A DNA stretch of 64,000 bases, taken from the IMG/VR virus record IMGVR_UViG_3300029374_000315, positions 17,327-81,326 of that record. One strand, written 5' to 3'. Below are positions 1 to 64,000 of the stretch, piece after piece (positions within the stretch are counted from its first letter, which is position 1; every line of letters starts with the position of its first letter). The notes under the pieces are model-generated. The model did no database searches and was not told the DNA's origin. It worked only from the letters and a program-made list of their open reading frames with translations. The stretch comes from a virus. A program made the position numbers and the translations under genes.

Positions 1-1
1 C

Positions 2-364
2 GAAAACGGTGAAATCCAGAGTTACAACGAAGACGATAACACCTACAAAATTTATCTCGACGGCACTGGCGATGAAGTTGATGTCAGAGAGGATGATTTT
101 GAAGTCGAGCGTGACGACTTTCTTCCGATGTGGGGAACGATGTGGCAGTTCAGTGATTCGTGCGACAACTGGTGGCTTGAGAATCATCTTCAGGAAATGG
201 CAGATTGCGGATTCCGTATCTACGAACAGGAAGATTTTGAGTACGTTTTCGGTATTGATGGCTGTGGCTACGACTTTTTTGAAGCTCATTGGATTCCGCT
301 TTATGAAAAGCGTGGATTTCATTGGGACGATGAGACTGTAAAGGAGATGAAAGAAAATGCGTAA
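2..364 (+). CDS. hypothetical protein (5' partial; continues upstream of window)
   Basis: Open frame from window start to stop at 364; the downstream gene overlaps its stop (ATGA); acidic small protein. Confidence 0.5.
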   Translation, partial: ENGEIQSYNEDDNTYKIYLDGTGDEVDVREDDFEVERDDFLPMWGTMWQFSDSCDNWWLENHLQEMADCGFRIYEQEDFEYVFGIDGCGYDFFEAHWIPLYEKRGFHWDDETVKEMKENA

Positions 365-593
365 GTACACTCGGAAAGAACTGAAGAATATGGTTGCCCT
401 TGGAATGGCAGAAGATGTTACTCGTGCAAACAATGAGGATTATGAAAAGATTATCAAAAGAGAAGCTTATCTTTCTCAGGTCGGATATTCCTCTGGTGTT
501 TATGGTTGCAATGGAATGTTACTCAAAGGATACAAAACCGGAACATATTATGCCGTTACTTCCAGAACGTCAGCAATTTATATTTTTGGTTAA
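357..593 (+). CDS. hypothetical protein
   Basis: 78-aa ORF; start overlaps upstream stop; fits the + strand gene train. Confidence 0.5.
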   Translation: MRKYTRKELKNMVALGMAEDVTRANNEDYEKIIKREAYLSQVGYSSGVYGCNGMLLKGYKTGTYYAVTSRTSAIYIFG

Positions 594-596
594 GAG

Positions 597-845
597 GTGA
601 AAACTTTGATTATTGATTCCATTCTCGACCGCCGGGACGGAAGGCACTACAGTGCATACGACTTCTACCTTGAAATCAGAAAGTATGAACATCTGGGTGT
701 AGGTACTCACGGTGAAGATATTTCAATCGCTATGGATTATGGCGACAACAGAGATGTGCAGCGTGTTCTGTGTCAGTATATCCAGCGCAATGGATACCCG
801 GCAGACATTGAGGACTACATAAGAAGTCAAGTCTGGGTAGTGTGA
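597..845 (+). CDS. hypothetical protein
   Basis: GTG start with AAGAGG RBS; 82 aa. Confidence 0.45.
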   Translation: MKTLIIDSILDRRDGRHYSAYDFYLEIRKYEHLGVGTHGEDISIAMDYGDNRDVQRVLCQYIQRNGYPADIEDYIRSQVWVV

Positions 846-933
846 GAGGCAGATGCTAGGTGATTAGCGGTACTAGGGCAGACATAACCGCTACCAATGC
901 GAAAGCATAAAAATATTAAAAGGAGTGTTTGAC

Positions 934-1224
934 ATGAAGAAGTTTAATTCGACCTTAAATAAAGGGTTCAATATGACTTTTGCAAATGGTATTACTGCAA
1001 GCGTCCAGTGGGGAGCTGGGAATTATTGCGATAATCATTTTAGCAAAGACTTCTCTTTCTCAAAAGAAGCAAGTTCTAATACAGCAGAAGTGGCCGCATG
1101 GAATGAAAGCGGCGAATGGGTTACAAATAAGCTCTACGACACCTGGGATGATGTTGCTGGGTATCTTTCACCAAATGAAGTGTTACAGTTTTTGAATAAC
1201 TGTGCGAATTACAAAACGGCTTAA
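934..1224 (+). CDS. hypothetical protein
   Basis: ATG 8 nt after AAGGAG; 96 aa; follows a 90-bp gap containing the hairpin TAGCGGT..ACCGCTA. Confidence 0.55.
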   Translation: MKKFNSTLNKGFNMTFANGITASVQWGAGNYCDNHFSKDFSFSKEASSNTAEVAAWNESGEWVTNKLYDTWDDVAGYLSPNEVLQFLNNCANYKTA

Positions 1225-1253
1225 AATCATGCTTTTATCGGAGGTAAAAAAAT

Positions 1254-1469
1254 ATGTATTGCTTGTCTGCTTACAACAAGGACGACGACGATTATCGAGA
1301 TCTTTTTTGGACTTCAAAATTAGAAGAGTGCATTGAAATCGGATTGTCTCTTGTTCCTTGTCTCAGAAGAGATATTCTCAAAGATAAAGATGGTGCGTCT
1401 TATGATTGGTTTGAAATTTGGGATAATGACGAATTAAGAGTTAAAGTTATTGGTAGATGGAATTGTTAA
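1254..1469 (+). CDS. hypothetical protein
   Basis: RBS GGAGGT; 71 aa. Confidence 0.5.
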   Translation: MYCLSAYNKDDDDYRDLFWTSKLEECIEIGLSLVPCLRRDILKDKDGASYDWFEIWDNDELRVKVIGRWNC

Positions 1470-1492
1470 AGACTTGGTGTGAGGTGTGCAAA

Positions 1493-1651
1493 ATGTATAC
1501 AGTGAAAGATTTTTATGATGCCTATTGCTGGATGTATGGCGTAACAAAAGAAGAAGCAAAGAGAGTTTTTAGAGAAATTAGTGACGATAGTGTTTACGAA
1601 CTGATTTACGGTTACAAAAACCAAGTAAATCAGATATTTTACAATGATTGA
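1493..1651 (+). CDS. hypothetical protein
   Basis: Internal ATG of ORF 1457, preceded by GAGGTG. Confidence 0.45.
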   Translation: MYTVKDFYDAYCWMYGVTKEEAKRVFREISDDSVYELIYGYKNQVNQIFYND

Positions 1652-1661
1652 GGTGATAAAT

Positions 1662-1895
1662 ATGACCGAAAAAGATAAGCGTATTTTAAAATATGCGATT
1701 GACAATTTGATTGCAAGAGAAAACAACTTGTGCGAAGGATTTTGCAAAAACAATCCCGCACATAGAGCAGAACGTGAGCGTGATCGGGATTTGATTATCT
1801 TTGGTATTCGTGATGTTTTGTGTGAAGTTGAGCGTCTTGAAGAACAAGAGAAAGAGATGCTGAAGAAAGTCAAACATGAAGTGGTTCAGTTTTGA
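1662..1895 (+). CDS. hypothetical protein
   Basis: ATG after GAGGTG; charged, coiled-coil-like. Confidence 0.5.
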   Translation: MTEKDKRILKYAIDNLIARENNLCEGFCKNNPAHRAERERDRDLIIFGIRDVLCEVERLEEQEKEMLKKVKHEVVQF

Positions 1896-1910
1896 TTGGA
1901 GTGATAGAAA

Positions 1911-2057
1911 ATGGATACTAACATAAACCATCTTAACAGTAGAAAAGAATATATGGAGCTTGTTTGTCACAATTCTGATCCGTTTGATTTTTGGGAAGAA
2001 GTGCGAAAATTTCACAAGGAACGTGAGCAGGAGGAAAAAGAACATGACCAACACTGA
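1911..2057 (+). CDS. hypothetical small protein (48 aa)
   Basis: Not in ORF track (<60 aa); GGAGTG RBS 7 nt upstream; hand-translated with no internal stop. Confidence 0.35.
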   Translation: MDTNINHLNSRKEYMELVCHNSDPFDFWEEVRKFHKEREQEEKEHDQH

Positions 2058-2229
2058 AAAGAATATCGTTCTCGCAGCTCTTTCTTCTTATCGGCGCAAG
2101 CTGATGGATCAGAGCATTAGTTTTCTAAAAGCTGGCAATCACGAGGATGCAAAGCAGTCAACGATGGAAGCGGCCAACGTGAATGCGTTAGTGATTAAGT
2201 TTACAAGAGAAAAGGAGTTTGCAATATGA
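2044..2229 (+). CDS. hypothetical protein
   Basis: ATG after AGGAGG. Confidence 0.5.
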   Translation: MTNTEKNIVLAALSSYRRKLMDQSISFLKAGNHEDAKQSTMEAANVNALVIKFTREKEFAI

Positions 2230-2459
2230 CTAATCCCTGCCGTTACTGTGTGGCACCGGAGCGTTATCCTGGTTGCCACGACCATTGCGAAAAGCTGAAA
2301 GCTCATCGTGAAAGTGACGAGTATAAGAGATTGTGTGAATACAAAGAAAAGTATTTCAGAAACAATATGCCGAAAAATACGGTAGCAATCTATTATGATA
2401 TGCGTCGTAAGAAGCATAAAGGTTTACATATGATGGGCTATAAAGGAATGGGTGTTTAA
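2226..2459 (+). CDS. hypothetical Cys-rich protein
   Basis: CRYC...CHDHC motif; start overlaps upstream stop. Confidence 0.5.
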   Translation: MTNPCRYCVAPERYPGCHDHCEKLKAHRESDEYKRLCEYKEKYFRNNMPKNTVAIYYDMRRKKHKGLHMMGYKGMGV

Positions 2460-2460
2460 T

Positions 2461-2673
2461 ATGGACGAGAATGTTTTCAATAACATAATGAATTTTTTCG
2501 ATGAATGGGAAGACACGTTAAATCATAGTATCGACACTATCATTAAAATAACAAGTGGGAAACCTGAATTAAACAACTGTAAAGAAATAGTTCTTGATAA
2601 AATTACGGCGCAGAAAAAATTTCTCTGGGAGCTAGAAAAATCTTTCTATAATAGATTTCAAAAGAGCAAATGA
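2461..2673 (+). CDS. hypothetical protein
   Basis: ATG 2 nt after upstream stop. Confidence 0.45.
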   Translation: MDENVFNNIMNFFDEWEDTLNHSIDTIIKITSGKPELNNCKEIVLDKITAQKKFLWELEKSFYNRFQKSK

Positions 2674-2682
2674 GGTAATAAT

Positions 2683-3195
2683 ATGAGAGAATTTGAAGGC
2701 TTTATTTTTCCTAACGGAAGAATTGTAGCGATTCCTGAAGAGGAATATATGGCAGCTATCGAAGCAGGAAAAGAAATTCTTGTGTTTTGTGGTGGATGGG
2801 CTGGTGGATACGCTAGAGCGTTTGGTGCAGATAAGGAACAGGATATTTATGAGCCTAATAAAACTTGTTACATGACCTATTCGTATGATGTCATGGATAA
2901 GACCTTTACGCCAGAAGATATGAAGCGGTTCGCTAAAGTGATTGTCACAGATGGTATCCGTGTGTACATGAAAACAGGTGAGTCGGCCAGTGATTATTAT
3001 TCTGGAACATTCTGTGACTGTTGTACGAAAGACAGGCTCGAAGAACATTACCCTGACACTTGTAGCAACGATATCGAACAATACGATTTCAGTGATTGCC
3101 AGACAGTTGATTTTGATATGACGGTTCGTATGCTGGGTGCAGATGATAAAGATTATGAAGGTATGGTAAAGATGCTCAAGGGGATTTTGAGGTGA
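2683..3195 (+). CDS. hypothetical protein
   Basis: 170 aa; RBS GAGGTAA. Confidence 0.55.
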   Translation: MREFEGFIFPNGRIVAIPEEEYMAAIEAGKEILVFCGGWAGGYARAFGADKEQDIYEPNKTCYMTYSYDVMDKTFTPEDMKRFAKVIVTDGIRVYMKTGESASDYYSGTFCDCCTKDRLEEHYPDTCSNDIEQYDFSDCQTVDFDMTVRMLGADDKDYEGMVKMLKGILR

Positions 3196-3199
3196 TAAA

Positions 3200-3421
3200 A
3201 TGTGGGATTTAGTTGAAAATGAATATTCTAAAAAATATGGGATTGGGTGCGCAACCTTTTTTCGTGACAAACAATTAAAAACAGCAATAGTTATGTATAA
3301 ATATAATGGCCGTAGCGTTATGTTTTGCTATTCCGAGTACGATAATAAGATTCTATCTGACGGTGATAAAGACGAAATTGAGATGACAATCAAAAAGAAA
3401 CTCAACTTTTGGAAGGATTAA
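3200..3421 (+). CDS. hypothetical protein, MWDL paralog family member 1
   Basis: N-terminus MWDLVENEYSKKYGIG shared with the next two genes. Confidence 0.55.
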   Translation: MWDLVENEYSKKYGIGCATFFRDKQLKTAIVMYKYNGRSVMFCYSEYDNKILSDGDKDEIEMTIKKKLNFWKD

Positions 3422-3423
3422 CT

Positions 3424-3660
3424 ATGTGGGATTTAATGGGTAACAATTATTCAGAAGTATACGGTATTGGATATGCTTTACTGAATGGAATTTCAGCTGG
3501 ATTTTATGTGAGTGTCATGTACAAGGATCTTGGAGATGAAATTTACTTCTATTATCTTGATAATGCTCCTTACGGAGAACTCGATGATAATACCAAAAAT
3601 AAAATTGAAGATATTATCCGTGATGACCTTAACAAGCGTCATATTTTTGGGGAGGACTGA
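3424..3660 (+). CDS. hypothetical protein, MWDL paralog family member 2
   Basis: MWDLMGNNYSEVYGIG; paralog of 3200..3421. Confidence 0.55.
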   Translation: MWDLMGNNYSEVYGIGYALLNGISAGFYVSVMYKDLGDEIYFYYLDNAPYGELDDNTKNKIEDIIRDDLNKRHIFGED

Positions 3661-3662
3661 TC

Positions 3663-3911
3663 ATGTGGGATCTGAGGGAAGTTCACGCTTGTTTTGATGG
3701 TGAAGGCTGGGTTTGGAATGAATCTTTTCATCACAAGAATGTGTTCGTAGGAGAGAATGAAGATCCGAAAGAAATCTTTTGGCAGGAATGTCAGATGTTT
3801 TTTCTTCAGGATTATCTAAACAAGTGTGAAATCGTGGATGATGGCGATATTCTGGAACTTCAATTGAAAGGTTCTGGTGAGCCGGTTCTTGCTATGGTGA
3901 TTGCAGAGTAA
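3663..3911 (+). CDS. hypothetical protein, MWDL paralog family member 3 (divergent)
   Basis: MWDLREV... N-terminus; third tandem copy. Confidence 0.5.
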   Translation: MWDLREVHACFDGEGWVWNESFHHKNVFVGENEDPKEIFWQECQMFFLQDYLNKCEIVDDGDILELQLKGSGEPVLAMVIAE

Positions 3912-3924
3912 AGGAGAATGAGTT

Positions 3925-4245
3925 ATGAAAATTCACCCTAAATATATTGATGTTTTGGAATCGCTGGATTGGCGCGTATGTGACTATACAGGTGATGGCA
4001 GAGTTGAAATTGAAAATTATTCTCCAGCAGGAGAGGACTTAATCGTTTGTGTGGAGGTTGAAAATTTTCCTGAATCAGTTTATGAGTATGCCTGTGATTT
4101 TGATGCTGATGAGCACGCAGAGATGTGGGTGGGGCATCGTGGTAAAGGCGGTTGTCCTTCTAGTGTCAGAGAACTTATTGACGACGCTGATGCTATTAAA
4201 GAAATGTTGAAAGAATTAGCTAATAGACTTATGGAGGTGGAATAA
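3925..4245 (+). CDS. hypothetical protein
   Basis: 106 aa, acidic; RBS AGGAGAATGAG. Confidence 0.5.
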   Translation: MKIHPKYIDVLESLDWRVCDYTGDGRVEIENYSPAGEDLIVCVEVENFPESVYEYACDFDADEHAEMWVGHRGKGGCPSSVRELIDDADAIKEMLKELANRLMEVE

Positions 4246-4248
4246 ATT

Positions 4249-4521
4249 ATGACTCGTTTTTATCTTAATGCGGGTGCTCTTGGCTGTTGGATGCACCAGA
4301 ATAAAGCACAACACACTGGTGCTTATGTCGAAGGTGTTTTGGTTGATAGTTTTGTTGTTGAAACAAAGCGTGGTGTTGCAGCTATCTATGAACACGCTCT
4401 GAATGAGTGGACCAGTAACTATTATGTTGAGTTCACCGATTATAAGAACGGTTTTAAGAACGGAGAGGTCGATAAGATTTGGTCTGATTGGTACGCTTTT
4501 GAAGAAAAGGCTAGTGCATAA
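4249..4521 (+). CDS. hypothetical protein
   Basis: 90 aa; GGAGGTGG RBS. Confidence 0.5.
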   Translation: MTRFYLNAGALGCWMHQNKAQHTGAYVEGVLVDSFVVETKRGVAAIYEHALNEWTSNYYVEFTDYKNGFKNGEVDKIWSDWYAFEEKASA

Positions 4522-4528
4522 GAGGTGA

Positions 4529-4720
4529 ATGTCTATGAATGATGTTGAAAAGATTATCAATGCCTTGAAGGACGAATATTCTTATTGCCAAGATATTGCT
4601 TACACTGCACTAAAAGAAAGCGATGAAGAGAGAATGACATGGTATTATGGCAAAGCAAACGGAATTAAAAAGTCTATTGAAATAATCGAAAAAATGAAGA
4701 ATTACGGAATCATTTTGTAA
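4529..4720 (+). CDS. hypothetical protein
   Basis: 63 aa; GAGGTG RBS. Confidence 0.45.
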   Translation: MSMNDVEKIINALKDEYSYCQDIAYTALKESDEERMTWYYGKANGIKKSIEIIEKMKNYGIIL

Positions 4721-4736
4721 AAGGGAGATTTTAGAT

Positions 4737-5603
4737 ATGAAAAACCTGTATTGCTACGACAATGAAATCATAAAGTGGATCTACGGTGATAATCTGTATT
4801 GCTTGCATATCCAGCACGATGATGAAGCAGATAATAATCCTCGTTGGTGGGATGACCATGATTCCACAATGGCCTGTTTCCATTCTCGATACAATCTGGG
4901 TGATAAGATTGATGAAAAAACACCGGAAGAGTTTTGGAATGACCTGGTTTACAAGTATTGTTCTGATGAAGAAATTCTGGATGCACTTCTAAATATGAAG
5001 TTGGAAGATACTTGTGTTGTTGTCGATGAAAATTATATCGATGAAAAACGCTATGCAATCTGTGATATTGGAATTCTATCTGATAAAAAAGTTTCGGAAA
5101 ATCCGATGTGTGTTGGATTGAAATATAACGAAATCATTACATATGTTCGTGGAGATTTTTCTATTAAAGATTGTCAGATCCTTCTCGAAAAACATATTGC
5201 ATGGCTTCCACTCTGGTTACATGACCACTCTGGCTTGTCTATGGATTGCGACACACGGTTTAGAGGTTCATGGGACGATAGCAATGTTGGCTGGATTGTA
5301 ATCGCTATTACAGATGGTTCTGATGAGACCAAAAACGAAGCGGAACGAATCATGCGTGATGAAGTTGAGATTTACAGCGATTATCTTTCTGGTGAAAACT
5401 ACGGCTATACACTTTATCGAGAAGAACACGGAGAGTGGAAAGAAATCGATAGGGCATTTGGATTTATCGGTACTGATGTGTTTGAAAATGGTATTGCATA
5501 CAGCGCTGGATGTGGTCTCGAAACAGCATTAAAGGAAGATCGGTGTAATATCGGTGAAGCAGAGAAAGTTGTTACTGTTACTTATAACTTTGATAACATT
5601 TAA
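4737..5603 (+). CDS. hypothetical protein (288 aa)
   Basis: Long ORF with AAGGGAG RBS; no recognisable motif. Confidence 0.6.
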   Translation: MKNLYCYDNEIIKWIYGDNLYCLHIQHDDEADNNPRWWDDHDSTMACFHSRYNLGDKIDEKTPEEFWNDLVYKYCSDEEILDALLNMKLEDTCVVVDENYIDEKRYAICDIGILSDKKVSENPMCVGLKYNEIITYVRGDFSIKDCQILLEKHIAWLPLWLHDHSGLSMDCDTRFRGSWDDSNVGWIVIAITDGSDETKNEAERIMRDEVEIYSDYLSGENYGYTLYREEHGEWKEIDRAFGFIGTDVFENGIAYSAGCGLETALKEDRCNIGEAEKVVTVTYNFDNI

Positions 5604-5616
5604 GGAGGCATGGATC

Positions 5617-5922
5617 ATGAAGAAACTTACAGCGGAAGAGTTTGCCGAAAAGGTTATGGAGAACGGCACTGAAATTGATTACAGTGAATGTTCTTCTAAG
5701 GATCGCGGTTGCGAGGTCTGGGAAATCTATGCGCATATCAATGAAAATGGCGAAGTAGTCCATGGAAATGGAATCGGAATCGAAAGTATCTGGACGTACC
5801 TAGAACTTGAAAATGAAGAACAGAGCAAGGCGTTTATGAACGGTGAGCTGGATGATATGGAAAAGAAAGTTATTATTGATGATCTTTACCCTGAATATCT
5901 TAAAATTTTGGAAAACCTATAA
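5617..5922 (+). CDS. hypothetical protein
   Basis: Internal ATG of ORF 5554, after AGGAGG. Confidence 0.5.
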   Translation: MKKLTAEEFAEKVMENGTEIDYSECSSKDRGCEVWEIYAHINENGEVVHGNGIGIESIWTYLELENEEQSKAFMNGELDDMEKKVIIDDLYPEYLKILENL

Positions 5923-5944
5923 TAATTTTATTTTATGAGAGGAA

Positions 5945-6148
5945 ATGGATAAAAATATGATGGAAAAAATTAAACTTCTGAAGCGTGAGCTTTTTATGGA
6001 TGGATTTGATACAATTGAAAACTTTGTTGGTTATAAACTGAATGAAGACGAGGATGATGATGTTATTGAACGCCGAGTGGATATTGCAATCGATTCGATG
6101 TCGGAAGATGAGTTGAATATTTGGTTTGTAAAGTATAATATCGTTTAA
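5945..6148 (+). CDS. hypothetical protein
   Basis: 67 aa, acidic. Confidence 0.45.
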   Translation: MDKNMMEKIKLLKRELFMDGFDTIENFVGYKLNEDEDDDVIERRVDIAIDSMSEDELNIWFVKYNIV

Positions 6149-6186
6149 ATTTTCGGATGAAAATATTCTCAATGAGGTGTAAAAGC

Positions 6187-6357
6187 ATGAAGATGAATAT
6201 TGACATTGATATTGAACGTGTTGGAAAGGGTTTATTTAACGTCTATATCAGCGATAATGGAAATTCTGGTGCGGAATACAAAAATGTAAATTGTGATCAG
6301 ATCGGTGAGTATGTAGCAGATTTGATTGATTGTCTGGAAGAAAGTTATGAGGTTTAA
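6187..6357 (+). CDS. hypothetical protein
   Basis: ATG after GAGGTG (internal start of ORF 6157). Confidence 0.4.
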   Translation: MKMNIDIDIERVGKGLFNVYISDNGNSGAEYKNVNCDQIGEYVADLIDCLEESYEV

Positions 6358-6360
6358 AGT

Positions 6361-6696
6361 ATGAGTTACAACGGTGGGCCTTGTTGGTCATGCATTGAGA
6401 AGTCTTGTAAGAACTGTCCATGTGCTGTCGCAGAGTCTTTTGATAGCACATATCTTACTGCACAATGGATGTTAAAACTAAGAGAAAATAAAGATGATTG
6501 TGACAAATTTGTTGAACGTCTTTGGAAGGAGAACACTGATTTTGCATGGGTTGAAAACGAACGTGGAGAATTAGTTCTTGATCAGAAGTGGAGAGGCTTT
6601 CCCGTTGACAATTTCACACAGGATGAATGGTTTCATTGGGTAGATGAGTTCCATAGTAAAGGCGTTGGCTGGATTTACGAGAATGTGAGTGTGTAA
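6361..6696 (+). CDS. hypothetical Cys-rich protein
   Basis: CWSC...CKNCPC motif. Confidence 0.5.
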   Translation: MSYNGGPCWSCIEKSCKNCPCAVAESFDSTYLTAQWMLKLRENKDDCDKFVERLWKENTDFAWVENERGELVLDQKWRGFPVDNFTQDEWFHWVDEFHSKGVGWIYENVSV

Positions 6697-6709
6697 AAGG
6701 AAGAATATT

Positions 6710-6946
6710 ATGTGGTGCGTTATTGAGTGTAGTTGTGATGGTGAAATTTTTGAGCCTGATTTTTTCGATAGCAAAGAAGAAGCAGCAGAATTTATTAAGG
6801 ATGATGCAACTGAATGCTATAGAAATATTTGTGATCTGCCAGAAGCAAATATTAATATTAGAAATGATGGCCTATCTGCTTCTGTAAATACAGATGAATA
6901 CAGCTGGGTTTGGAAAGCGTTTGATATTTCTGACAAACTGATGTAA
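6710..6946 (+). CDS. hypothetical protein
   Basis: ATG after AAGGAAG. Confidence 0.45.
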   Translation: MWCVIECSCDGEIFEPDFFDSKEEAAEFIKDDATECYRNICDLPEANINIRNDGLSASVNTDEYSWVWKAFDISDKLM

Positions 6947-6961
6947 AAGGAGAGTTTTATT

Positions 6962-7147
6962 ATGGAATATGACACTCAAGCGATGGCCGAGGTCCTTTGT
7001 AAAACAGCAGACGTTGAATATAGCTCTGATTTGGAAAAATTGCTGTACCATTTAGATGTTCAAGCACAGAATCCTTACAATGCTGATTTTCGTCGTAATG
7101 GTCTTGCTATCATTGCTAAAGCGTGCGAGGAGCTGAGAGAAAAATAA
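6962..7147 (+). CDS. hypothetical protein
   Basis: 61 aa; AAGGAGAG RBS. Confidence 0.45.
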   Translation: MEYDTQAMAEVLCKTADVEYSSDLEKLLYHLDVQAQNPYNADFRRNGLAIIAKACEELREK

Positions 7148-7341
7148 TGTATTACCATCTTGAATACTCTGTCAGATACTTTATGTACGGTGATACATAT
7201 AGAGGGCATGAAGTCTATCCCACAAAAGAGCTACGTGATGCAGAACTTGACTGGATGAAAACGTGTTACAGCAAGCCGACAAAGCTTATCTATACAACAT
7301 ATGAAACCGAAACGCTTGGTGAAGATAAGATAATAATATAA
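7147..7341 (+). CDS. hypothetical protein
   Basis: ATG overlapping upstream stop (TAATG). Confidence 0.4.
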   Translation: MYYHLEYSVRYFMYGDTYRGHEVYPTKELRDAELDWMKTCYSKPTKLIYTTYETETLGEDKIII

Positions 7342-7354
7342 AGGAGAAAGACGA

Positions 7355-7615
7355 ATGATTAACGTTAATGAACATGATTTCAAAATCAAAATTCATAATG
7401 GTTGGTTGATTGCCACGGGGTCGGCAGACAAAGAATGCTATCCGGGTATGCTGATTTTTTACTCTAAAGACGGAAAGACATTTTCGTGGAACGATTTAAT
7501 TATGGTTATTGAGCAAGATGCAGTAAATGATAAGATTCAAACCGACCTGTATAAGAAAGGCTGCGAAGATTGTTGTCATGTTTTTGATTACGAGGATGGA
7601 GAATTGAGGGAGTGA
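7355..7615 (+). CDS. hypothetical protein
   Basis: 86 aa; AAGGAGAAAG RBS. Confidence 0.5.
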   Translation: MINVNEHDFKIKIHNGWLIATGSADKECYPGMLIFYSKDGKTFSWNDLIMVIEQDAVNDKIQTDLYKKGCEDCCHVFDYEDGELRE

Positions 7616-7620
7616 ATGTT

Positions 7621-7833
7621 ATGATGAAAAGTTTCTTCAATAAAAATTTCTTTAAATTTAAAACAAAGTCTGGGTACATTGTTATTTTGACTTCAATGGA
7701 TAAAAATGGGCACATGACTGCATTTGCATTTAACTCAGTCGATGGAAAAACCTTTCATCCGTGGGATTTGATTAAGGTTTTTGATAACGAGGACGAACGT
7801 ATGGCAGATTTTAATTATGACGACATGAGGTGA
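7621..7833 (+). CDS. hypothetical protein
   Basis: ATG after GAGGGAG. Confidence 0.45.
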   Translation: MMKSFFNKNFFKFKTKSGYIVILTSMDKNGHMTAFAFNSVDGKTFHPWDLIKVFDNEDERMADFNYDDMR

Positions 7834-7838
7834 GAGTT

Positions 7839-8156
7839 ATGACTACACATGAAATTGCAAGAGATTTTATTCGCAAGATGAACCCATGTAGATGGAATGG
7901 ACGTGGATACAAACCGGATACATTTAATGATAAAGATCAGATTAAATATCATGTAGATGGTCACTCCGAAATTGATGTGGATGTTTATTATGAATATGAT
8001 GCTGGCGATAATAGTTGGTGGCATTTTTGTGATGCACGTGATAATGCTTCTGGCGATAAAATTCTTGGTGTGTGTAATCCTAATGTTTGGTCTATTGATG
8101 CAATTGAAGAATCTGTTAAATATTTATTTAGCAAAATGAATATTGAAATTAAATAA
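7839..8156 (+). CDS. hypothetical protein
   Basis: ATG after GAGGTGAG. Confidence 0.5.
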   Translation: MTTHEIARDFIRKMNPCRWNGRGYKPDTFNDKDQIKYHVDGHSEIDVDVYYEYDAGDNSWWHFCDARDNASGDKILGVCNPNVWSIDAIEESVKYLFSKMNIEIK

Positions 8157-8174
8157 AATCGAGGTTTTAGAAAA

Positions 8175-8375
8175 ATGGAACGAACTATGAATGATAAACT
8201 TATGGAAGCAGCACAGGTTCTTATTGAAAATGGAATGAGTGCAGATGATGCGTATGTTGCTTTAAAGGCACAGTGCTATATCCTTTTGGACATTGAAATC
8301 GACGATTATCTCACAGATGAAGATTATGAAGAACTCGAAGAATACGAGCAACAATTGAATAAAAAGGGAATGTGA
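8175..8375 (+). CDS. hypothetical protein
   Basis: 66 aa, acidic. Confidence 0.45.
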   Translation: MERTMNDKLMEAAQVLIENGMSADDAYVALKAQCYILLDIEIDDYLTDEDYEELEEYEQQLNKKGM

Positions 8376-8599
8376 CTATGATTACGGTTGTTTATGACGA
8401 TACGATGTGTAATGGTCCTTACCGTGTAGAATATAAAACAATGGAAGATGCGGTAGAGTCTGTTAATAATGATTTTGAAAGTCTGATGAAAGAACTGCGA
8501 GATGAAGGCTATGAACCTGAATGGATTCGTGACGGCCATCATATGCTTGAGGTTTATGTTCCGAATACGTCTATTAACGCATGGTGGGATTTTGAGTAA
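8372..8599 (+). CDS. hypothetical protein
   Basis: 75 aa; overlaps upstream stop. Confidence 0.45.
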   Translation: MTMITVVYDDTMCNGPYRVEYKTMEDAVESVNNDFESLMKELRDEGYEPEWIRDGHHMLEVYVPNTSINAWWDFE

Positions 8600-8610
8600 G
8601 GAGAATTAAA

Positions 8611-8817
8611 ATGAATACTAACGAAATCAAAATGTTTGAGCAGAAGATGATTGACAGCGCATTTATTGACGCTGTTGATTATGATCCGAAGGTTGCTGCA
8701 CGAGCTGTTGGAGCACGTAGTATGAAAATGAATGGTGTGAGCTCCTTTAATGAATACATTAGCTACTTACAAACAATTACAGGCAATGCAAAGTTGTTCT
8801 GGAAGTATCAGTTTTGA
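8611..8817 (+). CDS. hypothetical protein
   Basis: 68 aa; AAGGAGAA RBS. Confidence 0.45.
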   Translation: MNTNEIKMFEQKMIDSAFIDAVDYDPKVAARAVGARSMKMNGVSSFNEYISYLQTITGNAKLFWKYQF

Positions 8818-8827
8818 GGTGACGATT

Positions 8828-9091
8828 ATGAGTGAATTTGAAAATCATGTTTTTGATGTTTGGAATCGCTTTGTAAGAAATATGCCTTGCTGTCCAGAAG
8901 ATGGTTGTGATCGTTGGTGTGATGGTGAGAATATTCTATGCAAAACATATGAAGATGCACAGAAAGTCGCTGATTATATTGATGAAAAGGCTGGACGAGC
9001 AATATCTGCTACCGGTTTTTATGATCCAGAAGAAGATAAGAGAATGGGATGTGTAGATAAGTATACTGGATGGTATTATGTCACAATCTGA
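8828..9091 (+). CDS. hypothetical Cys-rich protein
   Basis: ATG after GAGGTG; CCPEDGCDRWCDGE motif. Confidence 0.5.
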   Translation: MSEFENHVFDVWNRFVRNMPCCPEDGCDRWCDGENILCKTYEDAQKVADYIDEKAGRAISATGFYDPEEDKRMGCVDKYTGWYYVTI

Positions 9092-9130
9092 TAAAACAGT
9101 TCTTCTATGAAAAATCAGTAACAAAATAAC

Positions 9131-9144
9131 AACGTATATACGTT
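9131..9144. promoter_or_regulatory. perfect 14-bp palindrome AACGTATATACGTT, candidate operator upstream of the antirepressor gene
   Basis: Self-complementary 14-mer in an AT-rich 85-bp gap, ~30 bp before the RBS of the gene at 9175. Confidence 0.4.
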
Positions 9145-9174
9145 ATTAAATGAATGAAAAAGGAGTAAAACAAA

Positions 9175-10494
9175 ATGGCTACTAACAATCCTATGACCGT
9201 TATAACCTCTAAGCCCTTTGGTGCACTGAATGTGGATGTGTACCAGAATGATAAACATCAGTATTATATGACCCGTGAACAGATTGGGCGAGCACTGGAA
9301 TGTAAAGAACCTCGGAAATATATTGCAAAGATTCATGAGCGTAATGCAGACCGTCTTGACTCCTTATCAACTGTCGTCAATTTGACGACAGTTGAAGGTG
9401 GAATCACGAAAGAGCGTGAAATTATTTGTTACAGTTTGCGTGGTGTTATGGAAATCTGTCGTCTGTCTCGTCAGCCGAAGGCAGATGCGTTTATGGATTT
9501 CTGCTGGGATATTATGGAATCTCTGATGCGTGGTGATTCTGTTCTGGCTACTCCTAAAATGGATGCTGCATTGAGCAAGGAGTTTATTGATGTAAGACTT
9601 CACGCTCTGTTTGATAGTATGAAGAATCTTCAGAGTGAACTCGATTCCACCCGTAAAGATCTTAGTGAACAGATTGAGGAAGCTCGTGCTACTAGCAATG
9701 AAGCACTGAATGTGATTAGTAGCGTATCTCAGTGTGTCCATCAGATTAAGGACAAGCAGATGGATGATGCGATTCGTTCTACTAGAAACTTTACTCCTCG
9801 TAAGGATGTGGTGAGTGACTGGCGTAAGAAGATGTATGAACGTATCAATGTGATTGCGGAAATCAATGAGATGAAGGTTCAAGATGTGTTTCGTGATGTT
9901 TACGAATACATGAATAGTGTTTATACCTTCGTTATCGAGGAAGAGCGTAAAAAGTATTGCGCAAGAACTGGTCGTACTGGTTACATTCCTACGATTGATG
10001 TGGTCGAAGCAAGCACAATGTATAAGTCTATCTTTGGTGCTCTGGTTGAGGATCTGTATACCGAAGCGATCAATAAGAAGAAGGAAGAAGCTACTGAACG
10101 GAAAGCTTTGCCTGAAGCGAAAACTATTGAAGCAGCTCCTGAAGTGGCTGTCTGTGATGCTCCTGTGATTGAGGTGGAAGTTAATGAAGTTAAGTCTGAG
10201 CCGGTTGCGGAAGAAAAGCCCAAGAAACAGAGCGAAACGGCGAAGATTCTTATCCCGATTCTGTTACCTTTGGCAGAAAAGCTTAATGATAAGCCGCAAT
10301 ACAAGCACACTTACACTCTGATTTACGAACATATTGGTTATAAGAAGATGAATAATCTGTTTATTGCTTATGAAAAAGCTCACGGTAAAGCACCGAATCC
10401 GAAGACTAAGGTGTTTATTGAAAACGAAAAGAACCTCGCGTTGTTTAAGAAAGCCGTAAAGCAGCTGATGAAGGGGCAATTTGAAAAGAATTGA
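9175..10494 (+). CDS. phage antirepressor-like protein (Bro-N/KilA-N type N-terminal domain)
   Basis: N-terminal 110 aa resemble Bro-N domain proteins; long charged C-terminal region. Confidence 0.5.
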   Translation: MATNNPMTVITSKPFGALNVDVYQNDKHQYYMTREQIGRALECKEPRKYIAKIHERNADRLDSLSTVVNLTTVEGGITKEREIICYSLRGVMEICRLSRQPKADAFMDFCWDIMESLMRGDSVLATPKMDAALSKEFIDVRLHALFDSMKNLQSELDSTRKDLSEQIEEARATSNEALNVISSVSQCVHQIKDKQMDDAIRSTRNFTPRKDVVSDWRKKMYERINVIAEINEMKVQDVFRDVYEYMNSVYTFVIEEERKKYCARTGRTGYIPTIDVVEASTMYKSIFGALVEDLYTEAINKKKEEATERKALPEAKTIEAAPEVAVCDAPVIEVEVNEVKSEPVAEEKPKKQSETAKILIPILLPLAEKLNDKPQYKHTYTLIYEHIGYKKMNNLFIAYEKAHGKAPNPKTKVFIENEKNLALFKKAVKQLMKGQFEKN

Positions 10495-10754
10495 GGTACA
10501 TAAAAATGAAGGTTTATGTTTTGCACGAATGTATTGATTCTAGTGATTTTTACGCAGAAGATAATGTGATTATGGTCACAAAGGATAGAATCAAAGCAAT
10601 TGATAAAATGGTATTCCTGTTTAATGAAAGCAAGAATGATTTACAACCGGTGAGTGATGATGAAACATGGTGCGAAGCTGCGGAAGCATCTGTTGTTTGT
10701 AGTGGTGAAAATTATTATCGTCACCACTGGAAGATTGATGAATTTGAGGTATAA
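10491..10754 (+). CDS. hypothetical protein
   Basis: 87 aa; overlaps upstream stop. Confidence 0.45.
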   Translation: MRYIKMKVYVLHECIDSSDFYAEDNVIMVTKDRIKAIDKMVFLFNESKNDLQPVSDDETWCEAAEASVVCSGENYYRHHWKIDEFEV

Positions 10755-10758
10755 GAAC

Positions 10759-10983
10759 ATGATGAAATATGGAAATATAACATGCAAACGATGTGGTGTC
10801 ACGTGGTATGGGCCAAAGTGTGGAAAGCTTTATTGCGATAATTGCAGAAAGATTGTGGATAGAGAAAAGGATATTAGATGTAAAAATAAAAAGAAACATA
10901 AGCCGACATTTATTGAAATTGCAAAAATGGCAGATGCAGAAGGACTGTCCTATGGAAAGTATTGTTTAAAATATGGAATCTAA
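10759..10983 (+). CDS. zinc-ribbon protein
   Basis: CKRCG...CDNC motif; ATG after GAGGTA. Confidence 0.45.
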   Translation: MMKYGNITCKRCGVTWYGPKCGKLYCDNCRKIVDREKDIRCKNKKKHKPTFIEIAKMADAEGLSYGKYCLKYGI

Positions 10984-10996
10984 AGGAGACGCAAAT

Positions 10997-11842
10997 ATGA
11001 ACGCAGTACCTGAAAAGAACGAAAATAACGCAGTTGAGTTTAATCCGCCAAAGGTTGATCCTGCTCCCAAAGTGAAACATAACCAGGCGAAGAACTATAA
11101 TATCAAACGCAAGGAAGCTTGTAATGGAACGGTGCAGCCTATTAAAGATGTAGAGGATATTAAACGAATTTCGGAATATTTTTGGAATCGTGGGATGTAC
11201 CGTGATTGGTGTTTGTTTAATGTTGGTGTATGTACTGGTTTTCGTGCAAGCGATTTGCTTCGTTTTAAGGTTTCAGATGTTACAACGCAGAGGGTAAATG
11301 GAAAGTTGCAAGTAAATGCAAATGCAAAAATACGAATGAAGGAAAAAAAGACTGGAAAATACCGTATTGTTTTTCTTCCAGAATCTGCTTTGGAAGTGAT
11401 TTCTACTTATATCAATAAAGTTAAGCTCCATTATGACGATTGGCTTTTCCCGTCATGTAAAGGCAGCTCTCGCAATTCACTGAGGAGCACAGGTGGGACA
11501 TCAATTAGTAAAAAGACTGGAATTATGTATACACACGAGGCAAATCCAAAGGTAGCCGGGGAGCCGCTTGATGTGGATAGTTTTGGACGAATTATGAAAA
11601 AGGTTCAAAAGGATATGGCTCTTCCATATAATCTTGGAACACATAGTTGCCGTAAGACATTCGGCTATCAGTTTATGGTACAGCACCGTGATGATGTTAT
11701 GGCTCTGGCCTGGCTTCAGCACGCTTTGAATCATAGTAGTCAGGCAATCACTCTTCATTATATTGGTCTTGATTCAGAAGTGGATGAGAGATATTACTCT
11801 GGAATCAATTATGGTGTGAATACTCATAGTGAGAATTCTTGA
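10997..11842 (+). CDS. tyrosine site-specific recombinase (phage integrase/Xer family, minimal, no arm-binding domain)
   Basis: Catalytic residues in order: R in TGFRASDLL, K-hairpin, HSCRKTF (HxxR), ...LHYIG tyrosine. Confidence 0.8.
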   Translation: MNAVPEKNENNAVEFNPPKVDPAPKVKHNQAKNYNIKRKEACNGTVQPIKDVEDIKRISEYFWNRGMYRDWCLFNVGVCTGFRASDLLRFKVSDVTTQRVNGKLQVNANAKIRMKEKKTGKYRIVFLPESALEVISTYINKVKLHYDDWLFPSCKGSSRNSLRSTGGTSISKKTGIMYTHEANPKVAGEPLDVDSFGRIMKKVQKDMALPYNLGTHSCRKTFGYQFMVQHRDDVMALAWLQHALNHSSQAITLHYIGLDSEVDERYYSGINYGVNTHSENS

Positions 11843-11847
11843 GGTGT

Positions 11848-12531
11848 ATGATGGCTGATACTTATATTAAAATCTGGGATACTTACGAGAGCTACTTTGA
11901 ACCACTTAGTGCTGCTGAGGTGGGGCGTTTGGTACTGGCGATGATGAAATATAAATCGTCTGGAACGGAGCCTGAACTCAACGGAAATGAGCGGTATGTG
12001 TGGCCTGCTATAAAGAGAGATTTAATTAAAGATGCTGAATACATCGAAGGTAAGCGTATTTCTGGAAAAGCTGGTGGCGAAAGCAAACGCAAGCAAAGCG
12101 AAGCAAACGAAAGCAAAAGCAAGCTAGAAAAAGAAAAAGAGAAAGAAAAAGATAAGATATCGTCTTCGTCTTGTGATGGGACGACAACGACGAAACCTAT
12201 CGAGGATGTTTTCCGAGAGAATATCGGGAAGCTTGGTGCTACTGGTCAAAAAGCTTTGGCAGAATATGTTGAACGCATGGGCGATGAACTTGTACTTGCT
12301 GTGATTGGAAAATGTTCTGATCTCGGTGGTAGCACATGGGCTTATGTACGAAAAGCTTTGGATGAAGCGGAATCTCTTGGCTGCAAGACTGCTGATGATT
12401 ACCGCCGGGTTTGTCCGATAGGGAGTGGCCGTAATACAAGAGTGGATAGGCAAGTTCCTAGCGGAAACGACTGGTTAAAAAATGCAACAAAACGTCGTCC
12501 ATTGGTAAAAAGAGAGTTAGAAACGGCGTAA
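11848..12531 (+). CDS. DnaD-domain replication initiation/replisome organizer-like protein
   Basis: C-terminal DnaD-like segment (AEYVERMG...WAYVRKALDEAESLG); low-complexity KEKEKEK linker; N-terminal phage replisome-organizer-like region. Confidence 0.45.
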   Translation: MMADTYIKIWDTYESYFEPLSAAEVGRLVLAMMKYKSSGTEPELNGNERYVWPAIKRDLIKDAEYIEGKRISGKAGGESKRKQSEANESKSKLEKEKEKEKDKISSSSCDGTTTTKPIEDVFRENIGKLGATGQKALAEYVERMGDELVLAVIGKCSDLGGSTWAYVRKALDEAESLGCKTADDYRRVCPIGSGRNTRVDRQVPSGNDWLKNATKRRPLVKRELETA

Positions 12532-12544
12532 ATGGAGGTTTAAA

Positions 12545-12946
12545 ATGGGACTTTTATTTGGTTTGGGTTTGCTTGGTGCAGCGTTTGGTATTGATGCAGT
12601 GAAGCAAGCACCGTTTGATAGGGCGTATCGCCGTCTGGAAAATGAGTGGGGAACTTGCACATCAGAAGAGAGTAGACGGTGCGATGCTCTGAAATATGCC
12701 GTGCAGAACGGCTTGTGTTTCGAGGATGAGAAAAAGCCTGTGATTGAGTGGCAGAAGTTGAGAGATCTTCAGTGGAAGTATCAACTGGCTGGTATCTCTT
12801 GGCCGAGAGAATCTGCGATTCGAGATGTGTGCCGTCTGGCAGCTCGTGACCGTGGATTTGAGTACAAAGGATATCTTCGTAATACATTGACGTTTGGCTA
12901 TATCACTGATCCGAAAAACATTTGCAAGCTTGGTATTGTAGATTGA
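12545..12946 (+). CDS. hypothetical protein with N-terminal hydrophobic segment
   Basis: MGLLFGLGLLGAAFG signal/TM-like N-terminus. Confidence 0.5.
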   Translation: MGLLFGLGLLGAAFGIDAVKQAPFDRAYRRLENEWGTCTSEESRRCDALKYAVQNGLCFEDEKKPVIEWQKLRDLQWKYQLAGISWPRESAIRDVCRLAARDRGFEYKGYLRNTLTFGYITDPKNICKLGIVD

Positions 12947-12960
12947 GAGGAGACTTGAAA

Positions 12961-13266
12961 ATGAATAACACTCGTAGAAAAGCTATTAAGCAGACCATCG
13001 ACCGTTTTGATTCCATCCGTAAGAAGCTAGAAGAGCTTGTGTCGGAGATCGAAAGTGTAAAATCAGACGTTGAGGATATTCAGTGGGAAGAAGAAGAGTA
13101 TCGTGATAACATGCCGGAGAATCTGCAGGGAAGTGAGCGGTATGATAGAGCAGATGATGCTTGCACGAATCTGTCTGATGCTGTGGATACTCTGGATGAT
13201 ATGATTGGTGCTCTGGATCTTGATTTTTGTGACGTGACCACCTCTCTGGAGGAAGCAATGGAATGA
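12961..13266 (+). CDS. hypothetical protein
   Basis: Internal ATG after GAGAGGAG; acidic helical protein. Confidence 0.45.
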   Translation: MNNTRRKAIKQTIDRFDSIRKKLEELVSEIESVKSDVEDIQWEEEEYRDNMPENLQGSERYDRADDACTNLSDAVDTLDDMIGALDLDFCDVTTSLEEAME

Positions 13267-13451
13267 CTTTTATTTCAAATCCGTTGAAAAGAAGTGCTTG
13301 GGCTGTATTTTTGTACAGAGGTAAGCGAGTTGCTTCGTATATTTTACGAGAAAGCAAATTAGGAGATAGGGAGCTAATGGTAGAACGGCTGGCACGAATG
13401 TACATGACGGAGCCAGAAAACATTGTTGTAGATATTGAGTTTAGAGATTGA
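13263..13451 (+). CDS. hypothetical protein
   Basis: 62 aa; overlaps upstream stop. Confidence 0.4.
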   Translation: MTFISNPLKRSAWAVFLYRGKRVASYILRESKLGDRELMVERLARMYMTEPENIVVDIEFRD

Positions 13452-13557
13452 GGTGATAAAGAATGACTGCATTTATGATGTTTGTTTTGAATGTAGTACT
13501 GATAATAACAGTGAATAATAATCCGTTTGTGTTTTGATGAAAAAGGAGATTGGTCTT

Positions 13558-13767
13558 ATGAAAAAGTATGAAGTAGTTTGGACGGAACTTGAAGATGGGA
13601 GTCTTAGATGTAATGCGAACAACGATGGCTTTAGCGGAATGGAAATTTTATGTCTCCTTGAATTAAAAAGAGATGATGTGAAGGCACAGATGTATAACGA
13701 TACGAAGTTTACGAGAACTGTTCTTGACATGAATGGTATTCGAGAGAAAATTACCAATAAAACCTAA
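13558..13767 (+). CDS. hypothetical protein
   Basis: ATG after AAAGGAG. Confidence 0.45.
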   Translation: MKKYEVVWTELEDGSLRCNANNDGFSGMEILCLLELKRDDVKAQMYNDTKFTRTVLDMNGIREKITNKT

Positions 13768-13788
13768 ATTCTGTGGAGGGAAAACAAA

Positions 13789-14307
13789 ATGATTATTACT
13801 ATGTATCGAAGAAAATGGAAATTCTCGGTGATGAGCGCAGAAGACGCAGAAGACTTTATCCGACAGCCACATTTTGAACGGATTCGGTTTATCTCGATCA
13901 CTGAAGCTAATGGCCATCATATTGATTTCCATAAGTGTGAGGGCAATATTACTTTTCTACCGCTGAAGTTTGATGATTGCACTACTGATTTAGAAGGCAC
14001 CTGTATCACTGATATTCAAGCTAAGAATATTGTGAATTTTGTTCTCGATAACCATGAAGAAGATAAGACGGATTGGTTCTGTGTGAATTGTGGTGCTGGC
14101 GTATCAAGATCCGCAGCCGTGTGCGCTGCCGTTATGAGAATTCTGTGTAATGATGATATGCCGGTATTTACAAACAGCTACTTCTGCCCGAATATGACGG
14201 TGTACAGAGAGGTACTGAATGCTTGGGTTAACCGTCTGTCTGATGAAAATGAAAGTGTTTCGACTGAGATATGGAATACTGTAAATAAAGATATGGTAGA
14301 GGAGTAA
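13789..14307 (+). CDS. Cys-based phosphatase (dual-specificity/protein-tyrosine phosphatase-like, CX5R active site)
   Basis: WFCVNCGAGVSRSAAVCAAVM matches the HCxAGxxRS P-loop of DSP/PTP enzymes. Confidence 0.65.
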   Translation: MIITMYRRKWKFSVMSAEDAEDFIRQPHFERIRFISITEANGHHIDFHKCEGNITFLPLKFDDCTTDLEGTCITDIQAKNIVNFVLDNHEEDKTDWFCVNCGAGVSRSAAVCAAVMRILCNDDMPVFTNSYFCPNMTVYREVLNAWVNRLSDENESVSTEIWNTVNKDMVEE

Positions 14308-14310
14308 AAC

Positions 14311-14574
14311 ATGAAATACACAAAGCGTGAAATCATTAGCGCATATCGAATTCTCACGAAGAATATTCAACAGAATGATCTCGGCTGGCGTGGAAAAATG
14401 ATTTTAAGTGATGTACTTGATGACTATTTCAGCCGTATTGAGGGTGAAATAGTTGTTGTAGATCCAAAGTGTGGAAGTTTTCGTTGTCCAAAATGCAATA
14501 CGGTAATTACAAGTAGGTATGATCACTATTGCAGAGATTGTGGTCAGAAGTTTGATTGGAGAGAAACAAGATGA
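14311..14574 (+). CDS. zinc-ribbon protein
   Basis: CGSFRCPKC...CRDCG. Confidence 0.5.
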   Translation: MKYTKREIISAYRILTKNIQQNDLGWRGKMILSDVLDDYFSRIEGEIVVVDPKCGSFRCPKCNTVITSRYDHYCRDCGQKFDWRETR

Positions 14575-14810
14575 AGATTGATTTGACTCTCAATGAAGCA
14601 CGAGTTATCCAAGATGCGCTTGATGCGACGAGCCTGTACTGTTCTGGATGCTACATGGGTTACAAGAGTGGTGATGAGGATTTGTGTTTCAAACTTGATA
14701 AGGATGGGAATTATCGCTGTAAGCTGATGCGAGAAATTGATTCCATCAATGGCAAGATTGAGGATGCAATGGACAAGGGTGATAAAATCCGGGTTCTTGT
14801 GGATATTTAA
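14571..14810 (+). CDS. hypothetical Cys-containing protein
   Basis: ATG after GGAGAG; CSGC...C. Confidence 0.45.
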   Translation: MKIDLTLNEARVIQDALDATSLYCSGCYMGYKSGDEDLCFKLDKDGNYRCKLMREIDSINGKIEDAMDKGDKIRVLVDI

Positions 14811-14973
14811 CAAAATGATGTGTAGACCGATGATATAACTATTGATGACGTAGGATTATTAGTAAAATTTTGGAAAATAAAATTGTTGGATTGAAAATTA
14901 CATTCATGTGGTGTATGATTTAAGCAACCTCAGCACAAGATGTTTAAGCTAAAAGAAATGTGAGGTTAATATA

Positions 14974-15129
14974 ATGTGGATTATGATAATATCGTTTATT
15001 GCATTTTACTTTGTACTGCTTGTTCCTTTTGGGATTTTTGTAATGGGACTACTGAAAGTGACGTCTATTGCTGATGATCAGAGTGAGCGGCTGGAAATGG
15101 AACAGGGAAGGGATGGTCAAAATGTATGA
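14974..15129 (+). CDS. small hydrophobic membrane peptide (51 aa)
   Basis: Not in ORF track; GAGGT RBS 7 nt upstream; MWIMIISFIAFYFVLLVPFGIFVMGLL TM helix; sits in a 250-bp otherwise non-coding gap. Confidence 0.4.
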   Translation: MWIMIISFIAFYFVLLVPFGIFVMGLLKVTSIADDQSERLEMEQGRDGQNV

Positions 15130-15316
15130 TTTGAAATCGTGCCCATGTTGTGGTGGTCCAGCAACGCTTTTTAAATTGAGAGCGCAAGTCATATGTGATT
15201 ATTGTGGACTGAGAACAAAAGCGTATTATGATAATCTTGTTAATTGTGGAATGCCAGATAATAATATGCTTTTGGATGCAGTAAATGCTTGGAATAAACG
15301 AGTTGATAAAAGTTAA
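15122..15316 (+). CDS. zinc-ribbon protein
   Basis: CPCCGG...CDYCG; start overlaps the end of the mini-ORF. Confidence 0.45.
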   Translation: MYDLKSCPCCGGPATLFKLRAQVICDYCGLRTKAYYDNLVNCGMPDNNMLLDAVNAWNKRVDKS

Positions 15317-15331
15317 GTTCTAGGAGTGTAT

Positions 15332-15553
15332 ATGTGGATTAAAGTTGTTGATGAACCAATTCCAACTTATGGAATGAATGGTAAATCGTTTATGCTTAAT
15401 CTTTATTACAAGGACTACTTCGGGCATACTCTTGAAAGAAGTAGTGATCTTGTGATTGCAATTTGGGATAGTGTCTGCGAATGCTTTCGTGAGGTCGGAA
15501 CAAAGAAAGAAATTAACGACGATGATATTTCCGAGTGGTGGAAAGACATCTGA
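15332..15553 (+). CDS. hypothetical protein
   Basis: ATG after AGGAGTG. Confidence 0.45.
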   Translation: MWIKVVDEPIPTYGMNGKSFMLNLYYKDYFGHTLERSSDLVIAIWDSVCECFREVGTKKEINDDDISEWWKDI

Positions 15554-15586
15554 TAAAAGCTGAGATAAAAAAAGAGGTGAAATGCC

Positions 15587-15895
15587 ATGGGAAGAATTAT
15601 TGACGCAGATGCCTTTTATCAACAAGAATGGATTCGCTGTGGGATGTATGAACCAATGATTGGCGTTGATAAAGTGGATTCTAACAAGGAGACATTATAC
15701 AGAACCTTGCGAAGCCGATTAAATAAAGTCCCAGAGGTGGATGCAATCAAAGTTGTTCGCTGCAAGGATTGCGACCTTTGGAATACATGGGATAAGCAAG
15801 GAGAATCATGCAGCTGTGCTCATTTTACTCTTGATAATTCCAATGCTGTATATACCAAGCCAGAGGATTTTTGTAGTTATGCAGAAAAACGATAA
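15587..15895 (+). CDS. hypothetical Cys-containing protein
   Basis: 102 aa; GAGGTG RBS. Confidence 0.5.
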   Translation: MGRIIDADAFYQQEWIRCGMYEPMIGVDKVDSNKETLYRTLRSRLNKVPEVDAIKVVRCKDCDLWNTWDKQGESCSCAHFTLDNSNAVYTKPEDFCSYAEKR

Positions 15896-15922
15896 AAAGA
15901 TGAGATTTAGGAGGAATATGCA

Positions 15923-16111
15923 ATGTTTTGTACTGAAAAATCATGTGAGACTTGTGCAGATTGGAGCCGCGTTCATAACAAGTGTATGGATTCCTTTCAT
16001 CCAAATGTGAACACTGAAACAAAAGGCGATGGAGAGTGTCCTTACTATGAGCGAAGGAGAGAGGCAGTTTGCAATATTGCTTTTCCAAAATCGACGAGAG
16101 AAGAATATTGA
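15923..16111 (+). CDS. hypothetical Cys-rich protein
   Basis: AGGAGG RBS; CTEKSCETCADW...C. Confidence 0.5.
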   Translation: MFCTEKSCETCADWSRVHNKCMDSFHPNVNTETKGDGECPYYERRREAVCNIAFPKSTREEY

Positions 16112-16140
16112 TAGAAGTTGAAAACAAGGATGGATTTGCT

Positions 16141-16398
16141 ATGACTTACGGAGAAATGAACAACTATATCGCCCATGTTAGTGATAATGATTTGGTTGCG
16201 TTGTGCAAGAGCGTTTACGAGTTCAAGAATGGAAATGGAGTGTTGGAGCCAACTTCAACGCTCAAAATTCTTGCAGAAAACCTACAGTTTTCTGATGTGA
16301 GAGCGTTGGAATACACCATTACAGAAGAAGCGCATAAACGATACGAGCAGATTGTTTTACTTCTTATGAAAGATGCTCCGGCGCATTATTTGAAATGA
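16141..16398 (+). CDS. hypothetical protein
   Basis: Internal ATG of ORF 16069, after the upstream stop. Confidence 0.4.
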   Translation: MTYGEMNNYIAHVSDNDLVALCKSVYEFKNGNGVLEPTSTLKILAENLQFSDVRALEYTITEEAHKRYEQIVLLLMKDAPAHYLK

Positions 16399-16419
16399 TG
16401 AGATTTAAGGAGAATCATA

Positions 16420-16593
16420 ATGGGTAAGTATGTGAAGCGAGAAGATGTCTTGAAAAAGTTGAAAGATGTATCGAAATTGGCAGACGGAAAGTCTGGCAGA
16501 GCGGTGATTGCGTTACTTAGATCATCTTTGGAGGGCATTCCGTACATTGTGATTGAAGAAGAAATTAAGCACAACAATAGAACTAAGATTTAA
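16420..16593 (+). CDS. hypothetical small protein (57 aa)
   Basis: Not in ORF track; AAGGAGAA RBS; hand-translated. Confidence 0.4.
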   Translation: MGKYVKREDVLKKLKDVSKLADGKSGRAVIALLRSSLEGIPYIVIEEEIKHNNRTKI

Positions 16594-16607
16594 GGAGGAA
16601 ATATATC

Positions 16608-16805
16608 ATGAAAAAGTTTGTTGCTCTTTTTGAAGGTTGGAATGATAAGCATGACCATGAGTGTATGTGCTATGTTGTTGATGTAGATGATGACTTTGAA
16701 AGTATTTTGAGTGTTGAAGAACAGGCAGAGAGAATGGCTCGAAATGAATATCCTAATCTGAAAAATTTTGAAACGCTTTACATCAAAGAACTGCTTAATA
16801 GATAA
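16608..16805 (+). CDS. hypothetical protein
   Basis: AAGGAGGAAA RBS. Confidence 0.5.
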   Translation: MKKFVALFEGWNDKHDHECMCYVVDVDDDFESILSVEEQAERMARNEYPNLKNFETLYIKELLNR

Positions 16806-16833
16806 GAACTAAGATTTAATGGAGGAAAATATT

Positions 16834-17037
16834 ATGAGCGAAATAAATCATGAAGAGAACAAACATGAAGTGACTCGACTTGACGCAATTAGAAAGATAG
16901 ACATTATGGGGCTTGAAAAGTTTCTTGAGAACATTCAGAAGTATCCAGATCGTTATCCAAAGAATAAATTTGAATGGATTGTATGGTTACAGGAATCAGT
17001 TGAAGATAGAGTACATTTTGATAATAAGGTGTTTTAA
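16834..17037 (+). CDS. hypothetical protein
   Basis: ATG after GGAGGAAAA. Confidence 0.45.
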   Translation: MSEINHEENKHEVTRLDAIRKIDIMGLEKFLENIQKYPDRYPKNKFEWIVWLQESVEDRVHFDNKVF

Positions 17038-17038
17038 A

Positions 17039-17374
17039 ATGATTTATACTGTAACAATGATTGACTCGTTTAAGGATGAGCAGAATGCGAAATTTAGCTC
17101 GCCGGTATCAAATACCAAAGGTATCTATTGGATGCCAGATGATAGTTGGATTGCTGGGTACTTCACGGATTTGAAAGAAGCTATCCAGTCTGTGATTGAT
17201 AATGTGGCTGATGTCTTTGAACACTGCTACAACTATGCAGTTATTGAAGGGTACGAAGAAGGATTCTATCCTGTGGCCGAGCTGACGAAGTGGTTTAAGT
17301 ATGATGCCAAGAGCGACAAGGCATTTGAGATTGAACCGCCGTTGCATAATAATGTGCGTGGATATGCGTTTTAA
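17039..17374 (+). CDS. hypothetical protein
   Basis: Internal ATG of ORF 16913, right after upstream stop. Confidence 0.45.
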   Translation: MIYTVTMIDSFKDEQNAKFSSPVSNTKGIYWMPDDSWIAGYFTDLKEAIQSVIDNVADVFEHCYNYAVIEGYEEGFYPVAELTKWFKYDAKSDKAFEIEPPLHNNVRGYAF

Positions 17375-17391
17375 AGAAGGAGAATAAGACT

Positions 17392-17547
17392 ATGAGTAGT
17401 GTACTTATTGATAGGAACGCAGCTAAGAAGGTAGAATCCATCTTCGAGCATCCTGATAAGGTCTATTCGGTGTATTTGAAGGCTGGCGGAGATGTCATTT
17501 GGCTGCAAGGTGAAATTGAGCTGTATGAATTTTTGCGCAGCTTATAA
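17392..17547 (+). CDS. hypothetical small protein (51 aa)
   Basis: AAGGAGAA RBS; hand-translated. Confidence 0.4.
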   Translation: MSSVLIDRNAAKKVESIFEHPDKVYSVYLKAGGDVIWLQGEIELYEFLRSL

Positions 17548-17571
17548 AACCAATATTTTAGGAGTGATATT

Positions 17572-17751
17572 ATGAAAACTTTTGATGTTTTAAAAGTTGG
17601 ACAGACTATTATGGCCGAAGACGGGGACACAATGAAAGTTATTGATTATGATTTTTATGGGACAGGGCAGAATATCATGTGCTTCATGTCGGATCGTTGT
17701 GTATATCCATCAACTGAGTTTAATGCAGGCGATTGGGAGATTGAAAGTTGA
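17572..17751 (+). CDS. hypothetical small protein (59 aa)
   Basis: TAGGAGTG RBS; hand-translated. Confidence 0.4.
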   Translation: MKTFDVLKVGQTIMAEDGDTMKVIDYDFYGTGQNIMCFMSDRCVYPSTEFNAGDWEIES

Positions 17752-17778
17752 GAGGAGGTTTTATTTATCACTAATAAG

Positions 17779-18393
17779 TTGTTAACAAATCGTGAGCAAA
17801 GCGTTGCTATTGTGTGTATAATGTGCCTGCTGGCAGGGAATTTAGTAATAAAAGCGTTACCGAATACTGAAGTTGGAGGCACATATACATATTATAATGA
17901 TCAATCAGTTCATAATGTTACGCAGGCAACAAAAGAAGATGAGAACGATGAACCTACAATTTTTGTAAAGGAAATCGTTGAGACGAAGGTGGTGAACTTT
18001 AGCCAGGGTAAACATGAACTCACTGATGATGAGCGTGCTCTTGCAGAGCAGATTGTTGCTTGTGAAGCAGGTGCTGACAGTTTGGAAGGCCAGATGGCCG
18101 TTGCTCAATGTCTTTATGATTCCGCTGTACTTGATGGTCTAACCATCCAGCAGGTCTTTAAGAAGTATGGTTATAGTTCCTTATATAATAGGAAGGTTAC
18201 GGCAGAGAATGAGCTGGCTGTCTCTATGGTGTTTGACTATGGTGCTAAAATTTCAAACAAACCTATTCAATGGTTTGTAACCCCGACTGCAGCTCCCGGC
18301 AGTTGGCACGAGCGTGGAGCAACCTTTGCTGGACAATTTGGCGCACATAGGTTCTATTATGATTCGAAGTTGGTTGTGGATGATGCTGAGTGA
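17779..18393 (+). CDS. cell-wall hydrolase (SleB/CwlJ-like Hydrolase_2 domain) with N-terminal signal/anchor
   Basis: Hydrophobic N-terminus; C-terminal ERALAEQIVACEAG...QMAVAQCLYD...QFG..RFYY resembles SleB-type hydrolases; start codon (TTG) uncertain. Confidence 0.5.
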   Translation: MLTNREQSVAIVCIMCLLAGNLVIKALPNTEVGGTYTYYNDQSVHNVTQATKEDENDEPTIFVKEIVETKVVNFSQGKHELTDDERALAEQIVACEAGADSLEGQMAVAQCLYDSAVLDGLTIQQVFKKYGYSSLYNRKVTAENELAVSMVFDYGAKISNKPIQWFVTPTAAPGSWHERGATFAGQFGAHRFYYDSKLVVDDAE

Positions 18394-18447
18394 ATGGCAT
18401 CATCTAAAATTTTGATAAATAATACAACAAAAAGATGTGTAATATAT

Positions 18448-18476
18448 TGACTAAAACAAAAGGCTGTGTATAATAT
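18448..18476 (+). promoter_or_regulatory. sigma70-type promoter TTGACT-N17-TATAAT
   Basis: Exact hexamers with 17-bp spacer in a 90-bp intergenic gap before the gene at 18519. Confidence 0.6.
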
Positions 18477-18518
18477 ATCTTGAAAGTTGTTTGTGTGAGC
18501 GGAAGGCGGTTATTCTTG

Positions 18519-18845
18519 ATGAGCGATAGAAAGGTTTTGAAAGTTATACGGGTTGATGATTTTTTAAAGTACATAAGAAAAAAGCGAGTGTGGGTCTGCT
18601 TTGTTTGTAATGGTGTGGATATTCACATGATCTGCAAAAAGATTGACGACATTGGCGTAGAGACGGGTGGGATTGTTAATGGCGTGGGGTTCTTCGGAAA
18701 TGAGAGTCACATCGAGTTGCGACAAAAATGCCATGAAGTAAGGAGAATTGAACTTAGGTCTGGCTGTGCAGAGAAAGCGTATGAGATGATCTTCGATAAT
18801 ACCAGTGTGTTCGTATCAGAGAATCCTGAGTTGTACGGGCACTAA
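18519..18845 (+). CDS. hypothetical Cys/His-containing protein
   Basis: ATG after GGAAGGCGG, downstream of the promoter; 108 aa. Confidence 0.45.
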   Translation: MSDRKVLKVIRVDDFLKYIRKKRVWVCFVCNGVDIHMICKKIDDIGVETGGIVNGVGFFGNESHIELRQKCHEVRRIELRSGCAEKAYEMIFDNTSVFVSENPELYGH

Positions 18846-18864
18846 AAATATTTTCAAAAACCTC

Positions 18865-18893
18865 TTGACTTCTGTAATTGTATCCTGTATAAT
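18865..18893 (+). promoter_or_regulatory. sigma70-type promoter TTGACT-N17-TATAAT overlapping a reverse-orientation copy of the conserved 20-bp motif
   Basis: Exact -35/-10 with 17-bp spacer; -10 lies inside GTATCCTGTATAATGTAGCT. Confidence 0.65.
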
Positions 18894-18936
18894 GTAGCTA
18901 TGGAACGGAGCTACATCATTGTAGAGGAGAATGACT

Positions 18937-19356
18937 ATGGATAACAATATTGACCCAAAGGTCGGAGAGGTTTGGTTGGTTGATCTATCCAATGCGACAG
19001 GTCATCAGCAGCGCGGCATTCGACCGTTCGTTGTGACAAGTAACAACAAGCGTAACCTCTTCAGCCCAACAATCAAGGGGAATCCGTTATCTTCAAGAAC
19101 GTATAAGCGTTCTCCGGTTCATGTTCTACTCTCAAAGGAAGACTGTGAGTTCCTAGAGGTTGATAGTATCGTTCTCTGCGAAGAGACTGATACACTTAAC
19201 AAAGGACAGTTCATCAAGAAACTTGGTGTCTTGTCGGAGTGTCAGATGAATATGATCGCAATGGCAAGATGCAAGGATGAACCGTTTTTGCTCGCAGCGT
19301 TCCTGAGTGGCGTACAACATACTATAGATTTTCAGAATTTTGCCGCATTTGCTTGA
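18937..19356 (+). CDS. PemK/MazF-family endoribonuclease toxin-like protein
   Basis: GEVWLVDLSNATGHQQRGIRPFVVTS...NLFSPT...VHVLL...LEVDSIVLCEETDTLNKG closely parallels Kid/PemK and EndoA; GAGGAGA RBS. Confidence 0.8.
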   Translation: MDNNIDPKVGEVWLVDLSNATGHQQRGIRPFVVTSNNKRNLFSPTIKGNPLSSRTYKRSPVHVLLSKEDCEFLEVDSIVLCEETDTLNKGQFIKKLGVLSECQMNMIAMARCKDEPFLLAAFLSGVQHTIDFQNFAAFA

Positions 19357-19407
19357 TTTGTTCTCAGGTTTAATGGTACACTACATAATAAGAAGGAGTG
19401 TGCCACT

Positions 19408-20334
19408 ATGCTTACTGAAGAAAAAATCAAAGCTTTTGCCGAAAAGTATTCTGATAGAAGCGGTGAGTTTGTTATATCGACACTGCGTCACGTTATGGAC
19501 TATGAGGCTGAACATGGGTATGAGTTGTTTGACTTTACAAAAGATGATTTTGTAAAGATGTTTGCTAAATACAATTGGGTGAACTCAAGTCGGTCGTTCA
19601 GAAATGTAAAGTCGATAATTACAGGGTACATCAAAAGTGAGGATCGAGCGAGCATGTATGACTTAGCTGAATTCTCGGAAAGCGATGTGAGTTCAGACAA
19701 TATGTACGAGGACAAGTATTTTGCGTCAGTTGATGAGTTTGTTGATTTCTTGGATAAGTATGAAGAACCATATCAGATTCGTATGAATGTGATTGCTGCG
19801 CTGTACTGGATTGGCCTTACTTCTGAAGAAGTTTCTAATCTGACGATTAACGATGTTGACTTTGAATCACGTACTGTTTTGAATAAGACCGGTGTTGACG
19901 CGAGATTGATGAATATCATCAAGCAGTGTTATGAAATGAAACAATACGATGCTCCAAATATGGGTGGATACAGAACGTTTTATGTCATAAATGGTGATTA
20001 CATCCTTCGCAAAACAGAGGATAGAACTGGTGCAGACAGTGATTCAAGAATGTCTACAAACACAATTCATAGTTATTTCACGCGCTTGAATGATATTCTC
20101 GAAAGAAGATATCATTCAAAGGCTTTAGATCGAAGACATCTGACCAGAAACGGCGAGTATGTCAAGGTTTATAACTACTGTAAAACTCATCCAGAATTTA
20201 ATCTTGCAGAACTTAGTTTCGGAAATGGTAAAGATCCTCTTGCGGACATTATCGGAAGAAAGTGCAGCAAGGTTGCCTACATTAGTTTCCGGCAAGGATA
20301 CAAGGGCTGGATCGAATACTTCCACAAAAATTAA
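19408..20334 (+). CDS. hypothetical protein, possibly a divergent/inactive tyrosine-recombinase-like fold
   Basis: LTINDVDFESRTVLNKTGVDARLMNII resembles the start of integrase catalytic domains; RHRY tetrad not recoverable. Confidence 0.3.
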   Translation: MLTEEKIKAFAEKYSDRSGEFVISTLRHVMDYEAEHGYELFDFTKDDFVKMFAKYNWVNSSRSFRNVKSIITGYIKSEDRASMYDLAEFSESDVSSDNMYEDKYFASVDEFVDFLDKYEEPYQIRMNVIAALYWIGLTSEEVSNLTINDVDFESRTVLNKTGVDARLMNIIKQCYEMKQYDAPNMGGYRTFYVINGDYILRKTEDRTGADSDSRMSTNTIHSYFTRLNDILERRYHSKALDRRHLTRNGEYVKVYNYCKTHPEFNLAELSFGNGKDPLADIIGRKCSKVAYISFRQGYKGWIEYFHKN

Positions 20335-20339
20335 AAACA

Positions 20340-20362
20340 GGGGGCTTCGGCCCCTTGATTTT
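20340..20362 (+). terminator. rho-independent terminator (GGGGC-TTCG-GCCCC + T-run)
   Basis: 5-6 bp GC stem, UUCG tetraloop, then TTGATTTT. Confidence 0.7.
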
Positions 20363-20422
20363 AACATTGTAACTATATAACACAGGATACATAAAATACT
20401 ATTTGAATGGAGAATGATAACA

Positions 20423-22492
20423 ATGTCTGATTTCAAGAAATTTCGTGCACTGCTGCAAGACCACTTCAATGAGATGGTGAAGGGCGAAAACCCTCTGTTT
20501 ATCACCGATGCAGACGAGGATGAACTGTACAATCTGTATCTCGACAGCTTCCCGGCTGGCACGAATGAGTTGTTCCGTAAACGGCGCGAGTATGACTGTT
20601 CCTGCTGCCGCCGTTTCGTGAAGAATATCGGCAAGCTAGTAGCGTTTGATGATGGAAAAATGATTACTGTGTGGGATTTTGATGCAAAGTCTGTCAAGTA
20701 TCAGCCTGTTGTGGACGCCCTGGATGCTTATGTGAAGAGCCGCACTATTGTGAATCCGTACTTTGTCAGTCGCAATATGATTGGTTCTGGCGATATGTTC
20801 GGCACCGAGATGAACTACGAGTACGATGAAAATCACAAGGATGTGCATACTTGGGACCATTTCGCAGTCAAGATTCCGCAGCGTTTCATTGTGCGGCCTG
20901 ATGACGTTGCTACCAAGATGGCTCAGTGGCGTGATTCCGCAAACGTATATAAGCGTTCTCTGGAAGAACTGACCATGGATGCTGTTGATACTGTTCTGGA
21001 GCTGATTGCACAGAATAGTCTGTATCGTGGTAAGGAATTTGAAAACGTCGTCAAGGTATTCAAGACTAACAAAATCGAATACGACAATACTCCGACTGAG
21101 AACAAGGCCGCATATGTTTGGTTGGCACCGGCGTGGAGCGATATAGGACAGCTTCGTATCCGTAACACCGCTATCGGTACTTTGCTGGTAAATCTGAGTG
21201 AGGGTATGAACGTGGATGCAGCCGTTACTGCTTTCGAGAAAGTTGTTGCTCCTGCAAACTATAAGCGTCCCAAGGCGATTTTTACCAAGAAGATGTTGGA
21301 AGATGCAAAGAAGACTGTCACCGAACTTGGCTATATGAGCAGTCTGGGTCGTCGGTTCGCCACTCTGGATGATGTTACTATCAACAACATCATGTTCTGC
21401 AACCGTGATGCTGCCCCTCGTGTGATGGGCGCTGTGAATCCGTTTGAGGCAATGGCTAAGACTGTTGCGATTGATCCGAAGAAGTTTGGCCGTGCAGAAG
21501 AAATCGGTATCGATAAATTCATCAGGGATGTTCTTCCGACTGCGACTGGCTTAGAACTGTTCATGGAGAATCGTTTTGAGAAGAATATGATGTCTTTGAT
21601 TGCACCGCAGGATAAGAGTGCGCCGAGCATGTTCAAGTGGCCTAATGGTTTCAGTTGGGCGTATACAGGTAATATGGCAGACAGCGATATTCGCGAAAAC
21701 GTTAAGGCTGCTGGCGGCAAGATGGATGGTGTGTTGCGTTTCTCGATCCAGTGGAACGATGTGTCGGGTGAATGGGATGAAAACGATGAGGATGCTCATT
21801 GCATTGAACCTGATAAGAATCATATCTATTATGGCGATAAGTGGAATCCTCGTACTGATGGCCGCCTAGATGTTGATATCCGTTGTCCTAATCAGGGGAA
21901 AGCTGCGGTCGAGAATATCACCTGGCCTGACATCAAAAAGATGAAGGAGGGCGAGTACAGCTTCTATGTAAACTGCTACGCTAATCGTGGTGGTAAAACT
22001 GGTTTCCGTGCTGAAATCGAATTTGATGGCAACATCTACTCGTTTAACTATGATAAGCCGCTGCATCAGGGTCAGAATGTCGCCGTGGCAAAAGTCACGC
22101 TGAAGGATGGCAAATTCTCTATCAAGGAGCTGCTGCCCAGTTCTACTAGCACCCGCGAGATCTGGGGTGTAAATTCCAATCAGTTCGTGCCTGTGTCTGT
22201 TGTGATGTACTCTCCGAACTACTGGGATGAACAGACTGGTAATGGCAACCGTCACTACTTCTTCATGCTCAAGGATTGTGTTAACCCTGAAAAGCCCAAT
22301 GGCTTCTACAATGAATTCCTGAAGGCGGAACTGTTACAGCATAAGCGAGTATTTGAGGCTCTTGGTTCTCAGATGGCAGTTCAGTCGGTAGATGACCAGC
22401 TGTCCGGCGTTGGGTTCTCTGAGACGAAACATGATTCCTTTGTTGTCAAGGTTCAGGGCGCTACTGAGCGGGTTCTGAAAGTTGTTATTTAA
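20423..22492 (+). CDS. large hypothetical protein (690 aa)
   Basis: Long uninterrupted ORF; preferred ATG 9 nt after GGAGA; no recognisable catalytic motif. Confidence 0.6.
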   Translation: MSDFKKFRALLQDHFNEMVKGENPLFITDADEDELYNLYLDSFPAGTNELFRKRREYDCSCCRRFVKNIGKLVAFDDGKMITVWDFDAKSVKYQPVVDALDAYVKSRTIVNPYFVSRNMIGSGDMFGTEMNYEYDENHKDVHTWDHFAVKIPQRFIVRPDDVATKMAQWRDSANVYKRSLEELTMDAVDTVLELIAQNSLYRGKEFENVVKVFKTNKIEYDNTPTENKAAYVWLAPAWSDIGQLRIRNTAIGTLLVNLSEGMNVDAAVTAFEKVVAPANYKRPKAIFTKKMLEDAKKTVTELGYMSSLGRRFATLDDVTINNIMFCNRDAAPRVMGAVNPFEAMAKTVAIDPKKFGRAEEIGIDKFIRDVLPTATGLELFMENRFEKNMMSLIAPQDKSAPSMFKWPNGFSWAYTGNMADSDIRENVKAAGGKMDGVLRFSIQWNDVSGEWDENDEDAHCIEPDKNHIYYGDKWNPRTDGRLDVDIRCPNQGKAAVENITWPDIKKMKEGEYSFYVNCYANRGGKTGFRAEIEFDGNIYSFNYDKPLHQGQNVAVAKVTLKDGKFSIKELLPSSTSTREIWGVNSNQFVPVSVVMYSPNYWDEQTGNGNRHYFFMLKDCVNPEKPNGFYNEFLKAELLQHKRVFEALGSQMAVQSVDDQLSGVGFSETKHDSFVVKVQGATERVLKVVI

Positions 22493-22506
22493 GAGGAGAA
22501 ATTATT

Positions 22507-22890
22507 ATGGAAAAGAATCTGTTTGAAATTGCAACCCGTAATCGCTATCGCTTCAACTATAAGGGTATTATGACTGTTGAAGATCTGTGGGATCTGAGTG
22601 TCGAGGCACTAGATGCGATTTTTAAGACCCTGAATCGTCAGAAGAAGACCGCAGACGAAGACTCCTTGCTGGCTGTTAAGAGTGCCGAAGATACCGAACT
22701 GGCAAACAAGATTGAGCTGGTCAAGTATATCGTGTCTGTCAAGCTGGCTGAATCTGAGGCTCGTGTGGATGCAGCCGAGAAGAAGGCGCAGCGCGATAAG
22801 ATTATGAAGATTGTGGCAAAGAAGAAGGACAAGGAGCTGGAAGATATGGACGTAGACCAGCTGATGAAGAAGCTGGAAGAGTTGAACTAA
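22507..22890 (+). CDS. hypothetical coiled-coil protein
   Basis: 127 aa, K/E-rich helical; GAGGAGAAA RBS. Confidence 0.5.
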   Translation: MEKNLFEIATRNRYRFNYKGIMTVEDLWDLSVEALDAIFKTLNRQKKTADEDSLLAVKSAEDTELANKIELVKYIVSVKLAESEARVDAAEKKAQRDKIMKIVAKKKDKELEDMDVDQLMKKLEELN

Positions 22891-23000
22891 AATAGACATT
22901 TTATCGTGATTTTCGTTAGAATAATTAACGAAGTATCGTGATGTTTCTTCCTCCAAAAATGCTCTGCGCAGGGCTGACAGCCGGGAAAGACCGGCAATAT

Positions 23001-23085
23001 GGGGATATGGTGAAATTGGCAGCCACGCTTGATTCAAACTCAAGTGTCGAAAGACGTATCGGTTCAAATCCGATTATCCCTACCA
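23001..23085 (+). tRNA. tRNA-Leu (anticodon CAA)
   Basis: Cloverleaf drawn by hand: acceptor GGGGATA/TATCCCT, anticodon stem CTTGA/TCAAG with loop TTCAAAC, long variable arm, T-loop TTCAAAT, CCA encoded. Confidence 0.8.
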
Positions 23086-23282
23086 TGAAGATCAGTTGTT
23101 CTAGCTAGATCGGGGATTGGCCGTTCATTGGCAAACGACAAGCATCACACCGGTAAATGATGCCGAGCCCAATAGGAAGGGGAATAAGGTGCAAGCCGAG
23201 TAGCTGTCGGACGAATACCCTTCAGGTAGCCAGTAAACCGGAATGTAAAACAAATGTTGGCTGTTTCTGATCTTCTATATAA

Positions 23283-23365
23283 GCTACCGTGGTGGAATGG
23301 CAGACACCGGAGACTTAAAATCTCCTGTCGGAAACGACGTGCCCGTTCAAGTCGGGTCGGTAGCA
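23283..23365 (+). tRNA. tRNA-Leu (anticodon TAA)
   Basis: Acceptor GCTACCG/CGGTAGC, anticodon stem GGAGA/TCTCC with loop CTTAAAA, long variable arm, T-loop TTCAAGT. Confidence 0.8.
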
Positions 23366-23372
23366 TTGATAT

Positions 23373-23448
23373 CCGGGTGTAGCTCAGTTGGAAGAGCGCG
23401 TGCTTTGGGAGCATGAGGCCGCAGGATCGTGACCTGTCACTCGGACCA
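23373..23448 (+). tRNA. tRNA-Pro (anticodon TGG), atypical T-loop
   Basis: Acceptor CCGGGTG/CACTCGG, D-arm GCTCAGTTGGAAGAGC, anticodon loop TTTGGGA, CCA encoded; T-loop reads ATCGTGA (non-canonical). Confidence 0.55.
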
Positions 23449-23536
23449 GCCCGAAAGGGCATGTAGAATTTTTCATTCACATTATTCCCAGCTCTCTGGA
23501 AACGGAGCAGTGTGACGTAGTAAGCTGGGTATATGA

Positions 23537-23607
23537 TGCGCCATCGCCAAGCGGTAAGGCAGAGGACTTTGACTCCTCCATCACAGGTTCAACCCCTGTT
23601 GGCGCAA
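23537..23607 (+). tRNA. tRNA-Gln (anticodon TTG)
   Basis: Acceptor TGCGCCA/TGGCGCA (U1:A72, as in bacterial tRNA-Gln), anticodon loop CTTTGAC, T-arm ACAGG-TTCAACC-CCTGT. Confidence 0.75.
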
Positions 23608-23612
23608 TTTAT

Positions 23613-23694
23613 GCGGATATGGTGGAATGGCAGACACGCCAGACTTAGGATCTGGTGCTTCGGCGTGTGGGTTCGATGCCCACTATCCGCACCA
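23613..23694 (+). tRNA. tRNA-Leu (anticodon TAG)
   Basis: Acceptor GCGGATA/TATCCGC, anticodon stem CCAGA/TCTGG with loop CTTAGGA, long variable arm, T-loop TTCGATG, CCA encoded. Confidence 0.8.
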
Positions 23695-23801
23695 CGATCA
23701 TAGAATGGTTGCGTACCGTTTTGTTGATCTCCTTTGACTGCCACTATTATTCCCAGCTCGCCAGTGATGGTGCAGTAGTGCTTTGTAAGCTGGGTGATTA
23801 T

Positions 23802-23876
23802 GCAGCGGTCGTACAATGGTTAGTATATCAGCCTTCCAAGCTGAGGATGAGGTTTCGACTACCTTTCGCTGCTCCA
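23802..23876 (+). tRNA. tRNA-Gly (anticodon TCC)
   Basis: Acceptor GCAGCGG/TCGCTGC, anticodon stem TCAGC/GCTGA with loop CTTCCAA, T-arm GAGGT-TTCGACT-ACCTT, CCA encoded. Confidence 0.7.
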
Positions 23877-24063
23877 ATCTCGTATGGGTAGGATTTTTAG
23901 CGGTCAAATCCGGCTGCGCCTGTGCGAGATACCACCCCGAAAGGGGCGAGATATAGGAAATGTGCATCACTGTTATTCCTTCCTCGTCTATATGATATAG
24001 ATGCAATAGTGTTTATAAGGAAGGTTCCCAGTTGAATAGTTGCAGCTGTTTGACTGGTAATAT

Positions 24064-24140
24064 GGGATAGTAGCTCAGTTGGTCAGAGCTGGCGGCTCAT
24101 AACCGCTTGGTCGCGAGTTCAAATCTTGCCTGTCCCACCA
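24064..24140 (+). tRNA. tRNA-Met/Ile2 (anticodon CAT), elongator-type
   Basis: Acceptor GGGATAG/CTGTCCC, D-arm GCTCAGTTGGTCAGAGC, anticodon loop CTCATAA, T-loop TTCAAAT, CCA encoded. Confidence 0.8.
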
Positions 24141-24282
24141 GCCCAATAGGGTATACATAAAATCTGCTAGAATTTTTGTTTTATAAGCGATGAAATAATA
24201 TGACGTTGATACGTCTATTATTTTTTTGCTCATTTTCGGAGATTTAGCTATGTAACACAGGATACTAAAAGGAGGTGGTTTG

Positions 24283-25822
24283 GTGAAACATTATGGAAGT
24301 ATTTGCGAGATTGATGGTTCTAAGATTGAGCCTGTCTCGTGTATCACTGGTGGTTCACCTTGTTAGCCAAGACCTTTCTATTGCCGGTAAGCGGGCAGGT
24401 TTGGCTGGAGAACGGTCTGGTCTATTTATGGAAATGATTCGTGTGATAAAGGAAATGAGGGATGCCACCAATGGAGAATGTCCAAAATTTGCAATCTGGG
24501 AAAATGTTAGAGGAGCACTTTCCTCAAACAACGGAGAAGACTTCCGATGCGTCTTGGAAGAATTTGCACACATCGTCGAAGCAGACGCTACAATTCCTAA
24601 ACCTTCGGGAAAAGGCGGAAAATGGTCTAAATCCGGCGCAATTTCCGGTAATGGATGGTCTTTGGCATGGAGACTCTTCGATGCTCAATATTGGGGAGTG
24701 CCCCAACGTCGTCAAAGAATCGCGCTTGTCATGGATTTTAGAGGACAACGTGCCGCAGAAATACTATTTGAGCGCACGGGCGTGCAATGGAATCCTGACG
24801 AGAGCATCCCGACGTGGCAAAGCTTTGCCAGAATTACTGAAGAATGCACTGCTAAAGATGATCGAGTGGTGGGAGAAAAAAGCTTTTGTATTGTCGGAAA
24901 CATGATTGACAGAGAAACCAACATGAACGGGACTGGTGTAAAAGAAGATACTGCTTTTACTATAAACACTATTGACCGTAATGCTGTTGCCTACACTTTA
25001 AAGATTCGTTCAGGATGCGAAGGTGGTGGCAAAGGCGCACTGGTACAGACCGAGAAGAGTGCAACGCTTTCTACATTGCAAGATCAAACGCTAATCTGCT
25101 TGGCAGACAACACCTCTTTACATAATTTAAAACAAAAGATTTGTGTCTTGAATGATCAGGGCGGTAGTGTAATGAATGTTTCTTACGATATTGTAGGAAC
25201 AATAAGAGCACAAGAGCATGGTCATCAACCAATTGTATTTGAGAGCCATAGTCAAGATGCTCGATACACCCAGCAAGGTAATACAAGTCCGGCTTGTACG
25301 GCTCAATGGGGAACTGGTGGCAATAATATGCCGCTTGTTGCCGAAAAGAAAGCCTTTGCAATGCAACGCATTGGTGAATACAAGGAAAGTGAACAAGCTA
25401 GTACGATGAAATCTCGTGACTACAAGGATGCTACTGACTTGATTGCAGAGAAGGAAACGAAGAATCTGCAATGGATTGTTCGTCGCCTGACTCCTGTTGA
25501 GTGTGAACGGTTACAGGGTTTTCCTGATGGATGGACCGATATTGGCGAGTGGTTTGATGAGAATGGTAAAAAGCACAAACCTGCCGATTCTCCTCGTTAC
25601 AAAGCACTCGGTAATTCAATCGCTTTGCCTCAGTGGTATTGGATTTTCCAGAAAATGAAACCGTATATCGGTGAAAATCCTACGCTTGGCAGTCTTTTCG
25701 ATGGAATTGGTGGCTTTCCGCTTGTCTTTGAAAGTATGTATGGTGATGGTACTGCTATCTGGGGATCAGAGATTGAACCGTTCTGCGTTGCAGTAACGAA
25801 GAAGCATTTCCCAGAAGACTAA
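24283..25822 (+). CDS. DNA (cytosine-5)-methyltransferase, circularly permuted; N-terminal catalytic segment in a different frame (frameshift/pseudogene or recoding)
   Basis: Frame A (GTG 24283) encodes ...EIDGSKIEPVSCITGGSPC then TAG at 24364. Frame B (24293..25822) continues QDLSIAGKRAG (motif IV), ENV (VI), QRRQR (VIII), RLTPVECERLQGFPDGW (IX), KALGNSIA (X), and at the C-terminus LFDGIGG (I) and SEIEPF...HFPED (II/III). Confidence 0.8.
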
Positions 25823-25859
25823 ATCTCATAAAAGGCTAATTCAAATAAGAGGTGACACG

Positions 25860-26066
25860 ATGAACAGCAAAATTTCTATCAATGCAACCATCGGCCCCGG
25901 TTCTTTGAGTATTCCGGCAAGTCCTATCTTCCAAAAGGAAAAGAATACATATCTTTGTCCGTTTTGTGTGACGAAGCTGGAGAAGTCCGAGCGTGAATGT
26001 TCTGATTGTCATCGCAAGATGGATTGGAGTAGGTTCACTGAAAAGAAGGAGGAGGTGTTCACTTGA
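25860..26066 (+). CDS. zinc-ribbon protein
   Basis: CPFC...CSDCH. Confidence 0.5.
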   Translation: MNSKISINATIGPGSLSIPASPIFQKEKNTYLCPFCVTKLEKSERECSDCHRKMDWSRFTEKKEEVFT

Positions 26067-26341
26067 ATATAGATTTCTTCCGACGGCGCAAGACTCAGCT
26101 TGAAGATACGCTTCTTTTGAAAAATCAGGCCGTCGATATGCTTGATTATCTAAAGACGCACTGCATCAACAATGACCAGTATTGTGCCATTCGAGATTAC
26201 ATTGAAGAAGCTGCGAAGATCCTGGAGAGCGACCTCGAATACGCAAATAATAAGCTACAATCCGCATTCAAACCTAAGTATGGCCGGAACAACAGATTGA
26301 CTCGTGCTCAATCTAAGATGTTCCGTGATAGAGAATATTAA
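26063..26341 (+). CDS. hypothetical protein
   Basis: 92 aa; overlaps upstream stop. Confidence 0.5.
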   Translation: MNIDFFRRRKTQLEDTLLLKNQAVDMLDYLKTHCINNDQYCAIRDYIEEAAKILESDLEYANNKLQSAFKPKYGRNNRLTRAQSKMFRDREY

Positions 26342-26358
26342 AAATGGGGTGATGCCGT

Positions 26359-26571
26359 ATGAACACATGTAAGAAAATATGTAACTGGTGTGGTCGTGAA
26401 ATCAAGCCGATAGGTAGCGAGCAGGGAATCAGTTTTGAGCATCAATACTCTTATGGTAGCCAACTTGATGGTTCGCTTTTGAGTTTTGATTTGTGTCCTG
26501 AGTGTTCAGAACGGTTCCCAGTAGTGCTCGGCGCAATGTTTATACATAATCCATTAAAGGACGATTTCTAA
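26359..26571 (+). CDS. zinc-ribbon protein
   Basis: CNWCGRE...CPEC. Confidence 0.5.
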   Translation: MNTCKKICNWCGREIKPIGSEQGISFEHQYSYGSQLDGSLLSFDLCPECSERFPVVLGAMFIHNPLKDDF

Positions 26572-26719
26572 CGGCGGGTGCTGTATGAAATATAAGCCAT
26601 CAATAAACCAGACGGAGGATAACACATAAAATGAATAGTGCGTAAATTGATTTGAGACAGTGAAACAGGAAACATAAGTGATTACCAATAAAACAAAATT
26701 ACATAAAAGGAGACTTAAT

Positions 26720-27820
26720 ATGGCAGATAGAATTTTTAATCTTCCTCAGACCCGTGGTTCTTTTGAGATGGCTGGTAAGGTCACCGGCACCCAGCGTAGT
26801 AACTTCTACAACGAGAAGGAGACTAAGAGTGGTGCTATGCGCCGTGTCCTGAGCTTTGGCGTTCAGACCTCTAACGAAAACACTTTTTATGTTGATCTGG
26901 CTGGTATGCCTCGTGATAAGGTTTACTTCTTCCGCCGTGCCGATAAGGACAAGGGTATCGAGAAGGATAAGAAGGAAGTCGCTTGGAAGGATCGTCTGAC
27001 TTATGTTGCACCGGAAGGCTATGACATGATTGGTGTTAAGGTCGGTGTCACCAAGAAGACGAATGAGTCTGGTAAGGTCGTCAATGATAACAAGACTCTG
27101 ACCGACTTCGATGCAGCTAAGGAAATCTCCGAGAACCTGCATGACGGTGACAATGTGTATGTCCGTGGCAATATCGAGTACAGCACTTACAACGGTAAGC
27201 ACCAGATTCGCTTTGTTCCTACTCAGGTGTCTCTGAGTTCCAAGGAAATCGACTTCGATGCAGAGGGTTTCGAGGAGCTGGCTCTGTTTACTCAGACCGT
27301 TGTGTACACTGGTTGCCGCAAGAGCGATGAGGGCGATGAAGTAATTGTCGATGCCAAGATTGTGAATTACAACACCATCGAGGACGCTGAGTTCTTCATT
27401 GACTATAAAGCAAACGCTCAGAATAAGGTTCTGGCCGATTCTATTCGTAAGCGTCTGAAGCCTTATACTAGCTTCGAGTGTTTTGGTCCCATCGTCAATC
27501 AGCAGAAGGTTGATGAAGTTGAGACTGAGAATATCTGGGGCGGTCCCAACAAAATGAAGCGTCAGGGAACTCAGGCAGTTCGCAAGCTGTATATCGAGGG
27601 TGTTAATCCTGATTCCTTTGATCCGAATCCCGGCGACAAGGATGCAGAGCCCACTTACACTGAGGACAATATCTCCGAGGCACGGGCAAAGATTGCTGCC
27701 AACACTCAGGCTAAGAAGGACTTTGACGGCAAGGCTGCTGAGAACGACACTTCTTGGTGGGGTGGTTCTAATAAGTCTACTGTAACTCCTGAAGATGAGG
27801 AAGATATCAACTGGGGCTAA
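26720..27820 (+). CDS. putative ssDNA-binding protein-like (acidic C-terminal tail)
   Basis: ATG after AAGGAGA; position before the recombinase ATPase; C-terminal PEDEEDINWG acidic tail; fold not verifiable from sequence. Confidence 0.3.
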   Translation: MADRIFNLPQTRGSFEMAGKVTGTQRSNFYNEKETKSGAMRRVLSFGVQTSNENTFYVDLAGMPRDKVYFFRRADKDKGIEKDKKEVAWKDRLTYVAPEGYDMIGVKVGVTKKTNESGKVVNDNKTLTDFDAAKEISENLHDGDNVYVRGNIEYSTYNGKHQIRFVPTQVSLSSKEIDFDAEGFEELALFTQTVVYTGCRKSDEGDEVIVDAKIVNYNTIEDAEFFIDYKANAQNKVLADSIRKRLKPYTSFECFGPIVNQQKVDEVETENIWGGPNKMKRQGTQAVRKLYIEGVNPDSFDPNPGDKDAEPTYTEDNISEARAKIAANTQAKKDFDGKAAENDTSWWGGSNKSTVTPEDEEDINWG

Positions 27821-27891
27821 AAATTTTTTGCTTTTAACTAAGTAACACAGGATACCAATAAAAAAAAAGATTTAGAGAGGAATTTACATAT

Positions 27892-29052
27892 ATGGCTATT
27901 GTTTGTGATGCATCTGCTATTCGTAAGAAGCTTCGTATGCTTGTGTATGGCGAGCAGGGAACTGGTAAGTCTCGATTTGCTATGCAGTTCTGCTACATGA
28001 AGACTCCTGAAGGCCGTCCGTTCCGTGTTCTGTATCTGGATACTGAGTCTGGTTCTATCGACGATTATCGTGAGGAACTGATGGAGAATGGGCTCGATCC
28101 GATGAATCTCCGTATCGTTTACACTCAGTCTCTCGCAGAGGTACAGGATTTCATTCATACCGTCGCTGATAATGAGGACTTCGAAGATGAGGATGGTAAT
28201 GTTTGGCTTGACGCTGACGGTAAGCCTTTCCGTGCCGATGCTATCGTTGTTGACTCCGCAACTATTCTTAATCTGACTACGAAACAGGGCTTGACTAATT
28301 TCTCGCAGAAACGTGCAAAAGTTAAGGCTGCAGCACAGGGTTTGACCGGCGACGAGAAGTCTGTGAAGATCGAGGGTGCTGGTATGGAGTTGAAGGATTA
28401 TCAGCAGCTGAACTTTAAGGGTCAGTCCCTGATTCTGGATCTGAATGCAACTGGTGTGAGTTACATCGTCATTTGCCGTGAGAAGGATGAGACTGAAACC
28501 AAGCTGGTGAATGGTTCTTCTGTGAGCGTTTCTACTGGCCGCAAGATTCCTGATGGCTTCAAGGGTCAGGAGTACAATGTCGGCACCGAGTTCCGTATGT
28601 ATCATCCCGGCGATGATAAGTCTATCAATTTTGCTTATTTTGATAAGGATCGTACCGGTGTTCATAATGGCGGTGAGGTTGTAGAAGACCTGACTCTGCT
28701 TGAGTATCAGGAATATCTCGACCGTTCCGCAAAGAATCGTGAGGTCATTATCAAGAATGGTCTGAACGATGCAGTCAAGACGGAAATGAAGCTGCGTGCT
28801 CGTGAGCTTGGTCTTGACGACAATGATATCAGTGATGATGTTCCTGCAGAGAATACCTCCGAATCCAAGGAACCTTCTCTGGACGACATCAAGGCAAAGT
28901 TGAACGACCTGATTGCTTCTGCTTCTCCTGTGAAGAAGAGTGCCGCGCAGAAGGCTGTTAAGGCGGCTGGCCTGTCTACCGCATTCCGTTCTATGACTGA
29001 TATTGAGGAACTGAAGAAGGTTGCCGCAATCATGGAGAAGGAACTGGCTTAA
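27892..29052 (+). CDS. RecA-superfamily ATPase (phage recombination/Sak4-like or AAA_24-like)
   Basis: Walker A YGEQGTGKSRFA, Walker B-like VLYLDTES; motif copy F3 just upstream. Confidence 0.55.
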   Translation: MAIVCDASAIRKKLRMLVYGEQGTGKSRFAMQFCYMKTPEGRPFRVLYLDTESGSIDDYREELMENGLDPMNLRIVYTQSLAEVQDFIHTVADNEDFEDEDGNVWLDADGKPFRADAIVVDSATILNLTTKQGLTNFSQKRAKVKAAAQGLTGDEKSVKIEGAGMELKDYQQLNFKGQSLILDLNATGVSYIVICREKDETETKLVNGSSVSVSTGRKIPDGFKGQEYNVGTEFRMYHPGDDKSINFAYFDKDRTGVHNGGEVVEDLTLLEYQEYLDRSAKNREVIIKNGLNDAVKTEMKLRARELGLDDNDISDDVPAENTSESKEPSLDDIKAKLNDLIASASPVKKSAAQKAVKAAGLSTAFRSMTDIEELKKVAAIMEKELA

Positions 29053-29744
29053 TGGAACTTACCCGTAAATGCAAGATTTGCGGGAAGAACATTTTCATCG
29101 AGCGAGACCGTAGCACTTTCTTCTACGACAAGACCGGCTTTTGCCATAAGGATTGTTTTGTAGAGGAAAAGAAAAATCAAAAACGCCCTTGGACAGATGA
29201 CCTGCTGAGGGCATTTTTTGACAAAGTGAAAGAAACTACGGATAAAAAGGTCGATGATCTTCTTTCCAAAAAGAGGGAGCAAGACCACAATCGTGAGCTT
29301 GCACGTATTAAACAGGAAGAAAAAAAGATTCTTTTCGACCATATTCGAGATACATATGCCCCGGCGGTTGTTCCTAGCAGCTTCTACTCGAAACTTACAC
29401 AGTTAATTTCCGGTAATTATTACAAATATAGAGGTTCTATTCCTCCGCTAGAACTTTACGATATGTGGGTTCTAGCGAAACCCCGACTAGATAAGATAAT
29501 TGCCGAGAAAGAAGCAAAGGGCTGTGATATGAGCCAGCGATGGAATTATGACTTGGCTGTTTTGTTAGCTCAATATCCTAGTTATCTCGAACGAAAAGAA
29601 AGACTAGCTTCGATTCGCAGTGAAAGCGAAGACAAAGCGAAGGAAAATTTGACTGAAACGGTACTGAAACGGATGAAAACAGCACCGAAACAGAGTAAAA
29701 ACGAGAATGAAATTGATATAAATGCAATTCTCGATGAGATATAA
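29052..29744 (+). CDS. hypothetical protein with N-terminal zinc finger
   Basis: CKICGKN...CHKDC; basic/helical remainder. Confidence 0.5.
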   Translation: MELTRKCKICGKNIFIERDRSTFFYDKTGFCHKDCFVEEKKNQKRPWTDDLLRAFFDKVKETTDKKVDDLLSKKREQDHNRELARIKQEEKKILFDHIRDTYAPAVVPSSFYSKLTQLISGNYYKYRGSIPPLELYDMWVLAKPRLDKIIAEKEAKGCDMSQRWNYDLAVLLAQYPSYLERKERLASIRSESEDKAKENLTETVLKRMKTAPKQSKNENEIDINAILDEI

Positions 29745-29757
29745 AAGAGGTTGGTAA

Positions 29758-30975
29758 ATGGATAATACAGTTCACGATGCTCAAAGATTGAAGGAGCTTC
29801 GGGCGCTTCCTCTCGAGCGAAAGATTCGGATCACTCAAAACCGCATTCAAGAATGGTATATGCATTACGACGGTGGTGTGTATGTTAGCTTCTCTGGTGG
29901 TAAGGATTCTACTGTACTTGCTCATCTAACAAAGCAGTTGTTTCCAGATGTCCCACTTGTGTTTAGCAATACTGGTTTGGAATACTCGTCAATCCAGAAA
30001 TTTGCACGAGACGCAGATGCGGTTTTTGTTTATCCCAAGATGGGATTTAGTGATGTGGTCTCTACATATGGTTATCCTCTTATCTCTAAAGAAGTGGCAG
30101 AAGCGATTTACTACGCTAGACGAATCAGAAATAGCGGCGCAGCCACCATGAGAGAGAGAGAGAGAGTAAGAACAACTCTCAGGAAAAGACAGGAACTTCT
30201 GGGTTTAAGGACGAACTGTCCGGGAGGTGTCTTTAGCAACCCGTGGCTTTACGATGAAACAGGAGTCTTTCAGGGAAACAGACGGACGATTCTACTTGGT
30301 AATGAACCGGGAGCTGAAATGCAGACTGGAACAAAATCCATGTTCAATAAGGAAAAATGGTTGCCAGCAACACAAGAACTTCCGTTTGCAATTTCTCATT
30401 ACTGCTGTTCAGTTATGAAAAAAGGTCCGATGAAGAAGTACGCAAGGGCAACCAAGCGTAAACCTATTATTGGAACGTTGACTGATGAAAGTCGCGTTCG
30501 CAAGCAAGCTTGGATTCGACATGGGTGTAATGCTTTTGATAGCAAGTCTCCAACAAGTCAGCCTATGAGTTTTTGGACTGAGCAGGATGTGCTCACTTTC
30601 ATCAAACAGTCAGGAATTCAAATTGCGGATGTCTATGGCAATATTGTTCCTACGAGTGATAAACCGGATGCGCCATTGTGCTGTACTGGGTGTGATCGTA
30701 CCGGATGCACGTTTTGTGGGTTTGGAGCTCACAACAAGAACGATAATAGATTCCTGACACTTGCCGAACTTGACCCAAAGAAGTACGAGTATAGTATGAA
30801 CGGTGGTCAATGGGTAGACAATCCAAAATATGATGCTACTGCACCTGAGTATGACGGAGTTTGGAAAAACTGGAATCCGAAGAAAATTTGGGTGCCCAGC
30901 AAAGAAGGTCTTGGACTGAGAAAAGTTTTCGATATGTTTAATGAACTGTATCCAAACAACAAAATTCAATATTAA
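29758..30975 (+). CDS. phosphoadenosine-phosphosulfate (PAPS) reductase-family / PP-loop ATPase protein with C-terminal Cys cluster
   Basis: PP-loop SFSGGKDS; C-terminal CCTGCDRTGCTFCGFGAH; contains a (GA)8 tract at 30150-30166 encoding RERERV. Confidence 0.65.
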   Translation: MDNTVHDAQRLKELRALPLERKIRITQNRIQEWYMHYDGGVYVSFSGGKDSTVLAHLTKQLFPDVPLVFSNTGLEYSSIQKFARDADAVFVYPKMGFSDVVSTYGYPLISKEVAEAIYYARRIRNSGAATMRERERVRTTLRKRQELLGLRTNCPGGVFSNPWLYDETGVFQGNRRTILLGNEPGAEMQTGTKSMFNKEKWLPATQELPFAISHYCCSVMKKGPMKKYARATKRKPIIGTLTDESRVRKQAWIRHGCNAFDSKSPTSQPMSFWTEQDVLTFIKQSGIQIADVYGNIVPTSDKPDAPLCCTGCDRTGCTFCGFGAHNKNDNRFLTLAELDPKKYEYSMNGGQWVDNPKYDATAPEYDGVWKNWNPKKIWVPSKEGLGLRKVFDMFNELYPNNKIQY

Positions 30976-30998
30976 AAAATATAAAGGGAGGTGGATGA

Positions 30999-32522
30999 GT
31001 GGAACTCATTTCAAATATCCCGAACGAAATTCTATTTGTTGGCGCAATTTACAAGCATCCTGACTATTTGGTCGAGTATGGGCATTATGTCAAGAGCAAG
31101 TACGATTTTGCCGATGAAGCAACAAAATTTTTCTACGATGCAGCGTTGATTATTTACGAAACTCGGACTCAAGAATTTAATAAAACGTCTGTTTTAACGT
31201 TTATGGCTGAAGACGAGTCCAGATTGTCCCAATATAAGCGGCTGAAGGGCTGGTCAACCATTGAATACTACATGAGCCTTGCGAATGACGATGATATCAA
31301 GGGATACTTCAATATCCTGAAAAAATATTCGTTACTTCGTGAGTACCAGAGAAATGGATTTAACATTGAAGGAATCTTGAAGCATCGACAGTTTGAAATG
31401 TTTGGTGCTCAGGACATTTACAAATTGATTCGTGGCAAGGCCGACAAGATCAATACGGTCATCATCACAAACGATGATGCTGAGATTTTGAATAATGGTC
31501 TGCTGCCAATGGTTAATGAACGTCTGAGCGTTCCTGATATGGGCTTGCCGTTCCAGTATCCCATCATGAATGATTTGTTCCGAGGATTGAAATTGGGCAC
31601 TGTGATGTTCAATGGTATGCCATCTAACGCTGGTAAGACTAGATACATGATGGCGATTGTTGCCTACGTCACATTGGTTCAAAAGCAGAAAGCTCTTCTG
31701 CTGCTGAATGAGATGGATCTTGAATCCGTCCGGTATTGCTTGCTGGTCACTGCCATCAATAATCCTGAGTTTCAAGAGTTGCATGGTCATCGCTTTCACA
31801 AGGATGAACGAGAAATCACCCTTGGAATGTACCGGGATGCAAATGGAAACTTCATCTTCCGAAAGCAAAACGAAGACGGGGAATACATAGAAAGCATTGA
31901 TGAGTTCACAGCTCGCGTCTATGAGGAAAGCGAAGAGTATCGCAATGTGCTTGATGTTTGCCAGTGGATTGAGAGCGAATCACAAGGCTTGATTATCGCA
32001 AAAGATGTTTCTGCTGATTATAGTGACAAGTCCCTACGATTTGAAATCCAGAAGGCAGCTCTCACTCAGGGAGTTAAGTATGTGTTCTACGATACTCTAA
32101 AGAACGACATTGCTTCGATTGGTGAATGGGCAGCGTTCAAGGTCACGGCCACCGAGCTTGAAGAGATTGCGAAAAATTTGAAGATTTTTATCTATGGTAG
32201 TATCCAGTTGGCCGAAAATGCTCATGAGTATCTTCCTGATGAGCTGAATTCAAACAACATTGCTGAGTCAAAAATGATTAAGCATGTTGCTTGGACGATG
32301 GTTCTATTCAAGGAGATTCCAAAAGATAAGTTCGTAAAGTATCAATACATCTCTCATGACCCTGAGTGGGGCGGTGACTGTGCCCATCGGCTGAATCCAG
32401 ATAAGCGGTATTACGTTGGAAACATCGATAAAAACCGTTTTGGTGAGAAAAAGAAAATCATGTTTGAAGTGAATTTGAACCAGAATGTCTGGAAAGAGGT
32501 CGGTGTCTGCACCAGAAAGTAA
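30999..32522 (+). CDS. replicative DNA helicase (DnaB-like)
   Basis: GTG start after AAGGGAGGTGG; DnaB-like N-terminal domain; Walker A GMPSNAGKTRYM; 507 aa. Confidence 0.7.
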   Translation: MELISNIPNEILFVGAIYKHPDYLVEYGHYVKSKYDFADEATKFFYDAALIIYETRTQEFNKTSVLTFMAEDESRLSQYKRLKGWSTIEYYMSLANDDDIKGYFNILKKYSLLREYQRNGFNIEGILKHRQFEMFGAQDIYKLIRGKADKINTVIITNDDAEILNNGLLPMVNERLSVPDMGLPFQYPIMNDLFRGLKLGTVMFNGMPSNAGKTRYMMAIVAYVTLVQKQKALLLLNEMDLESVRYCLLVTAINNPEFQELHGHRFHKDEREITLGMYRDANGNFIFRKQNEDGEYIESIDEFTARVYEESEEYRNVLDVCQWIESESQGLIIAKDVSADYSDKSLRFEIQKAALTQGVKYVFYDTLKNDIASIGEWAAFKVTATELEEIAKNLKIFIYGSIQLAENAHEYLPDELNSNNIAESKMIKHVAWTMVLFKEIPKDKFVKYQYISHDPEWGGDCAHRLNPDKRYYVGNIDKNRFGEKKKIMFEVNLNQNVWKEVGVCTRK

Positions 32523-32531
32523 GGAACTACA

Positions 32532-33554
32532 ATGGTAAATATCGCAGATTTGAAAAATTACATTCTTGAAGAACAACAGATTGAGCCGATTCTGGAGGAA
32601 CTTGGGTGTCATCACATCAGTCACAAGACTGGTTATTACCAGTGTGCAAATCCAGATGGTGACAATAGAACGGCACTCTGTATCTACGAGAATGAAAATC
32701 TTACTGCGGTAGATTACACACGAGATATTGCCAATGGAAAGACCAGTTATGATTTGATTTCTGTCGTTCAGTTCTTTCTGGAACTGTCTTTTCCAAAAGC
32801 CATTAAGCAAATCTGCGAATGGGTTGGTCTTGACTACTATCACAACTTCGAGGAAGACCTTCCTAAAAGTATGTTGATTCTAAAAGAACTTATCGCCATG
32901 CAAAATGAAGGTGAAGAACACGAGGATGACCGTCCGATAGTCCCCATCTCCGAAGCCATCCTCGGTTATTACAAACCTTATGTGAACCAGATTTTTGCTG
33001 ACGATGGGATATCTTATGAGACGCAGCAGGAGTTTGAGATTGGCTTTGATGAACTGACAAATAGAATCACGATTCCAATCAGAGATGAAATTGGCACTCT
33101 GGTTGGTGTAAAGGGAAGATACTTTGGTAAACCGCCTGAAGGTGAATTAAAGTATCTGTATCTTGAGCCGTGTGCCAGAAACCGTATTCTGTATGGCCTG
33201 TATAAGACAGAGCCGTACATTAAGAATAAAGGTCTGGTATATGTGGGTGAAGCTGAAAAGTCTGTTATGCAGATGTGGAACATGGATGTCTGCAACTGCG
33301 TAGCGACTGGCGGTAAGAAGGTTTCACAGAATCAAATTGAAATTTTGACACGTCTTTGCGTTAATATTTGTTTCGTCTTTGATAAAGACGTTCAGCTTAG
33401 TGAGCTTATGGTTCTCGCCAATCGATTCGTCGATGGCGTAAGTGTGTATGCTGTAGTAGATGATAAAGGGATTCTGGATGAAAAGGAAGCCCCAACTGAT
33501 AATCCTGAAAAATTTAAAGCATTGATTGAGAATTGTGTTAGGAGAATTAAATGA
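32532..33554 (+). CDS. DNA primase (DnaG-like, Toprim domain)
   Basis: N-terminal Cys/His cluster; Toprim signature VYVGEAEKSV...FVFDKD. Confidence 0.65.
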   Translation: MVNIADLKNYILEEQQIEPILEELGCHHISHKTGYYQCANPDGDNRTALCIYENENLTAVDYTRDIANGKTSYDLISVVQFFLELSFPKAIKQICEWVGLDYYHNFEEDLPKSMLILKELIAMQNEGEEHEDDRPIVPISEAILGYYKPYVNQIFADDGISYETQQEFEIGFDELTNRITIPIRDEIGTLVGVKGRYFGKPPEGELKYLYLEPCARNRILYGLYKTEPYIKNKGLVYVGEAEKSVMQMWNMDVCNCVATGGKKVSQNQIEILTRLCVNICFVFDKDVQLSELMVLANRFVDGVSVYAVVDDKGILDEKEAPTDNPEKFKALIENCVRRIK

Positions 33555-35299
33555 ATGTAAAACTCTGGAAGGGGAGTAGGAACGACCTATCAGACCCGAT
33601 TGGAACGATTATGGAGAACAGAGGGGTTGAGGATTATAAGACCTACATGAACCTAGATGATTCTTGTCTGAATTCTCCGTGGGAACTGGACAACATGGAA
33701 GATGCTGTCCGGCTGTTGAACAAACATATCTGGAATAAGTCTATTATCTCTATCCTTGTAGACTGTGATGTGGATGGATTCACAAGTGCTTCAATGATGT
33801 TTCAGTATTTGAAGACGATTGGTTATTTTGGAAAAATTAATGTTCTGCATCATAGTGGCAAGGAGCATGGCCTCTCTAAAGAAATTGAGGTTCCACCTGA
33901 AACTACCTTGCTGATTATTCCTGACGCTGGTAGTAACGATGTTGAGCAGTGTAAGGAACTCCGCGAAAAGGGCATCGATATTCTGATTCTTGACCATCAC
34001 ATCTGCGACAGAGAGAATCTTTACGCAGTAATCGTCAACAACCAGAACGGTACATATCCTAATAAGGAATTGTCTGGCGCTGGCGTGATGTATAAGTTTC
34101 TTCAGGCTGTTGATGAATATAATTGGACTGATGTTGCAGACCGGTATCTTGATCTGGTGGCAGTCGGAAACATCGGTGACGTTATGGATATGCACTCGCA
34201 TGAGACAAAGCGCCTTTGCACGAAAGGTCTGGCACGAATTGTAAATCCGATGATTTGTGCCTTGGTTGAGGCGAATAGTTTCAATATCAAGGGTGATCCG
34301 ACTATCAATGATGTTCAGTTCTACATCGTTCCGATGATGAACGCACTGATTCGCGTTGGCTCATCCGAGCAAAAGAAGCGGATGTTCCGTGCGATGGTTG
34401 GAGAGGAACAGACCTTCCAGTATACTCCGACTCGTGGCAAGAATGCCGGTGTTACGATTGATGAGACTCTGGCGCAGCATGTAGCTCGTGAGTGTTCCTC
34501 TTGTAAGTATCAGCAAAACAAGACCAAGGACAAGGCTGTCGCAGAGCTTCAGGAACTGATTGAGAAGCACAGTGCAGACCAGAATAAGATTCTCTTCTGC
34601 AACTCTACTGGCATTCTTGATAACACTCTGACTGGTGTTGTGGCAATCAAGCTGGCTGAAATGTATGCAAAACCGTGCGTATTGCTTCGTACCTTCGCTG
34701 ACGAACCGGATTATTACGGTGGTTCAATGAGAAATCCTGACGGTTCTCCGATTGAAAGTTTAAAGGAGTTCTTGATGAGTACCGGAGATTTTGAGTCAGT
34801 TCTTGGTCATGATAATGCTGCTGGTGTGAAAATCAAGAAAGAAAATGTGCCAAAGGCGATTGCGGATTGCAATGAACTGCTTAAAGATGTCACGATGAGT
34901 AAGGCAATCGTAGTTGATTTTGATTTTGACTATAGTAAGCTGACCGTTGCATTGCCGAAGACCATGTACGAAATGCATAAAATCTGGGCACAGGGTATTT
35001 CCGAGCCGTATTTCTACATTAGAAATATTCCGTTAGCTCATAGTGGATGTGCTCCGATGGGCAAGAACGGTAATATGTGGAAGTATTCTGATGAAGAAAA
35101 AGGCATTGATTTTGTGTGTTTTAATGATAATGGACGACTGATTGATTGGATTGAAGATAGTTTCGAGGATGATGAAGTTGTTACTTTTTATGGAGACAAT
35201 TATGCAAAAATTATCAATGCTGTGTGTCGGTTGTCTTTAAATCAGTACGGGAATAAGGTTACGCCGCAAGCGCAGATTGTGGATTTTGAGGTGATTTGA
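33551..35299 (+). CDS. DHH-family phosphoesterase (RecJ-like ssDNA exonuclease)
   Basis: DHH motifs VDCDVDG, IPDAG, ILDHH; 582 aa. Confidence 0.7.
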   Translation: MNVKLWKGSRNDLSDPIGTIMENRGVEDYKTYMNLDDSCLNSPWELDNMEDAVRLLNKHIWNKSIISILVDCDVDGFTSASMMFQYLKTIGYFGKINVLHHSGKEHGLSKEIEVPPETTLLIIPDAGSNDVEQCKELREKGIDILILDHHICDRENLYAVIVNNQNGTYPNKELSGAGVMYKFLQAVDEYNWTDVADRYLDLVAVGNIGDVMDMHSHETKRLCTKGLARIVNPMICALVEANSFNIKGDPTINDVQFYIVPMMNALIRVGSSEQKKRMFRAMVGEEQTFQYTPTRGKNAGVTIDETLAQHVARECSSCKYQQNKTKDKAVAELQELIEKHSADQNKILFCNSTGILDNTLTGVVAIKLAEMYAKPCVLLRTFADEPDYYGGSMRNPDGSPIESLKEFLMSTGDFESVLGHDNAAGVKIKKENVPKAIADCNELLKDVTMSKAIVVDFDFDYSKLTVALPKTMYEMHKIWAQGISEPYFYIRNIPLAHSGCAPMGKNGNMWKYSDEEKGIDFVCFNDNGRLIDWIEDSFEDDEVVTFYGDNYAKIINAVCRLSLNQYGNKVTPQAQIVDFEVI

Positions 35300-35300
35300 T

Positions 35301-35648
35301 ATGGGAAATTGGAAACGTGCTATCGCCATCGACTTTGATGGCACTCTCTGTGAGAATAATTATCCTGATATCGGTGAACCAAACTGGAATGTCATTTATC
35401 AAGCAATTCAGGAACAGAAACACGGTGCTGGTCTGATTCTCTGGACTTGCCGTGAAGGGAAGCTCCTGTATGACGCAATTGAAGCTTGCTTCGATTGGGG
35501 TATTCAGTTTGATGCAATCAATGAGAGTCTTCCTGAGTGGAAAGAGCATTTTGGCACTGCTCCTAGAAAGGTTGGAGCTGATGAATATTGGGATGATAAG
35601 GCTAAGGTTGTAAAAAATGGAGAGTTGATTGACAATGCTGATGCCTGA
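35301..35648 (+). CDS. small HAD-superfamily phosphatase (nucleotidase-like)
   Basis: Motif I IAIDFDGTL; T in LILWTCREGK; DD in ADEYWDDKAK. Confidence 0.55.
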   Translation: MGNWKRAIAIDFDGTLCENNYPDIGEPNWNVIYQAIQEQKHGAGLILWTCREGKLLYDAIEACFDWGIQFDAINESLPEWKEHFGTAPRKVGADEYWDDKAKVVKNGELIDNADA

Positions 35649-35820
35649 ACAGTTTGAAGCAGACGTTAAAGAATTTATCGCAGAATGCAAAAGCCATCCA
35701 GTGATAGATTTGTCAAAAGATGATCCATGCGAAGGATGTCGCTTTGAGGACTTTTGCGATAGGTTTTATCCGGGCGATGGTAGCACATGGCATTGGCGAG
35801 TTTATGAGAGGGGTGAATGA
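35629..35820 (+). CDS. hypothetical protein
   Basis: 63 aa; overlaps neighbours. Confidence 0.4.
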   Translation: MTMLMPEQFEADVKEFIAECKSHPVIDLSKDDPCEGCRFEDFCDRFYPGDGSTWHWRVYERGE

Positions 35821-36579
35821 ATGGTTTACATTACAGGCGATATTCATGGTGATTACAATCGGTTTTTAGAATTGGAAAAGTTTTGCCATAAACACAATCT
35901 TGGAATGAATGACTGGATCGTCTGCCTTGGCGATGTCGGTTTGAACTACTACGGCAAGGATGACCCTCGTGAATGGAGTATCAAGACTATCGCCGCAGAT
36001 ATTCCTGCAAATCTGTTTTGTATTCATGGCAACCACGAGCGCCGCCCGTCTCGTAAGGATGGTTACAAACTAAGGAAGATTTGTGGTGATATTTGCGGAA
36101 GAGCGTGGTATGACCCGCAGTATCCAAACCAGTATTTTGCTATTGATGGTGAGGTTTATCAGATTCTTTCTGGCATAGAGATGTTGAATTGTCTTGTTTG
36201 TGGTGGAGCTTATTCTGTGGATAAGTATTATCGGTTGGAGTGTGGATATAATTGGTTTCCCGATGAACAGCCGAATGAAAAAATAAAAAAGAAAGTTGCG
36301 CAGCAGGTAAACGATAGTAATATCGATGTTGTGTTAAGTCACACTTGTCCGACACGCTACGTTCCTACAGAGTTGTTTCTTAGTTGTGTTGATCAAAGTA
36401 CTGTTGATAGTTCTACGGAAGAGTTTCTTGATGATATTCTTGATATTCTGGAAGAGACTCGTATTGGTAAGCCGTTTTGGTATTTTGGTCACTTTCATGG
36501 CAATAAATATACTGACGATTATGTGATGCTTTTTGATGACGTTATTAAATTTGGAGATAAGGTGAAGAGTGATGAGTGA
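35821..36579 (+). CDS. calcineurin-like metallophosphoesterase (Ser/Thr phosphatase family)
   Basis: GDIHG, GDVGLN, GNHE signature motifs. Confidence 0.8.
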   Translation: MVYITGDIHGDYNRFLELEKFCHKHNLGMNDWIVCLGDVGLNYYGKDDPREWSIKTIAADIPANLFCIHGNHERRPSRKDGYKLRKICGDICGRAWYDPQYPNQYFAIDGEVYQILSGIEMLNCLVCGGAYSVDKYYRLECGYNWFPDEQPNEKIKKKVAQQVNDSNIDVVLSHTCPTRYVPTELFLSCVDQSTVDSSTEEFLDDILDILEETRIGKPFWYFGHFHGNKYTDDYVMLFDDVIKFGDKVKSDE

Positions 36580-36817
36580 ATATCATGTGAGCTGTGGCAT
36601 GTTTGGTATTTACGCAGGAACTGTTAAAAAGAATGGAACTGAATGGAAGGATAAAACCTGTGTCACGGACGAAGCTATTGAGGCGGTTCGTGATTGGCTT
36701 CTTTCTGAAGCTCAATCGGATAACAGAACTTCTGGTGGATATGCATGGACAACAAAGGATGGTAAGACTGTGACTTTGAGAGTGTCTATTGAGGGTAAGG
36801 TGAATACGGATGATTAA
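36569..36817 (+). CDS. hypothetical protein
   Basis: 82 aa; overlaps neighbours. Confidence 0.45.
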   Translation: MMSEYHVSCGMFGIYAGTVKKNGTEWKDKTCVTDEAIEAVRDWLLSEAQSDNRTSGGYAWTTKDGKTVTLRVSIEGKVNTDD

Positions 36818-37133
36818 AAATAAAAATTTACGAGTGCTTGATTATATTGATGGCAAGGAAATCCTCATTCAGATGGGTGAGGAAGGTTCTGAGCTGTCGA
36901 AAGCTGCGATAAAGTTTTATCGTGCAATCGACATGAAGAACCCAACGCCTGTAAGCATTAACGAGGCTTATGAGAACCTCGTAGAAGAATTCGGTGATGT
37001 GCTGAACTGTATCTACGCATACTATGATGATGACGAAGATTGCATCTTGGCGTTTACATCGAAAGCGAATGAGATTGCTAACGAGAAGCGCAAGCGTTGG
37101 ATTAAGCGCCTGAAGGAACGCAATCAGTTTTAA
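36810..37133 (+). CDS. MazG-like nucleoside triphosphate pyrophosphohydrolase
   Basis: EEGSELSKA and EEFGDVL acidic helix motifs typical of small MazG domains. Confidence 0.6.
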   Translation: MIKNKNLRVLDYIDGKEILIQMGEEGSELSKAAIKFYRAIDMKNPTPVSINEAYENLVEEFGDVLNCIYAYYDDDEDCILAFTSKANEIANEKRKRWIKRLKERNQF

Positions 37134-37150
37134 TGGTGGAAGGAGAATAG

Positions 37151-40100
37151 ATGTCAGATAATTTTGTAAATCTTCATGTACATACAGCGCAGGGTTCGTT
37201 ACTTGACTCTATTCTTACCGTCAAGGAACTTGTAAACTTTGCCAAAGAAAACGGCCAGAAAGCAATCGCGGTTACAGACCACGGAAAAATGCACTCTTTT
37301 GTTGACCAAGTTAAGGCTTGCAAGGAAGCAGGCATTAAGCCAATCATCGGCTGTGAGGTCTACGAAGTAGATAATCAGAGCGAAAAAGCTGATACGAAAG
37401 ACTATAAACAACCTCGTTATCATCTTGTTCTGCTGGCAAAAAACGAGACCGGTTTGAAAAATCTGTTCAAGGTTGTTTCAAATGCTTGCGTTGATGGCAT
37501 GTATAAAAAGCCTCGAACTTCTTTAAACATCATTGAACAGAACGAGTGGGGTAAAGGTATCATCTGTCTTACGGCCTGTCAAGTTGGTCGAATGAGTAGA
37601 TTGCTTGTTGATGGGAACGAGACTGAGGCATGGCAGTTATGGAACAAACTGAAATGGATCTTTGATGACGTGTTTATGGAAGTTCAGTCTCATGATACGC
37701 CAGATCAGGCTGAAGCTAATGCCAAAATTGCAGCTTTTATCAAAAAGTACAATCTTCCGTATACCATTACAACCGATGCTCATATGCTTTCCAAGGAAGA
37801 TGTTGATGCACATTCAGTTTTTGTAGAAATTGGAGAAGGACGAGAAGTTGGAGAAAGTTATGTTGACTGCTATCTTCAGACCGAAGACGATGTGCTAAGA
37901 ACACTTTCAAAGCAGTTTGATGAAGACTTCATCCGAGAAGGTTGCTCAATGTCTGTGAAAATTGCAGATATGGTTGACGATATTGATATTGGCCTTGGCC
38001 AGCCAAACCAGATGCCAGAAGTAAAAATTGAAGGTAAATTTGATTCGCATCTGGATTACCTGCGTTACCTCGTTTATTCTACTTTTGATGAAAAATTCGG
38101 ATGGATGAGTAAAGAAGAACAGCAAACCAGGCGGGACAGAATTGAGATGGAGCTTGACGTTTTGGAATATGTTGACTACATCGACTATTTCATCATGCTG
38201 TATATGCTTTGTAAGGTGGCCGATGAACGAGGTATCCCTCGTGGCTATTCTCGTGGTTCTGGTGCAAACTGTCTATGTCTATTTATGCTAAACGTTACGC
38301 AGATTGATTCTGTTCGTTGGGATCTTGACTTCTCTCGTTTTGCAAATAAGGGTCGTAAGAGTCTCGCGGACTTCGACTTTGATATTAGCCGTCGTCGTCG
38401 CAAAGAACTTGTTTCTATTGCAGAAGAGCTTTTTGGAAAAGAGAGTGTAGCACCAATCGCAACTTTTAATTCTCTGTCTACCAAGGTTGCCATTAAGGAT
38501 ATTGGAAAGGTACTGAACGAAGATCCAGAAAGCCCATATTATATGCAGATTCCGTATGAATTGCGAAATGAAGTTGCTAAGTTGATTCCGACCGTGAAAA
38601 CATTGGATGATCTCGGAGAAGAAGTTGAGAAGGAAGTTCTATTGAAGGACATTCTTGGAAAGAGCGAGCAGCTTTCTAATGTGTATGATAAGTTCCCTCT
38701 ATGGTTTAAGTACGTTATGCGGCTTGAAGGTTTACCGAAAAGTATGGGTCGCCATGCTGCAGGAACTTTGATTACGCCTAAGCCTGTCATTGAATATTGT
38801 CCTCTCTGTATGGATAGAGAAGGAAATCAGATGTGTCAGCTTGAAATGCACAATGCAATGGACGACTTATCATTGGTCAAGATGGATTTTCTTGGTCTTG
38901 AAAATTTGGACACGATTGATGACACATTAAAGATGGCCGGTCTAACTTGGAAGGATGTTGACATCAACCATCTCGATCTAAACGATAAGGCGGTCTACGA
39001 CGCAGTTTATAAGTCTGGACACACAATTGGTATTTTTCAGATGGAGTCTGCTGAAGCTCGAAAGATGTGTGTTGAAGCAAAATGTGACAACGCCGAGGAT
39101 ATCATTGTTGTGAATGCAGCAAACCGCCCTGGCACTAAGGACAGCTTCCCGACGTATTGTTCCAATAAGCTTCATCCAGAGACTATCAAACTACTTCATC
39201 CTGACATCAAACAGCTTTTTGCCAAGACTCAGTACATTCTTCTTTATCAGGAACAGGCTCTGGCAGTATTTCGTTATGCAGGATTCCCTGAAACTGAGGT
39301 TGACAATGCTCGTCGTGCCATTGGTAAGAAAAAGAAAGATGTTATGGCATCCTTGGAGGTCCAGTTTAGAGATGGTCTTCACAAAAAAGGATGGAACGAT
39401 TATCAAATTTCTGAGATGTGGGCATTGATCTTGAAACAGGCTTCTTATTCCTTCAATCGGGGCCACGCAGTTGCTTATGGACTTCTTTCTTACCTAACAG
39501 CATACTTGAAGACTCATTATACTGAGTATTTCATGGCTGCGTGTATGATTACTAAAGAAGATGATTCTGGCAAAATGGGTGTGTTCATCAATGAATGTGA
39601 CCGTCTACATATTCGGGTCCTTCCTCCAAGTGTTAACAGGTCTGATATGGAATTTAAGGCCGATGCGGAGAAGCACACAATTTTGTTTGGCTTGAAGGCC
39701 ATTAAGGGAATGGGCGAGAGTGTCGCATCAGGGGTGATTGCAGACCGTCCATATTCTGGATTGGCAGACTTTGTTCAGAGAGCAAACGGTGGAAAGATTG
39801 GCACTTCAAACGTTGTCAAGTTGATTAAGGCTGGAGCTATTCCAACAAGGGACAAGAGAAAAATCTTAATCACTTTTGCAAATATGGTTTTTGAGAATGA
39901 GTATAAAGAGAAGGGTTTTCATGAGATGGCATCTCTTCCCAAAATCTCTGTTCTTAAAGACGAATATGGGATTGACACAAATTATATTAAAGATAAGCCT
40001 ACTAGACTTGTTTTATATAATAAGGCACGAAGGGTGCGCTGGGAGGCAGATGCGGAGAACCGTAAGAAGGAAAAAGACAAGAAACGAAAAGATTTCATGC

Positions 40101-40498
40101 AGGCGTTTGCTGAAAAGTATATGCAAGACGAGCACATGTGGGAATTTGAAACCCTTTCAATGTTCTTAACTAGCAATCCAATTAAGGATGCTTGTACCTA
40201 TATTGATGCTTGTCTTGATACTGTAGAGGATGGCGGTGAGGCAACTGCTATTTGTGTCATCGTAGACATTCAAAAAAAGAAGGATAAACGTGGCAACCAG
40301 TTTGCATACTTACATGTTTACACGACAGGTGGTATTGTTGAAATGATTTGTTGGGCTTCCCAATATGCACGATATTCCAATTTGATCTCAAAGGGTAGTG
40401 ATCTTGCAATTCTTTGTAAGAGAAAAGAGAATTCGTACATTGTTGAGAAGATGAAGCCTTACAAGCAGTGGTTGCAAGACAGAGAGATAAAGCAATGA
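37151..40498 (+). CDS. dnaE: DNA polymerase III alpha subunit (DnaE-type, PHP domain)
   Basis: N-terminal PHP motif NLHVHTAQGSLLDS...AVTDHG; 1115 aa. Confidence 0.85.
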   Translation: MSDNFVNLHVHTAQGSLLDSILTVKELVNFAKENGQKAIAVTDHGKMHSFVDQVKACKEAGIKPIIGCEVYEVDNQSEKADTKDYKQPRYHLVLLAKNETGLKNLFKVVSNACVDGMYKKPRTSLNIIEQNEWGKGIICLTACQVGRMSRLLVDGNETEAWQLWNKLKWIFDDVFMEVQSHDTPDQAEANAKIAAFIKKYNLPYTITTDAHMLSKEDVDAHSVFVEIGEGREVGESYVDCYLQTEDDVLRTLSKQFDEDFIREGCSMSVKIADMVDDIDIGLGQPNQMPEVKIEGKFDSHLDYLRYLVYSTFDEKFGWMSKEEQQTRRDRIEMELDVLEYVDYIDYFIMLYMLCKVADERGIPRGYSRGSGANCLCLFMLNVTQIDSVRWDLDFSRFANKGRKSLADFDFDISRRRRKELVSIAEELFGKESVAPIATFNSLSTKVAIKDIGKVLNEDPESPYYMQIPYELRNEVAKLIPTVKTLDDLGEEVEKEVLLKDILGKSEQLSNVYDKFPLWFKYVMRLEGLPKSMGRHAAGTLITPKPVIEYCPLCMDREGNQMCQLEMHNAMDDLSLVKMDFLGLENLDTIDDTLKMAGLTWKDVDINHLDLNDKAVYDAVYKSGHTIGIFQMESAEARKMCVEAKCDNAEDIIVVNAANRPGTKDSFPTYCSNKLHPETIKLLHPDIKQLFAKTQYILLYQEQALAVFRYAGFPETEVDNARRAIGKKKKDVMASLEVQFRDGLHKKGWNDYQISEMWALILKQASYSFNRGHAVAYGLLSYLTAYLKTHYTEYFMAACMITKEDDSGKMGVFINECDRLHIRVLPPSVNRSDMEFKADAEKHTILFGLKAIKGMGESVASGVIADRPYSGLADFVQRANGGKIGTSNVVKLIKAGAIPTRDKRKILITFANMVFENEYKEKGFHEMASLPKISVLKDEYGIDTNYIKDKPTRLVLYNKARRVRWEADAENRKKEKDKKRKDFMQAFAEKYMQDEHMWEFETLSMFLTSNPIKDACTYIDACLDTVEDGGEATAICVIVDIQKKKDKRGNQFAYLHVYTTGGIVEMICWASQYARYSNLISKGSDLAILCKRKENSYIVEKMKPYKQWLQDREIKQ

Positions 40499-40740
40499 AT
40501 GATGTTTTATATAATGGTGTTTTATATACTATTGACGGAGAGGTTCTTTGTGAATTTCCTGAGTTTAAAATTGATTGTTACAAAGATAAAACTGTAATTA
40601 AGATACATTGTACGAATTGTTGCGTCGTTAGAAAAGTTCAGAAGTGGAAGTTTGACTGCGCAGAACAATGCGAGCTTACCACAAAATGGTTTTATTGCAG
40701 AGTGTGCGGAGGACTGACAGAATTTAGATTAGGTGCATAA
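40495..40740 (+). CDS. Cys-rich small protein
   Basis: ATG overlapping dnaE stop (ATGA); CTNCC...CRVCG. Confidence 0.45.
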   Translation: MNDVLYNGVLYTIDGEVLCEFPEFKIDCYKDKTVIKIHCTNCCVVRKVQKWKFDCAEQCELTTKWFYCRVCGGLTEFRLGA

Positions 40741-40755
40741 TAAGAGGGTTATAAA

Positions 40756-43086
40756 GTGGCAGATAAGAAATTTAATGAAAATATGATCCGTTGCTACATT
40801 AGGATAAAACGAGTCTTTTATCCGAAAGATGGGAGGGAGGTGGAGCCCGGCGGCTTCGCCACTTTCTCTGCCGAGGTGGTAAAAATCAAGCAGGGGAATC
40901 CTGTTATGAGTCGATACAGCGACCTCCGGCTAAAGGGCAACGTTCCTAGTCTCGATATGAATAAAACTTATTCGTTCTGTGGTGAGTATGTTCATCATGA
41001 AAAATTTGGCGATCAGTACAAAATCATCTATATGAATGAGTTTCAAGAGATCACTGACCCGGAAGAACAAAAAAGCTTTCTCCGTTTTATCTTGACTGAC
41101 CATCAGTTTGAGATGCTTTACGAAGCATTCGACAATCCGTATGAAATTATCAAGAATGGTGATATCAAGTCTCTTTGTACTGTTAGCGGTATTACGGAAG
41201 GTCGAGCACAAAAGATCATTGACTCTTTTGAAAACAACGTTGATAACAGTGAAGCGTACACAAAACTGGTTGAATACGGTTTGACCCCCAGTGCTATTGA
41301 AAAGCTTGTTCGTCAGTATCACGGTGCAGACACTCTGGTAAGAAAGATTGAGGAGAATCCTTACGTCCTGATCGATGATGCGTATGGCATTGGCTGGAAA
41401 AAAGCTGACACTCTTGCTTTGAATATGGGTTTAAAGCGCAATTCGCAATTCAGAATCGAAGCTTACGTCATGCATTTTCTTGCCGCCCGTGCCGAAGAAG
41501 GTAACTCTATTATCCCAGCAAACCAGACAATCAATAGCTGTATTAAGGAACTTGATTTGAACGAGGGTGACCAAGAAGTCATCAAAAGGGCATTTTTCCA
41601 TCTGCATGATGTTCGTGAAACGCTTTGGTGGAGTGATGACCGTCAGGAATTTGCTTTAACTAGAGTGTGGAATCTTGAAGATGAAATCGCAAAGGAAATC
41701 AAGCGACTGGCGGATGCACCTGTTAAACCGATTGGTCGAAACATGGATGTAGCAATCAATGAAGCTGAGGGTGCGCTTGGCATCGAGTATACTGAAGAGC
41801 AGAGAGATGCTATTAAAAAGGTATGTTCTAGCAACGTCTGTATCTTAACAGGCTACGGCGGAACTGGTAAAAGTACCGTTGTCGCTGGTGTTCTAAAGGT
41901 TCTTCGTGGTAAGTCTTTCGCTCAGACTGCACTCTCTGGTCGTGCCGCAGCTCGTATGCAGGAGATTACTGGTCAGGATGGTAAGACCATCCATCGTCTT
42001 CTTGGTTATGATATTGAGAATGGTGGTTTCATTCATAAGAAGGACAATCCTCTTGAAGAAGATATTATCATTCTGGATGAGACATCTATGGTTGGAGCTC
42101 AGTTGTTCTATGACTTGATTCAGGCAATCGAGACCGGAAAGCGATTCATCATGATTGGCGATGACGGCCAGCTTGAGAGTATCGGTATGTGTAACATTTT
42201 CAAGGATATGCTTGCATCTAAGGTTGTTCCTGTGGCTCGTTTGACTAAGATCCATCGTCAGGCGGCTAAGTCTGCAATTATCACGGAGAGCATCAAGGTT
42301 CGTAACGCTACACAATTGGTGCCTTATGGCTGGGCTGGTAGTGAGATTCGTGGTGAACTTCGTGATTTGGAGCTTGATATCTATAAAGACACAAGTGAAT
42401 CATTCAACCACATCATCAATCAGTACCGTACCTTATATAATAAGGTGGGGAATGATAGTGCGAAGATTCAGATTGTACTTCCACAGAAGCTGCGTGGTAG
42501 TATCTGTACTTATGAAGTCAATAATGCTATTCAGGAAATTGTGAATCCGAGTCGTGGTCAAGCAGAAGCAAAGGTCACAATCTATGGTGATGGCAAGGAT
42601 AGAGTGTATACTCTGCGTGAGGGCGATCAGGTCATCATTAACAAGAATAACTATGAGCTTCACACATACAATCTCAAGACAAAGAAAAAGGAAGAGAAAT
42701 GTCCGGTGTTCAATGGAAACCGTGGCATTATCCGAAAGATTGAGAGTAGTTTTATCCTGGTTGATTTTGACCAGTGGGGAACGATATTTATTCCTCATTA
42801 TTTTGGTGGGAATAACATCTGGGCAACACTTGAACTCGCTTATGCTTTGAGTTGCCATAAACTGCAGGGCAGCGAAGCTCCGTATGTGATTGTCGGTATG
42901 GACAACTCTGCATACCTGATGTTAACGAGAGAATGGCTCTATACGGCCATCACTCGTGCCAAGAAGTATTGTGTGATTTGCGCTGAAACCCATGCTCTTG
43001 ATCGAGCAGTAAAGACTTCGAGAGTACCGTACAAGCGGACGTTCTTGAAGGAATTTTTACGGAAAGAATTTTCAGAAAAGCGTTGA
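40756..43086 (+). CDS. RecD2-like superfamily-1 DNA helicase
   Basis: Walker A TGYGGTGKST, Walker B IIILDETSMV, HhH-like SGITEGRAQKII; 776 aa. Confidence 0.8.
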   Translation: MADKKFNENMIRCYIRIKRVFYPKDGREVEPGGFATFSAEVVKIKQGNPVMSRYSDLRLKGNVPSLDMNKTYSFCGEYVHHEKFGDQYKIIYMNEFQEITDPEEQKSFLRFILTDHQFEMLYEAFDNPYEIIKNGDIKSLCTVSGITEGRAQKIIDSFENNVDNSEAYTKLVEYGLTPSAIEKLVRQYHGADTLVRKIEENPYVLIDDAYGIGWKKADTLALNMGLKRNSQFRIEAYVMHFLAARAEEGNSIIPANQTINSCIKELDLNEGDQEVIKRAFFHLHDVRETLWWSDDRQEFALTRVWNLEDEIAKEIKRLADAPVKPIGRNMDVAINEAEGALGIEYTEEQRDAIKKVCSSNVCILTGYGGTGKSTVVAGVLKVLRGKSFAQTALSGRAAARMQEITGQDGKTIHRLLGYDIENGGFIHKKDNPLEEDIIILDETSMVGAQLFYDLIQAIETGKRFIMIGDDGQLESIGMCNIFKDMLASKVVPVARLTKIHRQAAKSAIITESIKVRNATQLVPYGWAGSEIRGELRDLELDIYKDTSESFNHIINQYRTLYNKVGNDSAKIQIVLPQKLRGSICTYEVNNAIQEIVNPSRGQAEAKVTIYGDGKDRVYTLREGDQVIINKNNYELHTYNLKTKKKEEKCPVFNGNRGIIRKIESSFILVDFDQWGTIFIPHYFGGNNIWATLELAYALSCHKLQGSEAPYVIVGMDNSAYLMLTREWLYTAITRAKKYCVICAETHALDRAVKTSRVPYKRTFLKEFLRKEFSEKR

Positions 43087-43111
43087 CAATTATGTGCGTA
43101 TCCTGTATAAT
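43083..43111 (+). promoter_or_regulatory. sigma70-type promoter TTGACA-N17-TATAAT overlapping a reverse-orientation motif copy
   Basis: Exact consensus hexamers; -35 overlaps the recD-like stop codon; -10 inside GTATCCTGTATAATATAGCT. Confidence 0.65.
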
Positions 43112-43180
43112 ATAGCTATAAAAAGTCTCCATCCCGGAGGCTTAAAATTCTCTCTTTAGCTATATAATACAGGATACGAG

Positions 43181-43220
43181 AAAGAAATGGCTTGCTCGTA
43201 ATGACAAGCCTTTCTTTATT
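43181..43220 (+). terminator. hairpin/terminator-like structure (AAAGAAATGGCTTG-loop-CAAGCCTTTCTTT)
   Basis: 13-bp interrupted stem with 10-nt loop followed by ATT; lies between motif copies F4 and F5. Confidence 0.4.
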
Positions 43221-43259
43221 GGCTTTAACTATATAACACAGGATGCTCAAGGAGGTTTT

Positions 43260-44591
43260 ATGACAGATAAGGAGCTCATAGGTAAGCTCGATGCGATGGT
43301 AAAGGCATTGCAGCGCACGAAGAAAAAGACAGACAAGACCCGCATTTTGCTGGATGCGCGAAAGGATTTTGGGGCTGAAGCTGACGAGTTGATGGCCTTC
43401 TTCCGATTCTTGCTTGATCCGGCAATCATAACTGGACTGTCGGATGCAAAAATCAATAAACAGGTGAGTGCCAAGCCGGATATTGATATTCAGTATCTCA
43501 GTTGCGGATACCTTTATATTATGGCCGGTAGCCACAATACTGGATCGGACGTAGCAATTGCAACCATCCAGAATTATTTACATAAAAATCCTGAGCATGA
43601 AGAGTTTCTAAAGCGATTGTTCACTAAGAACCTGCCGATCGGAGTCGAGGCAGCTACCATCAATAAGGTGTACGGCGAAGAAATTATTCCTGTCTGGGAG
43701 GTTCAGCAGGGGTATCCGATTGATAAAGTAAAGCTGAAGGATGGCATTTGGTTCAGTTTGAGCCAGAAGATGAATGGAAATAGGGGCACCATGTATAAAG
43801 GCGAGCTCATCTCTCGGCAGGCTCAGAAGTTTAAAGGACTCGACCATATAAAGAATGACCTGCTTTCTCTATACGATGGAGACGCCTCAAGGCGAGATGC
43901 GTGGGTGTTTGATGGTGAGCTGATCTACAAGAACCCAGAAAGAATGTCGGACGGAGAGGCTTTTCGTTATGGCACTGGCCTACTTAATTCTGACAACAAG
44001 GACAAGACTGGAATCAAATTTGTGATTTTTGATGTGATTCCTGTTGTAGAGTTCGACCGTGGAAAGTGTACTATCCCATATAAAATTCGCCGTATTGGAT
44101 TAAATTGTCTTCGCGCAGAGATTACTCGCAAGCACCTTGAAAATATTGAGATTGTGCCGATGGTCTATGAGGGCACTGACCAGAGTGTGATTTCGAAGTG
44201 GCTTGATTATGCGGTTGAGAACGATTGGGAAGGTCTTATGTTGAACACGGACGTCCCTTATCGTCGGACTCGTCATAATGGTTGCCTGAAAGTCAAACGC
44301 TTCTACACTGTTGACTTGCGAATCACTGCGATTGAGGAAGGTCAGAACCGTCTGGCTGGTACGATGGGCGCTCTTGTTGTGGATTACAAGGGTAATGAGC
44401 TTCGTGTTGGTTCTGGTTTTGATGATACTACGAGAGCTGCTGTGTGGGCAAATCCTGATAATTACATCGGCAAGATTGTGGAAGTAAAATTCAAGGAAAA
44501 GAGCTGCGATAAGAAGACTGGCGCAGAATCCTTGCAGTTCCCGACTTTTGTGCGTTTCCGAAACGATAAGAATGAAGTAAGCTACGGTTAA
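43260..44591 (+). CDS. ATP-dependent DNA ligase (T7-type, adenylation + OB domains)
   Basis: Motif I KMNGNR (N in place of the usual D), III FDGELIY, IV EGLMLN, V CLKVKR; OB-domain GSGFDD..R...FPTFVRFRNDKN. Confidence 0.75.
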   Translation: MTDKELIGKLDAMVKALQRTKKKTDKTRILLDARKDFGAEADELMAFFRFLLDPAIITGLSDAKINKQVSAKPDIDIQYLSCGYLYIMAGSHNTGSDVAIATIQNYLHKNPEHEEFLKRLFTKNLPIGVEAATINKVYGEEIIPVWEVQQGYPIDKVKLKDGIWFSLSQKMNGNRGTMYKGELISRQAQKFKGLDHIKNDLLSLYDGDASRRDAWVFDGELIYKNPERMSDGEAFRYGTGLLNSDNKDKTGIKFVIFDVIPVVEFDRGKCTIPYKIRRIGLNCLRAEITRKHLENIEIVPMVYEGTDQSVISKWLDYAVENDWEGLMLNTDVPYRRTRHNGCLKVKRFYTVDLRITAIEEGQNRLAGTMGALVVDYKGNELRVGSGFDDTTRAAVWANPDNYIGKIVEVKFKEKSCDKKTGAESLQFPTFVRFRNDKNEVSYG

Positions 44592-44601
44592 GGAGAAAGC
44601 T

Positions 44602-44880
44602 ATGAATCTTTCCAAGAAGTCTATTAAGCATATTCTTCGGATTCTGGATAACAAATGTGTTGAGAATCCATCCAAAACCACAACAATTAGCTTTGGCGGT
44701 AATCGAATTCCAACTCGTGAATTCACGCCTAAGAACAAAGAAGCATATGGATGGTGGTCTATTGTTTACGTTCCATCCGAAGGTTACTTTTGGGGAATCA
44801 AGAATGAAATGTCTGAGGAGTTTGGGATGGATTTGGATATTCCAGATATCTGGTCTCCTGCACAGCTTGCTGATTTGTGA
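44602..44880 (+). CDS. hypothetical protein
   Basis: 92 aa; AAGGAGAAAG RBS. Confidence 0.5.
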   Translation: MNLSKKSIKHILRILDNKCVENPSKTTTISFGGNRIPTREFTPKNKEAYGWWSIVYVPSEGYFWGIKNEMSEEFGMDLDIPDIWSPAQLADL

Positions 44881-44890
44881 GGTGTTTAAA

Positions 44891-45103
44891 ATGCTACTTT
44901 TAACGCAAGACGGAGAAATTATAAATCTTGACCGTATGGCAATCATTGATACCGCAAGCCTTAATGTTTATGCAAGGCAGGGCATGGGTGAGCGTAGAAT
45001 TATCCTTGGTAGTTATGACTCTGAGAGTAGATGCTATGATGTTGTCGCACGTATTTTTGATTGCTATCGGAAAAATGAGAAAGCATACATAATGCCAAAA
45101 TGA
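44891..45103 (+). CDS. hypothetical protein
   Basis: ATG after GAGGTG (internal start of ORF 44657). Confidence 0.45.
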   Translation: MLLLTQDGEIINLDRMAIIDTASLNVYARQGMGERRIILGSYDSESRCYDVVARIFDCYRKNEKAYIMPK

Positions 45104-45155
45104 ATGATTTCAGAGAGCTAACCGTCTCGAAGAAAGCAAAACAGGAAGAAATCAT

Positions 45156-45494
45156 ATGAGAAACATGTCAAAGAAAACTCGTAAAAAGGTTATGCAGATC
45201 ATTAAGGCAAACTGCCATTCTGATAGTAAAGGGTATTGGTGGGAACCATATAAAAGTAGCCGTTTGTGGGAACCATATAAAAGTAGCCGAATGTCCGCAA
45301 TTTGGGAGTATATTATAACGGAAGATCGCTTTGGTTTTGGCGAGTTTGCGGCAGTATATGAGGATTTGGAGGAGAAATTTTCTCCATATTTCTATATTAA
45401 CATTGTGTCTCCTGCACAGCTAACAAATCCACGTCTTCCAATCAATGTAAACAAACAGATTGTAAAGAAATTGGAAGAAGGCGGTTTTATTTGA
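45156..45494 (+). CDS. hypothetical protein with internal 9-aa tandem duplication
   Basis: WEPYKSSRL/WEPYKSSRM encoded by two 27-bp tandem copies at 45240-45293. Confidence 0.5.
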   Translation: MRNMSKKTRKKVMQIIKANCHSDSKGYWWEPYKSSRLWEPYKSSRMSAIWEYIITEDRFGFGEFAAVYEDLEEKFSPYFYINIVSPAQLTNPRLPINVNKQIVKKLEEGGFI

Positions 45495-45730
45495 ATGACT
45501 TCCGAAAACTTGCCATTCCAAAACGTGAACGGCTTGAAGTTCAACTTGCGGATGGTACAGAAGAACACAATATATTGTACATAATTACATCTCTAGCCAC
45601 TATTAAAGGTGCTGAGATTTTTAAAAATTTTCGTTTGTATTCTGTAGGCTCCGCCGGGGAGCTCAACTTATTAGAGAAGCGAGACGGCGACCCCTACTTT
45701 GATAAGCTGAAAGGAACAGAATATGAGTAA
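45491..45730 (+). CDS. hypothetical protein
   Basis: 79 aa. Confidence 0.45.
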   Translation: MNDFRKLAIPKRERLEVQLADGTEEHNILYIITSLATIKGAEIFKNFRLYSVGSAGELNLLEKRDGDPYFDKLKGTEYE

Positions 45731-46070
45731 TTCGATGAATCGAGAAGACCGGCGCAGAGAGCAGCGTAAGGCACGAATCCTTGCCCGGCGAATCAAGAAG
45801 GCTGGTGGTCCCGACTTTCTGGCTGGAATGCCAGCAGAGGAATGGGAACCCAAGATTGGTGATGAGGTCACCATTAAGGTAAAGAGGATTCAGGGAAAGA
45901 AAGACTTCTTTAAGATGAGTCCTCAGTATCAGGATTTTATCAATAGCCTTGAAGATGGAAAGCCTTACAAGATTACCAGTACCGGCATGAAGGGTCAGGT
46001 CTACGGCATTGATGCACATTCTTACTTCCAGATTTGGAAGGGTGATATGGAACCCTACAAGGAGTCCTAA
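45723..46070 (+). CDS. hypothetical basic protein
   Basis: R/K-rich N-terminus; 115 aa. Confidence 0.5.
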   Translation: MSNSMNREDRRREQRKARILARRIKKAGGPDFLAGMPAEEWEPKIGDEVTIKVKRIQGKKDFFKMSPQYQDFINSLEDGKPYKITSTGMKGQVYGIDAHSYFQIWKGDMEPYKES

Positions 46071-46315
46071 TGAGGATGTACTTCAGGACGGACTATTATG
46101 CTGATGTTGGCATAGACGAAGTTGTTCGACTTCAAAGAGGAACTACATACGAAGTAGTTTCAGAAAATGAATTTTTTTATTTTATCGTAACTGATAATGA
46201 ATTATTCAGAAAAATGCTAAACATTGTCATGATTCCAAAAGAAGACCTTGAAGATGATGTATATGTCGTGACTGATAAGAGCGAAAAACTTGAGGAAGGA
46301 GGTGGGGTGATATGA
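46070..46315 (+). CDS. hypothetical protein
   Basis: 81 aa. Confidence 0.45.
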   Translation: MRMYFRTDYYADVGIDEVVRLQRGTTYEVVSENEFFYFIVTDNELFRKMLNIVMIPKEDLEDDVYVVTDKSEKLEEGGGVI

Positions 46316-46509
46316 TTGGTATTGACCATCGTGAGCAGGGTCGTAAGGAACGAGCCCTTGCAGAGTATTATAGAACCTTAGCTCGATATCCTGTCGAGTG
46401 TGGAGAGCCGATTACATATCAGTTGTCAGAAGAGCAGCTTAAACAGGTTCTCTGTGGAGAGGTTACTGTGGATGAGTTGATTGAAAGAGGTGAGGTAAGT
46501 GGCAGTTGA
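46312..46509 (+). CDS. hypothetical protein
   Basis: 65 aa. Confidence 0.4.
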   Translation: MIGIDHREQGRKERALAEYYRTLARYPVECGEPITYQLSEEQLKQVLCGEVTVDELIERGEVSGS

Positions 46510-46783
46510 CCAATACGGGAATTCATTTAGTGTTGGAGATTATGTGTTGATTACAGAGGTTCCATCTGGCCTCCCTTATTTTGCAATGATTTCGGTTGTA
46601 AGGGTCGAAAAAATCGAAAAGGATAATCATCAAAAAGATATAGTTTATTTCGAACGATGGTATCCGATTGAACAACGTGGAGAACTTATTTACCGGGAAG
46701 CAAATGATTGTGTTGTAACAACTGAACATAACTATCTTGTTTCACTAAAACGTAGAGATGAATGGGATAAAGAGGTGAGGTAA
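46499..46783 (+). CDS. hypothetical protein
   Basis: 94 aa. Confidence 0.45.
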   Translation: MAVDQYGNSFSVGDYVLITEVPSGLPYFAMISVVRVEKIEKDNHQKDIVYFERWYPIEQRGELIYREANDCVVTTEHNYLVSLKRRDEWDKEVR

Positions 46784-46948
46784 GTGAAAGATACGATTAA
46801 GATGTGGATCGCTTTCATTAAGATTTTTAAGGATTATCTTATTGCGGTCGGAATTATGATTGCGTTGTGGCTGTTGTCTTGCCTTGTCAAGTATGGGATC
46901 TCAGTATCCAACTTCCCAGATTGGTTTAAGTTTGCACTTCTAAAATAA
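46784..46948 (+). CDS. small membrane protein (54 aa)
   Basis: GTG after GAGGTGAGG; single TM helix LIAVGIMIALWLLSCLV; not in ORF track. Confidence 0.35.
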   Translation: MKDTIKMWIAFIKIFKDYLIAVGIMIALWLLSCLVKYGISVSNFPDWFKFALLK

Positions 46949-46959
46949 AGGAGGATTAA

Positions 46960-47184
46960 ATGGTAACCGATATTCTTAATAGAGAGATTCATGTTGGCGA
47001 CACAGTTCTTAGAGCTAGAACTCGAAATGGTCGCGGAGTTCTTTGGAGCATTCGTAAAGTTGTCTCAATTATGAACGTAATGATTAAAGTTCAAGACGGA
47101 AAGTACACAACGAATGTTGCACCAAGGAATTGCATCGTAATTGACGAGAGTGACATTCCTGAAAACTGGCAGGACGAATATTAA
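46960..47184 (+). CDS. hypothetical protein
   Basis: AAGGAGGA RBS; 74 aa. Confidence 0.5.
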   Translation: MVTDILNREIHVGDTVLRARTRNGRGVLWSIRKVVSIMNVMIKVQDGKYTTNVAPRNCIVIDESDIPENWQDEY

Positions 47185-47194
47185 GGAGAGTTGA

Positions 47195-47986
47195 ATGGTA
47201 GTTAAACTGATTACACATACTCCTGATCCTGAAAAAGTAGTAGCTGCCGCTGCAAAGCTGTGCTATTCCAATTCGAGTATTCAGGATTTGATGGATGGAC
47301 TGACCGATGAGAAGGTCGATGAGTTTCTGAATCGACTTTCTAGCCTTGGTCACGCCAGTCCTACTGAGCATGTGACTTTTACTTTTGGAATCGAAGGTGT
47401 GAGTCGTTCTTTGCTGGCACAGATCACCCGGCATCGCATTGCATCTTTCAGCGTACAGAGTCAGCGCTATGTGCGAATGAACAATGCGGAAATCGTGGTT
47501 CCTGATGTTATCGATGATGATAGCGAAGCACGAGAGGTATTTGAACAGGCGATTCAGACTGCTGAATATTCCTATAAACATCTGTGCCAGATTCTCGAAG
47601 ACAAGATTACTGAGGAATTGATGGTTGCCGATTCTCGCCTGACTGAGAAAAAGGCACGAGCAAAAGCATCAAAGATCGCAAATGAGAACGCGCGTGCTGT
47701 TCTTCCGAATGCTTGTTCTACTAAGATGATTGTTACAATGAACGCTCGTTCGTTGAATAATTTCTTTAACCTGCGTTGCTGCGAACGTGCACAGCCGGAA
47801 ATCAAAGAGCTTGCAACCGAGATGTTGAAGCTTGTCTATCCGATTGCTCCTCATCTATTTAAGTATGCTGGTCCAAATTGCTGTGGTAATGGTTGTACTG
47901 AAGGTATGATGTCTTGTGGTAAGTTCCACGAGATTCGTGATAAATACGACAAACTAAAACAGGAGGCTTTAAATGCAAACACTTGA
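47195..47986 (+). CDS. thyX: flavin-dependent thymidylate synthase
   Basis: ThyX signature RHRIASFSVQSQRY (RHRxxSxxxxSxR). Confidence 0.85.
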   Translation: MVVKLITHTPDPEKVVAAAAKLCYSNSSIQDLMDGLTDEKVDEFLNRLSSLGHASPTEHVTFTFGIEGVSRSLLAQITRHRIASFSVQSQRYVRMNNAEIVVPDVIDDDSEAREVFEQAIQTAEYSYKHLCQILEDKITEELMVADSRLTEKKARAKASKIANENARAVLPNACSTKMIVTMNARSLNNFFNLRCCERAQPEIKELATEMLKLVYPIAPHLFKYAGPNCCGNGCTEGMMSCGKFHEIRDKYDKLKQEALNANT

Positions 47987-48458
47987 CGAAATTAAGAAGA
48001 ACGTCGAGCACCCGTCTTATTACGGCGGTGCAGACAATCCCTATGAGGCTATCAAAGTGCTGCGAGAGTGGCAGTTAGACAAGGATGCTTATCTTTGGAA
48101 TGTTGGTAAGTATCTAAGCCGGGCAGGTAACAAAGATGGCAATTCTCAGCTTCAAGATTTGGCGAAGGCACGTTTTTATTTGGACCATAAAATCCGGCTT
48201 TTAGAGGAACAGCAGAAGGTTACTGAAAGTGTCGTAGATACGCTAAAGAAAGTTCCTAATGATGTTACTGATAAGTTAACTACGATGTCGGATTACGGAG
48301 ACGTATATATTCCTACTATTAGAAAGACAGTAAATGAATGCGTTCAGTATGTTCCTCGTCCTGATGATTCATTCAAAGAAAAGCTGGCAAAGGCAGAGCC
48401 GACGTGCAATATTGAGACTGCCGTGGTTCCTGATTATGCCGATGAGGTCAAGTTTTAA
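47973..48458 (+). CDS. DUF3310-like phage protein
   Basis: HPSYYGG..PYEAIKV...W..GKYLSRAG pattern typical of DUF3310 proteins. Confidence 0.4.
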   Translation: MQTLDEIKKNVEHPSYYGGADNPYEAIKVLREWQLDKDAYLWNVGKYLSRAGNKDGNSQLQDLAKARFYLDHKIRLLEEQQKVTESVVDTLKKVPNDVTDKLTTMSDYGDVYIPTIRKTVNECVQYVPRPDDSFKEKLAKAEPTCNIETAVVPDYADEVKF

Positions 48459-48544
48459 TGAGAAATGAAAACGATACATATTTAATTTTTGTTATATTTT
48501 TCTTCATTATAGTACCAGGACTTGCTTTGATGGCTTTTAGATGA
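48458..48544 (+). CDS. tiny hydrophobic peptide (28 aa)
   Basis: ATG overlapping upstream stop (TAATG); GAGGT RBS; YLIFVIFFFIIVPGLALMAF. Confidence 0.3.
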   Translation: MRNENDTYLIFVIFFFIIVPGLALMAFR

Positions 48545-48555
48545 GGTTTACATAA

Positions 48556-48651
48556 ATGAGAATGAGATACAACTGGGAAGAACCATATGCGGCATTTGCC
48601 CTGTTTGTTATAATGTTGTTTTTTGGCTTTGCCAAGTTTGTTTTAAAATAA
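48556..48651 (+). CDS. tiny hydrophobic peptide (31 aa)
   Basis: GAGGT RBS 9 nt upstream; AAFALFVIMLFFGFAKFVL TM segment. Confidence 0.3.
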   Translation: MRMRYNWEEPYAAFALFVIMLFFGFAKFVLK

Positions 48652-48666
48652 TCAAGGAGAAAATAC

Positions 48667-50190
48667 ATGAATATGATGTTTATTGCAGTTCCTGTCGTTG
48701 TTATCCTTTTGGTTGCCTTTGCATTTACTTGTTATAAGAAGGCTCCTCCGACTCAGGCAATCGTTGTGACCGGCTTTGGACTGTCTAAGCCGAAGGTTAT
48801 CTGTGGTCGTGGAGTGTTCGTCCTGCCTGTTATTCAGCGAGCTGATCGTCTGAATATGCGACTGCTCAAGATTGATGTCAAGACTCCTGAGACCGGTGTT
48901 AAGACTAAAGAGGGCGTTTCTTTGTGGTTGGACTCTGTTGTTACTGTTCAGGTTTACTCTGAAAACTCTACTGTAACTGATGAAGAAATCAAGAGTGCGG
49001 GCTGTGCAGATGCTAAAACCTATATCAGTGCCCGTCAGCAGGCTGCTATTTCTAACTTCCTTGGCATGAGTGAAGATGGTATCAACGAGAAGATTAACGA
49101 TGTCCTTCAGGGCAATCTGCGTGAGATTGTTTCCGAAATGACTGTCAACGACATTCTGACTAACCGTAAGCAGATGGCTATCTCTGTTGTTGAGAATGCT
49201 CGTCCTGATCTTGCAAAGATGGGTCTGGAGGTTGTTACCTTTAATGTTCAGGACATCAAGGATGCTATTGACGCTCAGGGTCATAATCACGGTGTCATCG
49301 AGGCAATTGGTGTTCAGCAGGAAGAACTGGTGAAGAAACAGGCTGAGATTGCCAAGGCAGAGGCAGCTCGTGATATTGCTCGCGCAAAGGCTGATACTGC
49401 CCGTGAAGCAAACGAGAAGGAAATTGAGTCCAAGACTGCTATCGCCCAGCGCAATAATGAGTATCTGCTGGCTCAGGCCGCTCTGAAGACTAAGGCTGAT
49501 AGGGCAAATGCTGATGCCGAGGCTGCTGGTCAGATTCAGATGAACCTTCGTGACAAGGAAATTAAGGAAGCTGAAGCCGATGCAGCTATTGCACAGCAGA
49601 AAAAGATGGTTGAATTGGCTGCTAAGGAAGCAGAAGTTCGCCAGCAGAAGCTGGATGCGGAAGTTCGTAAGCAGGCAGATGCCGATTTGTATAAGCGTCA
49701 GAAGGAAGCTGAAGCAAAGAAGTACGAAGCAGAGCGTTCTGCAGAATCTGCAAAGTTCGCCAAGGAACAGGAAGCAGAAGGCATCCGTATGGTTGGCATG
49801 GCAGAAGCTGAGGCCATCAAGCAGAAGGGTCTTGCTGAAGCAGAAGCTATGTTGAAGAAGGCTGAAGCTTACAAGCAGTACAATGGTGCGGCTATGGGTG
49901 AAATGATCATCAAGATTCTGCCTAACATCGCAGCTGAGGTTGCAAAGCCGCTGGCCTCCATCGATAAGGTTTCTATTATCGGCAGTAATGCAAATGGCGT
50001 TTCTGAGATTTCCGGTAATGTTCCGGCAGTAATGGCTCAGACCTTTGAGGCCGTTCGTGAAGCAACTGGCATCGATATGAAGGAAATTGTCCGTGCTAAC
50101 AGCTATGATGCAAAGGTTACTAAGAATGTGAATCTTGTGAGCGATTCTACGATTGTTTCTGAAAAGAACGATGCGCAGGATGCTGAGTAA
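48667..50190 (+). CDS. flotillin-like SPFH/band-7 domain protein
   Basis: N-terminal TM; SPFH core IVVTGFG...VLPVIQRADRLNMRLLKIDV; C-terminal EA-rich flotillin-type coiled coil. Confidence 0.8.
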   Translation: MNMMFIAVPVVVILLVAFAFTCYKKAPPTQAIVVTGFGLSKPKVICGRGVFVLPVIQRADRLNMRLLKIDVKTPETGVKTKEGVSLWLDSVVTVQVYSENSTVTDEEIKSAGCADAKTYISARQQAAISNFLGMSEDGINEKINDVLQGNLREIVSEMTVNDILTNRKQMAISVVENARPDLAKMGLEVVTFNVQDIKDAIDAQGHNHGVIEAIGVQQEELVKKQAEIAKAEAARDIARAKADTAREANEKEIESKTAIAQRNNEYLLAQAALKTKADRANADAEAAGQIQMNLRDKEIKEAEADAAIAQQKKMVELAAKEAEVRQQKLDAEVRKQADADLYKRQKEAEAKKYEAERSAESAKFAKEQEAEGIRMVGMAEAEAIKQKGLAEAEAMLKKAEAYKQYNGAAMGEMIIKILPNIAAEVAKPLASIDKVSIIGSNANGVSEISGNVPAVMAQTFEAVREATGIDMKEIVRANSYDAKVTKNVNLVSDSTIVSEKNDAQDAE

Positions 50191-50201
50191 GAGGTGATTA
50201 C

Positions 50202-53200
50202 ATGGAATATGTGATTAAACGCGATGGAACGAAAGTTCCTTTTGATAAAAGTAAGATTGTAAATGCAATCGAGAAGGCGATGAATGATTCCTCAGATCCT
50301 GTTGACCACAAGCTGAGTGATAGTATTGCATCGGAAATCGCAGCAATCGATTCTACTATGGATGTAGAAGCAATTCAGAATGCAGTTGAAAATCGCCTTA
50401 TGCAGAGTGGTTACTATGAGACAACTCGTTCTTATATGAACTATCGGTATCTGCATGGTATTGCTCGCAGCAACTACAAGGAGCTGATGGATGCGGTTGA
50501 AGAAAAACTTCTTGGCAAGAAGATTGATAATCAGAATGCCAATGTCGATGAAGCATCTTTTGGCGGTCGTATTGGCGAGATGAGCCGGGTGGTTTCCAAG
50601 CGATATGCTCTTGACTACTGTATGTCTAAGATGGCTCGTGAGAATCACGAGAACAATGAAATTTATATCCACGATCTCGATAGCTACGCAGTTGGTATGC
50701 ATAACTGCTACGATTCCGCTACAAAGTTTATTACTCAAACTGGTGTTAAGCGTTTTGGCGACTGTACCGATGGTCAAATTGTGTATGTTCTGGATAAGAA
50801 TGGCGAGTGGAGAAAAGCAACCGTTCATAAATATGGAAAGCAGAAAATGTATGAGTTGACTTTCAAAAGTAGCCTTACTACTAAAAAAGTCACATGTACT
50901 AGAAATCATCGTTGGGTTCTTGAAAATGGAGAGGTCACTGACAATATCAATATTGGAGATTCTTTGATTCTGACCACAAAAGTGCAAAATAAATATTCAT
51001 CCAATGATAGCTTGTGGTGTTTTGGTTTTGTTCTTGGAGATGGCGTTGACTTTTATATGAAGTCAAAGGATAAGAGCAGAATCACAAACAGCAGTATGCA
51101 GGTTCGTCTTTGTGGGCATAAAATTGAATATATCAATAAATTTTTGGATAATGGCTGGTCAAAAAGACAGACACACAAAAACGGAGATATCACATTGATT
51201 TCTCGTGGGAATGGTGCTTTTAAACAGGCGTTCTTGGATAATGAATTTTGGAAGATCATGTCATATGATGACCTGTGCAATATTTTTGAAGGTTACGTTC
51301 ATGCTGATGGACATTTTAGAGAAAATGGTTCAGTAATGCTGTCAACGTCTGATCCTCGAATGAAGCACTTTATTGAAGATGTGTCATCCGTTTGCGGCTA
51401 TTACATTTGGTCTGAAAATGAGAAATTTAATGACACAAATTTTAAGGATGGCAGAACCTTATACGAGTTTTATTTGGTAAAAGAGCAGTCTACGAAATGG
51501 ACTTTGCAAAGTATTGCGGCCAGCAGAGACGGCGATAATGGGTATAAAACTGCATGGTGTGTCGAGGAGCCCGTAACAAAAACGTTTATTCTTGATGGTT
51601 GTATGACTACAGGTAACTGTTTAAGTATCCCGTTTGATGACCTGCTTGCGAATGGTTTCAACACTCGCCAGACCGATGTTCGTCCTGCACAGTCCATCAG
51701 TACGGCATTCCAGCTTGTCGCAGTCATCTTCCAGATTCAAAGTCTTCAGCAGTTCGGCGGCGTGAGCGCAACACACCTAGACTGGACTATGGTTCCTTAT
51801 GTACGGAAGAGCTTTTCGAAGCATTTTAAAGATGGGATTAAATACATTAAGCCTGAAGATGACCCCAGCAGAGTACCCAAAGAATTATCTTTTAACGACC
51901 TAGAGGCTAATGATCCAAGGAATGCAAAAGTATATCAGTACGCAATGGATATGACCAAACGTGAGTTGAACCAAGCCGTTGAAGGCATGTACCATAATCT
52001 AAATACACTCCAATCACGTAGCGGAAATCAGCTTCCGTTCACGTCTATCAACTATGGCACATGTACGTTGCCTGAAGGCCGAATGGTTATCGAAGCATTG
52101 CTAAATGCTTCCATTAAGGGTATCGGCAAATTACATAGAACTAGCATTTTCCCTTGTGGTATTTTCCAGATGGCTAAGGGAATCAATCGTGCTCCCGGAG
52201 ACCCTAATTACGATATGTATCAGCTGGCACTGCGTTCCACTGCACAGCGTCTTTATCCTAATTATGCCAATGTCGATTGGAGCGGCAATGAAGGATACGA
52301 TAAAAATAATGTAAAAACGTATTTTTCGACGATGGGCTGTAGAACTGCAAATGGTTGGGATGTCAACGGCTTTGAGCAGTTGAAGGATGGCCGAGGGAAT
52401 ATCTGTCCTGTTACGATTATTCTTCCTACTCTTGCAATGGAAGCGAAGGAATATACCATTAAAAACGCTACTGGAGAAGACCTTGAAGGACAGACTGTAG
52501 CCAAGTTTATGTCCATTCTTGACCAGAAGTTGCATGAAGCAAAAGATATGCTGATTGAACGCTTCGAGTGGATTTGCTCTCAGTCTCCTGAGTCTGCAAA
52601 ATTCATGTGGGAGAATGGAACAATGGCCGGATATGACGGAAAAGATATTCGTTCCGCTCTGAAACATGGCACGTTGGCTGTTGGTTTGCTCGGCATGGCT
52701 GAAACTCTTCAGATTTTGATTGGAGAAGATCAAACTTGTGATAATGGCCTTGAGCTTGCAAAGAAAATTTGTCAGCTCTACAAAGATCGCTGCGACGAAT
52801 TCAAGCACAAGTATTCTCTAAATTTTGGCGTGTACTTTACGCCCGCAGAAAACCTTTGTTTTACTGCCATGCAGAGATTTAAGGCAAAATATGGTGATAT
52901 TAAAAACGTTTCAGACAAAGAGTTTTTCACTAACAGTGTCCATGTTCCGGTATGGCGAGAAGTGACACCGTTTGAAAAGATCGATATTGAGTCTCAGCTT
53001 GACGGATATTCAAGCGCAGGCTGCATCGCGTATGTAGAGCTCGACTCGACTGTAAAGAATAATCTCGGTGCGCTGGAAACAATTGTGAACTATGCAATGG
53101 ATCATGACATTCCGTATTTTGCAGTGAATGTTCCAAATGATACCTGTATGGAATGCGGTTATTGTGATGAGATTGGTGATACTTGCCCTGAGTGTGGAAG

Positions 53201-53324
53201 TCATAATATTCGGCGTCTTCGTCGTGTGACGGGCTATCTCACGGGCGATTACACTACAGCTTTCAATCTTGGTAAGCAGCAAGAAGTTGAGCTTCGTGTT
53301 AAGCACAATCGAGTGATTCATTAA
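50202..53324 (+). CDS. nrdD: anaerobic ribonucleoside-triphosphate reductase (class III, NrdD) containing an intein
   Basis: N-terminal ATP-cone; C-terminal Zn ribbon CMECGYC..CPECG and glycyl-radical motif RRVTGYLTGD; 285-aa insertion with Hint and LAGLIDADG blocks. Confidence 0.85.
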   Translation: MEYVIKRDGTKVPFDKSKIVNAIEKAMNDSSDPVDHKLSDSIASEIAAIDSTMDVEAIQNAVENRLMQSGYYETTRSYMNYRYLHGIARSNYKELMDAVEEKLLGKKIDNQNANVDEASFGGRIGEMSRVVSKRYALDYCMSKMARENHENNEIYIHDLDSYAVGMHNCYDSATKFITQTGVKRFGDCTDGQIVYVLDKNGEWRKATVHKYGKQKMYELTFKSSLTTKKVTCTRNHRWVLENGEVTDNINIGDSLILTTKVQNKYSSNDSLWCFGFVLGDGVDFYMKSKDKSRITNSSMQVRLCGHKIEYINKFLDNGWSKRQTHKNGDITLISRGNGAFKQAFLDNEFWKIMSYDDLCNIFEGYVHADGHFRENGSVMLSTSDPRMKHFIEDVSSVCGYYIWSENEKFNDTNFKDGRTLYEFYLVKEQSTKWTLQSIAASRDGDNGYKTAWCVEEPVTKTFILDGCMTTGNCLSIPFDDLLANGFNTRQTDVRPAQSISTAFQLVAVIFQIQSLQQFGGVSATHLDWTMVPYVRKSFSKHFKDGIKYIKPEDDPSRVPKELSFNDLEANDPRNAKVYQYAMDMTKRELNQAVEGMYHNLNTLQSRSGNQLPFTSINYGTCTLPEGRMVIEALLNASIKGIGKLHRTSIFPCGIFQMAKGINRAPGDPNYDMYQLALRSTAQRLYPNYANVDWSGNEGYDKNNVKTYFSTMGCRTANGWDVNGFEQLKDGRGNICPVTIILPTLAMEAKEYTIKNATGEDLEGQTVAKFMSILDQKLHEAKDMLIERFEWICSQSPESAKFMWENGTMAGYDGKDIRSALKHGTLAVGLLGMAETLQILIGEDQTCDNGLELAKKICQLYKDRCDEFKHKYSLNFGVYFTPAENLCFTAMQRFKAKYGDIKNVSDKEFFTNSVHVPVWREVTPFEKIDIESQLDGYSSAGCIAYVELDSTVKNNLGALETIVNYAMDHDIPYFAVNVPNDTCMECGYCDEIGDTCPECGSHNIRRLRRVTGYLTGDYTTAFNLGKQQEVELRVKHNRVIH
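50763..51617 (+). other. intein with LAGLIDADG homing-endonuclease domain inside nrdD
   Basis: Starts CTDGQIVYVLDKNG (block A), then TCTRNHRW (block B), LAGLIDADG-like LWCFGFVLGDGVDFY and IFEGYVHADGHF, ends ...FILDGCMTTGN followed by Cys+1. Confidence 0.75.
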
Positions 53325-53354
53325 CGTGTGAGTTGTGGGTTGGTGGGATTACAT

Positions 53355-53432
53355 ATGAAAGAAATTATTGTTTTCTTTGTGATTGTATGGGTTATCGCCT
53401 ATTACATTTTAAAAGATAACTACAAAGATTGA
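53355..53432 (+). CDS. tiny hydrophobic peptide (25 aa)
   Basis: GGTGGGA RBS; MKEIIVFFVIVWVIAYYIL; not in ORF track. Confidence 0.3.
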   Translation: MKEIIVFFVIVWVIAYYILKDNYKD

Positions 53433-53442
53433 GGAGATATTT

Positions 53443-54294
53443 ATGAAGAAATTTATGGCAATTTTTGTTGCATTCCTCGTTGCGGTTGGCGCAGTGCTTT
53501 GTACCGAGCGAGTACATACTGGTTATGTTGGTGTTGTTTATTCCGCAAAGGGTGTCGAGCAGCAAACTATTTCTCAGGGCTGGCATTTTATGAGCCCTCT
53601 GAAGCATGTGTCTGAGTTCCCGATTACTCAGCAGCGAGTAGTCTTTTCTAATGCTCCGTCCGATTATGGCGCAAAGGAACACGCAGATTGGCACATTGAT
53701 GCTCCTGCTAATGGCGGTACGATTGCAATCAACCTGACTGTCAATTATAACTTCCTGCCGGAGCATGTTGTTGAACTGTACACCAAGTTTGGTGGTATGG
53801 ACGGTGAGAGCCTGATGGAGAGCAAGATCCAGAACGATATTATTGCTTACGTCAAGGAAGTTACTCCTCAGTTCAGTGTCATGCAGATTTATTCTGATGA
53901 TCGCGCAGGTGTTAATACTGCAATCACCAACTATTTGAATGAGAGGCTGACCGCAGAGTATGGAATCAATGTCTCTTCCGCACTGATTGTTGACGCACAG
54001 CCTGATGATACCCTGATGCAGAAGATTCGTGCCAAGGAGCAGGCAAAGCAGGATGCAGAGATTGCAGAGCTGAATAAGCAGACCGCTCTGGCTCAGGCAG
54101 AGACTGATAAAGTTAAGGCACAGACGGAAGCTGACGTTAAGATGATCGAAGCACAGGCCGAGGCTGATGCAAACAAGGTACTCTCGGAGTCTATTACTCC
54201 TGAACTGATTCAGATGAAGGAAGCAGAAGCTCGTCTGAAGCATGGTTGGGTCACCGTTCAGGGTGCAGATACAGTCGTCACCAAGGGTGAGTAA
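53443..54294 (+). CDS. SPFH/band-7 (prohibitin/HflK-like) membrane protein
   Basis: N-terminal TM; SPFH core GYVGVVYSAKG...GWHFMSPL; C-terminal coiled coil. Confidence 0.7.
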   Translation: MKKFMAIFVAFLVAVGAVLCTERVHTGYVGVVYSAKGVEQQTISQGWHFMSPLKHVSEFPITQQRVVFSNAPSDYGAKEHADWHIDAPANGGTIAINLTVNYNFLPEHVVELYTKFGGMDGESLMESKIQNDIIAYVKEVTPQFSVMQIYSDDRAGVNTAITNYLNERLTAEYGINVSSALIVDAQPDDTLMQKIRAKEQAKQDAEIAELNKQTALAQAETDKVKAQTEADVKMIEAQAEADANKVLSESITPELIQMKEAEARLKHGWVTVQGADTVVTKGE

Positions 54295-54308
54295 ATGAGG
54301 CTTTAAAA

Positions 54309-54479
54309 ATGAAAATTTTCGCAAATATCTTAGGATTTATTTTATCCTGGTTTATCACAGTCCTTATTCTCTACGGTGTTTGGAAAATGCTTGGGCCAAA
54401 TTTTAGACTGTGGGTTGCAAGTGGAGTCTGGTTAGTTCTACTTGTGTTTGGAGGTTTTAAAACTAACAAGAGTCAATAA
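54309..54479 (+). CDS. small two-TM membrane protein (56 aa)
   Basis: ANILGFILSWFITVLILYGVW...ASGVWLVLLVFGG; hand-translated. Confidence 0.35.
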   Translation: MKIFANILGFILSWFITVLILYGVWKMLGPNFRLWVASGVWLVLLVFGGFKTNKSQ

Positions 54480-54659
54480 ATAAACAAGCAGGGTGGGTGT
54501 GGTGGCATAAAAACATGGATGTGAAACGTATACGTCAGTTGATTCTCGAAATCATTCGAGCCATACAACAAGCGAACAATATTAGTCAAAATGAAATGGA
54601 AGATATTATTTCTGATGTTGAGTTTGATTTTTATAACGGTCGATAAAGAAAGGAGTCTT

Positions 54660-54836
54660 ATGGATTATTGGTCTGTTGAAGTAATGTACTACGATGATGG
54701 GCATCAGGAACTCAATACATATATGGTCAAAGCACAAGATCAGAATGATGCTATGAACAAGGCACATCATCGCTTTGAAAAATCTCATCCCGGTATGAGT
54801 TGTATGGTCCAGAACACAGAAAAGGTAGGTGGTTAA
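54660..54836 (+). CDS. hypothetical protein
   Basis: ATG after AAAGGAG (internal start of ORF 54591). Confidence 0.4.
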   Translation: MDYWSVEVMYYDDGHQELNTYMVKAQDQNDAMNKAHHRFEKSHPGMSCMVQNTEKVGG

Positions 54837-54837
54837 G

Positions 54838-55056
54838 ATGGAAGACGAAAATATCGTTTATGAAAACATCAATCCTGAAGATGACAACGAAAGATATTTT
54901 CTGACTCCTTGGGGTTGTCTTTGCTGTGCATTTGGAGATTTTGGCTTAAAACCTCCAGAAATCTCTGGAAAGATGGCTGATGCTCTCATGGATGATTTCT
55001 TTGAGATTATGGAAGCAACGGGTATTTTAGAGAAGAAGGGAAACGATGATTGTTAA
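54838..55056 (+). CDS. hypothetical protein
   Basis: ATG after AGGTGG. Confidence 0.4.
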   Translation: MEDENIVYENINPEDDNERYFLTPWGCLCCAFGDFGLKPPEISGKMADALMDDFFEIMEATGILEKKGNDDC

Positions 55057-55201
55057 ATTCTTAAAACATCTTCTCCGTTGGTTTCTTCCAGAGTGCAGTA
55101 GATGTGGCGGTGTTATGCTTTACGATAACACTCATAGCTTGCATGATAAATGGCACTTTGTATGTGATACATGTGGCCGTGAAAAGTGGGGTGCTTTATG
55201 A
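55046..55201 (+). CDS. zinc-ribbon protein (51 aa)
   Basis: CSRCGG...CDTCG; hand-translated; not in ORF track. Confidence 0.35.
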   Translation: MIVKFLKHLLRWFLPECSRCGGVMLYDNTHSLHDKWHFVCDTCGREKWGAL

Positions 55202-55467
55202 ATGTTGAATCAAAATGTTACTTCGATATTGGCCCCCTATTTAACCCATCATATAAGGAAGTGCTCATTATTGAAACCGATAACTGGGCGTCTTGTGAGA
55301 TTGTAAACGAAAATACTCATTATGAAGTGGAGAGCACAATAAGATACGAATACCGCAATAATGAGCAGCTTGAAATAAAACATCTTGAAGCAAAGAAGAT
55401 AAATGGAATTCCGTTGAAGAATCTTTGGATGGAAATGTATTCCAGAGAAGAATGGAGACTGTTATGA
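55198..55467 (+). CDS. hypothetical protein
   Basis: ATG overlapping upstream stop. Confidence 0.4.
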   Translation: MNVESKCYFDIGPLFNPSYKEVLIIETDNWASCEIVNENTHYEVESTIRYEYRNNEQLEIKHLEAKKINGIPLKNLWMEMYSREEWRLL

Positions 55468-55685
55468 ATTATGGTCAAACCTGTGTATACGGTGTAAGTC
55501 TATCATACATTATGGCTAACGGAAAACGCAATTTCTCATATTATGAGATTCCTGCTGACAGTGAGTATGAAGCAATCCAATATGTGCGCGGCCAATGGCA
55601 CCGGGAGCATCTATTTGCTCCTTACGAGCCAGATGTAAGCGCTCGACTTTTGTACACTAACTATTGGAGCTGTTTGAAGGCTTGA
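55464..55685 (+). CDS. hypothetical protein
   Basis: ATG after GGAGA. Confidence 0.4.
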   Translation: MNYGQTCVYGVSLSYIMANGKRNFSYYEIPADSEYEAIQYVRGQWHREHLFAPYEPDVSARLLYTNYWSCLKA

Positions 55686-55713
55686 TAAAAGTGCCGTTTT
55701 GTGAGGTAAATAT

Positions 55714-56172
55714 ATGAAGAAATGGACAAAAGACCTTCTTGAAGCTAATGGATACGAGCTGAGAAACGCATACATTAAAAATGTATCTTTTGGAATAGAA
55801 GATTACGGATTTCTTTCTCTTACACTCACTTTAGAAGGTGATGGATGGGGAGTAAATTACACAGGTCCTTCCATCGGTAGAAAATACTACATCAACGAAG
55901 AGTCTATTAAAGATGGAAATGCTGCAAATTTTGAAGGTTATGAAGACGGAGCTGAAGCTATCGTAAGGATTTTAGATGTTGTTGATTGTTCTAAACTTGA
56001 ATCACTTAAAGGAAAATACATCCGTGCAGCTATCGAAAGAGGAGAACCTGTGAAAATCATCGGTAACATCATCAAAGATCAGTGGTTTGATTACGGTTCG
56101 TTCTTCGATGATATGAAAAACAACACTGCCGATGATAAGGGTACTGAGGTAATATGGAGAAAAAATACGTAA
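55714..56172 (+). CDS. hypothetical protein
   Basis: 152 aa; GAGGTAAATAT RBS. Confidence 0.55.
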   Translation: MKKWTKDLLEANGYELRNAYIKNVSFGIEDYGFLSLTLTLEGDGWGVNYTGPSIGRKYYINEESIKDGNAANFEGYEDGAEAIVRILDVVDCSKLESLKGKYIRAAIERGEPVKIIGNIIKDQWFDYGSFFDDMKNNTADDKGTEVIWRKNT

Positions 56173-56408
56173 AAATTTTCAAATGCCGTGGATGCGATCG
56201 CAATATCATTAAAAATGATGTTGATTTATCTGCTGTTGAGGAATGGAGTCTTTCCGAAATGTTTAAAGATGGTTATGAATACGCTGAAGTGTCTGGCGGT
56301 TCTAGGCTTTCTGGACAGAATAAATTCCTGCTCCACAGGTGTGATCCAGAGAAACTTTGTATTTGTGATTTCATTGGATGGAAAGAAATTGAGGCTAAAA
56401 ATGATTAA
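56154..56408 (+). CDS. hypothetical Cys-containing protein
   Basis: CRGCDRN...C. Confidence 0.45.
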   Translation: MEKKYVKIFKCRGCDRNIIKNDVDLSAVEEWSLSEMFKDGYEYAEVSGGSRLSGQNKFLLHRCDPEKLCICDFIGWKEIEAKND

Positions 56409-56733
56409 CAATCCTTTTGCAGAAGATGGCATCATTTCCTGCCAGTGCTGTGACAGTGGTGAATATCTCTTTAATGAAGATGGTAACCGTAATGGTTACT
56501 GTGGTAACTGCGGAGCTAGAATCGACTGGCCGGAAGATAAAGACGGTTGGAAGAATACAAATACTGACCTGCCGAAATATGGAGTGCTGTGCAAGATTAA
56601 ATATAAAGATGGTCGAGAGGATACGGCTGTTTTAAGTTCTTGTGTTGGATGGCATACTGAAGGCGTACTTAATACTCTTAAAGAGCCGGATTATTGGCGA
56701 TACATGATTGAGGAAGAGAAGAATGGGGCTTAA
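56401..56733 (+). CDS. zinc-ribbon protein
   Basis: CQCCDSG...CGNCG; internal start of ORF 56188. Confidence 0.45.
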   Translation: MINNPFAEDGIISCQCCDSGEYLFNEDGNRNGYCGNCGARIDWPEDKDGWKNTNTDLPKYGVLCKIKYKDGREDTAVLSSCVGWHTEGVLNTLKEPDYWRYMIEEEKNGA

Positions 56734-56951
56734 AGAACACAAAACCGGATGCGCTTTCTAAAATAATTGGTTCTATCGTATTAGTGACATCCCTATGGTG
56801 TATGACAAAGATACGCACGTTATGTATTACTTATTCAGTAAATACTTCGGAAATCAAGGCTACGGCTATATGTCTCCTTATTATAATGAGCACGGTCAGA
56901 TGTGCTATTACGTTGATGGTCAGATTATTCCTGTCGAGGAGGTGCTAATCG

Positions 56952-57152
56952 ATGCTGACTGAGATTGCTTGGCTTATGACCAAGGCTTATATTATTTTGA
57001 TTTTCACCGCAGCAACAATTCGCTCTGAGCAGATTCTGTATGATGCCTCTACATATATTTTTCGAGGTGATAAGAAAAATGGAATGTATGGCTGCATTGC
57101 GCTGAATATTTTTATCATCGTATGTGCAAGTATGTGGATGAGGTTTATTTAA
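56952..57152 (+). CDS. small membrane protein (two TM segments)
   Basis: AWLMTKAYIILIFTAA and CIALNIFIIVCASMWM hydrophobic helices. Confidence 0.4.
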   Translation: MLTEIAWLMTKAYIILIFTAATIRSEQILYDASTYIFRGDKKNGMYGCIALNIFIIVCASMWMRFI

Positions 57153-57153
57153 G

Positions 57154-57822
57154 ATGGGATATTTTGAAGATTATAGCTGGTGTGAACCAGAGGCAGAGTC
57201 TCAGGCTGACCAAATTGTATCTAGTGCAATTGAGCAACTAAAAAATCTTGTTTCTGATAGCGCTAAGACTACCATGAAAGAATATCAAGACTTGGAAACG
57301 AGAAAAATTAAACTTCAGCGTGAAGTCAATGAGCTTGAATACAAAAAACATAAGTCCGAAGAAGAACTTAAAGACCAGATTGCTTTATATAAGCGAATGG
57401 ACGAACATGATTTGCCAAAAGGCTTTGTAAATAAAATCGTTGGTGCGTTGATTGGTGATTTCAAAATTGGAGACGATGCTTGGACAATAGAAGCTAAGTA
57501 TAAGAGTTACGAGTGTCCATTATGTCATGGGAAAGGAGTTGTCTCTACAAAAATCAATGGAAGCATAGACCGTGATATTAAATGTCCTGAATGTAACGGA
57601 TATAAAAGAGTCTCAAATCTTTCCTACTATGCACAAAAAAGAAAGATTGCAAGATTTGATATAAGGCTTAATTTTAATAATCTTAACCAAATGTGGGTAG
57701 CCGACGAAGATCACATTATTTTTTGCGACGGAGATTATAACAGGTATGCAAATGGCCTTTATAAAACTGAGCAGGAAGCAATCGATGCAGCTGCTAAGAA
57801 GAACGCAGAGGTGAGTAAGTGA
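57154..57822 (+). CDS. hypothetical protein with CxxC..CxxC zinc ribbon and coiled coil
   Basis: CPLCHG...CPECNG; 222 aa. Confidence 0.55.
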   Translation: MGYFEDYSWCEPEAESQADQIVSSAIEQLKNLVSDSAKTTMKEYQDLETRKIKLQREVNELEYKKHKSEEELKDQIALYKRMDEHDLPKGFVNKIVGALIGDFKIGDDAWTIEAKYKSYECPLCHGKGVVSTKINGSIDRDIKCPECNGYKRVSNLSYYAQKRKIARFDIRLNFNNLNQMWVADEDHIIFCDGDYNRYANGLYKTEQEAIDAAAKKNAEVSK

Positions 57823-58373
57823 ATTACGCTAAAATTATTCCATGTGATATAGCAAATGGCGAAGGGGTGCGCGTCACATTGTTCGTACAGGGTTGTGACC
57901 ATCACTGCCACGGCTGTCAGAATCCTGCTACATGGGACCCGAATGGCGGTCAGCCATTCACGGATGAAACGCTTGATAAAATTGTAGATTTACTTCGACC
58001 TGATTATATTCAGGGGCTTACGCTTACTGGTGGAGATCCACTATATCCAGAGAACAGGGAAATGATTTGCAAAATTCTAATAAGAGTCAGACACGAGTTT
58101 GAAGGAAGCAAAGACATTTGGATGTGGACAGGATATACATGGGAAGAATTGATTCAACAGGCGGCAGAAGAATTGAAATATCAAACTATTCCGACAACGG
58201 TAACAATTATTCGAAACATAAACGTGCTAGTCGATGGTCCATATATCGAATCTAAACGAGATATCTCTTTGCCGTACATGGGGAGTTCCAATCAACGTGT
58301 AATCGGCTGTAATAAGAGTTTTGCTTTACGAAGACCAGTCCTTTGGTGGACTCCAGAAGAGAAAGGAAAATAA
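57819..58373 (+). CDS. nrdG: anaerobic ribonucleoside-triphosphate reductase activating protein (radical SAM)
   Basis: FVQGCDHHCHGCQNP matches NrdG CxxxCxxC cluster; GLTLTGGDP. Confidence 0.8.
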   Translation: MNYAKIIPCDIANGEGVRVTLFVQGCDHHCHGCQNPATWDPNGGQPFTDETLDKIVDLLRPDYIQGLTLTGGDPLYPENREMICKILIRVRHEFEGSKDIWMWTGYTWEELIQQAAEELKYQTIPTTVTIIRNINVLVDGPYIESKRDISLPYMGSSNQRVIGCNKSFALRRPVLWWTPEEKGK

Positions 58374-58374
58374 T

Positions 58375-58905
58375 ATGGATTTAGGAAATTACGAAAAGTT
58401 CCCGGATTGCGATTCTTTTACTACTATTTACCATCCAAACATTAAAATCAATAAACTGCACGAAGATGCTCATCTGCCGACTTATGGTTCTAAAAATGCT
58501 GCTTGCGCAGACCTTTATGCCTATATCGGTTTTGATGACGCAACGATGGTAAACAAGAATGGTGATCGCTGCATTATGATTCAGCCACATGAGACCGTTA
58601 AGGTACATACTGGTTTACGGATGGCTCCGCCGGAAGGTTGGTATGTCGCTATCTATGCTCGCAGCGGTTTGGCAACTAAGTTGGGACTTGCTCCTGCAAA
58701 CAAAACTGGCATTTGCGATCAGGATTACCGTGGAGAGTATATTGTAGCACTACATAATCATTCTAATATCCCTCAAATGATTACTCACGGTGACCGCATT
58801 GCTCAGATGGCGGTTGTTCCGTTCTGGCAGGCTGATTTTGAAGAAGTTTCCGAATTGGACGAAACTGAGCGTGGAGCCGGAGGGTTTGGGAGTTCTGGAA
58901 AGTGA
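58375..58905 (+). CDS. dut: dUTP diphosphatase
   Basis: dUTPase motifs YARSGLA, GICDQDYRGEY, GDRIAQ, ERGAGGFGSSG. Confidence 0.85.
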   Translation: MDLGNYEKFPDCDSFTTIYHPNIKINKLHEDAHLPTYGSKNAACADLYAYIGFDDATMVNKNGDRCIMIQPHETVKVHTGLRMAPPEGWYVAIYARSGLATKLGLAPANKTGICDQDYRGEYIVALHNHSNIPQMITHGDRIAQMAVVPFWQADFEEVSELDETERGAGGFGSSGK

Positions 58906-58912
58906 GGATACT

Positions 58913-59236
58913 ATGAAAGTATTTCACAAAGAATGTGATGGGAATACGGTTGGTTTTGCCTGTGTTGTTGATGGGGAGAATTTTATCGAAAAACGGTTTT
59001 CCTCGGAAAAAGAGACTTTAATGTATTGTATGGCATTGGAAGACCTTGGATATAAAGAAGTAGACGCGATTTTTCTATGTGCGTGGAACAAAGAAAAGTT
59101 GGCAAGAGAAGATCTTGAGAAAATTTGTAATGAGCGTGAAAGCTTTCAGAAAAGATTATTCTGTGCAACGCAAAAATTTTCAGAAGCTAGTAATGAGTTC
59201 GAGAAACATAAAGAAAGATATAATATCACAGAGTAA
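58913..59236 (+). CDS. hypothetical protein
   Basis: ATG after GTGAGGA. Confidence 0.45.
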   Translation: MKVFHKECDGNTVGFACVVDGENFIEKRFSSEKETLMYCMALEDLGYKEVDAIFLCAWNKEKLAREDLEKICNERESFQKRLFCATQKFSEASNEFEKHKERYNITE

Positions 59237-59249
59237 AGGAGAAATAATT

Positions 59250-59576
59250 ATGGCTAAGTATTTTTATGTTTATCACGTTAACGATGGCACCACTGATTGC
59301 ATCGTAAAGATGTTCAACACTGACTCTGTTGTCAACGGCAAAAGGGGTACTTATATCGCTGAGAAAAAGGTTGCATCCAGTGATCTGCAGGGCTTTACCA
59401 GTGGTATCAAGGCGGCAGGTTTTCAGCTGAATCAGGAACTCGCAAATGCTGATACTGCCGAACAGGAAGCAAAACGAATTCTGGCAGCTAAGATAGCCGA
59501 TTATCATGCCGCACGCGACGCATATACTGAGGCTGCCGATAATCTGAAAAAGGTAAACGCCAAGTTTGGTATCTGA
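59250..59576 (+). CDS. hypothetical protein
   Basis: ATG after AAAGGAGAAA. Confidence 0.5.
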   Translation: MAKYFYVYHVNDGTTDCIVKMFNTDSVVNGKRGTYIAEKKVASSDLQGFTSGIKAAGFQLNQELANADTAEQEAKRILAAKIADYHAARDAYTEAADNLKKVNAKFGI

Positions 59577-59612
59577 TACATAATCGCAGTGGTGGGTGGG
59601 AGGAATAAATAT

Positions 59613-59858
59613 ATGAAACGGAATGTTACAATAAATCAGACTCAAATTTGTAATTGCGATAACTGTACTCAAATTGGAATCATTCACAATGATGAAGCAT
59701 ATGTCATGCAAACAAGTTCTCCGAAAAGAGAAGGCCCAGCGGAATTTACATGCAGTATGCCTGAACAGAAACATTATTTAAAAAACATCCTTTACAAGAT
59801 TATAGAAAAACTAAATAGTCTTATTGGATGGACTATAGATGCGTTTAACGATATTTGA
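59613..59858 (+). CDS. hypothetical Cys-containing protein
   Basis: ATG after GGGAGGAA; CNCDNC. Confidence 0.45.
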   Translation: MKRNVTINQTQICNCDNCTQIGIIHNDEAYVMQTSSPKREGPAEFTCSMPEQKHYLKNILYKIIEKLNSLIGWTIDAFNDI

Positions 59859-59871
59859 TTAAGGAGGTTGT

Positions 59872-60090
59872 ATGAAAGCACATATTCAAGAAGAAAAGAA
59901 AACAGCTACATTAGAACTTGGCAAAGGAACGCTGTATCAAAATAAAGACGGCAAAATTTACAAGGTTTGCGACACAGAAGAATACAACAAGACGTATACT
60001 GACGATGAGATTATCAAGGTTGCTCTATCAGAAGAAAATATGATTCATGCGACGAACTTTTTTAACACACAGTTTGTATTTGCAGATTGA
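59872..60090 (+). CDS. hypothetical protein
   Basis: AAGGAGG RBS. Confidence 0.5.
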   Translation: MKAHIQEEKKTATLELGKGTLYQNKDGKIYKVCDTEEYNKTYTDDEIIKVALSEENMIHATNFFNTQFVFAD

Positions 60091-60101
60091 GGTGAAATGC
60101 T

Positions 60102-60335
60102 ATGATTATGGTTGTTCAACACAAAGGGACTCCAAAGAAAAAGAGATACGCTGCAAAATTTTCGTGCCAATGCGGATGTATATTTTGGGCTGATGACAAA
60201 GATATTAAACTTCCGAGTTATTCCGTTATACGAGAATACGCACCAGGCGTAAAACTGGCAAAATGTCCAGAATGCGGAGAACAAGTCGTTTCTTGTTTTC
60301 CAGCAGTTCCAAGAGAAAAGATTTTTGTGGATTGA
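60102..60335 (+). CDS. zinc-ribbon protein, paralog A
   Basis: CQCGCIFWADD...CPECGEQ. Confidence 0.5.
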   Translation: MIMVVQHKGTPKKKRYAAKFSCQCGCIFWADDKDIKLPSYSVIREYAPGVKLAKCPECGEQVVSCFPAVPREKIFVD

Positions 60336-60343
60336 GGTGCACG

Positions 60344-60643
60344 ATGGCTGTACGAATTGAAGTTCATGGTAAAGAAAGAGAAAAAATAAAATACTCAGTA
60401 GAGTTTAGATGCTCTAGCTGCGGTTGTGAGTTTTGGGTGGATGCAGATTCTCTCGGAGAGTTCAAGCCAGCCAATTATTGTGATTTAAAGTATAACTGCC
60501 CTGAATGTGGTTCTAGTTCTTATCCGGTTGATATTATGGAGAACAGCCGTATCTTTAGTGAGCACAAGTTGGAACCTGTGTTTTGGCAGATTATCGAATC
60601 TCCGTTTCATCGGTATTGCAGAATTTGCGATAAAGAAAAATAA
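60344..60643 (+). CDS. zinc-ribbon protein, paralog B
   Basis: CSSCGCEFWVDAD...CPECGSS; same architecture as 60102..60335. Confidence 0.5.
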   Translation: MAVRIEVHGKEREKIKYSVEFRCSSCGCEFWVDADSLGEFKPANYCDLKYNCPECGSSSYPVDIMENSRIFSEHKLEPVFWQIIESPFHRYCRICDKEK

Positions 60644-60712
60644 TATGCCAAAGCAAGCTTAATTTCAAGAATGTATGTTTTAAGAACTAGACTTTTATAA
60701 GGTGGTAAGAGT

Positions 60713-61204
60713 TTGACTAAGCAAATAGGCTATTATAAATCTGACTGGTACATTATGGGCATCGACGGAAAATATAACAACGCCTGTATCTCACATACAG
60801 AATCGCAGCTTCGATATACAGCTCCAAGGTCGCCAGAATGGACCATCAATGGATTGAGTTTTACTTACCTTAGAGAACATGGATTTGAAGATTATCCTGA
60901 ACTCTATGGTATTGTATTCTATGATATGGAGTGGTGGCGACGAAAACGCTATCCGGGTGACTTTTATGTAGAGATACCAATTTGCGATTTGTGTGCAGAT
61001 GCCTTTCATTTAAAATGGTGTTGTAAGGAATTTCGTGTACATCAGTGGTCTAACTTGAGGAAAGAAACAAAGTGGGTGAAAGGTAGAAGTAACTACACTA
61101 TTTGTGAGCTCGCCCATAAATTACCACATGAAGAGTTTGTTGAGTATTTGAAAGACAACGACATCTATATTGTAAATGAAAGTGGTGTTGAACTTGGATG
61201 GTAA
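60713..61204 (+). CDS. hypothetical Cys-containing protein
   Basis: 163 aa. Confidence 0.5.
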   Translation: MTKQIGYYKSDWYIMGIDGKYNNACISHTESQLRYTAPRSPEWTINGLSFTYLREHGFEDYPELYGIVFYDMEWWRRKRYPGDFYVEIPICDLCADAFHLKWCCKEFRVHQWSNLRKETKWVKGRSNYTICELAHKLPHEEFVEYLKDNDIYIVNESGVELGW

Positions 61205-61601
61205 TAACGAAAAACTCACTCTTGGAGAAAAGATCTTGCTTTTGACAGTCGGTGTGTTCATTACTTTTATTGTTGGATATTTTGTATGGGCGATTGGCGA
61301 CGGTATCTATCGTCATTATAATCCGATTGAGTGGACTGCCATTATTGAAGAACTGGAACCGGGCATCTACGGATATACATCTACTATGGTATCTAATGTT
61401 CCAGCAGAAAATTACGAGATGCTTACGGTTCTTTGCAATGGCACTTATATGAATATCAAAGGACATGTAAAAGTTGTATATGATAGCAACGCTCCATATA
61501 TCGAATATAAGTCAACCAATACTGTTAATGCTGACTCTGTAATAATTCATGTTCAAAAAGGACAGATAAAAAATAATGGAGTTAGTACAGTAACGAGGTG
61601 A
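61176..61601 (+). CDS. membrane-anchored hypothetical protein (start uncertain, possibly TTG ~61236)
   Basis: TM helix ILLLTVGVFITFIVGYFVWAIG; frame overlaps the end of the upstream gene. Confidence 0.4.
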   Translation: MKVVLNLDGNNEKLTLGEKILLLTVGVFITFIVGYFVWAIGDGIYRHYNPIEWTAIIEELEPGIYGYTSTMVSNVPAENYEMLTVLCNGTYMNIKGHVKVVYDSNAPYIEYKSTNTVNADSVIIHVQKGQIKNNGVSTVTR

Positions 61602-61804
61602 TTCTTATGAAAGAATTAGGGTTTTATAAAGACCAAACAGAATATTACAAAAGATCAATCGAATATCTACTGCACCATTATACTGATAGCTGTGGCATGT
61701 GTACGGCTAATTTAGATTGCAGTGAATGCGTTGTGAATGATTTTATCAATCAGCTACGAAATATTCTGTATAGTAGCAGCGAATATAAAGGAGAACATCG
61801 ATGA
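61598..61804 (+). CDS. hypothetical Cys-containing protein
   Basis: 68 aa. Confidence 0.45.
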   Translation: MILMKELGFYKDQTEYYKRSIEYLLHHYTDSCGMCTANLDCSECVVNDFINQLRNILYSSSEYKGEHR

Positions 61805-62199
61805 AAGAACTTGGATATTATATTATCTCTGCTGACTTATGTGGCATTGCTCCATACCGTAGAGAAATCTTTTATAAAAAAACTTTGCTACAATACGTTG
61901 AGAAGAATTCGATTGAAGAATATTCAGTAAAATTTTATAACAGAGATGGAGCTGGACGGCCAAGTTGGATAGGGGAGACAATTAAAAATCATTTTTATGT
62001 TACTATCCCGAATGTCGGTGGGCACTCTGAGACGGTAAAAATTAAAAGAAATAGTGACAGTTATATCGAACTGAAGAAACAATTTCGATACGTCTCTCCG
62101 AATAAAGTATCTACTGCGGAAATTATGCACGACTTATCTTTTGAGGAATTTTTAGAACTTGCACGAGATATGGGTTGCGATATCACTAAACGACCTTGA
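61801..62199 (+). CDS. hypothetical protein
   Basis: 132 aa. Confidence 0.5.
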   Translation: MKELGYYIISADLCGIAPYRREIFYKKTLLQYVEKNSIEEYSVKFYNRDGAGRPSWIGETIKNHFYVTIPNVGGHSETVKIKRNSDSYIELKKQFRYVSPNKVSTAEIMHDLSFEEFLELARDMGCDITKRP

Positions 62200-62231
62200 T
62201 AAAACTTGGATTTTAAAGAAAGGAGAGTTCG

Positions 62232-63164
62232 ATGCTTGTAAAAGATTACGGCGGTGAAATCGATTGGAATATCGGCGCGTTTTGCGGCCATGATGAAATG
62301 ATGTTTGATATTGACAAAGCTTGTAAAATGGCTTGTGAGAAAAATGGCATCAGATATGTGTTTGGCAGCATTTCCACAGTCTTGCAGGGTGGTCGTATCC
62401 CTCAGCAAAATCTTCCTGTGTCAGAAGTCTTATCCAGAGCAGATAAGTATAATGAACTTGGTCTTGGAGTTCGCCTGACATTCTCAAGTCCGTTTGTTAC
62501 ACGCGGCGATCTCGTTGATGAAACTTCAAATATTATGTTGCGGCACCTCGATCATAATAATCAGAATGGTCTTATAAACCGTAACGGCGTTATTGTTATG
62601 TCCGATTTACTTGCTGATTATATTCGCTACATGTATCCCAATCTTGAGCTGATTTCTTCGCAAGTAAAACCGTCTGTCGAAGTCGGTCTTGGGAATGATT
62701 CTGCTGAATATTATAACCGTCTGCTTGACCGTTTTGATATTGTCGTTGTGAATCCATTTAAGATCCATGACGAGCAGTTTATTAAAAACCTGCATGACCA
62801 TGATCGAGTAGAATTTATTGTCAATCACCGGTGTCTGCCGAATTGTCCCATGGCTGGCCGTCACTATCAGCTGAACACAAAGCTGGGTCAGGCTATTGTC
62901 AATGGTGATGATATTACGGAGCTGCAAAATCAGTTGGCGATAGTATATAACTATTGCGGCTCTACTCGAAATAGCAATCCTCTTCTGGGTACATCTATGA
63001 ATGAAGATGAAATAAAAATGTTGGTTTCACAGGGGTTTAAGCATTTTAAAATCGAAGGCCGCGAAAATAATATCATCTCGTTTGTGCGTGACCTTGGTGA
63101 TTATGTTTTTAATCACGAGATATTCGAGAGAGTCATTCATGCCATTACCGGTATGATGCTGTAA
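62232..63164 (+). CDS. hypothetical protein (310 aa; weak resemblance of EFIVNHRCLPNCPMAG to the peptidase-U32-family Cys signature)
   Basis: AAGGAGAG RBS; long ORF; motif match tentative. Confidence 0.5.
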   Translation: MLVKDYGGEIDWNIGAFCGHDEMMFDIDKACKMACEKNGIRYVFGSISTVLQGGRIPQQNLPVSEVLSRADKYNELGLGVRLTFSSPFVTRGDLVDETSNIMLRHLDHNNQNGLINRNGVIVMSDLLADYIRYMYPNLELISSQVKPSVEVGLGNDSAEYYNRLLDRFDIVVVNPFKIHDEQFIKNLHDHDRVEFIVNHRCLPNCPMAGRHYQLNTKLGQAIVNGDDITELQNQLAIVYNYCGSTRNSNPLLGTSMNEDEIKMLVSQGFKHFKIEGRENNIISFVRDLGDYVFNHEIFERVIHAITGMML

Positions 63165-63175
63165 GGAGGTTCACA

Positions 63176-64000
63176 ATGATTATTGATTGCAAATCTATTG
63201 CACAAGATATCAAAAATAAAATCAAGAATATTATCGCAGAAGCTAACGATGCTCCTGTTTTATATATTTATCAAGTAGGGGATAACCCTGCATCCAACGC
63301 TTACATTCGCGGCAAGCTGCGTGACTGTGAAGAGGTTGGAATCGAAGCAGAACTTATCAAATTACCAGAAGAGATAACCGAAGATGGTTTGAAAGATAAA
63401 ATACAAGAAGATTATAATTATGAAAACGCAGATGGTATTATCGTCCAGCTTCCACTGCCAAAACATATCGATCCTAAGAATATCATTATTCCAGACGAAC
63501 TTGACGTTGATGGTTTTAATTCTACATCCAAATTTCAGCCATGTACTCCGCTTGGCGTTATGAAGATTTTTGATTCCATCGGGTACGATCTGGATAGCAA
63601 AAATGTGCTTGTGTGTGGTCAATCTGATATCGTAGGTCGTCCGCTGGTCGATATGCTGATCGGGAGACACTGTAATGTGATCTCTGTTAATAGTACAGGG
63701 AGCTACATGAAGAATACTGCTTACGTTACAAAACTAGCAAATGTTGTCATCTCTGCGGTTGGAAAACGCAATTTTATTTCTCATATAGATCTATTCAACA
63801 CAGACGTCTGCATTGACGTTGGTATTAACTACGACGAGAATGGCAAGCAACATGGAGACTGCGCTGATGAGGTTTACAACATGAAAGATATTATGGTGAC
63901 CCCTCGTATCGGAGGTGTCGACCTTATGACCAGGGCGATGCTCTTATATAATGTGTGCGTGTCACGATACGGGTCGGAGAAGATGGAGGAGATTCTATGA
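63176..64000 (+). CDS. folD: bifunctional 5,10-methylene-tetrahydrofolate dehydrogenase/methenyl-THF cyclohydrolase
   Basis: FolD signatures GIIVQLPLPKH, LDVDGF, PCTPLG, GQSDIVGRP; stop at window end. Confidence 0.85.
   Translation: MIIDCKSIAQDIKNKIKNIIAEANDAPVLYIYQVGDNPASNAYIRGKLRDCEEVGIEAELIKLPEEITEDGLKDKIQEDYNYENADGIIVQLPLPKHIDPKNIIIPDELDVDGFNSTSKFQPCTPLGVMKIFDSIGYDLDSKNVLVCGQSDIVGRPLVDMLIGRHCNVISVNSTGSYMKNTAYVTKLANVVISAVGKRNFISHIDLFNTDVCIDVGINYDENGKQHGDCADEVYNMKDIMVTPRIGGVDLMTRAMLLYNVCVSRYGSEKMEEIL

Follow-up and report, generated by a model that had tools for sequence, protein, structure and literature searches.

The seven tRNA genes of this viral genome are genuine and apparently form one operon, ordinary as a kind, whose spacers hold three conserved structured RNA motifs (here called X, b and Y) that lie outside Rfam. 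The island is a conserved module of more than 190 human-gut phage and metagenome contigs, and we lean towards the view that its spacers serve as precursor-processing punctuation in a single tRNA transcription unit of a gut phage.

In the window (the whole 64-kb stretch of DNA that was analysed) ARAGORN finds exactly seven tRNA genes, all on the + strand between 23001 and 24140, with the same coordinates and anticodons as the seven cloverleaves folded by hand in the original prediction. All of them pass the RF00005 model, at 47.7-65.7 bits (gathering score 29); the lowest-scoring, tRNA-Leu-TAA, was missed in the whole-window Rfam run by the speed filters alone and reached its score with relaxed filters. 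The genes, each called by ARAGORN, are listed here with their RF00005 scores.

23001-23085, + strand, tRNA-Leu (CAA), class II, CCA encoded (53.1 bits)
23283-23365, + strand, tRNA-Leu (TAA), class II, no encoded CCA (47.7 bits)
23373-23448, + strand, tRNA-Pro (TGG), CCA encoded (55 bits)
23537-23607, + strand, tRNA-Gln (TTG), no encoded CCA (60.3 bits)
23613-23694, + strand, tRNA-Leu (TAG), class II, CCA encoded (57.2 bits)
23802-23876, + strand, tRNA-Gly (TCC), CCA encoded, abutted by element X without spacer (56.9 bits)
24064-24140, + strand, tRNA with anticodon CAT, CCA encoded (65.7 bits)

U-rich linkers of 7 and 5 nt join tRNA-Leu-TAA to tRNA-Pro and tRNA-Gln to tRNA-Leu-TAG, respectively. 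Judging from the anticodons, the set should read UUG, UUA/G, CUA/G, CCA/G, CAA/G, GGA/G and, after lysidine modification, AUA. The last of these concerns the CAT gene, which was originally called Met/Ile2. Its most similar Escherichia coli genes (81%) are annotated as tRNA-Ile and carry a CAT anticodon, and the anticodon arm GGCGGCTCATAACCGC is common to both; suggestive, too, is the CAT slot of sister islands, which is taken by an Ile-TAT tRNA of partial homology whose acceptor stem and T-arm are related. Ile2 is thus favoured over Met, and the gene probably encodes a lysidine-type, AUA-decoding tRNA-Ile2. An initiator tRNA-fMet, which would have an unpaired 1:72 position and three consecutive G-C pairs at the foot of the anticodon stem, was rejected from the sequence and its RF00005 alignment, in which G1 pairs with C72 and the anticodon stem is GGCGG/CCGCU.

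The T-loop of tRNA-Pro is AUCGUGA, as had been noted, so that A54/U58 replaces the canonical U54/A58 and the reverse-Hoogsteen pair of these positions is not found. Among 186 distinct island tRNAs, 21 show this swap and none has a half-swapped loop. Since the gene scores 55 bits overall, and the swap is complete rather than partial and recurs among island tRNAs, tRNA-Pro is probably functional. ARAGORN detected no suppressor tRNA with a CTA anticodon in the 64-kb window, and the reading of TAG as a sense codon was rejected: it lengthens coding-strand ORFs by only about 3%, and all of the gain lies at ORF 5' edges.

Outside the tRNAs and the three motifs, the following signals and hairpins were recognized in and around the island.

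22893-22922, + strand, putative sigma-70-like promoter, TAGACA-18-TAGAAT (10 of 12 consensus positions; the sole one predicted around the island)
22980-22995, + strand, small hairpin GCCGG-GAAAGA-CCGGC, 5 nt ahead of tRNA-Leu-CAA (read from the sequence)
23449-23460, + strand, GCCC-GAAA-GGGC hairpin GCCCGAAAGGGC, directly after the CCA of tRNA-Pro (hairpin family D5)
23935-23946, + strand, CCCC-GAAA-GGGG hairpin CCCCGAAAGGGG, directly after the ACCA of X (sequence, repeat scan)
24028-24057, + strand, additional 13-bp hairpin between the third b copy and the CAT tRNA (fold of 23968-24063, z = -4.1)
24141-24152, + strand, GCCC-AAUA-GGGU hairpin GCCCAATAGGGT, adjoining the CCA of the final tRNA, CAT (hairpin families D5 and D19)
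24202-24224, + strand, putative intrinsic-terminator-like hairpin GACGTTGATACGTC (24202-24215) followed by a T-run (terminator scan)

With a single promoter on one side and a single terminator on the other, the island has the look of one operon, in which 22893-24224 would be transcribed as one precursor of about 1.3 kb. Both ends are named from consensus matches; the hairpin at 24202-24224 is likely to be the operon end. The original prediction described GCCC-GAAA-GGGC tetraloop hairpins in the spacers; small G/C hairpins lie immediately behind CCA at 23449-23460, 23935-23946 and 24141-24152. The 4-bp G/C hairpins adjacent to CCA are not intrinsic terminators, as none has an adjacent T-run and the terminator scan finds 24202-24215 only. 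Where the window has the hairpin upstream of tRNA-Leu-CAA, the related locus L002 has CTCG-GAAAGA-CGAG, a compensatory stem change, and other lineages have CCCCCCTGTGGGG in place of the hairpin that follows X.

Conservation of the island, in three gene orders, extends over 61 + 50 viral contigs and 82 contigs from metagenomes. Same-anticodon tRNAs of different layouts are only 61-85% identical, and thus the lineages are not trivially young. The genes in the window around the island are those of a phage (Pol III alpha, a RecD2-like helicase, RecJ, primase, ligase, NrdD and integrases), human faecal phage contigs are the nearest records, and among isolates Clostridium phage Amboise comes closest in Pol III alpha (47%). 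The source is probably a large (about 75-160 kb) human-gut phage with a Bacillota host.

In the dcm gene that adjoins the island, the catalytic PCQ motif is interrupted by a conserved stretch of 4 nt (TAGC). Truncation of dcm by the island was rejected, since the Toutatis homologue begins at the same residue. In a tRNA-like gene of the sister islands the 8-nt anticodon loop CAAGCUAA contains GCUA, the complement of UAGC. A link between the dcm TAGC and the island tRNAs or tRNA-like genes is not supported: around 24 interrupted loci have no tRNA within up to 12 kb, and the absence from the window of the tRNA-like gene with the GCUA-containing loop also counts against it.

The leader motif b occurs three times in the island.

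23473-23536, + strand, motif b copy 1 (73.7 bits), with UUAUU at 23482-23486 and helix P1 at 23487-23493 / 23523-23529
23738-23801, + strand, motif b copy 2 (68.8 bits)
23964-24031, + strand, motif b copy 3 (51.7 bits), with P1 CCUUCCU/AGGAAGG

The repeated spacer hairpin ATTATTCCCAGCTC...GTAAGCTGGGT of the original prediction corresponds to the first two copies (23481-23530 and 23746-23795); the third has a different stem, whose P1 departs from that of the other copies by paired changes and is still complementary. A covariance-model search found 152 copies of b in 584 kb, and the three in the window all lie inside the island. Over 73 distinct copies, 99.6% of pair cells form pairs, against 24-52% when the partners are slid, and seven of the 11 pairs have changed on both sides, whereas the unpaired UUAUU (72-73 of 73), a C-A and an A are invariant. 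The common G.U pairs, which on the other strand would be C.A mismatches, fit a fold of b as + strand RNA. Its position is also fixed: as modelled, copy 1 runs to +1 of tRNA-Gln, copy 2 to +1 of tRNA-Gly-TCC and homologues also to +1 of tRNA-Gly-CCC, while the distance to the Met/Ile tRNA is a constant 32-33 nt, so that the spacing to tRNA +1 is held before at least four different tRNA species. The 5' flank of b is complementary to the Y motif GGGGAAUAAGGUG; this long-range pairing was set aside, and kept as a lead only, because in layout B the flank has no matching partner.

The repeated hairpins might alternatively be DNA-level recombination sites, or the ends of mobile cassettes, by which tRNA modules are rearranged. 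The three gene orders could be accounted for in this way, as their breakpoints fall at module boundaries and they include duplicated Gly-TCC units and a movable Y; b, as a direct repeat of 50-60 nt present two to three times per island, is a natural substrate for homologous recombination, and the closest public relative lacks the island, with the gap precisely at the gene boundary. We nevertheless regard this reading as very unlikely: the frequent G.U pairs favour an RNA fold of the + strand over a DNA cruciform, all copies lie on the tRNA strand at a fixed distance from the RNase P site, no recombinase or transposase is encoded inside the island, and the stems show covariation, whereas recombination depends on identical sequence and not on pairing. 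Recombination between b copies may take place as a by-product.

Element X occupies the space immediately downstream of tRNA-Gly.

23877-23934, + strand, element X, a 58-nt hairpin RNA (fold -24.7 kcal/mol, z = -4.0; covariance model 90.4 bits)

X consists of a 13-bp basal stem (eight Watson-Crick pairs and five G.U-rich pairs), an inner helix of 6 bp, a 9-nt loop (UUAGCGGUC) and a single-stranded 3' ACCA; pairing between the loop and a 6-nt bulge, GGCUGC, could form a pseudoknot. It always starts 0-1 nt after the CCA of a Gly-TCC, Leu-TAG, Leu-TAA or Leu-CAG tRNA, and it ends in ACCA, followed by a hairpin, in all but a few variants (single copies with ACTA or AACCA). Pairs form in 98.6% of cells (98% in the basal stem) and five pairs have changed on both sides; with 24 distinct sequences the diversity is modest, so that the covariation comes from a few lineages. 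By covariance-model search X is present once per locus and absent from the X-less islands. In at least eight related islands another sequence follows tRNA-Gly, and thus X is not essential for maturation of the Gly 3' end. Natural variants back a GGAUYU/ARAUCC helix rather than the minimum-energy inner hairpin given by RNAfold; the two could coexist only as a sterically tight pseudoknot.

Between the Gly and CAT tRNAs, at 23900-23917, lies the T-arm-like string GCGGTCAAATCCGGCTGC, which the original prediction took for a remnant. It turns out to be the middle of X, that is, of a conserved hairpin with compensatory changes, and not debris. X is not a tRNA or tRNA pseudogene, since it folds as one hairpin rather than a cloverleaf; RF00005 gives no match to it at E up to 10 with relaxed filters and ARAGORN makes no call. 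Nor is it a plant-mitochondrial t-element, because GCGGTCAAATCC does not fit GGTTCRANYCC and covariation backs GGAUYU/ARAUCC in its stead. The mascRNA-like model RF01684 has no match at X, and its only matches, which are weak and in sister loci, overlie true tRNAs. A genome scan with a 15-base X pattern was discarded: all 120 of the matches listed are due to chance, and they are uninformative on X in bacterial genomes.

The largest of the three motifs lies between the first two tRNA genes.

23086-23282, + strand, element Y, a multi-helix RNA of about 197 nt spanning the entire spacer (consensus fold of 11 homologues)

A closing helix (23087-23095 / 23267-23275) is followed by the leader UAUAUAA, and the consensus fold has 48 pairs, eight of which are kept through changes on both sides. 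Y is carried by 76 viral contigs and, depending on the layout, precedes Leu-TAA, Met-CAT or Gly-TCC. Searches of the window with the 4227 covariance models of Rfam 15, among them the self-cleaving ribozyme families, GOLLD and ROOL of that release, gave nothing at b, Y or X at E up to 10; at E up to 0.1, seven sister islands with other layouts showed only tRNAs and nothing at b or Y.

Could these elements be non-functional leftovers, X a decayed tRNA and b duplication debris, with phage kinship mimicking conservation? The acceptor-like stem of X resembles a Leu-CAA variant of sister islands (GTCTCGG...CCGAGATACCA), a T-arm-like string lies within it, degenerate tRNA-like genes are present in sister islands, and many loci are near-identical, so that relatedness inflates the counts. 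Against this stand the compensatory stem changes in seven of 11 pairs of b (slid controls at most 52%) and five pairs of X, made while unpaired signature bases stayed invariant, the retention by X of its ACCA and zero-spacer junction behind four different tRNAs, the fixed distance of b from tRNA +1, and the 61-85% identity of same-anticodon tRNAs between layouts. We consider leftovers very unlikely. Recurrence in more than 100 independent contigs with compensatory substitutions places the hairpin and the supposed remnant far beyond chance.

The original suggestion that the spacer hairpins are processing signals is reasonable in view of their conservation, covariation and fixed geometry to the tRNA 5' ends. 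RNase P cuts hairpin models of the acceptor and T stems, pre-4.5S RNA and phage C4 RNA, and uses a 3' RCCA (PMC11143913); in plant mitochondria, tRNA-like t-elements and acceptor-like stem-loops are RNase P/Z processing signals (PMC1920247). X has the form of a hairpin-type RNase P substrate, with a basal helix of 13 bp (about 12 bp is the criterion) and a single-stranded 3' RCCA. In the processing model that we favour, X would be a minihelix-type substrate placed with zero spacer after tRNA-Gly, and a single RNase P cut, predicted at the 5' base of X, would also leave tRNA-Gly with a finished CCA 3' end. The CCA-less Leu-TAA and Gln tRNAs, with their short U-rich linkers, present an arrangement that Firmicute RNase Z and RNase P would handle, while every CCA-encoding tRNA has a small G/C hairpin or X at once downstream; a tight hairpin right after CCA could hinder, rather than help, 3' trimming. 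In b, an endonuclease of the RNase Y/E type would probably enter at the single-stranded UUAUU that immediately precedes P1; the hairpin may then protect the resulting 5' end until the leader is taken off by RNase P, about 7 nt downstream of P1. Y would be a larger structured spacer. A simple cleavage-plus-protection scheme does not explain the invariant internal-loop bases of b (C-A and A), and the inner helix, loop and bulge of X are conserved well beyond the need of a bare RNase P handle, which hints at an additional or a different role for X.

Such a role leads to a reading that we judge less probable, although it deserves attention: X, and possibly b or Y, would be a trans-acting RNA released from the tRNA precursor and not mere punctuation. 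The basal stem, ACCA, inner helix, loop and bulge of X are near-unchanged across three layouts and more than 140 contigs, the fold is very stable, and in islands sampled through Y its conservation (0.89) resembles that of the neighbouring tRNAs (0.77-1.0). An apparent status of X as the most conserved element of the island was an ascertainment artefact that disappeared in this Y-based sample. X could mimic the acceptor/CCA-end 'top half' of a tRNA and act as a decoy or sponge for host factors of tRNA 3' ends or acceptor stems. Such factors might be nucleotidyltransferase toxins (MenT/AbiEii type), nucleases of the acceptor stem, the CCA-adding enzyme or RNase P itself. Alternatively, it could be a small regulator comparable to the RNase P-processed C4 RNA of phages P1 and P7. 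Precedents exist for non-tRNA RNAs released by RNase P (PMC11143913), and the large non-coding RNAs GOLLD and ROOL also adjoin phage tRNAs (PMC5737381). On the other hand, X is absent from some otherwise similar islands and sequences complementary to its loop show no enrichment in the window (seven found, 7.5 expected), a result that led us to reject an antisense regulator. Still more tentatively, X, b and Y may be selected parts of an undescribed kind of phage tRNA operon, with X a minimal top-half mimic that RNase P releases and whose role goes beyond defining the CCA end of the neighbouring tRNA; it could then be a decoy for host enzymes or defence toxins of the tRNA acceptor/CCA end, or tune RNase P or CCA-enzyme activity during infection, and b and Y would represent new classes of RNA motif recognized by a specific host or phage factor.

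Whatever the role of the spacers, the tRNAs would add to the cell's supply of cognate decoders during infection. The codon comparison of phage and host proposed in the original prediction was made with genome fragments of gut Firmicutes as host stand-ins, a crude comparison that uses small samples and stop-to-stop ORFs; CUA alone is consistently enriched in the phage, and in this comparison a benefit by codon compensation is not supported. It is possible, though we would not call it likely, that the tRNAs mainly replace host tRNAs destroyed by a tRNA-cleaving defence, a hypothesis established in the literature (PMC10264068). Host and phage tRNAs are both among the targets of bacterial Schlafen proteins and further tRNases (PMC13056530). 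Besides the enrichment of CUA alone, it is in keeping with replacement that the seven cognate codons are not the commonest of the phage (6.3% of codons in a strict count), and that the A54/U58 swap could alter recognition by host enzymes. Conversely, the data point to no nuclease specific for Leu, Pro, Gln, Gly or Ile, and a set composed entirely of U34/C34 tRNAs for A/G-ending codons is also the classic compensation pattern, here in a phage of 41% GC.

Like the tRNA clusters of T4, T5, mycobacteriophages and jumbo phages, the island is a compact same-strand array with some near-abutting pairs, for which co-transcription and maturation by host RNase P are probable, on the pattern of the dimeric precursors of T4 (PMC11143913). 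In contrast to those clusters, the longer spacers of the present island carry, in more than 100 contigs, three conserved non-tRNA RNA motifs with no equivalent in Rfam 15. Species 1 and 2 (rnaC/rnaD) of the T4 tRNA operon are small stable RNAs with tRNA-like 3' ends, made from the same precursors. They are about 120-140 nt long, whereas X is a hairpin of 58 nt. X shares a long basal helix, a 3' RCCA and a cut at the 5' base (predicted for X) with the hairpin substrates of RNase P, namely minihelix models, pre-4.5S RNA and the C4 RNA of P1/P7 (PMC11143913), and differs from them in its conserved inner helix and a possible pseudoknot that replaces the T-loop, with no antisense target found in the window. 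The t-elements are, like X, tRNA-like cis-signals that let RNase P/Z make the end of a neighbouring RNA (PMC1920247); they keep a recognizable cloverleaf and the GGTTCRANYCC T-arm motif, both absent from X, and flank organellar mRNAs, whereas X flanks phage tRNAs. GOLLD and ROOL are likewise structured non-coding RNAs, typically beside phage or prophage tRNAs, and maybe co-transcribed with them (PMC5737381), but these Rfam families measure several hundred nucleotides, against about 197 nt for Y, which has no Rfam match in the window or the sister islands.

Arrays of tRNA genes are common in phages and their spacers are usually ignored; here the spacers hold three motifs that pass covariation tests. 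These motifs are good markers for the phage group and candidates for submission to Rfam. Any of the three that acted in trans would count as a new small RNA from abundant gut phages. Should X work in the way proposed, it would be a bacterial or phage counterpart of the organellar t-elements, in which one RNase P cut finishes two RNAs, and would provide a testable model of phage-engineered precursor processing in Gram-positive gut hosts.

Seven tRNA genes are called by ARAGORN in the window, in an array on the + strand that runs from 23001 to 24140; their cloverleaves, coordinates and anticodons match exactly those of the original prediction, which was made from the sequence alone. The Rfam tRNA covariance model accepts all seven (47.7–65.7 bits, against a gathering score of 29); Leu-TAA was absent from the whole-window Rfam run solely through the speed filters of that run. 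The three Leu tRNAs belong to class II and have long variable arms. Of the seven genes, five (Leu-CAA, Pro, Leu-TAG, Gly and CAT) include an encoded CCA, which Leu-TAA and Gln lack. Also present, as predicted, are the repeated spacer hairpin, small G/C hairpins 3' of CCA and the unusual Pro T-loop (AUCGUGA). This loop exchanges the tertiary pair U54/A58 for A54/U58 (AUCRU..), as do 21 of 186 distinct island tRNAs, the carriers among the tRNAs of the window and related loci L002–L234 being Pro-TGG, Gly-TCC, Leu-TAG and Leu-TAA. Half-swapped loops (A..A or U..U) do not occur among these 186, and an A54/U58 tRNA would have no site for m5U54 or m1A58.

The CAT tRNA had been labeled Met/Ile2, of which Ile2 is the probable identity. 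An initiator is ruled out, because position 1 is paired with position 72. In 5,426 E. coli genomes, the CAT gene is matched best by prophage genes that have a CAT anticodon and the PGAP name tRNA-Ile; such genes are of the lysidine type and have the anticodon arm GGCGGCTCATAACCGC in common with the CAT tRNA. In sister islands (related tRNA islands in other contigs), an Ile-TAT tRNA, related in its acceptor stem and T-arm, takes the same slot at equal distance. Together these features argue, with good though not full confidence, that the CAT gene specifies tRNA-Ile2, a reader of AUA. In some sister islands (e.g. L047, L190, L205 and L232) ARAGORN calls Tyr-ATA for a 91-nt gene that is one base off the Ile-TAT gene, itself 91 nt long with a long insertion 3' of the anticodon arm; these Tyr-ATA calls are probably unreliable, and the His-ATG calls in sister islands look similarly doubtful.

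The island is a recurring module. A pattern derived from element X (see below) hit 61 viral contigs of 40–150 kb, one derived from the long first spacer hit 76, of which 50 were new, and a metagenome scan added 82 further contigs, nearly all from human-gut assemblies. Three gene orders recur, in which X, b and Y are structured spacer elements.

Gene orders of the tRNA islands
Layout A (the window): LeuCAA-Y-LeuTAA-Pro-b-Gln-LeuTAG-b-Gly-X-b-Ile2
Layout B: LeuCAA-LeuTAG-X-...-Gly-...-Y-LeuTAA
Layout C: LeuCAA-LeuTAA-X-...-Gly-...-LeuTAG

Features in and around the island (window coordinates)
22893-22922, sigma-70-like promoter, consensus match, the single one around the island
23086-23282, element Y, 197 nt, first spacer
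23180-23191 and 23478-23489, complementary segments of Y and b
23425-23431, Pro T-loop with the A54/U58 swap
23473-23536, 23738-23801 and 23964-24031, + strand, motif b, three copies
23877-23934, element X, 58 nt
24202-24224, intrinsic-terminator-like site, consensus match, the single one around the island
24274-25822, dcm-like C5-cytosine methyltransferase gene, starting 134 nt downstream of the last tRNA
24361-24370, interrupted catalytic motif of the dcm-like gene, TGT-TAGC-CAA

The string GCGGTCAAATCCGGCTGC, between Gly and the CAT gene, does exist, and instead of the T-arm-like remnant for which it had been taken, it is the centre of the conserved element X. X always starts 0–1 nt past the CCA of a tRNA (Gly-TCC, Leu-TAG, Leu-TAA and, once, Leu-CAG) and ends in ACCA except in a few variants; a 4-bp G/C hairpin follows. 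The fold of X is a hairpin of very high stability (−24.7 kcal/mol, z = −4.0), in which a 13-bp stem forms the base and the ACCA is free. Stem variants show paired substitutions (ATCTCG/CGAGAT to ATCTTG/CAAGAT or ATTTCG/CGAAAT), and variants also reveal an inner helix (GGAUUU/AAAUCC to GGAUCU/AGAUCC to GGGAUU/AGUCCC) that is absent from the energy-model fold. Among 24 distinct sequences from 80 loci, realigned with a covariance model, pairing holds in 98.6% of cells, compared with 28–53% for slid partners, five pairs are altered on both sides, and the covariation score was reached by none of 500 shuffles. A further, possible loop-bulge pairing (GCGG with CYGC) is 100% compatible, yet its changes are solely G.U to G-C, and it would be sterically tight. 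X receives no tRNA call from ARAGORN and no match with the Rfam tRNA model. There is one copy per locus, the covariance model being silent in islands that lack X by sequence, and at least eight related islands have a different sequence after Gly. An apparently stronger conservation of X than of the tRNAs was rejected as an ascertainment artefact: in islands sampled through Y, mean identity to the window copy is 0.89 for X and 0.77–1.0 for the tRNAs.

Motif b is a leader hairpin, of which 12 diverse copies align cleanly. It consists of a 5' single strand, a 7-bp helix P1, a 4-bp helix P2 stacked on the 5' strand of P1 and frequently capped by a GNRA-like loop, and a 15–21-nt 3' internal loop. 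Within this set pairing holds in 98.5% of cells (no more than 47% with slid partners), and both sides have changed in 7 of the 11 pairs. The covariance model finds 152 copies in 584 kb, exactly three of them in the window, all within the island and on the tRNA strand; over 73 distinct copies pairing is 99.6%, with G.U pairs common, which fits a + strand RNA rather than a DNA cruciform. While the stems drift, certain unpaired bases are nearly invariant, namely UUAUU abutting P1, C-A after P2 and A before the 3' strand of P1. The modelled stretch, with about 7 nt past P1, ends exactly at +1 of tRNA-Gln (28/28), tRNA-Gly-TCC (58) and tRNA-Gly-CCC; ahead of Ile2 or Ile-TAT an extra hairpin of constant length (32–33 nt) intervenes, and among the copies found in the 584 kb b never stands ahead of Leu or Pro. 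The 24 copies distant from ARAGORN-called tRNAs lie upstream of tRNA-like genes that ARAGORN skipped, which b abuts in representative spacers and which Rfam scores at 45–51 bits.

tRNA-like genes in sister islands, outside the window (Rfam tRNA 45–51 bits, no ARAGORN call)
L005, 2626-2694
L015, 2140-2208
L017, 725-793
L016, 1138-1206

These genes have abnormal anticodon arms, e.g. a 4-bp stem with an 8-nt loop, CAAGCUAA; the 227-nt Gly-to-Met spacer of a sister island contains another, in which the 'anticodon' loop is only 5 nt long (CTCGG-AAACA-CCGAG). All of them may be pseudogenes, or tRNA mimics that do not decode. Upstream of b copy 2, GUUGAUCUCCUUUGAC (23721-23740) includes CUCCUUU, which resembles the anti-Shine-Dalgarno 3' end of 16S rRNA and equally a minus-strand Shine-Dalgarno sequence. 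CTCCTTT occupies the equivalent place in the spacer variants checked by eye, one of which has AAAGGAG-N7-ATG and a 6-codon mini-ORF on its minus strand.

Element Y is homologous to the sequence ahead of Leu-TAA in layout B and ahead of Met-CAT or Gly-TCC in other islands, and always extends from 1–4 nt past one tRNA to 0–5 nt short of the next. RNAalifold, with 11 homologues from only about three clades, gives a multi-branched fold of 48 pairs, eight of which are kept despite changes on both sides; among them are pairs of the closing helix (G-C to A-U) and of three internal hairpins. The conserved GGGAAUAAGGUG within Y is complementary at 11 of 12 positions to CACAUUAUUCCC, the likewise conserved 5' flank of b copy 1. 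The two partners have changed together in layout C (GGGGAAUAGGUACAUGG with CCAUGUACGUUAUUC), and in layout B the b flank is present without a matching Y partner; the complementarity may reflect long-range or trans pairing, or coincidence.

The spacers suggest a scheme for precursor processing. The tRNAs without CCA are followed by a 5–7-nt U-rich linker and the next tRNA, which is the RNase Z-type arrangement of B. subtilis; those encoding CCA have a G/C hairpin or X immediately 3'. Upstream of each tRNA stands a stable helix, separated from it by 5–7 A/U-rich bases, an arrangement that fits the contact of the RNase P protein with leader positions −3 to −8 (PMC11143913). RNase P substrates include acceptor/T-stem hairpins, pre-4.5S RNA and phage C4 RNA, and the 3' RCCA is used (PMC11143913); X has such a helix and 3' RCCA. 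Since X follows tRNA-Gly without a spacer, a single RNase P cut at its 5' end would make both this end and the mature Gly-CCA end, by the same logic as in plant mitochondrial t-elements (PMC1920247). In b, the invariant single-stranded UUAUU just upstream of the helix could be the entry site of an RNase Y/E-type endonuclease; after such a cut the hairpin would protect the 5' end so formed against 5'-exonuclease, and RNase P would finally remove the hairpin. Endonucleases of this type prefer A/U-rich single strands beside structure. These enzymatic steps are proposals. The inner parts of X and the internal-loop bases of b are conserved beyond what processing explains, so that X or b may have a trans-acting or factor-binding role.

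All seven tRNAs are U34 or C34 decoders of A/G-ending codons, and their strictly cognate codons make up 6.3% of phage codons. In a crude comparison with gut Firmicute genome fragments, used as stand-ins for the host, only CUA was consistently enriched in the phage (rank 1–4 of 61). Codon compensation and tRNase evasion (PMC10264068; PMC13056530) are therefore both possible. The use of TAG as a sense codon was rejected: allowing it adds only ~3% to ORF length, all at ORF 5' edges. None of the 58 long + strand ORFs ends in TAG (34 TAA, 24 TGA).

The sole in-frame TAG of note in the window lies in the dcm-like gene, where GGSPC|QDLS (PCQ) is split by 4 nt, which shifts the remainder of the enzyme to the +1 frame. 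There are 68 viral loci with the TAGC interruption, representing 35 distinct nucleotide contexts and ~29 protein variants. The invariant TGT-TAGC-CAR is flanked on either side by synonymous third-position variation in both frames, a pattern that indicates a conserved site of recoding and not a pseudogene. The ribosome would make either a +1 frameshift at UGU-UAG-C, with PC-S-Q as the product, or a 4-nt hop with tRNA-Cys that restores PCQ. Around about 24 of the interrupted loci no tRNA lies within up to 12 kb, and thus the site is independent of the island. PCQ is uninterrupted in the Toutatis homologue, and the broad frameshifting surveys (PMC5009743, PMC3711429) contain no description of the interruption.

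With one promoter-like and one terminator-like site bracketing it, the island would appear to form a single operon. The window (41% G+C) also has a replication module (Pol III alpha, RecD2-like helicase, RecJ, primase, ATP-dependent ligase and NrdD) and two recombinase genes, from which the phage may be temperate.

Recombinase genes (one matches Pfam Phage_integrase, the other weakly the MrpR N-terminal domain)
10973-11842
19408-20334

The nearest public records are human faecal phage contigs without annotation, and the closest isolate by Pol III alpha is Clostridium phage Amboise (47% identity); the phage probably infects a gut member of the Bacillota. The closest relative, MT835544 (locus L001), matches the window at ~90% identity as far as 22890, where the upstream gene has its stop codon; beyond this point it has other genes and no tRNA in the stretch examined. 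In place of the island (L001 4403-6175) it has an AAA-ATPase-like ORF and then one with a KxDG nucleotidyl-transferase motif (..EKVDGTNVRV.., read by eye), which looks like an RNA ligase, possibly for tRNA repair. X is also carried by L301 (VOFB01000498.1), a 575-kb metagenome contig that could be a prophage inside a host chromosome, in which case it would help to name the host.

The spacer motifs X, b and Y, in the window and sister islands, match none of the 4227 families of Rfam 15. Their closest parallels are hairpin-type RNase P substrates, organellar t-elements and, presumably, the stable RNAs other than tRNAs that the T4 tRNA cluster encodes. The association of GOLLD and ROOL with phage tRNAs (PMC5737381) is a further parallel. 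Phage tRNA arrays are well known; what is new is the presence of three covariation-supported RNA motifs in the spacers.

Follow-up and report, generated by a model that had tools for sequence, protein, structure and literature searches.

A fixed four-nucleotide insertion behind the catalytic cysteine codon of a predicted, circularly permuted C5-cytosine methyltransferase gene in uncultured human-gut phages

Circular permutations of the ten-motif C5-cytosine methyltransferase scaffold have been described before. The Type H enzymes M.BssHII, M.Alw26I and M.Esp3I are broken in the variable region, and hence have motifs IX and X ahead of I to VIII. The engineered Class B enzymes, which are laboratory constructs and the most active among the engineered topologies, begin between motifs II and III, and a REBASE search by their authors found no natural enzyme of this class (PMC5944983). 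The gene described here lies in a window of 64,000 nt (the whole stretch of viral DNA that was analysed) and shares the break of the Class B constructs, so that motifs I and II alone move to the C-terminus. It belongs to a large natural family, best explained as naturally permuted C5-cytosine methyltransferases of phages and mobile elements, which differs from the engineered enzymes in its long TRD and in its extras, namely an overlapping second frame and split variants. The lineage consists of human-gut phages of about 130-140 kb, and 12 kb of the window, compared by megablast with isolate phages, had no match, from which we conclude that the phage is uncultured. The features of the locus are as follows.

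23001-24140, plus strand: tRNA island with seven tRNAs (Leu-CAA, Leu-TAA, Pro-TGG, Gln-TTG, Leu-TAG, Gly-TCC and Met-CAT)
24159-24183, plus strand: intergenic motif AAAATCTGCTAGAATTTTTGTTTTA
24202-24226, plus strand: terminator-like hairpin (GACGTTGATACGTC) and T-run (TATTATTTTT), a consensus match only, between the tRNA island and the gene
24270-24275, plus strand: Shine-Dalgarno sequence AGGAGG, serving the leader frame, 7 nt 5' of GTG 24283
24283-24363, plus strand: leader of 27 codons that starts at GTG and includes motif III (YGSI) and motif IV as far as the catalytic Pro-Cys
24364-24367, plus strand: 4-nt insertion TAGC, of which TAG is the stop of the leader frame (from the Toutatis and Lelie alignment)
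24368-25822, plus strand: remaining methyltransferase frame, +1 relative to the leader, from QDLS (the end of motif IV) to its stop
24500-24508, 24704-24718 and about 25481-25525, plus strand: ENV, QRRQR (with the TRD after it) and motif IX
25610-25624, 25694-25714 and 25766-25783, plus strand: GNSIA, LFDGIGG and SEIEPF
24462-24905, plus strand: third-frame ORF of 147 aa, with a conserved domain at 24654-24902 (DGLWHGDSSMLNIGECP...YYLSARACNGILTRASRRGKALPELLKNALLKMIEWW)
24876-24881, plus strand: A6 run where, as read from the sequence, the third frame (..EWWEKK) meets the methyltransferase frame (..GEKSFC)

The leader translates to VKHYGSICEIDGSKIEPVSCITGGSPC, ends in GGSPC and is closed directly by TAG (24364-24366), after which the +1 frame resumes at 24368 with QDLSIAGKRAG and runs through TAA 25820-25822 without interruption, just as the initial annotation had read it. 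Alignment with the Faecalibacterium phages Toutatis and Lelie agrees with its further claim that exactly 4 nt interrupt motif IV, and places these between TGT (Cys) and CAA (Gln). Standard translation does not yield one chain with both the catalytic Pro-Cys and the remainder of the catalytic domain, the TAG and the frame change splitting PC from QDLS. The Shine-Dalgarno sequence, whose GGAGG core is unchanged in all group-A loci, is followed by TTG 24280 and GTG 24283; the latter is the conserved start, since one locus (L011) has TTA at 24280. The called start of the long ORF, ATG 24293, lies 17 nt from this Shine-Dalgarno sequence and has none of its own. That the gene encodes a C5-cytosine methyltransferase is upheld by a match to Pfam PF00145 (E=1.7e-29 for the long ORF, 3.2e-37 after deletion of the 4 nt) and by motif-by-motif alignment to M.HhaI. 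Because the profile score improves on joining across TAGC, both frames belong to one protein, and the possibility that they derive from unrelated proteins can be set aside.

Residues 469-508 of the query align with residues 16-53 of M.HhaI (motifs I-II), 4-89 with 58-136 (III-VI), 125-152 with 146-172 (VIII) and 398-447 with 271-308 (IX-X). The motif order is III-IV-V-VI-VIII-TRD-IX-X-I-II, which is that of Class B, and this order has not previously been reported from nature. When the C-terminus is joined to the N-terminus, one continuous alignment to HhaI 16-136 is obtained with a better E-value (4.8e-13 versus 1.7e-9), so that the proposed permutation, and the continuation of the C-terminus into the N-terminus, are both borne out. 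A local origin by tandem duplication plus truncation, as had been suggested, does not fit the finding that every relative examined, including Toutatis, Lelie, group B and the loci L059 and L067, has the identical permuted order; judged by their motif order, the relatives all begin between motifs II and III, which makes the permutation characteristic of the family and not a local event. M.BssHII, the comparator originally named, has a different topology, and a Type H assignment was rejected, with IX-X at residues 398-447, behind III-VIII and ahead of I-II. The predicted AlphaFold model of an intact relative (P0041, from a 16-sequence alignment) had a mean pLDDT of 38.5, which is unusable, and we therefore make no structural claim for the permuted fold. 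No second C5-methyltransferase or complementing fragment was found within the window.

The initial annotation had left it open whether the gene is freshly inactivated, is expressed through recoding or a frameshift, or has an indel in its sequence, and neither the first nor the last of these views survives a wider survey. Exactly this TAGC occurs in 54-62 IMG/VR loci and 25 ENA/JGI metagenome contigs; the contigs that have it number at least 80 and come from many human-gut samples and studies; about 120 database protein clusters have the same out-of-frame leader; and the insertion is fixed over a diversified clade with many types of downstream module. An intact allele with this leader was found 0 times in IMG/VR, in the JGI/ENA metagenome contigs and in a set of 5.8 billion proteins, and degenerate searches likewise gave 0 matches in IMG/VR and the metagenome contigs. 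Searches with a 15-mer across the junction give many chance matches, which were hence filtered by leader identity; the exact matches to the repaired junction (GGTGGTTCACCTTGTCAAGA) fell in nine loci, all of them canonical methyltransferases and unrelated. TAGC is unchanged in every group-A locus and sits inside an invariant patch of 27 nt (24346-24372), the nearest differences being 19 nt before the insertion and 6 nt after it. On either side of the patch about 40% of codons vary (an estimate from the list of variable sites), and among group-B haplotypes the patch itself is variable. At the junction Cys is without exception encoded by UGU; at the other Cys codon of the leader TGT alternates with TGC.

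That the gene is really intact, through a sequencing or assembly error or through reading of TAG as Gln, is accordingly hardly conceivable. TAG does stand exactly where Gln is expected, and TAG reassignment occurs in some gut phages; however, reading it as Gln leaves the frame wrong (PCQPRPFYCR and then a stop), TAG terminates 10 of the 64 long ORFs in the window, treating TAG as sense gains less ORF length than treating TGA or TAA so, and no suppressor tRNA(CUA) was found, the island holding seven standard tRNAs only and no extra or unusual one. An error, for its part, would have to have arisen identically more than 80 times, in contigs of many studies that were assembled independently. Contig counts, frame, TAG usage and tRNA set refute both variants. 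The gene is either expressed solely through a one-base slip of the ribosome or permanently off.

The pattern of variation bears on this choice. Variable sites in the leaders of TAGC-bearing haplotypes are 9 synonymous and 4 non-synonymous in the leader frame, and nearly all non-synonymous when read in the frame of the long ORF; within 24368-24461, which is free of other ORFs, about 14 are synonymous and 4 non-synonymous in the +1 frame (counted from the site list). The phase of synonymous variation changes exactly at TAGC, and this bias towards the leader frame upstream and the +1 frame downstream suggests that both parts are still translated, for which a +1 shift at UGU-UAG-C would be the simplest route. 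Further along, third positions of the methyltransferase frame take the variation at 24368-24697 and once more from about 24878 on; at about 24698-24877 in group A, as in the equivalent region of group B, it falls on third positions of the third frame. The A1 sub-lineage, all of whose alleles carry TAGC, has 18 synonymous, 7 missense and 2 nonsense changes in the leader plus 330 nt, its synonymous changes being spread across six or more sub-lineages; 71% of its singletons are synonymous (p=1e-4 against the neutral 25%), a constraint at least as strong as that of group B (55%), whose PCQ is intact. A pseudogene evolving by neutral substitution (about 25% synonymous) is rejected on these counts. 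The singleton statistics for all of group A were left out, as the ungapped comparison fails on diverged alleles with indels, and dN/dS of the C-terminal half was not counted as evidence; this half is nearly identical in the TAGC-bearing and intact groups, and has thus been exchanged by recombination.

While these data argue against neutral decay, they leave room for a stable null allele, in which TAGC knocked out the methyltransferase and was then fixed, with no full-length enzyme being made; we consider this a possibility of some weight, although on balance doubtful. Fixation could have come about by drift, by hitch-hiking or through the liability of m5C against methylation-dependent restriction, and the DNA would persist through the overlapping third-frame ORF and through flanks refreshed by recombination with functional relatives. 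Truncation in 11 of 37 distinct TAGC haplotypes, against 0 point lesions in 40 of group B, favours such an allele, with the reservation that most of the truncated haplotypes form one diverged subgroup with common lesions; 8 of 10 are affected in A2 and about 4 of 28 in A1, the latter being two nonsense changes and one frameshift (in a set of 27) plus a nonsense change in L227. The two nonsense changes in A1 are independent and arise at about the neutral rate, and among the singleton changes in the leader is a G>D substitution that hits the conserved GG of motif IV. It is also consistent with a null allele that the third-frame ORF is intact in all 37 distinct haplotypes, the truncated ones included. 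The gene is moreover mosaic, with breakpoints throughout and heavy recombination at the locus, and because of this the apparently selected variation could in part come from functional alleles; an intact relative (P0121/L234) has a group-A-like region past the junction.

Against this stand the strong depletion of missense changes on both sides of TAGC within the TAGC-bearing sub-lineages (the 18 synonymous and 7 missense changes already given) and the divergence of the A2-type leader, which differs from A1 at 8 synonymous sites and one codon and yet has TAGC. Importing that divergence would need conversion tracts no longer than about 30 nt, or else two replacements of flanking DNA, each with an end point no more than about 20 nt from TAGC, and the intact donor so required (leader ...ICEIDGSKIEPVSC... 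and then PCQ) is absent from the three collections, in which the TAGC form occurs at least 80 times. An ORF of more than 440 aa is retained by 26 of the 37 distinct TAGC haplotypes, in many recombinant downstream backgrounds. Group B has a conserved CTG as its sole in-frame start at an appropriate distance from the Shine-Dalgarno sequence, and codon phase indicates that its frame is read from there; translation appears to be likewise limited in that group.

Copies with a broken frame are frequent in other members of the family, which again suits a null allele, and since Toutatis, Lelie and other relatives carry them the enzyme is dispensable in the family. Relatives have long frame-setting G-tracts in the gene (G9 in Toutatis, G14 in Lelie), and in this, as in being often met in frame-broken states, the family resembles the phase-variable methyltransferases with simple-sequence repeats. 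TAGC differs in that it is not a repeat, offers no ready reversion and is invariant instead of variable.

The alternative to a gene that is off is a +1 shift at UGU-UAG-C by which a minority of ribosomes makes the full-length enzyme, a reading that we regard as quite possible while holding it at somewhat less than an even chance. TAGC would have been inserted directly behind the catalytic Cys codon and then fixed in the lineage. Ribosomes would begin at GTG 24283, served by the Shine-Dalgarno sequence, read 27 codons and reach UAG in a weak context (UAG-C), where a minority would shift by +1, with peptidyl-tRNA-Cys held on UGU by G:U wobble and AGC as the next codon. The long frame would then be read on to give a full-length ...GGSPC-S-QDLS..., with a junction peptide ...GGSPCSQDLSIAGK, and TAGC would throttle translation so that methyltransferase levels stay low. 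The weak context of the stop agrees with this, as do the conserved site and the two conserved frames. It counts against this reading that the predicted product has an additional Ser, which would separate the catalytic Cys from the conserved Gln.

The nearest parallel is prfB (RF2), where the site is CUU UGA C: the two share a weak-context stop with C next, G:U wobble at the P-site codon, and a short upstream frame followed by a long +1 frame. They differ in that re-pairing, from UGU to GUU, gives P-site tRNA-Cys (GCA) no cognate pairing and is impossible here, in that the only SD-like element is misplaced, and in the lack of an evident autoregulatory logic; the shift at our locus is a proposed one. 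Searches at the junction found no slippery motif or canonical +1 site and no SD-like stimulator at the prfB distance (GGUGG at 24349-24353 is 7 nt from UGU, not 3 nt), and folding of the junction RNA was no better than that of shuffled sequences (z=-0.32). The failure to find slippery motif, stimulatory structure and suppressor tRNA speaks for a null allele. Hopping of the T4 gene 60 type was also discarded, as the codon 4 nt on from the take-off UGU is AGC and does not match, and a hop to the only nearby UGC (24382-24384) lands in the leader frame, with TAA two codons later. Given purifying selection on both frames, yet more lesions in TAGC alleles, recoding has only a slight edge over a stable null allele.

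Selection on both frames would equally be expected if two separate chains were made, the 27-residue leader being released at UAG and the rest translated by termination-reinitiation at GTG 24350, which is in the long frame and 14 nt ahead of the leader stop. The chains might form a non-covalent enzyme, or the large chain, lacking the Cys, might be a non-catalytic, sequence-specific DNA binder. Engineered C5-methyltransferase fragments do complement one another (PMC5944983, PMC3404938). The family is also structurally plastic, with relatives split into overlapping alpha and beta genes. A break between Cys and Gln, however, puts the nucleophile at a free C-terminus, and we know of no working example of a split at this position. 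A 27-residue piece with two core strands is furthermore unlikely to assemble efficiently, and the role of DNA binder leaves the conservation of the leader peptide unexplained, so that we think two chains improbable.

The third-frame ORF has 3027 representative homologues. Its domain had no match in Pfam, PHROG or NCBIfam, and a fold search against the PDB gave nothing with an E-value below 1. In the relatives L232 and L233 this ORF is the N-terminus of a second gene of 445 aa, which overlaps the first by about 440 nt. The L232 and L233 products are split after motif VIII into two polypeptides from overlapping frames, and in this resemble the two-chain C5-methyltransferases M.AquI and M.EcoHK31I (PMC3404938). 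The subunit genes of M.AquI and M.EcoHK31I overlap too. The relatives differ in combining the split with the Class B permutation, in the length of the overlap, and in a second chain headed by a conserved, uncatalogued domain, which overprints motifs VI-VIII. The gene in the window is not itself a two-subunit gene of the M.AquI kind, its frame being unbroken from 24368 to 25822, and represents a fused version. A putative -1 slip at the A6 run would put the third-frame domain and the C-terminal half into one chain, an arrangement known from the relatives' beta genes.

The gene begins about 140 nt downstream of the tRNA island. The intergenic motif between them, which the initial annotation had called a motif copy, occurs once in the window. 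Variant loci (L074-L079) have an inversion of the gene's 5' part, and in them the counterpart of the motif and an internal site, TAAAACAAAAGATTT, which codes for LKQKI, make up an imperfect inverted repeat.

Taken as a whole, we suggest tentatively, and with more doubt than confidence, that UGU-UAG-C within PCQ is a new, signal-poor programmed +1 frameshift that throttles a Class B methyltransferase in a widespread clade of gut phages, together with about 440 nt of dual-coding sequence, the conserved uncatalogued domain of its second frame heading a second subunit in relatives. The family gives a large natural set of the one C5-methyltransferase permutation that engineers found to be fully active yet missing from nature, and bears on the evolution of the fold. 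If ribosomes bypass TAGC, it would be a new kind of +1 recoding site, and would show a phage restraining a DNA-modifying enzyme that is potentially costly; if they do not, it is a clean natural knockout, and comparison of the TAGC phages with their intact sister group, in methylation and host range, would be directly informative on restriction conflicts between gut phages and their hosts. The hidden overlapping gene encodes a third-frame domain of more than 3000 sequence clusters without an entry in Pfam, PHROGs or NCBIfam, and the locus, where mis-annotation by gene callers is routine, is well suited as a test case for dual coding over long regions.

A 4 nt insertion, TAGC (24364-24367), interrupts the catalytic motif of the window's C5-cytosine methyltransferase gene, immediately upstream of which lies a tRNA island:

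23001-24140, seven tRNA genes (Leu three times; Pro, Gln, Gly and Met once each) separated by ~190 nt at most

An AGGAGG sequence at 24270-75 precedes TTG 24280 and GTG 24283; read from the GTG, the leader frame gives VKHYGSICEIDGSKIEPVSCITGGSPC and then TAG (24364-66), and the +1 frame from 24368 (QDLSIAGKRAG...) is open until TAA at 25820-22, so that re-reading bears out the initial annotation on these points. In DNA alignments with the homologous genes of the Faecalibacterium phages FP_Toutatis and Lelie, TAGC, placed between the Cys and Gln codons, is the sole difference at the junction. The long ORF matches the Pfam family PF00145 (E=1.7e-29), in agreement with the enzyme identity proposed earlier, and because the match improves to 3.2e-37 once the 4 nt are deleted, the two frames are parts of one methyltransferase and not unrelated proteins. 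There is no second C5-methyltransferase within the window, and the phage, whose IMG/VR contigs measure ~130-140 kb, has no close relative among isolate phage genomes.

The circularly permuted motif order that had been noticed is likewise upheld. Residues 4-89 align with M.HhaI 58-136 (motifs III-VI), residues 125-152 with 146-172 (motif VIII), residues 398-447 with 271-308 (motifs IX-X) and the C-terminal residues 469-508 with 16-53 (motifs I-II); fusing the C-terminus to the N-terminus gives one alignment spanning HhaI 16-136, with an improved E-value. Toutatis, Lelie and all related viral contigs examined share this order, starting M-K-H-(Y/L)-G-D-I and ending LFDGIGG...SEIE.F....F; the permutation is therefore real and a family trait, and did not arise by the local tandem duplication and truncation first suggested. 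The N-terminus lies between motifs II and III, the Class B topology of Slaska-Kiss et al. (PMC5944983), and thus M.BssHII, the comparator originally named, has the wrong topology. Class B is reported to have given the most active of the engineered permutants, and the authors' own search of REBASE turned up no natural example (PMC5944983); the topology is alike, theirs being engineered and the present one natural, and our literature searches found no later description of a natural Class B topology. The enzyme class itself is ordinary.

From its distribution, TAGC is evidently fixed, and is neither an error nor recent. The junction TGT TAGC CAA occurs in 54-62 loci on IMG/VR contigs (mostly ~110-140 kb), and a degenerate pattern of leader plus TAGC recovered 25 human-gut contigs from many projects, which disposes of a sequence indel; the same pattern with an intact junction gave 0 matches in IMG/VR and 0 in 241 million metagenome records. 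A protein search found more than 100 clusters with the same out-of-frame leader MEVFARLMVLRLSLSRVSLVVHLVSQDLS, 471-549 aa in length and some present on 47-209 contigs each; they differ in their TRD modules and C-termini, which argues against the fresh inactivation once envisaged. When 5.8 billion proteins were searched with the repaired N-terminus, none combined the leader with PCQ, and the best full-coverage match (P0121) has a different leader. PCQ is intact in group B, a sister group of ~44 loci from the same large phages, where codon-phase data show reading of the frame from KHYGDIT onwards. In group B (e.g. L036 2400-2500), a conserved CTG that aligns with the GTG of the window is the only in-frame start suitably spaced (8 nt) from GGAGG; 1 nt past the Shine-Dalgarno sequence lies an ATG that is out of frame, and gene callers therefore start at the TTG inside QDLS.

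Several escapes from the stop were excluded. TAG behaves as a normal stop in this genome, and reading it as Gln would leave the downstream frame wrong; the island is made up entirely of seven ordinary tRNAs, with no suppressor or odd tRNA, no unusual RNA structure was found at the junction, and a hop over the insertion would lack a matching codon to land on.

The pattern of variation suggests, tentatively, that translation of the gene still carries on past TAGC, the simplest route being a +1 shift at UGU-UAG-C, which would yield PC-S-QDLS. Among TAGC haplotypes, variable sites upstream of the insertion follow the codon phase of the leader frame (third positions; nine synonymous, four not) and downstream sites that of the +1 frame (again third positions), with the change of phase confined to the interval from 19 nt before TAGC to 6 nt past it. 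Over the leader and the next 330 nt, 15 closely related haplotypes of sub-lineage A1, every one with TAGC, carry 18 synonymous, 7 missense and 2 nonsense changes. A1 singletons, distributed across at least six sub-lineages, are 71% synonymous (p=1e-4 against a neutral 25%; group B, 55%). One divergent leader haplotype, separated from A1 by eight synonymous sites and a single codon, nonetheless has TAGC; the 27 nt surrounding the insertion show no variation among TAGC haplotypes and do vary in group B; and 5' modules with TAGC occur in combination with many downstream modules in which the ORF stays open. The C-terminal half was not used as evidence because it is shared with intact lineages. A stable null allele, nearly as likely, sits poorly with the synonymous bias in separate frames either side of TAGC and with the A1 counts, but would account for the lack of a recognisable +1 frameshift site at TAGC and for the secondary lesions, which are more common in TAGC alleles (A1, ~4/28 haplotypes, being 3/27 in one set plus a nonsense change found separately in L227; sub-lineage A2, 8/10) than in group B (0/40 point lesions); A1 nonsense changes are also about as frequent as neutrality predicts, and recombination has plainly made the locus a mosaic. 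A two-chain arrangement, in which the leader peptide and the rest of the enzyme would be made as separate chains, seems improbable, and these readings leave a small share of the probability to none of them.

A further, conserved ORF overlaps the methyltransferase frame, which alters what the long ORF is taken to be, and two related loci from independent sources encode its domain within a split enzyme:

24462-24905, + strand, third-frame ORF, peptide ...GECPNVVKESRLSWILEDNVPQKYYLSARACNGILTRASRRGKALPELLKNALLKMIEWW..., 3027 representative homologues
L232 3173-4520 and L233 275-1622, alpha/beta loci with the third-frame domain as N-terminal domain of beta
L232/L233, alpha gene, 207 aa, motifs III-VIII, then a stop
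L232/L233, beta gene, 445 aa, start within alpha (+1 frame), made up of the third-frame domain and then TRD-IX-X-I-II

Pfam, PHROGs and NCBIfam all lack an entry for the third-frame peptide. In groups A (the TAGC loci) and B, variation over ~24698-24877 leaves the third positions of the methyltransferase frame for those of the third frame and afterwards returns, which shows the third frame to be the one under selection there; near motif VIII none of the three codon positions varies, so both frames are constrained. The ORF is intact in 37/37 distinct TAGC haplotypes, including those with truncated methyltransferase frames. For the domain, structure prediction confidently gives a helix-turn-long-helix hairpin, which matches nothing in the PDB, and a role in subunit docking is our guess. 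Alpha and beta overlap by ~440 nt, an arrangement resembling the known two-chain C5-methyltransferases M.AquI and M.EcoHK31I (PMC3404938), to which these relatives add the permutation and a long dual-coding stretch. By comparison, the window carries a fused form, with an alpha frame that continues as far as the gene's end and a third frame that stops at 24905. An A6 run (24876-24881), 18 nt ahead of the third-frame stop, marks the exact point where EWWEKK, read in the third frame, meets GEKSFC, read in the methyltransferase frame, and a -1 slip on this run would recreate a beta-like protein of third-frame domain plus C-terminal half.

Relatives of the gene vary in other ways. A long poly-G tract in ...PRPAGGGG... 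(G9 in Toutatis, L001 ~3165-3180; G14 in Lelie, L002 ~3165-3185) determines the frame that follows, the outcome being a product of 201 aa entering the third frame, one of 133 aa, or P0041, the full-length protein; the tract resembles a phase-variable switch, unless it stems from homopolymer sequencing errors in these two records, and a second G-rich hotspot lies close to ...GRDRGG/EWWQGGG.... Mobile elements are present in two related proteins, an intein (PF14890) between ENV and the next Gly of motif VI in P0047 and, in P0051, an HNH/HTH homing-endonuclease-like segment inserted in frame within GFP|DGWTDIG. In L074-L079 (e.g. L074 1508-2510), a group B structural variant with five distinct haplotypes, the promoter-proximal 287 codons are inverted relative to the C-terminal part, with the break at an imperfect 27 nt inverted repeat between an upstream intergenic motif and the internal TAAAACAAAAGATTT. 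Some related loci have a second, amino-type methyltransferase adjoining the C5 gene, either just downstream (L013, L072 and L093, an ORF with ...ISNPPFSRKDE... ~1590 nt past the junction) or just upstream (L234 277-1137, a PF01555 N6/N4 methyltransferase); the window has small unrelated ORFs at the corresponding place instead.

In summary, the topology of this enzyme is a natural case of a class otherwise known from engineering alone, and the fixed TAGC represents either a novel recoding site or a knockout shared by the whole clade.

Follow-up and report, generated by a model that had tools for sequence, protein, structure and literature searches.

Layout of the ligase control region

The DNA analysed here (the window) is a stretch of 64,000 nucleotides, positions 17,327 to 81,326 of IMG/VR virus record IMGVR_UViG_3300029374_000315. 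Almost all of its long ORFs share one direction. Genes for a RecD2-like helicase and an ATP-dependent DNA ligase flank a short region (43083–43260) that a first-pass annotation had described as a compound control region. It is indeed a compound transcriptional control region, in which the motif copies behave like protein-binding operators around a consensus promoter. The perfect sigma70 promoter (TTGACA/TATAAT, here P1; Table 1) is present, with its −35 hexamer over the RecD2 stop codon, and the 60-kb scan gave no other 12/12 sigma-70 match. The reverse motif copy (43098–43117), the forward copy (43158–43177) and the third copy ahead of the ligase ribosome-binding site (RBS; 43227–43246) all lie where they had been placed. 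These copies, termed boxes 1, 2 and 3, read AGCTATATTATACAGGATAC (on the minus strand), AGCTATATAATACAGGATAC and AACTATATAACACAGGATGC, respectively. Transcription from P1 would start near 43118.

The region also encodes two hairpins. The CTCC..GGAG hairpin reported earlier sits inside an 8-bp stem, at the presumed 5′ end of the P1 transcript. The longer hairpin (43181–43217) exists as well; its stem folds as 15 pairs with two bulges (GGCUUG/CAAGCC core, tail UUUCUUUAUU). Together with its tail (to 43222), it combines the G+C-rich stem-loop and the U-run of an intrinsic terminator, and it looks bidirectional. An Rfam search matched the control region RNA to no Rfam family.

The whole layout is conserved among 55 distinct related sequences (94% mean column identity), with variation in the −35/−10 spacer, the hairpin loop and the linker between the terminator and box 3. 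In the alignment of 56 sequences, both P1 hexamers are invariant around a variable spacer, and GTATCCTGTATAAT in box 1 is kept in all but a few. The box 2 core ACAGGATAC is conserved and its TATAAT-like part varies (e.g. ACGTGAC), so box 2 is not kept as a −10 element. The leader hairpin is paired in 99.8% of cells, with one CG pair changed to UA in five sequences and to UG in three, and has a variable loop; the terminator hairpin is paired in 99.3% of cells, its changes being of the G–U type only. At 43083–43260, a large SPbeta-like gut phage carries a conserved control cassette.

Table 1. Features of the ligase control region and of related sites in the window (window coordinates)
Feature	Position	Strand	Description
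pemK-repressor operon promoter (P18865)	18865–18900	+	TTGACT, 17-bp spacer, TATAAT; reverse box over −10
Reverse box	18880–18900		Over −10 of pemK-repressor operon promoter
Candidate box-binding protein gene	19408–20334	+	308 aa; MrpR/YopR/SroF family
Repressor operon terminator	20339–20355 (stem)		Tail to ~20363
Forward box	20370–20390	+	~7 nt past T-tail of repressor operon terminator; next gene 24 nt on
Forward box	24245–24265	+	After tRNA cluster and weak terminator; directly 5′ of C5-methylase gene RBS
Forward box	27835–27855	+	Ahead of replication module; upstream of AAA_24 gene at 27892
RecD2-like helicase gene	40756–43086	+	Stop TGA 43084–86 overlaps P1 −35
Promoter P1	43083–43111	+	−35 TTGACA 43083–88, 17-bp spacer, −10 TATAAT 43106–11
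Box 1	43098–43118	−	~−20 to +1 of P1: proximal spacer, −10, start site
Leader hairpin 1	43123–43143	+	8-bp stem (43123–30 with 43136–43), 5-nt loop; predicted fold
Box 2	43157–43177	+	~+40 to +60 of P1; back-to-back with box 1, 40 bp between 20-mers
Intrinsic-terminator-like hairpin	43181–43222	+	A-tract, GGCTTG..CAAGCC stem, tail TTTCTTTATT
Box 3	43226–43246	+	~+109 to +129; begins 4 nt past terminator tail, ends 3 nt 5′ of RBS
Ligase RBS and gene	43250–44591	+	AGGAGG 43250–55, ATG 43260; ATP-dependent DNA ligase 43260–44591

A 21-bp box recurring at intergenic sites

The motif is a genome-wide 21-bp box and is not peculiar to the region upstream of the ligase gene. Searching with a 20-mer at up to three mismatches returned six matches in the window against 0.00 expected (100 shuffles), and a seventh copy lies at 27836. 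All seven are intergenic and fall between 18.9 and 43.3 kb (chance expectation 0). The exact 9-mer ACAGGATAC is found solely at six of these seven sites; box 3 carries ACAGGATGC in its place. Further box cassettes are present in relatives. The first-pass annotation had missed the recurrence at about 4–5 other intergenic sites. The consensus, T-ARCTAyrTAAYACAGGATAC, is asymmetric and non-palindromic, consisting of two conserved blocks around a variable AT-rich centre. Its edges are sharp: information content drops below 10% of 2 bits just beyond position 20 of the 21-bp position matrix.

The 60 kb scanned contain only three near-consensus sigma-A promoters. Reverse boxes cover the −10 element of two of them, and forward boxes sit just 3′ of terminators or T-runs and just 5′ of ribosome-binding sites. 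The five stand-alone boxes of the window, like those of the related locus L175, share the direction of the downstream gene, in the order T-rich stretch, box, RBS; the 60-kb promoter scan recognised no sigma-A promoter beside the stand-alone forward boxes. Only part of the copies therefore lie in promoter regions, one of which belongs to the repressor operon described below. Where boxes and sigma-A promoters do meet, the box is either reversed over the −10 (P1, P18865 and cassette L178) or forward just past the start site (L176 and L175). This variety of registers fits steric repression but not a promoter role for the box itself. The back-to-back arrangement at P1, with boxes about 40 nt apart, occurs in two other cassettes, and in the divergent cassette L176 two boxes face outward, each towards its gene. 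The genes behind the box vary among relatives at the 20371-, 24246- and 27836-type junctions.

A MrpR/SroF-like protein as the candidate repressor

MrpR (YopR) is the master repressor of Bacillus prophage SPbeta and binds the SPbeta repeated element, SPBRE (Kohm et al. 2023, PMC10516654). MrpR, YopR and SroF are monomeric master repressors of SPbeta-like phages that have a tyrosine-recombinase fold and long asymmetric boxes scattered genome-wide; members of the family bind as monomers and read 24 of the 26 bp of such a box (bioRxiv 10.1101/2025.11.27.690993).

Judged from profile comparisons and a predicted structure, the 308-aa protein encoded at 19408–20334 is a homologue of MrpR and SroF, with tyrosine-recombinase core-binding (CB) and catalytic (CAT) domains. 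A profile of 33 family sequences aligned with SPbeta YopR over 264 columns (hhalign, 97.4% probability, E 9.8e-12), and an hmmsearch of the PDB with it retrieved YopR/MrpR over the full length at E 1.1e-11. The relationship is remote: the protein is ~15% identical to the SPbeta repressor, and as a single sequence it falls below the Pfam cut-off, the Pfam MrpR_N_CB domain being matched by 20 of the 33 family members. The AF2 model (pLDDT 90.5) gave SroF, YopR or MrpR as all of the top seven Foldseek matches (E 2.6e-8 to 2.8e-7), with Cre next at 4e-4; the best was the DNA-bound form of SroF (9rd5, E 2.6e-8, TM 0.64). The catalytic Arg-I position, the one pentad position mapped (R225 of Tn1549 Int; K in the R225K entry), aligns with Thr138, which is invariant in 14 close homologues. 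M1, Y298 and W301 are the only residues that never vary among the 33 family sequences. The first-pass annotation had missed the link between the box and this gene.

The box is most likely the binding site of this protein, as the phage's own master repressor. Its operon is bracketed by two boxes, one at the promoter −10 and one past the terminator, and P18865 and its box share the geometry of P1, which implies autoregulation. A further argument comes from relatives. Close relatives have repressors that are 86–100% identical and an invariant box, so the argument from co-variation rests on two distant loci. At L175, the repressor is ~24% identical, the PemK-repressor-YorF..PolIII synteny is the same, and a different repeat of 16 nt, TAAGCACACAAACACT, occupies three equivalent positions. 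At L173, a ~28% identical repressor lies in the same synteny, and a tandem 22-nt repeat is found at one equivalent position, behind the terminator of the repressor gene. On the basis of these two loci, box specificity appears to track the repressor lineage.

A proposed repressor-gated ligase promoter and its alternatives

We consider it probable, though far from certain, that the region is a repressor-gated early promoter of the ligase gene, in which the boxes are candidate sites of the MrpR/YopR/SroF-family protein and are combined with a leader hairpin and a terminator or attenuator. The box would then be the functional counterpart of the SPBRE, and P1 the early sigma-A promoter of the ligase block, silenced in the lysogen by three repressor monomers. 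Occupancy of box 1 (spacer, −10 and start site) would occlude RNA polymerase, and occupied boxes 2 and 3 could serve as roadblocks or insulators. Once the repressor is inactivated, P1 would fire, yielding a transcript whose 5′ end forms the conserved hairpin, probably a stabiliser. This transcript would have to read through the terminator, thereby attenuating ligase expression, and the same terminator would also end the upstream PolIII-RecD2 transcript. Attenuation of the ligase, as proposed earlier, is thus plausible given the intrinsic-terminator-like long hairpin. Operator looping, also proposed, finds no support, as known repressors of the family bind as monomers and no oligomers were seen (bioRxiv 10.1101/2025.11.27.690993). 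The membership of the 19408–20334 protein in the MrpR/SroF family counts for reading the boxes as repressor sites. Counting against it, stand-alone boxes sit where a promoter would, and no other promoter is visible for the genes 3′ of the strong terminator at 20339. The position of P1 upstream of a terminator is odd, and repression alone does not explain it.

In a different reading, the forward box is a phage-specific promoter, recognised by a phage sigma factor, a YonO-like polymerase or a modified host polymerase, that drives each post-terminator block; reverse copies would shut off host-type early promoters via that machinery or make antisense RNA. Such a promoter would account for stand-alone boxes always sharing the direction of the gene they precede and lying between a terminator or T-run and its RBS, for the outward-pointing boxes of L176, and for the absence of strong sigma-A promoters from 20.4–43 kb and 43.3–60 kb. 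The size (~21 bp) and sharp edges would suit a single-subunit polymerase, and the tTTAR-N12-GGATAC pattern of the box is, we presume, loosely like sigma-B-type promoters. We nevertheless judge this reading unlikely. None of the ~100 ORFs of the window (64 kb of a ~135-kb genome) showed a sigma factor or RNA polymerase domain, a terminator directly follows box 2, and box 3 and several others leave only ~13–25 nt to the start codon. Moreover, two of the seven copies are reversed relative to all genes and would fire antisense into upstream genes, boxes overlap or adjoin sigma-A promoters in several registers, and in the experimentally characterised homologous system such boxes are repressor sites.

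Structure formation by the inverted pair of boxes 1 and 2, either as an RNA hairpin in RecD2 read-through transcripts (an RNase III-type site or stabiliser) or as a DNA cruciform, seems more improbable still. The read-through RNA does fold into a ~21-bp hairpin (z-score −6.2) that is paired in 94.8% of cells over 56 sequences, with double-sided changes at two to three pairs, including CG 29/UA 16 and AU 42/GC 5, and the ~40-nt back-to-back spacing is seen again in two other cassettes. Yet several columns have uncompensated mismatches in 7–10 of the 56 sequences, and the outermost pair in 24, while linked inheritance of arms only 40 bp apart can look like covariation. Of the seven window copies, four are solitary, with no partner for pairing, the arms in L176 lie on divergent transcripts, and the P1 transcript itself excludes box 1. 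Least probable of all, in our view, is that the boxes serve mainly as conserved junctions at which phage genomes shuffle modules by homologous recombination, or that they are remnants of recombination sites for a recombinase-like protein, despite the same box preceding different genes in relatives and the tyrosine-recombinase fold of the candidate binding protein. A 21-bp box offers little length for homologous exchange, any conserved regulatory cassette commonly leaves mosaic junctions as a by-product, and the precise −10 overlap points to transcription control. The inverted pair does not have the layout of a tyrosine-recombinase core site, and the recombination-site pair suggested in the first-pass annotation is unlikely, as the inverted copies lie 40 bp apart instead of 6–8 bp and a threonine occupies the catalytic Arg-I position.

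Returning to the repressor-gated promoter, two extensions are conceivable, both of them doubtful: the post-terminator boxes may act as switchable gates, and likewise P1 and the terminator may release a repressor-controlled RNA of ~105 nt with a function of its own. Boxes 4–10 nt behind terminators or T-runs (box 3 and those at 20370 and 24245) would allow one recombinase-fold monomer to block any polymerase that leaks through in the lysogen, thereby insulating the lytic modules; after derepression, the leaky terminators would only attenuate. The ~105-nt RNA would span 43118–43222 and comprise the 5′ hairpin and a CU-rich single-stranded stretch.

Comparison with known phage regulatory systems

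The likeness to SPbeta extends from the homologous recombinase-fold repressor, with a box copy before its own operon, to the non-palindromic box itself, present in ~10 repeats in intergenic and promoter regions of early and lysis-lysogeny genes, and to the SPbeta-like replication module around. In SPbeta, SPBREs lie in the spacer/−10 regions of sigma-A promoters and several abut an RBS (e.g. 24 nt separate one of them from the start of yopM, which opens the repressor operon), and the boxes described here likewise cover the sigma-A spacer/−10 or abut the RBS. The box sequences, however, are unrelated (..AAATAATATGTATA.. in SPbeta, TARCTAyrTAAYACAGGATAC here). SPbeta uses one fixed register and orientation inside the promoter, whereas here the box lies reversed over the −10 of two window promoters and in other places stands by itself behind terminators; for SPbeta, no back-to-back pairs 40 bp apart have been described. 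The source also differs, being human-gut metagenomes.

In phage phi3T, SroF binds a 26-bp box and is countered by the Sar antirepressor (bioRxiv 10.1101/2025.11.27.690993; PDB 9rd5, 9rgl). SroF is the closest structural counterpart of the predicted 308-aa protein, and its binding as a monomer to a ~24-bp asymmetric site matches a 21-bp box used singly in either orientation. The phi3T box is A-tract rich (CAGTAATTTTATTTTTATTCTTAATG), in contrast to the two conserved blocks and variable AT-rich centre here. Pfam and PHROG scans of the window ORFs (about half of the genome) recognised no Sar-like antirepressor or arbitrium (aimR/aimP) genes. A Bro-N/Ant-like ORF lies at 9175–10494.

Other phage systems are less similar. 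The lambda CI operators (OR/OL) overlap early promoters in several copies per control region, and the repressor gene is autoregulated; these are short palindromic sites that dimers bind cooperatively and that cluster at two loci. The boxes here are asymmetric, probably bound by monomers, and spread over at least 25 kb. T4-type PeSLs (promoter-stem-loops) are conserved promoter/hairpin cassettes at the junctions between variable gene modules, with plain early promoters and stem-loops and no known dedicated repressor box. The genes behind the cassettes described here also differ between relatives, a resemblance in genome mosaicism only.

Implications for lysogeny control in gut phages

The MrpR/SroF repressors form an unusual class that was described only recently and is so far known from Bacillus SPbeta-like phages. 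If the proposed reading is true, it would extend this class to an abundant family of 120–140 kb phages from human-gut metagenomes. Some arrangements seen here have no described counterpart in SPbeta: boxes reversed over the −10, pairs set back-to-back at 40 bp and boxes directly behind terminators. The compact candidate repressor/operator pair could serve as a tool. Furthermore, the locus supplies a concrete predicted operator together with a genome-wide map, and thus predictions, open to direct testing, about how uncultivated gut phages control lysogeny.

Distribution and placement of the box

The motif found upstream of the ligase gene is a genome-wide box. Its 20-mer, with up to three mismatches allowed, occurs six times in the window against 0.00 expected, and a seventh copy lies at 27836. 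The exact 9-mer ACAGGATAC is found in the window only at six of the seven intergenic box sites, as the third ligase copy (box 3) reads ACAGGATGC in its place. Pooling 347 distinct copies from the window and fetched relatives, in a scan that demanded CAGGA by construction, results in the consensus T-A-R-C-T-A-y-r-T-A-A-Y-A-C-A-G-G-A-T-A-C. In these copies, information content is <10% of 2 bits immediately 3′ of the box, and the 5′ side of forward boxes shows a T-rich tendency only.

Each of the reverse boxes, at 18880 and 43098, exactly covers the proximal spacer, the -10 and the predicted start of transcription of one near-consensus sigma-A promoter (TTGACT-17-TATAAT and TTGACA-17-TATAAT, respectively). 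The forward boxes at 20371, 24246, 27836, 43158 and 43227 each stand 3′ of a terminator or T-run, with 3-36 nt left to the next RBS or start codon, and no convincing sigma-A promoter adjoining them was found on either strand, by tool or by hand. TATAAY within the forward boxes was rejected as a -10 element, being replaced by variants such as CGTGAC, AGTAAC and TACAAC. Readings of the motif as boxA/nut-like or as a MazF cleavage site were dropped as unsupported resemblances. A MITE-like element, with the boxes as 20-bp terminal inverted repeats, was rejected because solitary boxes are common and cassettes vary in their internal 40 bp.

The genes behind the same junction boxes differ among close relatives, and the boxes thus mark mosaic module junctions. 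When the junctions at 20371, 24246 and 27836 are compared with those of relatives (L086-L165), a 692-aa phrog_1735 protein, for example, stands opposite a 736-aa AAA_33/Metallophos/RNA-ligase protein. The genes after the tRNA cluster also differ among close relatives. In a 509-aa ORF (24293-25822) directly after a box, the C5-cytosine methyltransferase match falls into two separate stretches.

Features of the window and of related loci (window positions unless a locus is named)
Feature	Position	Remarks
Integrase-family ORF	10973-11842	
PemK/MazF-like toxin	18931-19356	first operon gene; Pfam E 5e-19
308-aa protein	19408-20334	second operon gene
Seven tRNAs	23001-24140	
AAA_24 protein	27892-29052	
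DnaB-like helicase	30999-32522	
Primase	32532-33554	
RecJ-like exonuclease	33551-35299	
PolIII alpha	37151-40498	
RecD2-like helicase	40756-43086	stop TGA 43084-86
P1, -35 and -10	43083-88, 43106-11	TTGACA, TATAAT; 17-bp spacer
Box 1	43098-43117	reverse
Hairpin 1	43123-30 with 43136-43	8-bp stem
Box 2	43158-43177	forward
Terminator hairpin	43181-43217	15 pairs, two bulges, then TTTCTTTATT
Box 3	43227-43246	forward
Ligase RBS	43250-55	AGGAGG
ATP-dependent ligase	43260-44591	ATG at 43260
NrdD	50202-53324	
PemK/MazF-like gene, L173	9506-9922	
PemK/MazF-like gene, L175	713-1150	
PemK/MazF-like genes, L166-L171		

The region upstream of the ligase gene

Reading of 42900-43400 bore out every element that the first-pass annotation had listed between the RecD2-like and ligase genes: a consensus promoter (P1) with its -35 overlapping the RecD2 stop codon, one reverse and two forward motif copies, a small hairpin and a long hairpin. 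Sigma-70 scans of 60 kb returned a total of promoter-like sites equal to the shuffled expectation; only those at 18447, 18865 and 43083 reached 11-12/12, the last being the sole perfect match. Folding predicted no antiterminator pairing alternative in the P1 leader, and an Rfam search matched no family. The promoter at 18447-18474 (TTGACT-16-TATAAT, preceded by TGTG and without the GTATCC part of the box) lies 400 bp upstream of the boxed promoter of the pemK operon and precedes a ~108-aa ORF (18520-18845) with no Pfam match; it may serve the switch region either without repression or under a different form of regulation.

Alignment of the window with 55 distinct relatives over the 220 nt preceding the ligase gene gave a mean column identity of 94%. 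The -35 and -10 hexamers are invariant, and the whole GTATCCTGTATAAT, the hairpin-1 stem, the stretch GCTTAAAATTCTCTCTTT, the ACAGGATAC cores, the terminator stem and the RBS are near-invariant. Variation clusters at three spots: the 8-nt gap separating the -35 from box 1, the loop of hairpin 1, and the linker that joins the terminator to box 3. In one clade, the TATAAT-like hexamer of box 2 is replaced by ACGTGAC, so box 2 is not maintained as a -10 element. Pairing is kept in 99.8% of cells for hairpin 1, where one pair changes from CG to UA in 5 sequences and to UG in 3, and in 99.3% for the terminator, with only G-U type changes.

An exact-pattern scan of IMG/VR returned two more types of box cassette, both in relatives from the same phage family. 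At L178 (6940-7055), TTGACA-N9-reverse box is followed by a small hairpin, a T-run, a forward box and an RBS, which is the P1 design without the terminator. L176 (660-745) carries two back-to-back, outward-facing boxes 40 nt apart, flanked by divergent genes; between them lies a TTGAAT-17-TGgTATAAT promoter (extended -10) with its predicted start site ~4 nt before the forward box. The ~40-nt spacing of back-to-back boxes is common to all three cassette types.

Phage family and host

The window belongs to a large phage, and from ~17 kb onward almost all its long ORFs lie on the + strand. The closest annotated ligases are those of large SPbeta-like phages of Bacillus, Brevibacillus and Staphylococcus. 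Some 80 IMG/VR contigs (120-140 kb), almost all of them from a single human-gut data set, encode ligases that are 76-95% identical. Homologues of the 308-aa protein also occur on contigs of up to 784 kb, which, together with the integrase-family ORF, suggests that the phage is temperate. Megablast of 6 kb against GenBank phages returned no close relative, and neither motif nor architecture is present in MT835556 and MT835469, the GenBank relatives whose ligases are nearest. Regarding the host, a protein scan of genome_contigs gave no relative, cluster names yielded only 'integrase', and a box-pattern scan of genomes (596 Gb) returned 28 scattered single matches without similarity to the window. 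Four of these exact 18-nt matches are on Faecalibacterium contigs (L303, L306, L307 and L308) with no other likeness to the window; they either are coincidental or point faintly to the host.

Near the NrdD-like anaerobic ribonucleotide reductase (1040 aa) are ORFs for ThyX, a FolD-like protein, a dUTPase and a radical-SAM activase. The top-scoring PHROG stretch of the reductase spans only residues 468-1037; the N-terminal ~460 residues outside it may be an extra domain or insertion.

A candidate repressor of the MrpR/YopR/SroF family

Between the boxes at 18880 and 20371 lies an operon of two genes, one for a PemK/MazF-like toxin and one for the 308-aa protein, a candidate reader of the box. 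Family membership of this protein was settled by a deeper profile, as single-sequence and shallow-profile tests fell short. By itself, it matched Pfam MrpR_N_CB below threshold (E 4.9e-4) and showed weak similarity to Tn1549 integrase, the only hit of phmmer against the PDB (E 0.1). A tblastn search against SPbeta YopR was negative, hhalign with a shallow 14-sequence profile reached E 0.07, and a first AF2 model had a pLDDT of 67. Searching 1.8 billion representative proteins with a profile then supplied remote relatives and led to a 33-sequence alignment, of which 20 members match MrpR_N_CB (best 7.7e-16). With this profile, hhalign aligns SPbeta YopR over 264 columns (97.4% probability, E 9.8e-12), and hmmsearch of the PDB retrieves YopR/MrpR at full length (E 1.1e-11), followed by XerA at 0.0035. 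A later AF2 model (pLDDT 90.5) has SroF, YopR or MrpR as its best seven Foldseek PDB matches, led by DNA-bound phi3T SroF (E 2.6e-8, TM 0.64), with Cre only at 4e-4. The catalytic Arg-I position aligns to Thr138, which does not vary among 14 close homologues.

[quoted passage not shown] In phi3T, SroF binds its sites, which are scattered across the genome, as a monomer: it encircles the DNA and reads 24/26 bp of an asymmetric box (bioRxiv 10.1101/2025.11.27.690993). A dispersed, asymmetric 21-bp box, used singly in either orientation, fits what a protein of the MrpR/SroF type would need.

In the window, L166-L171, L173 and L175, a PemK/MazF-like gene always immediately precedes the gene for the MrpR-like repressor, even where the repressors are only 24-28% identical. 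Host MazEF contributes to the lysis-lysogeny decision of Bacillus arbitrium phages, which makes a phage-borne MazF beside a repressor notable. Upstream of the switch region lie a Bro-N/Ant-like ORF (9175-10494), a possible antirepressor, and the ORF at 10973-11842, a second, Pfam-positive tyrosine integrase-family ORF; this arrangement is reminiscent of YopP plus YopR of SPbeta.

Comparison with SPbeta and distant relatives

SPBREs, taken from NC_001884, read ..TAGACAaatacaaatAATATGTATAtaat.. and form a sigma-A-like promoter (TAGACA-17-TATAAT) in which the conserved element is the spacer plus -10. Every copy points in the same direction as the gene that follows it, and those of yopM, yonX and yopV abut the RBS (24, 28 and 30 nt from the start codon, respectively). 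Their placements parallel those of the window boxes, whereas sequence and register differ. Within 22893-24140, the window tRNA cluster (Leu x3, Pro, Gln, Gly, Met) is preceded by a promoter-like site, TAGACA-18-TAGAAT, whose -35 resembles the TAGACA of SPBRE promoters.

As a lineage test, we examined two distant relatives with genomic context: L173, encoding P0103 (~28% identical to the window protein), and L175, encoding P0106 (~24%). Searches of viral_contigs with P0099, P0103 and alignment A5 gave no further distant relatives. Both loci keep the order PemK - repressor - ... - YorF - AAA_24 - YorH - DnaB - ... - PolIII alpha, and the ACAGGATAC box is absent from both. A 16-nt repeat of its own, TAAGCACACAAACACT, occurs in L175 at three equivalent positions: immediately 3′ of the -10 in the promoter that precedes pemK (TTGACT-17-TAAAAT), 3′ of the terminator behind the repressor gene, and ahead of the yorF-like gene. 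In L173, a 22-nt repeat stands in tandem between the terminator of the repressor gene and the following RBS. Judging from these two distant loci, repeat positions are conserved while the sequence shifts with the repressor lineage, as would be expected of a repressor-operator pair.

Alternative readings of the boxes

A co-diverging polymerase-promoter pair would show the same lineage pattern, and forward boxes could be a phage-specific promoter. Stand-alone boxes are strictly co-oriented, they stand behind terminators and before RBSs, and 20.4-43 kb has no other promoters. We nevertheless consider this unlikely, given that none of the ~100 window ORFs has a sigma or polymerase domain, a terminator directly follows box 2, leaders would be very short, two box copies are reversed, and box registers relative to sigma-A promoters vary.

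It is improbable that boxes 1 and 2 are paired as an RNA hairpin or cruciform, despite a fold z of -6.2 and partial covariation: 94.8% of cells are paired in the ligase upstream alignment, with double changes in three columns (CG 29 / UA 16; AU 42 / GC 5; and one sequence at the outermost pair). Uncompensated changes affect 7-10 sequences in several columns and 24 at the outermost pair, and solitary boxes have no partner for such a structure. Mosaicism at the boxes is real, yet better seen as a by-product, making a role as recombination or junction sequences very improbable. Of the control that the first-pass annotation had proposed for 43083-43260, the control region itself stands, with the motif copies as predicted operators and attenuation as a possibility; looping and recombination are unsupported.

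Proposed mechanism

With the boxes read as operators, a repressor monomer on box 1 (~-20..+1) would occlude the sigma-A polymerase at P1 in the lysogen. Monomers would also occupy box 2 (+40..+60) and box 3 (+109..+129, between terminator tail and RBS), where they would block polymerases coming from P1 or reading through from the PolIII-RecD2 genes. This reasoning would extend to the end of the repressor operon, where a terminator (20339-55) is followed by the box at 20371: the operon has to be expressed in the lysogen although it stands in a stretch of co-directional genes.

Upon derepression, P1 would fire and produce an RNA that begins with the conserved hairpin 1, which, from Firmicute mRNA decay, we presume to be a 5′ stabiliser. 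This RNA would cross box 2 and meet the intrinsic terminator, so that only read-through would reach the ligase gene. Because there is no other terminator between the RecD2 stop and P1, this terminator would also end the upstream operon. A consensus promoter upstream, and not downstream, of the terminator is an odd layout under this model and may result in either attenuation or a separate ~105-nt RNA.

With its own box and some unreported geometries, the system differs from the MrpR/SroF-SPBRE kind described so far. With binding predicted, it is best filed as a remote new member of that kind, from an abundant gut phage family.
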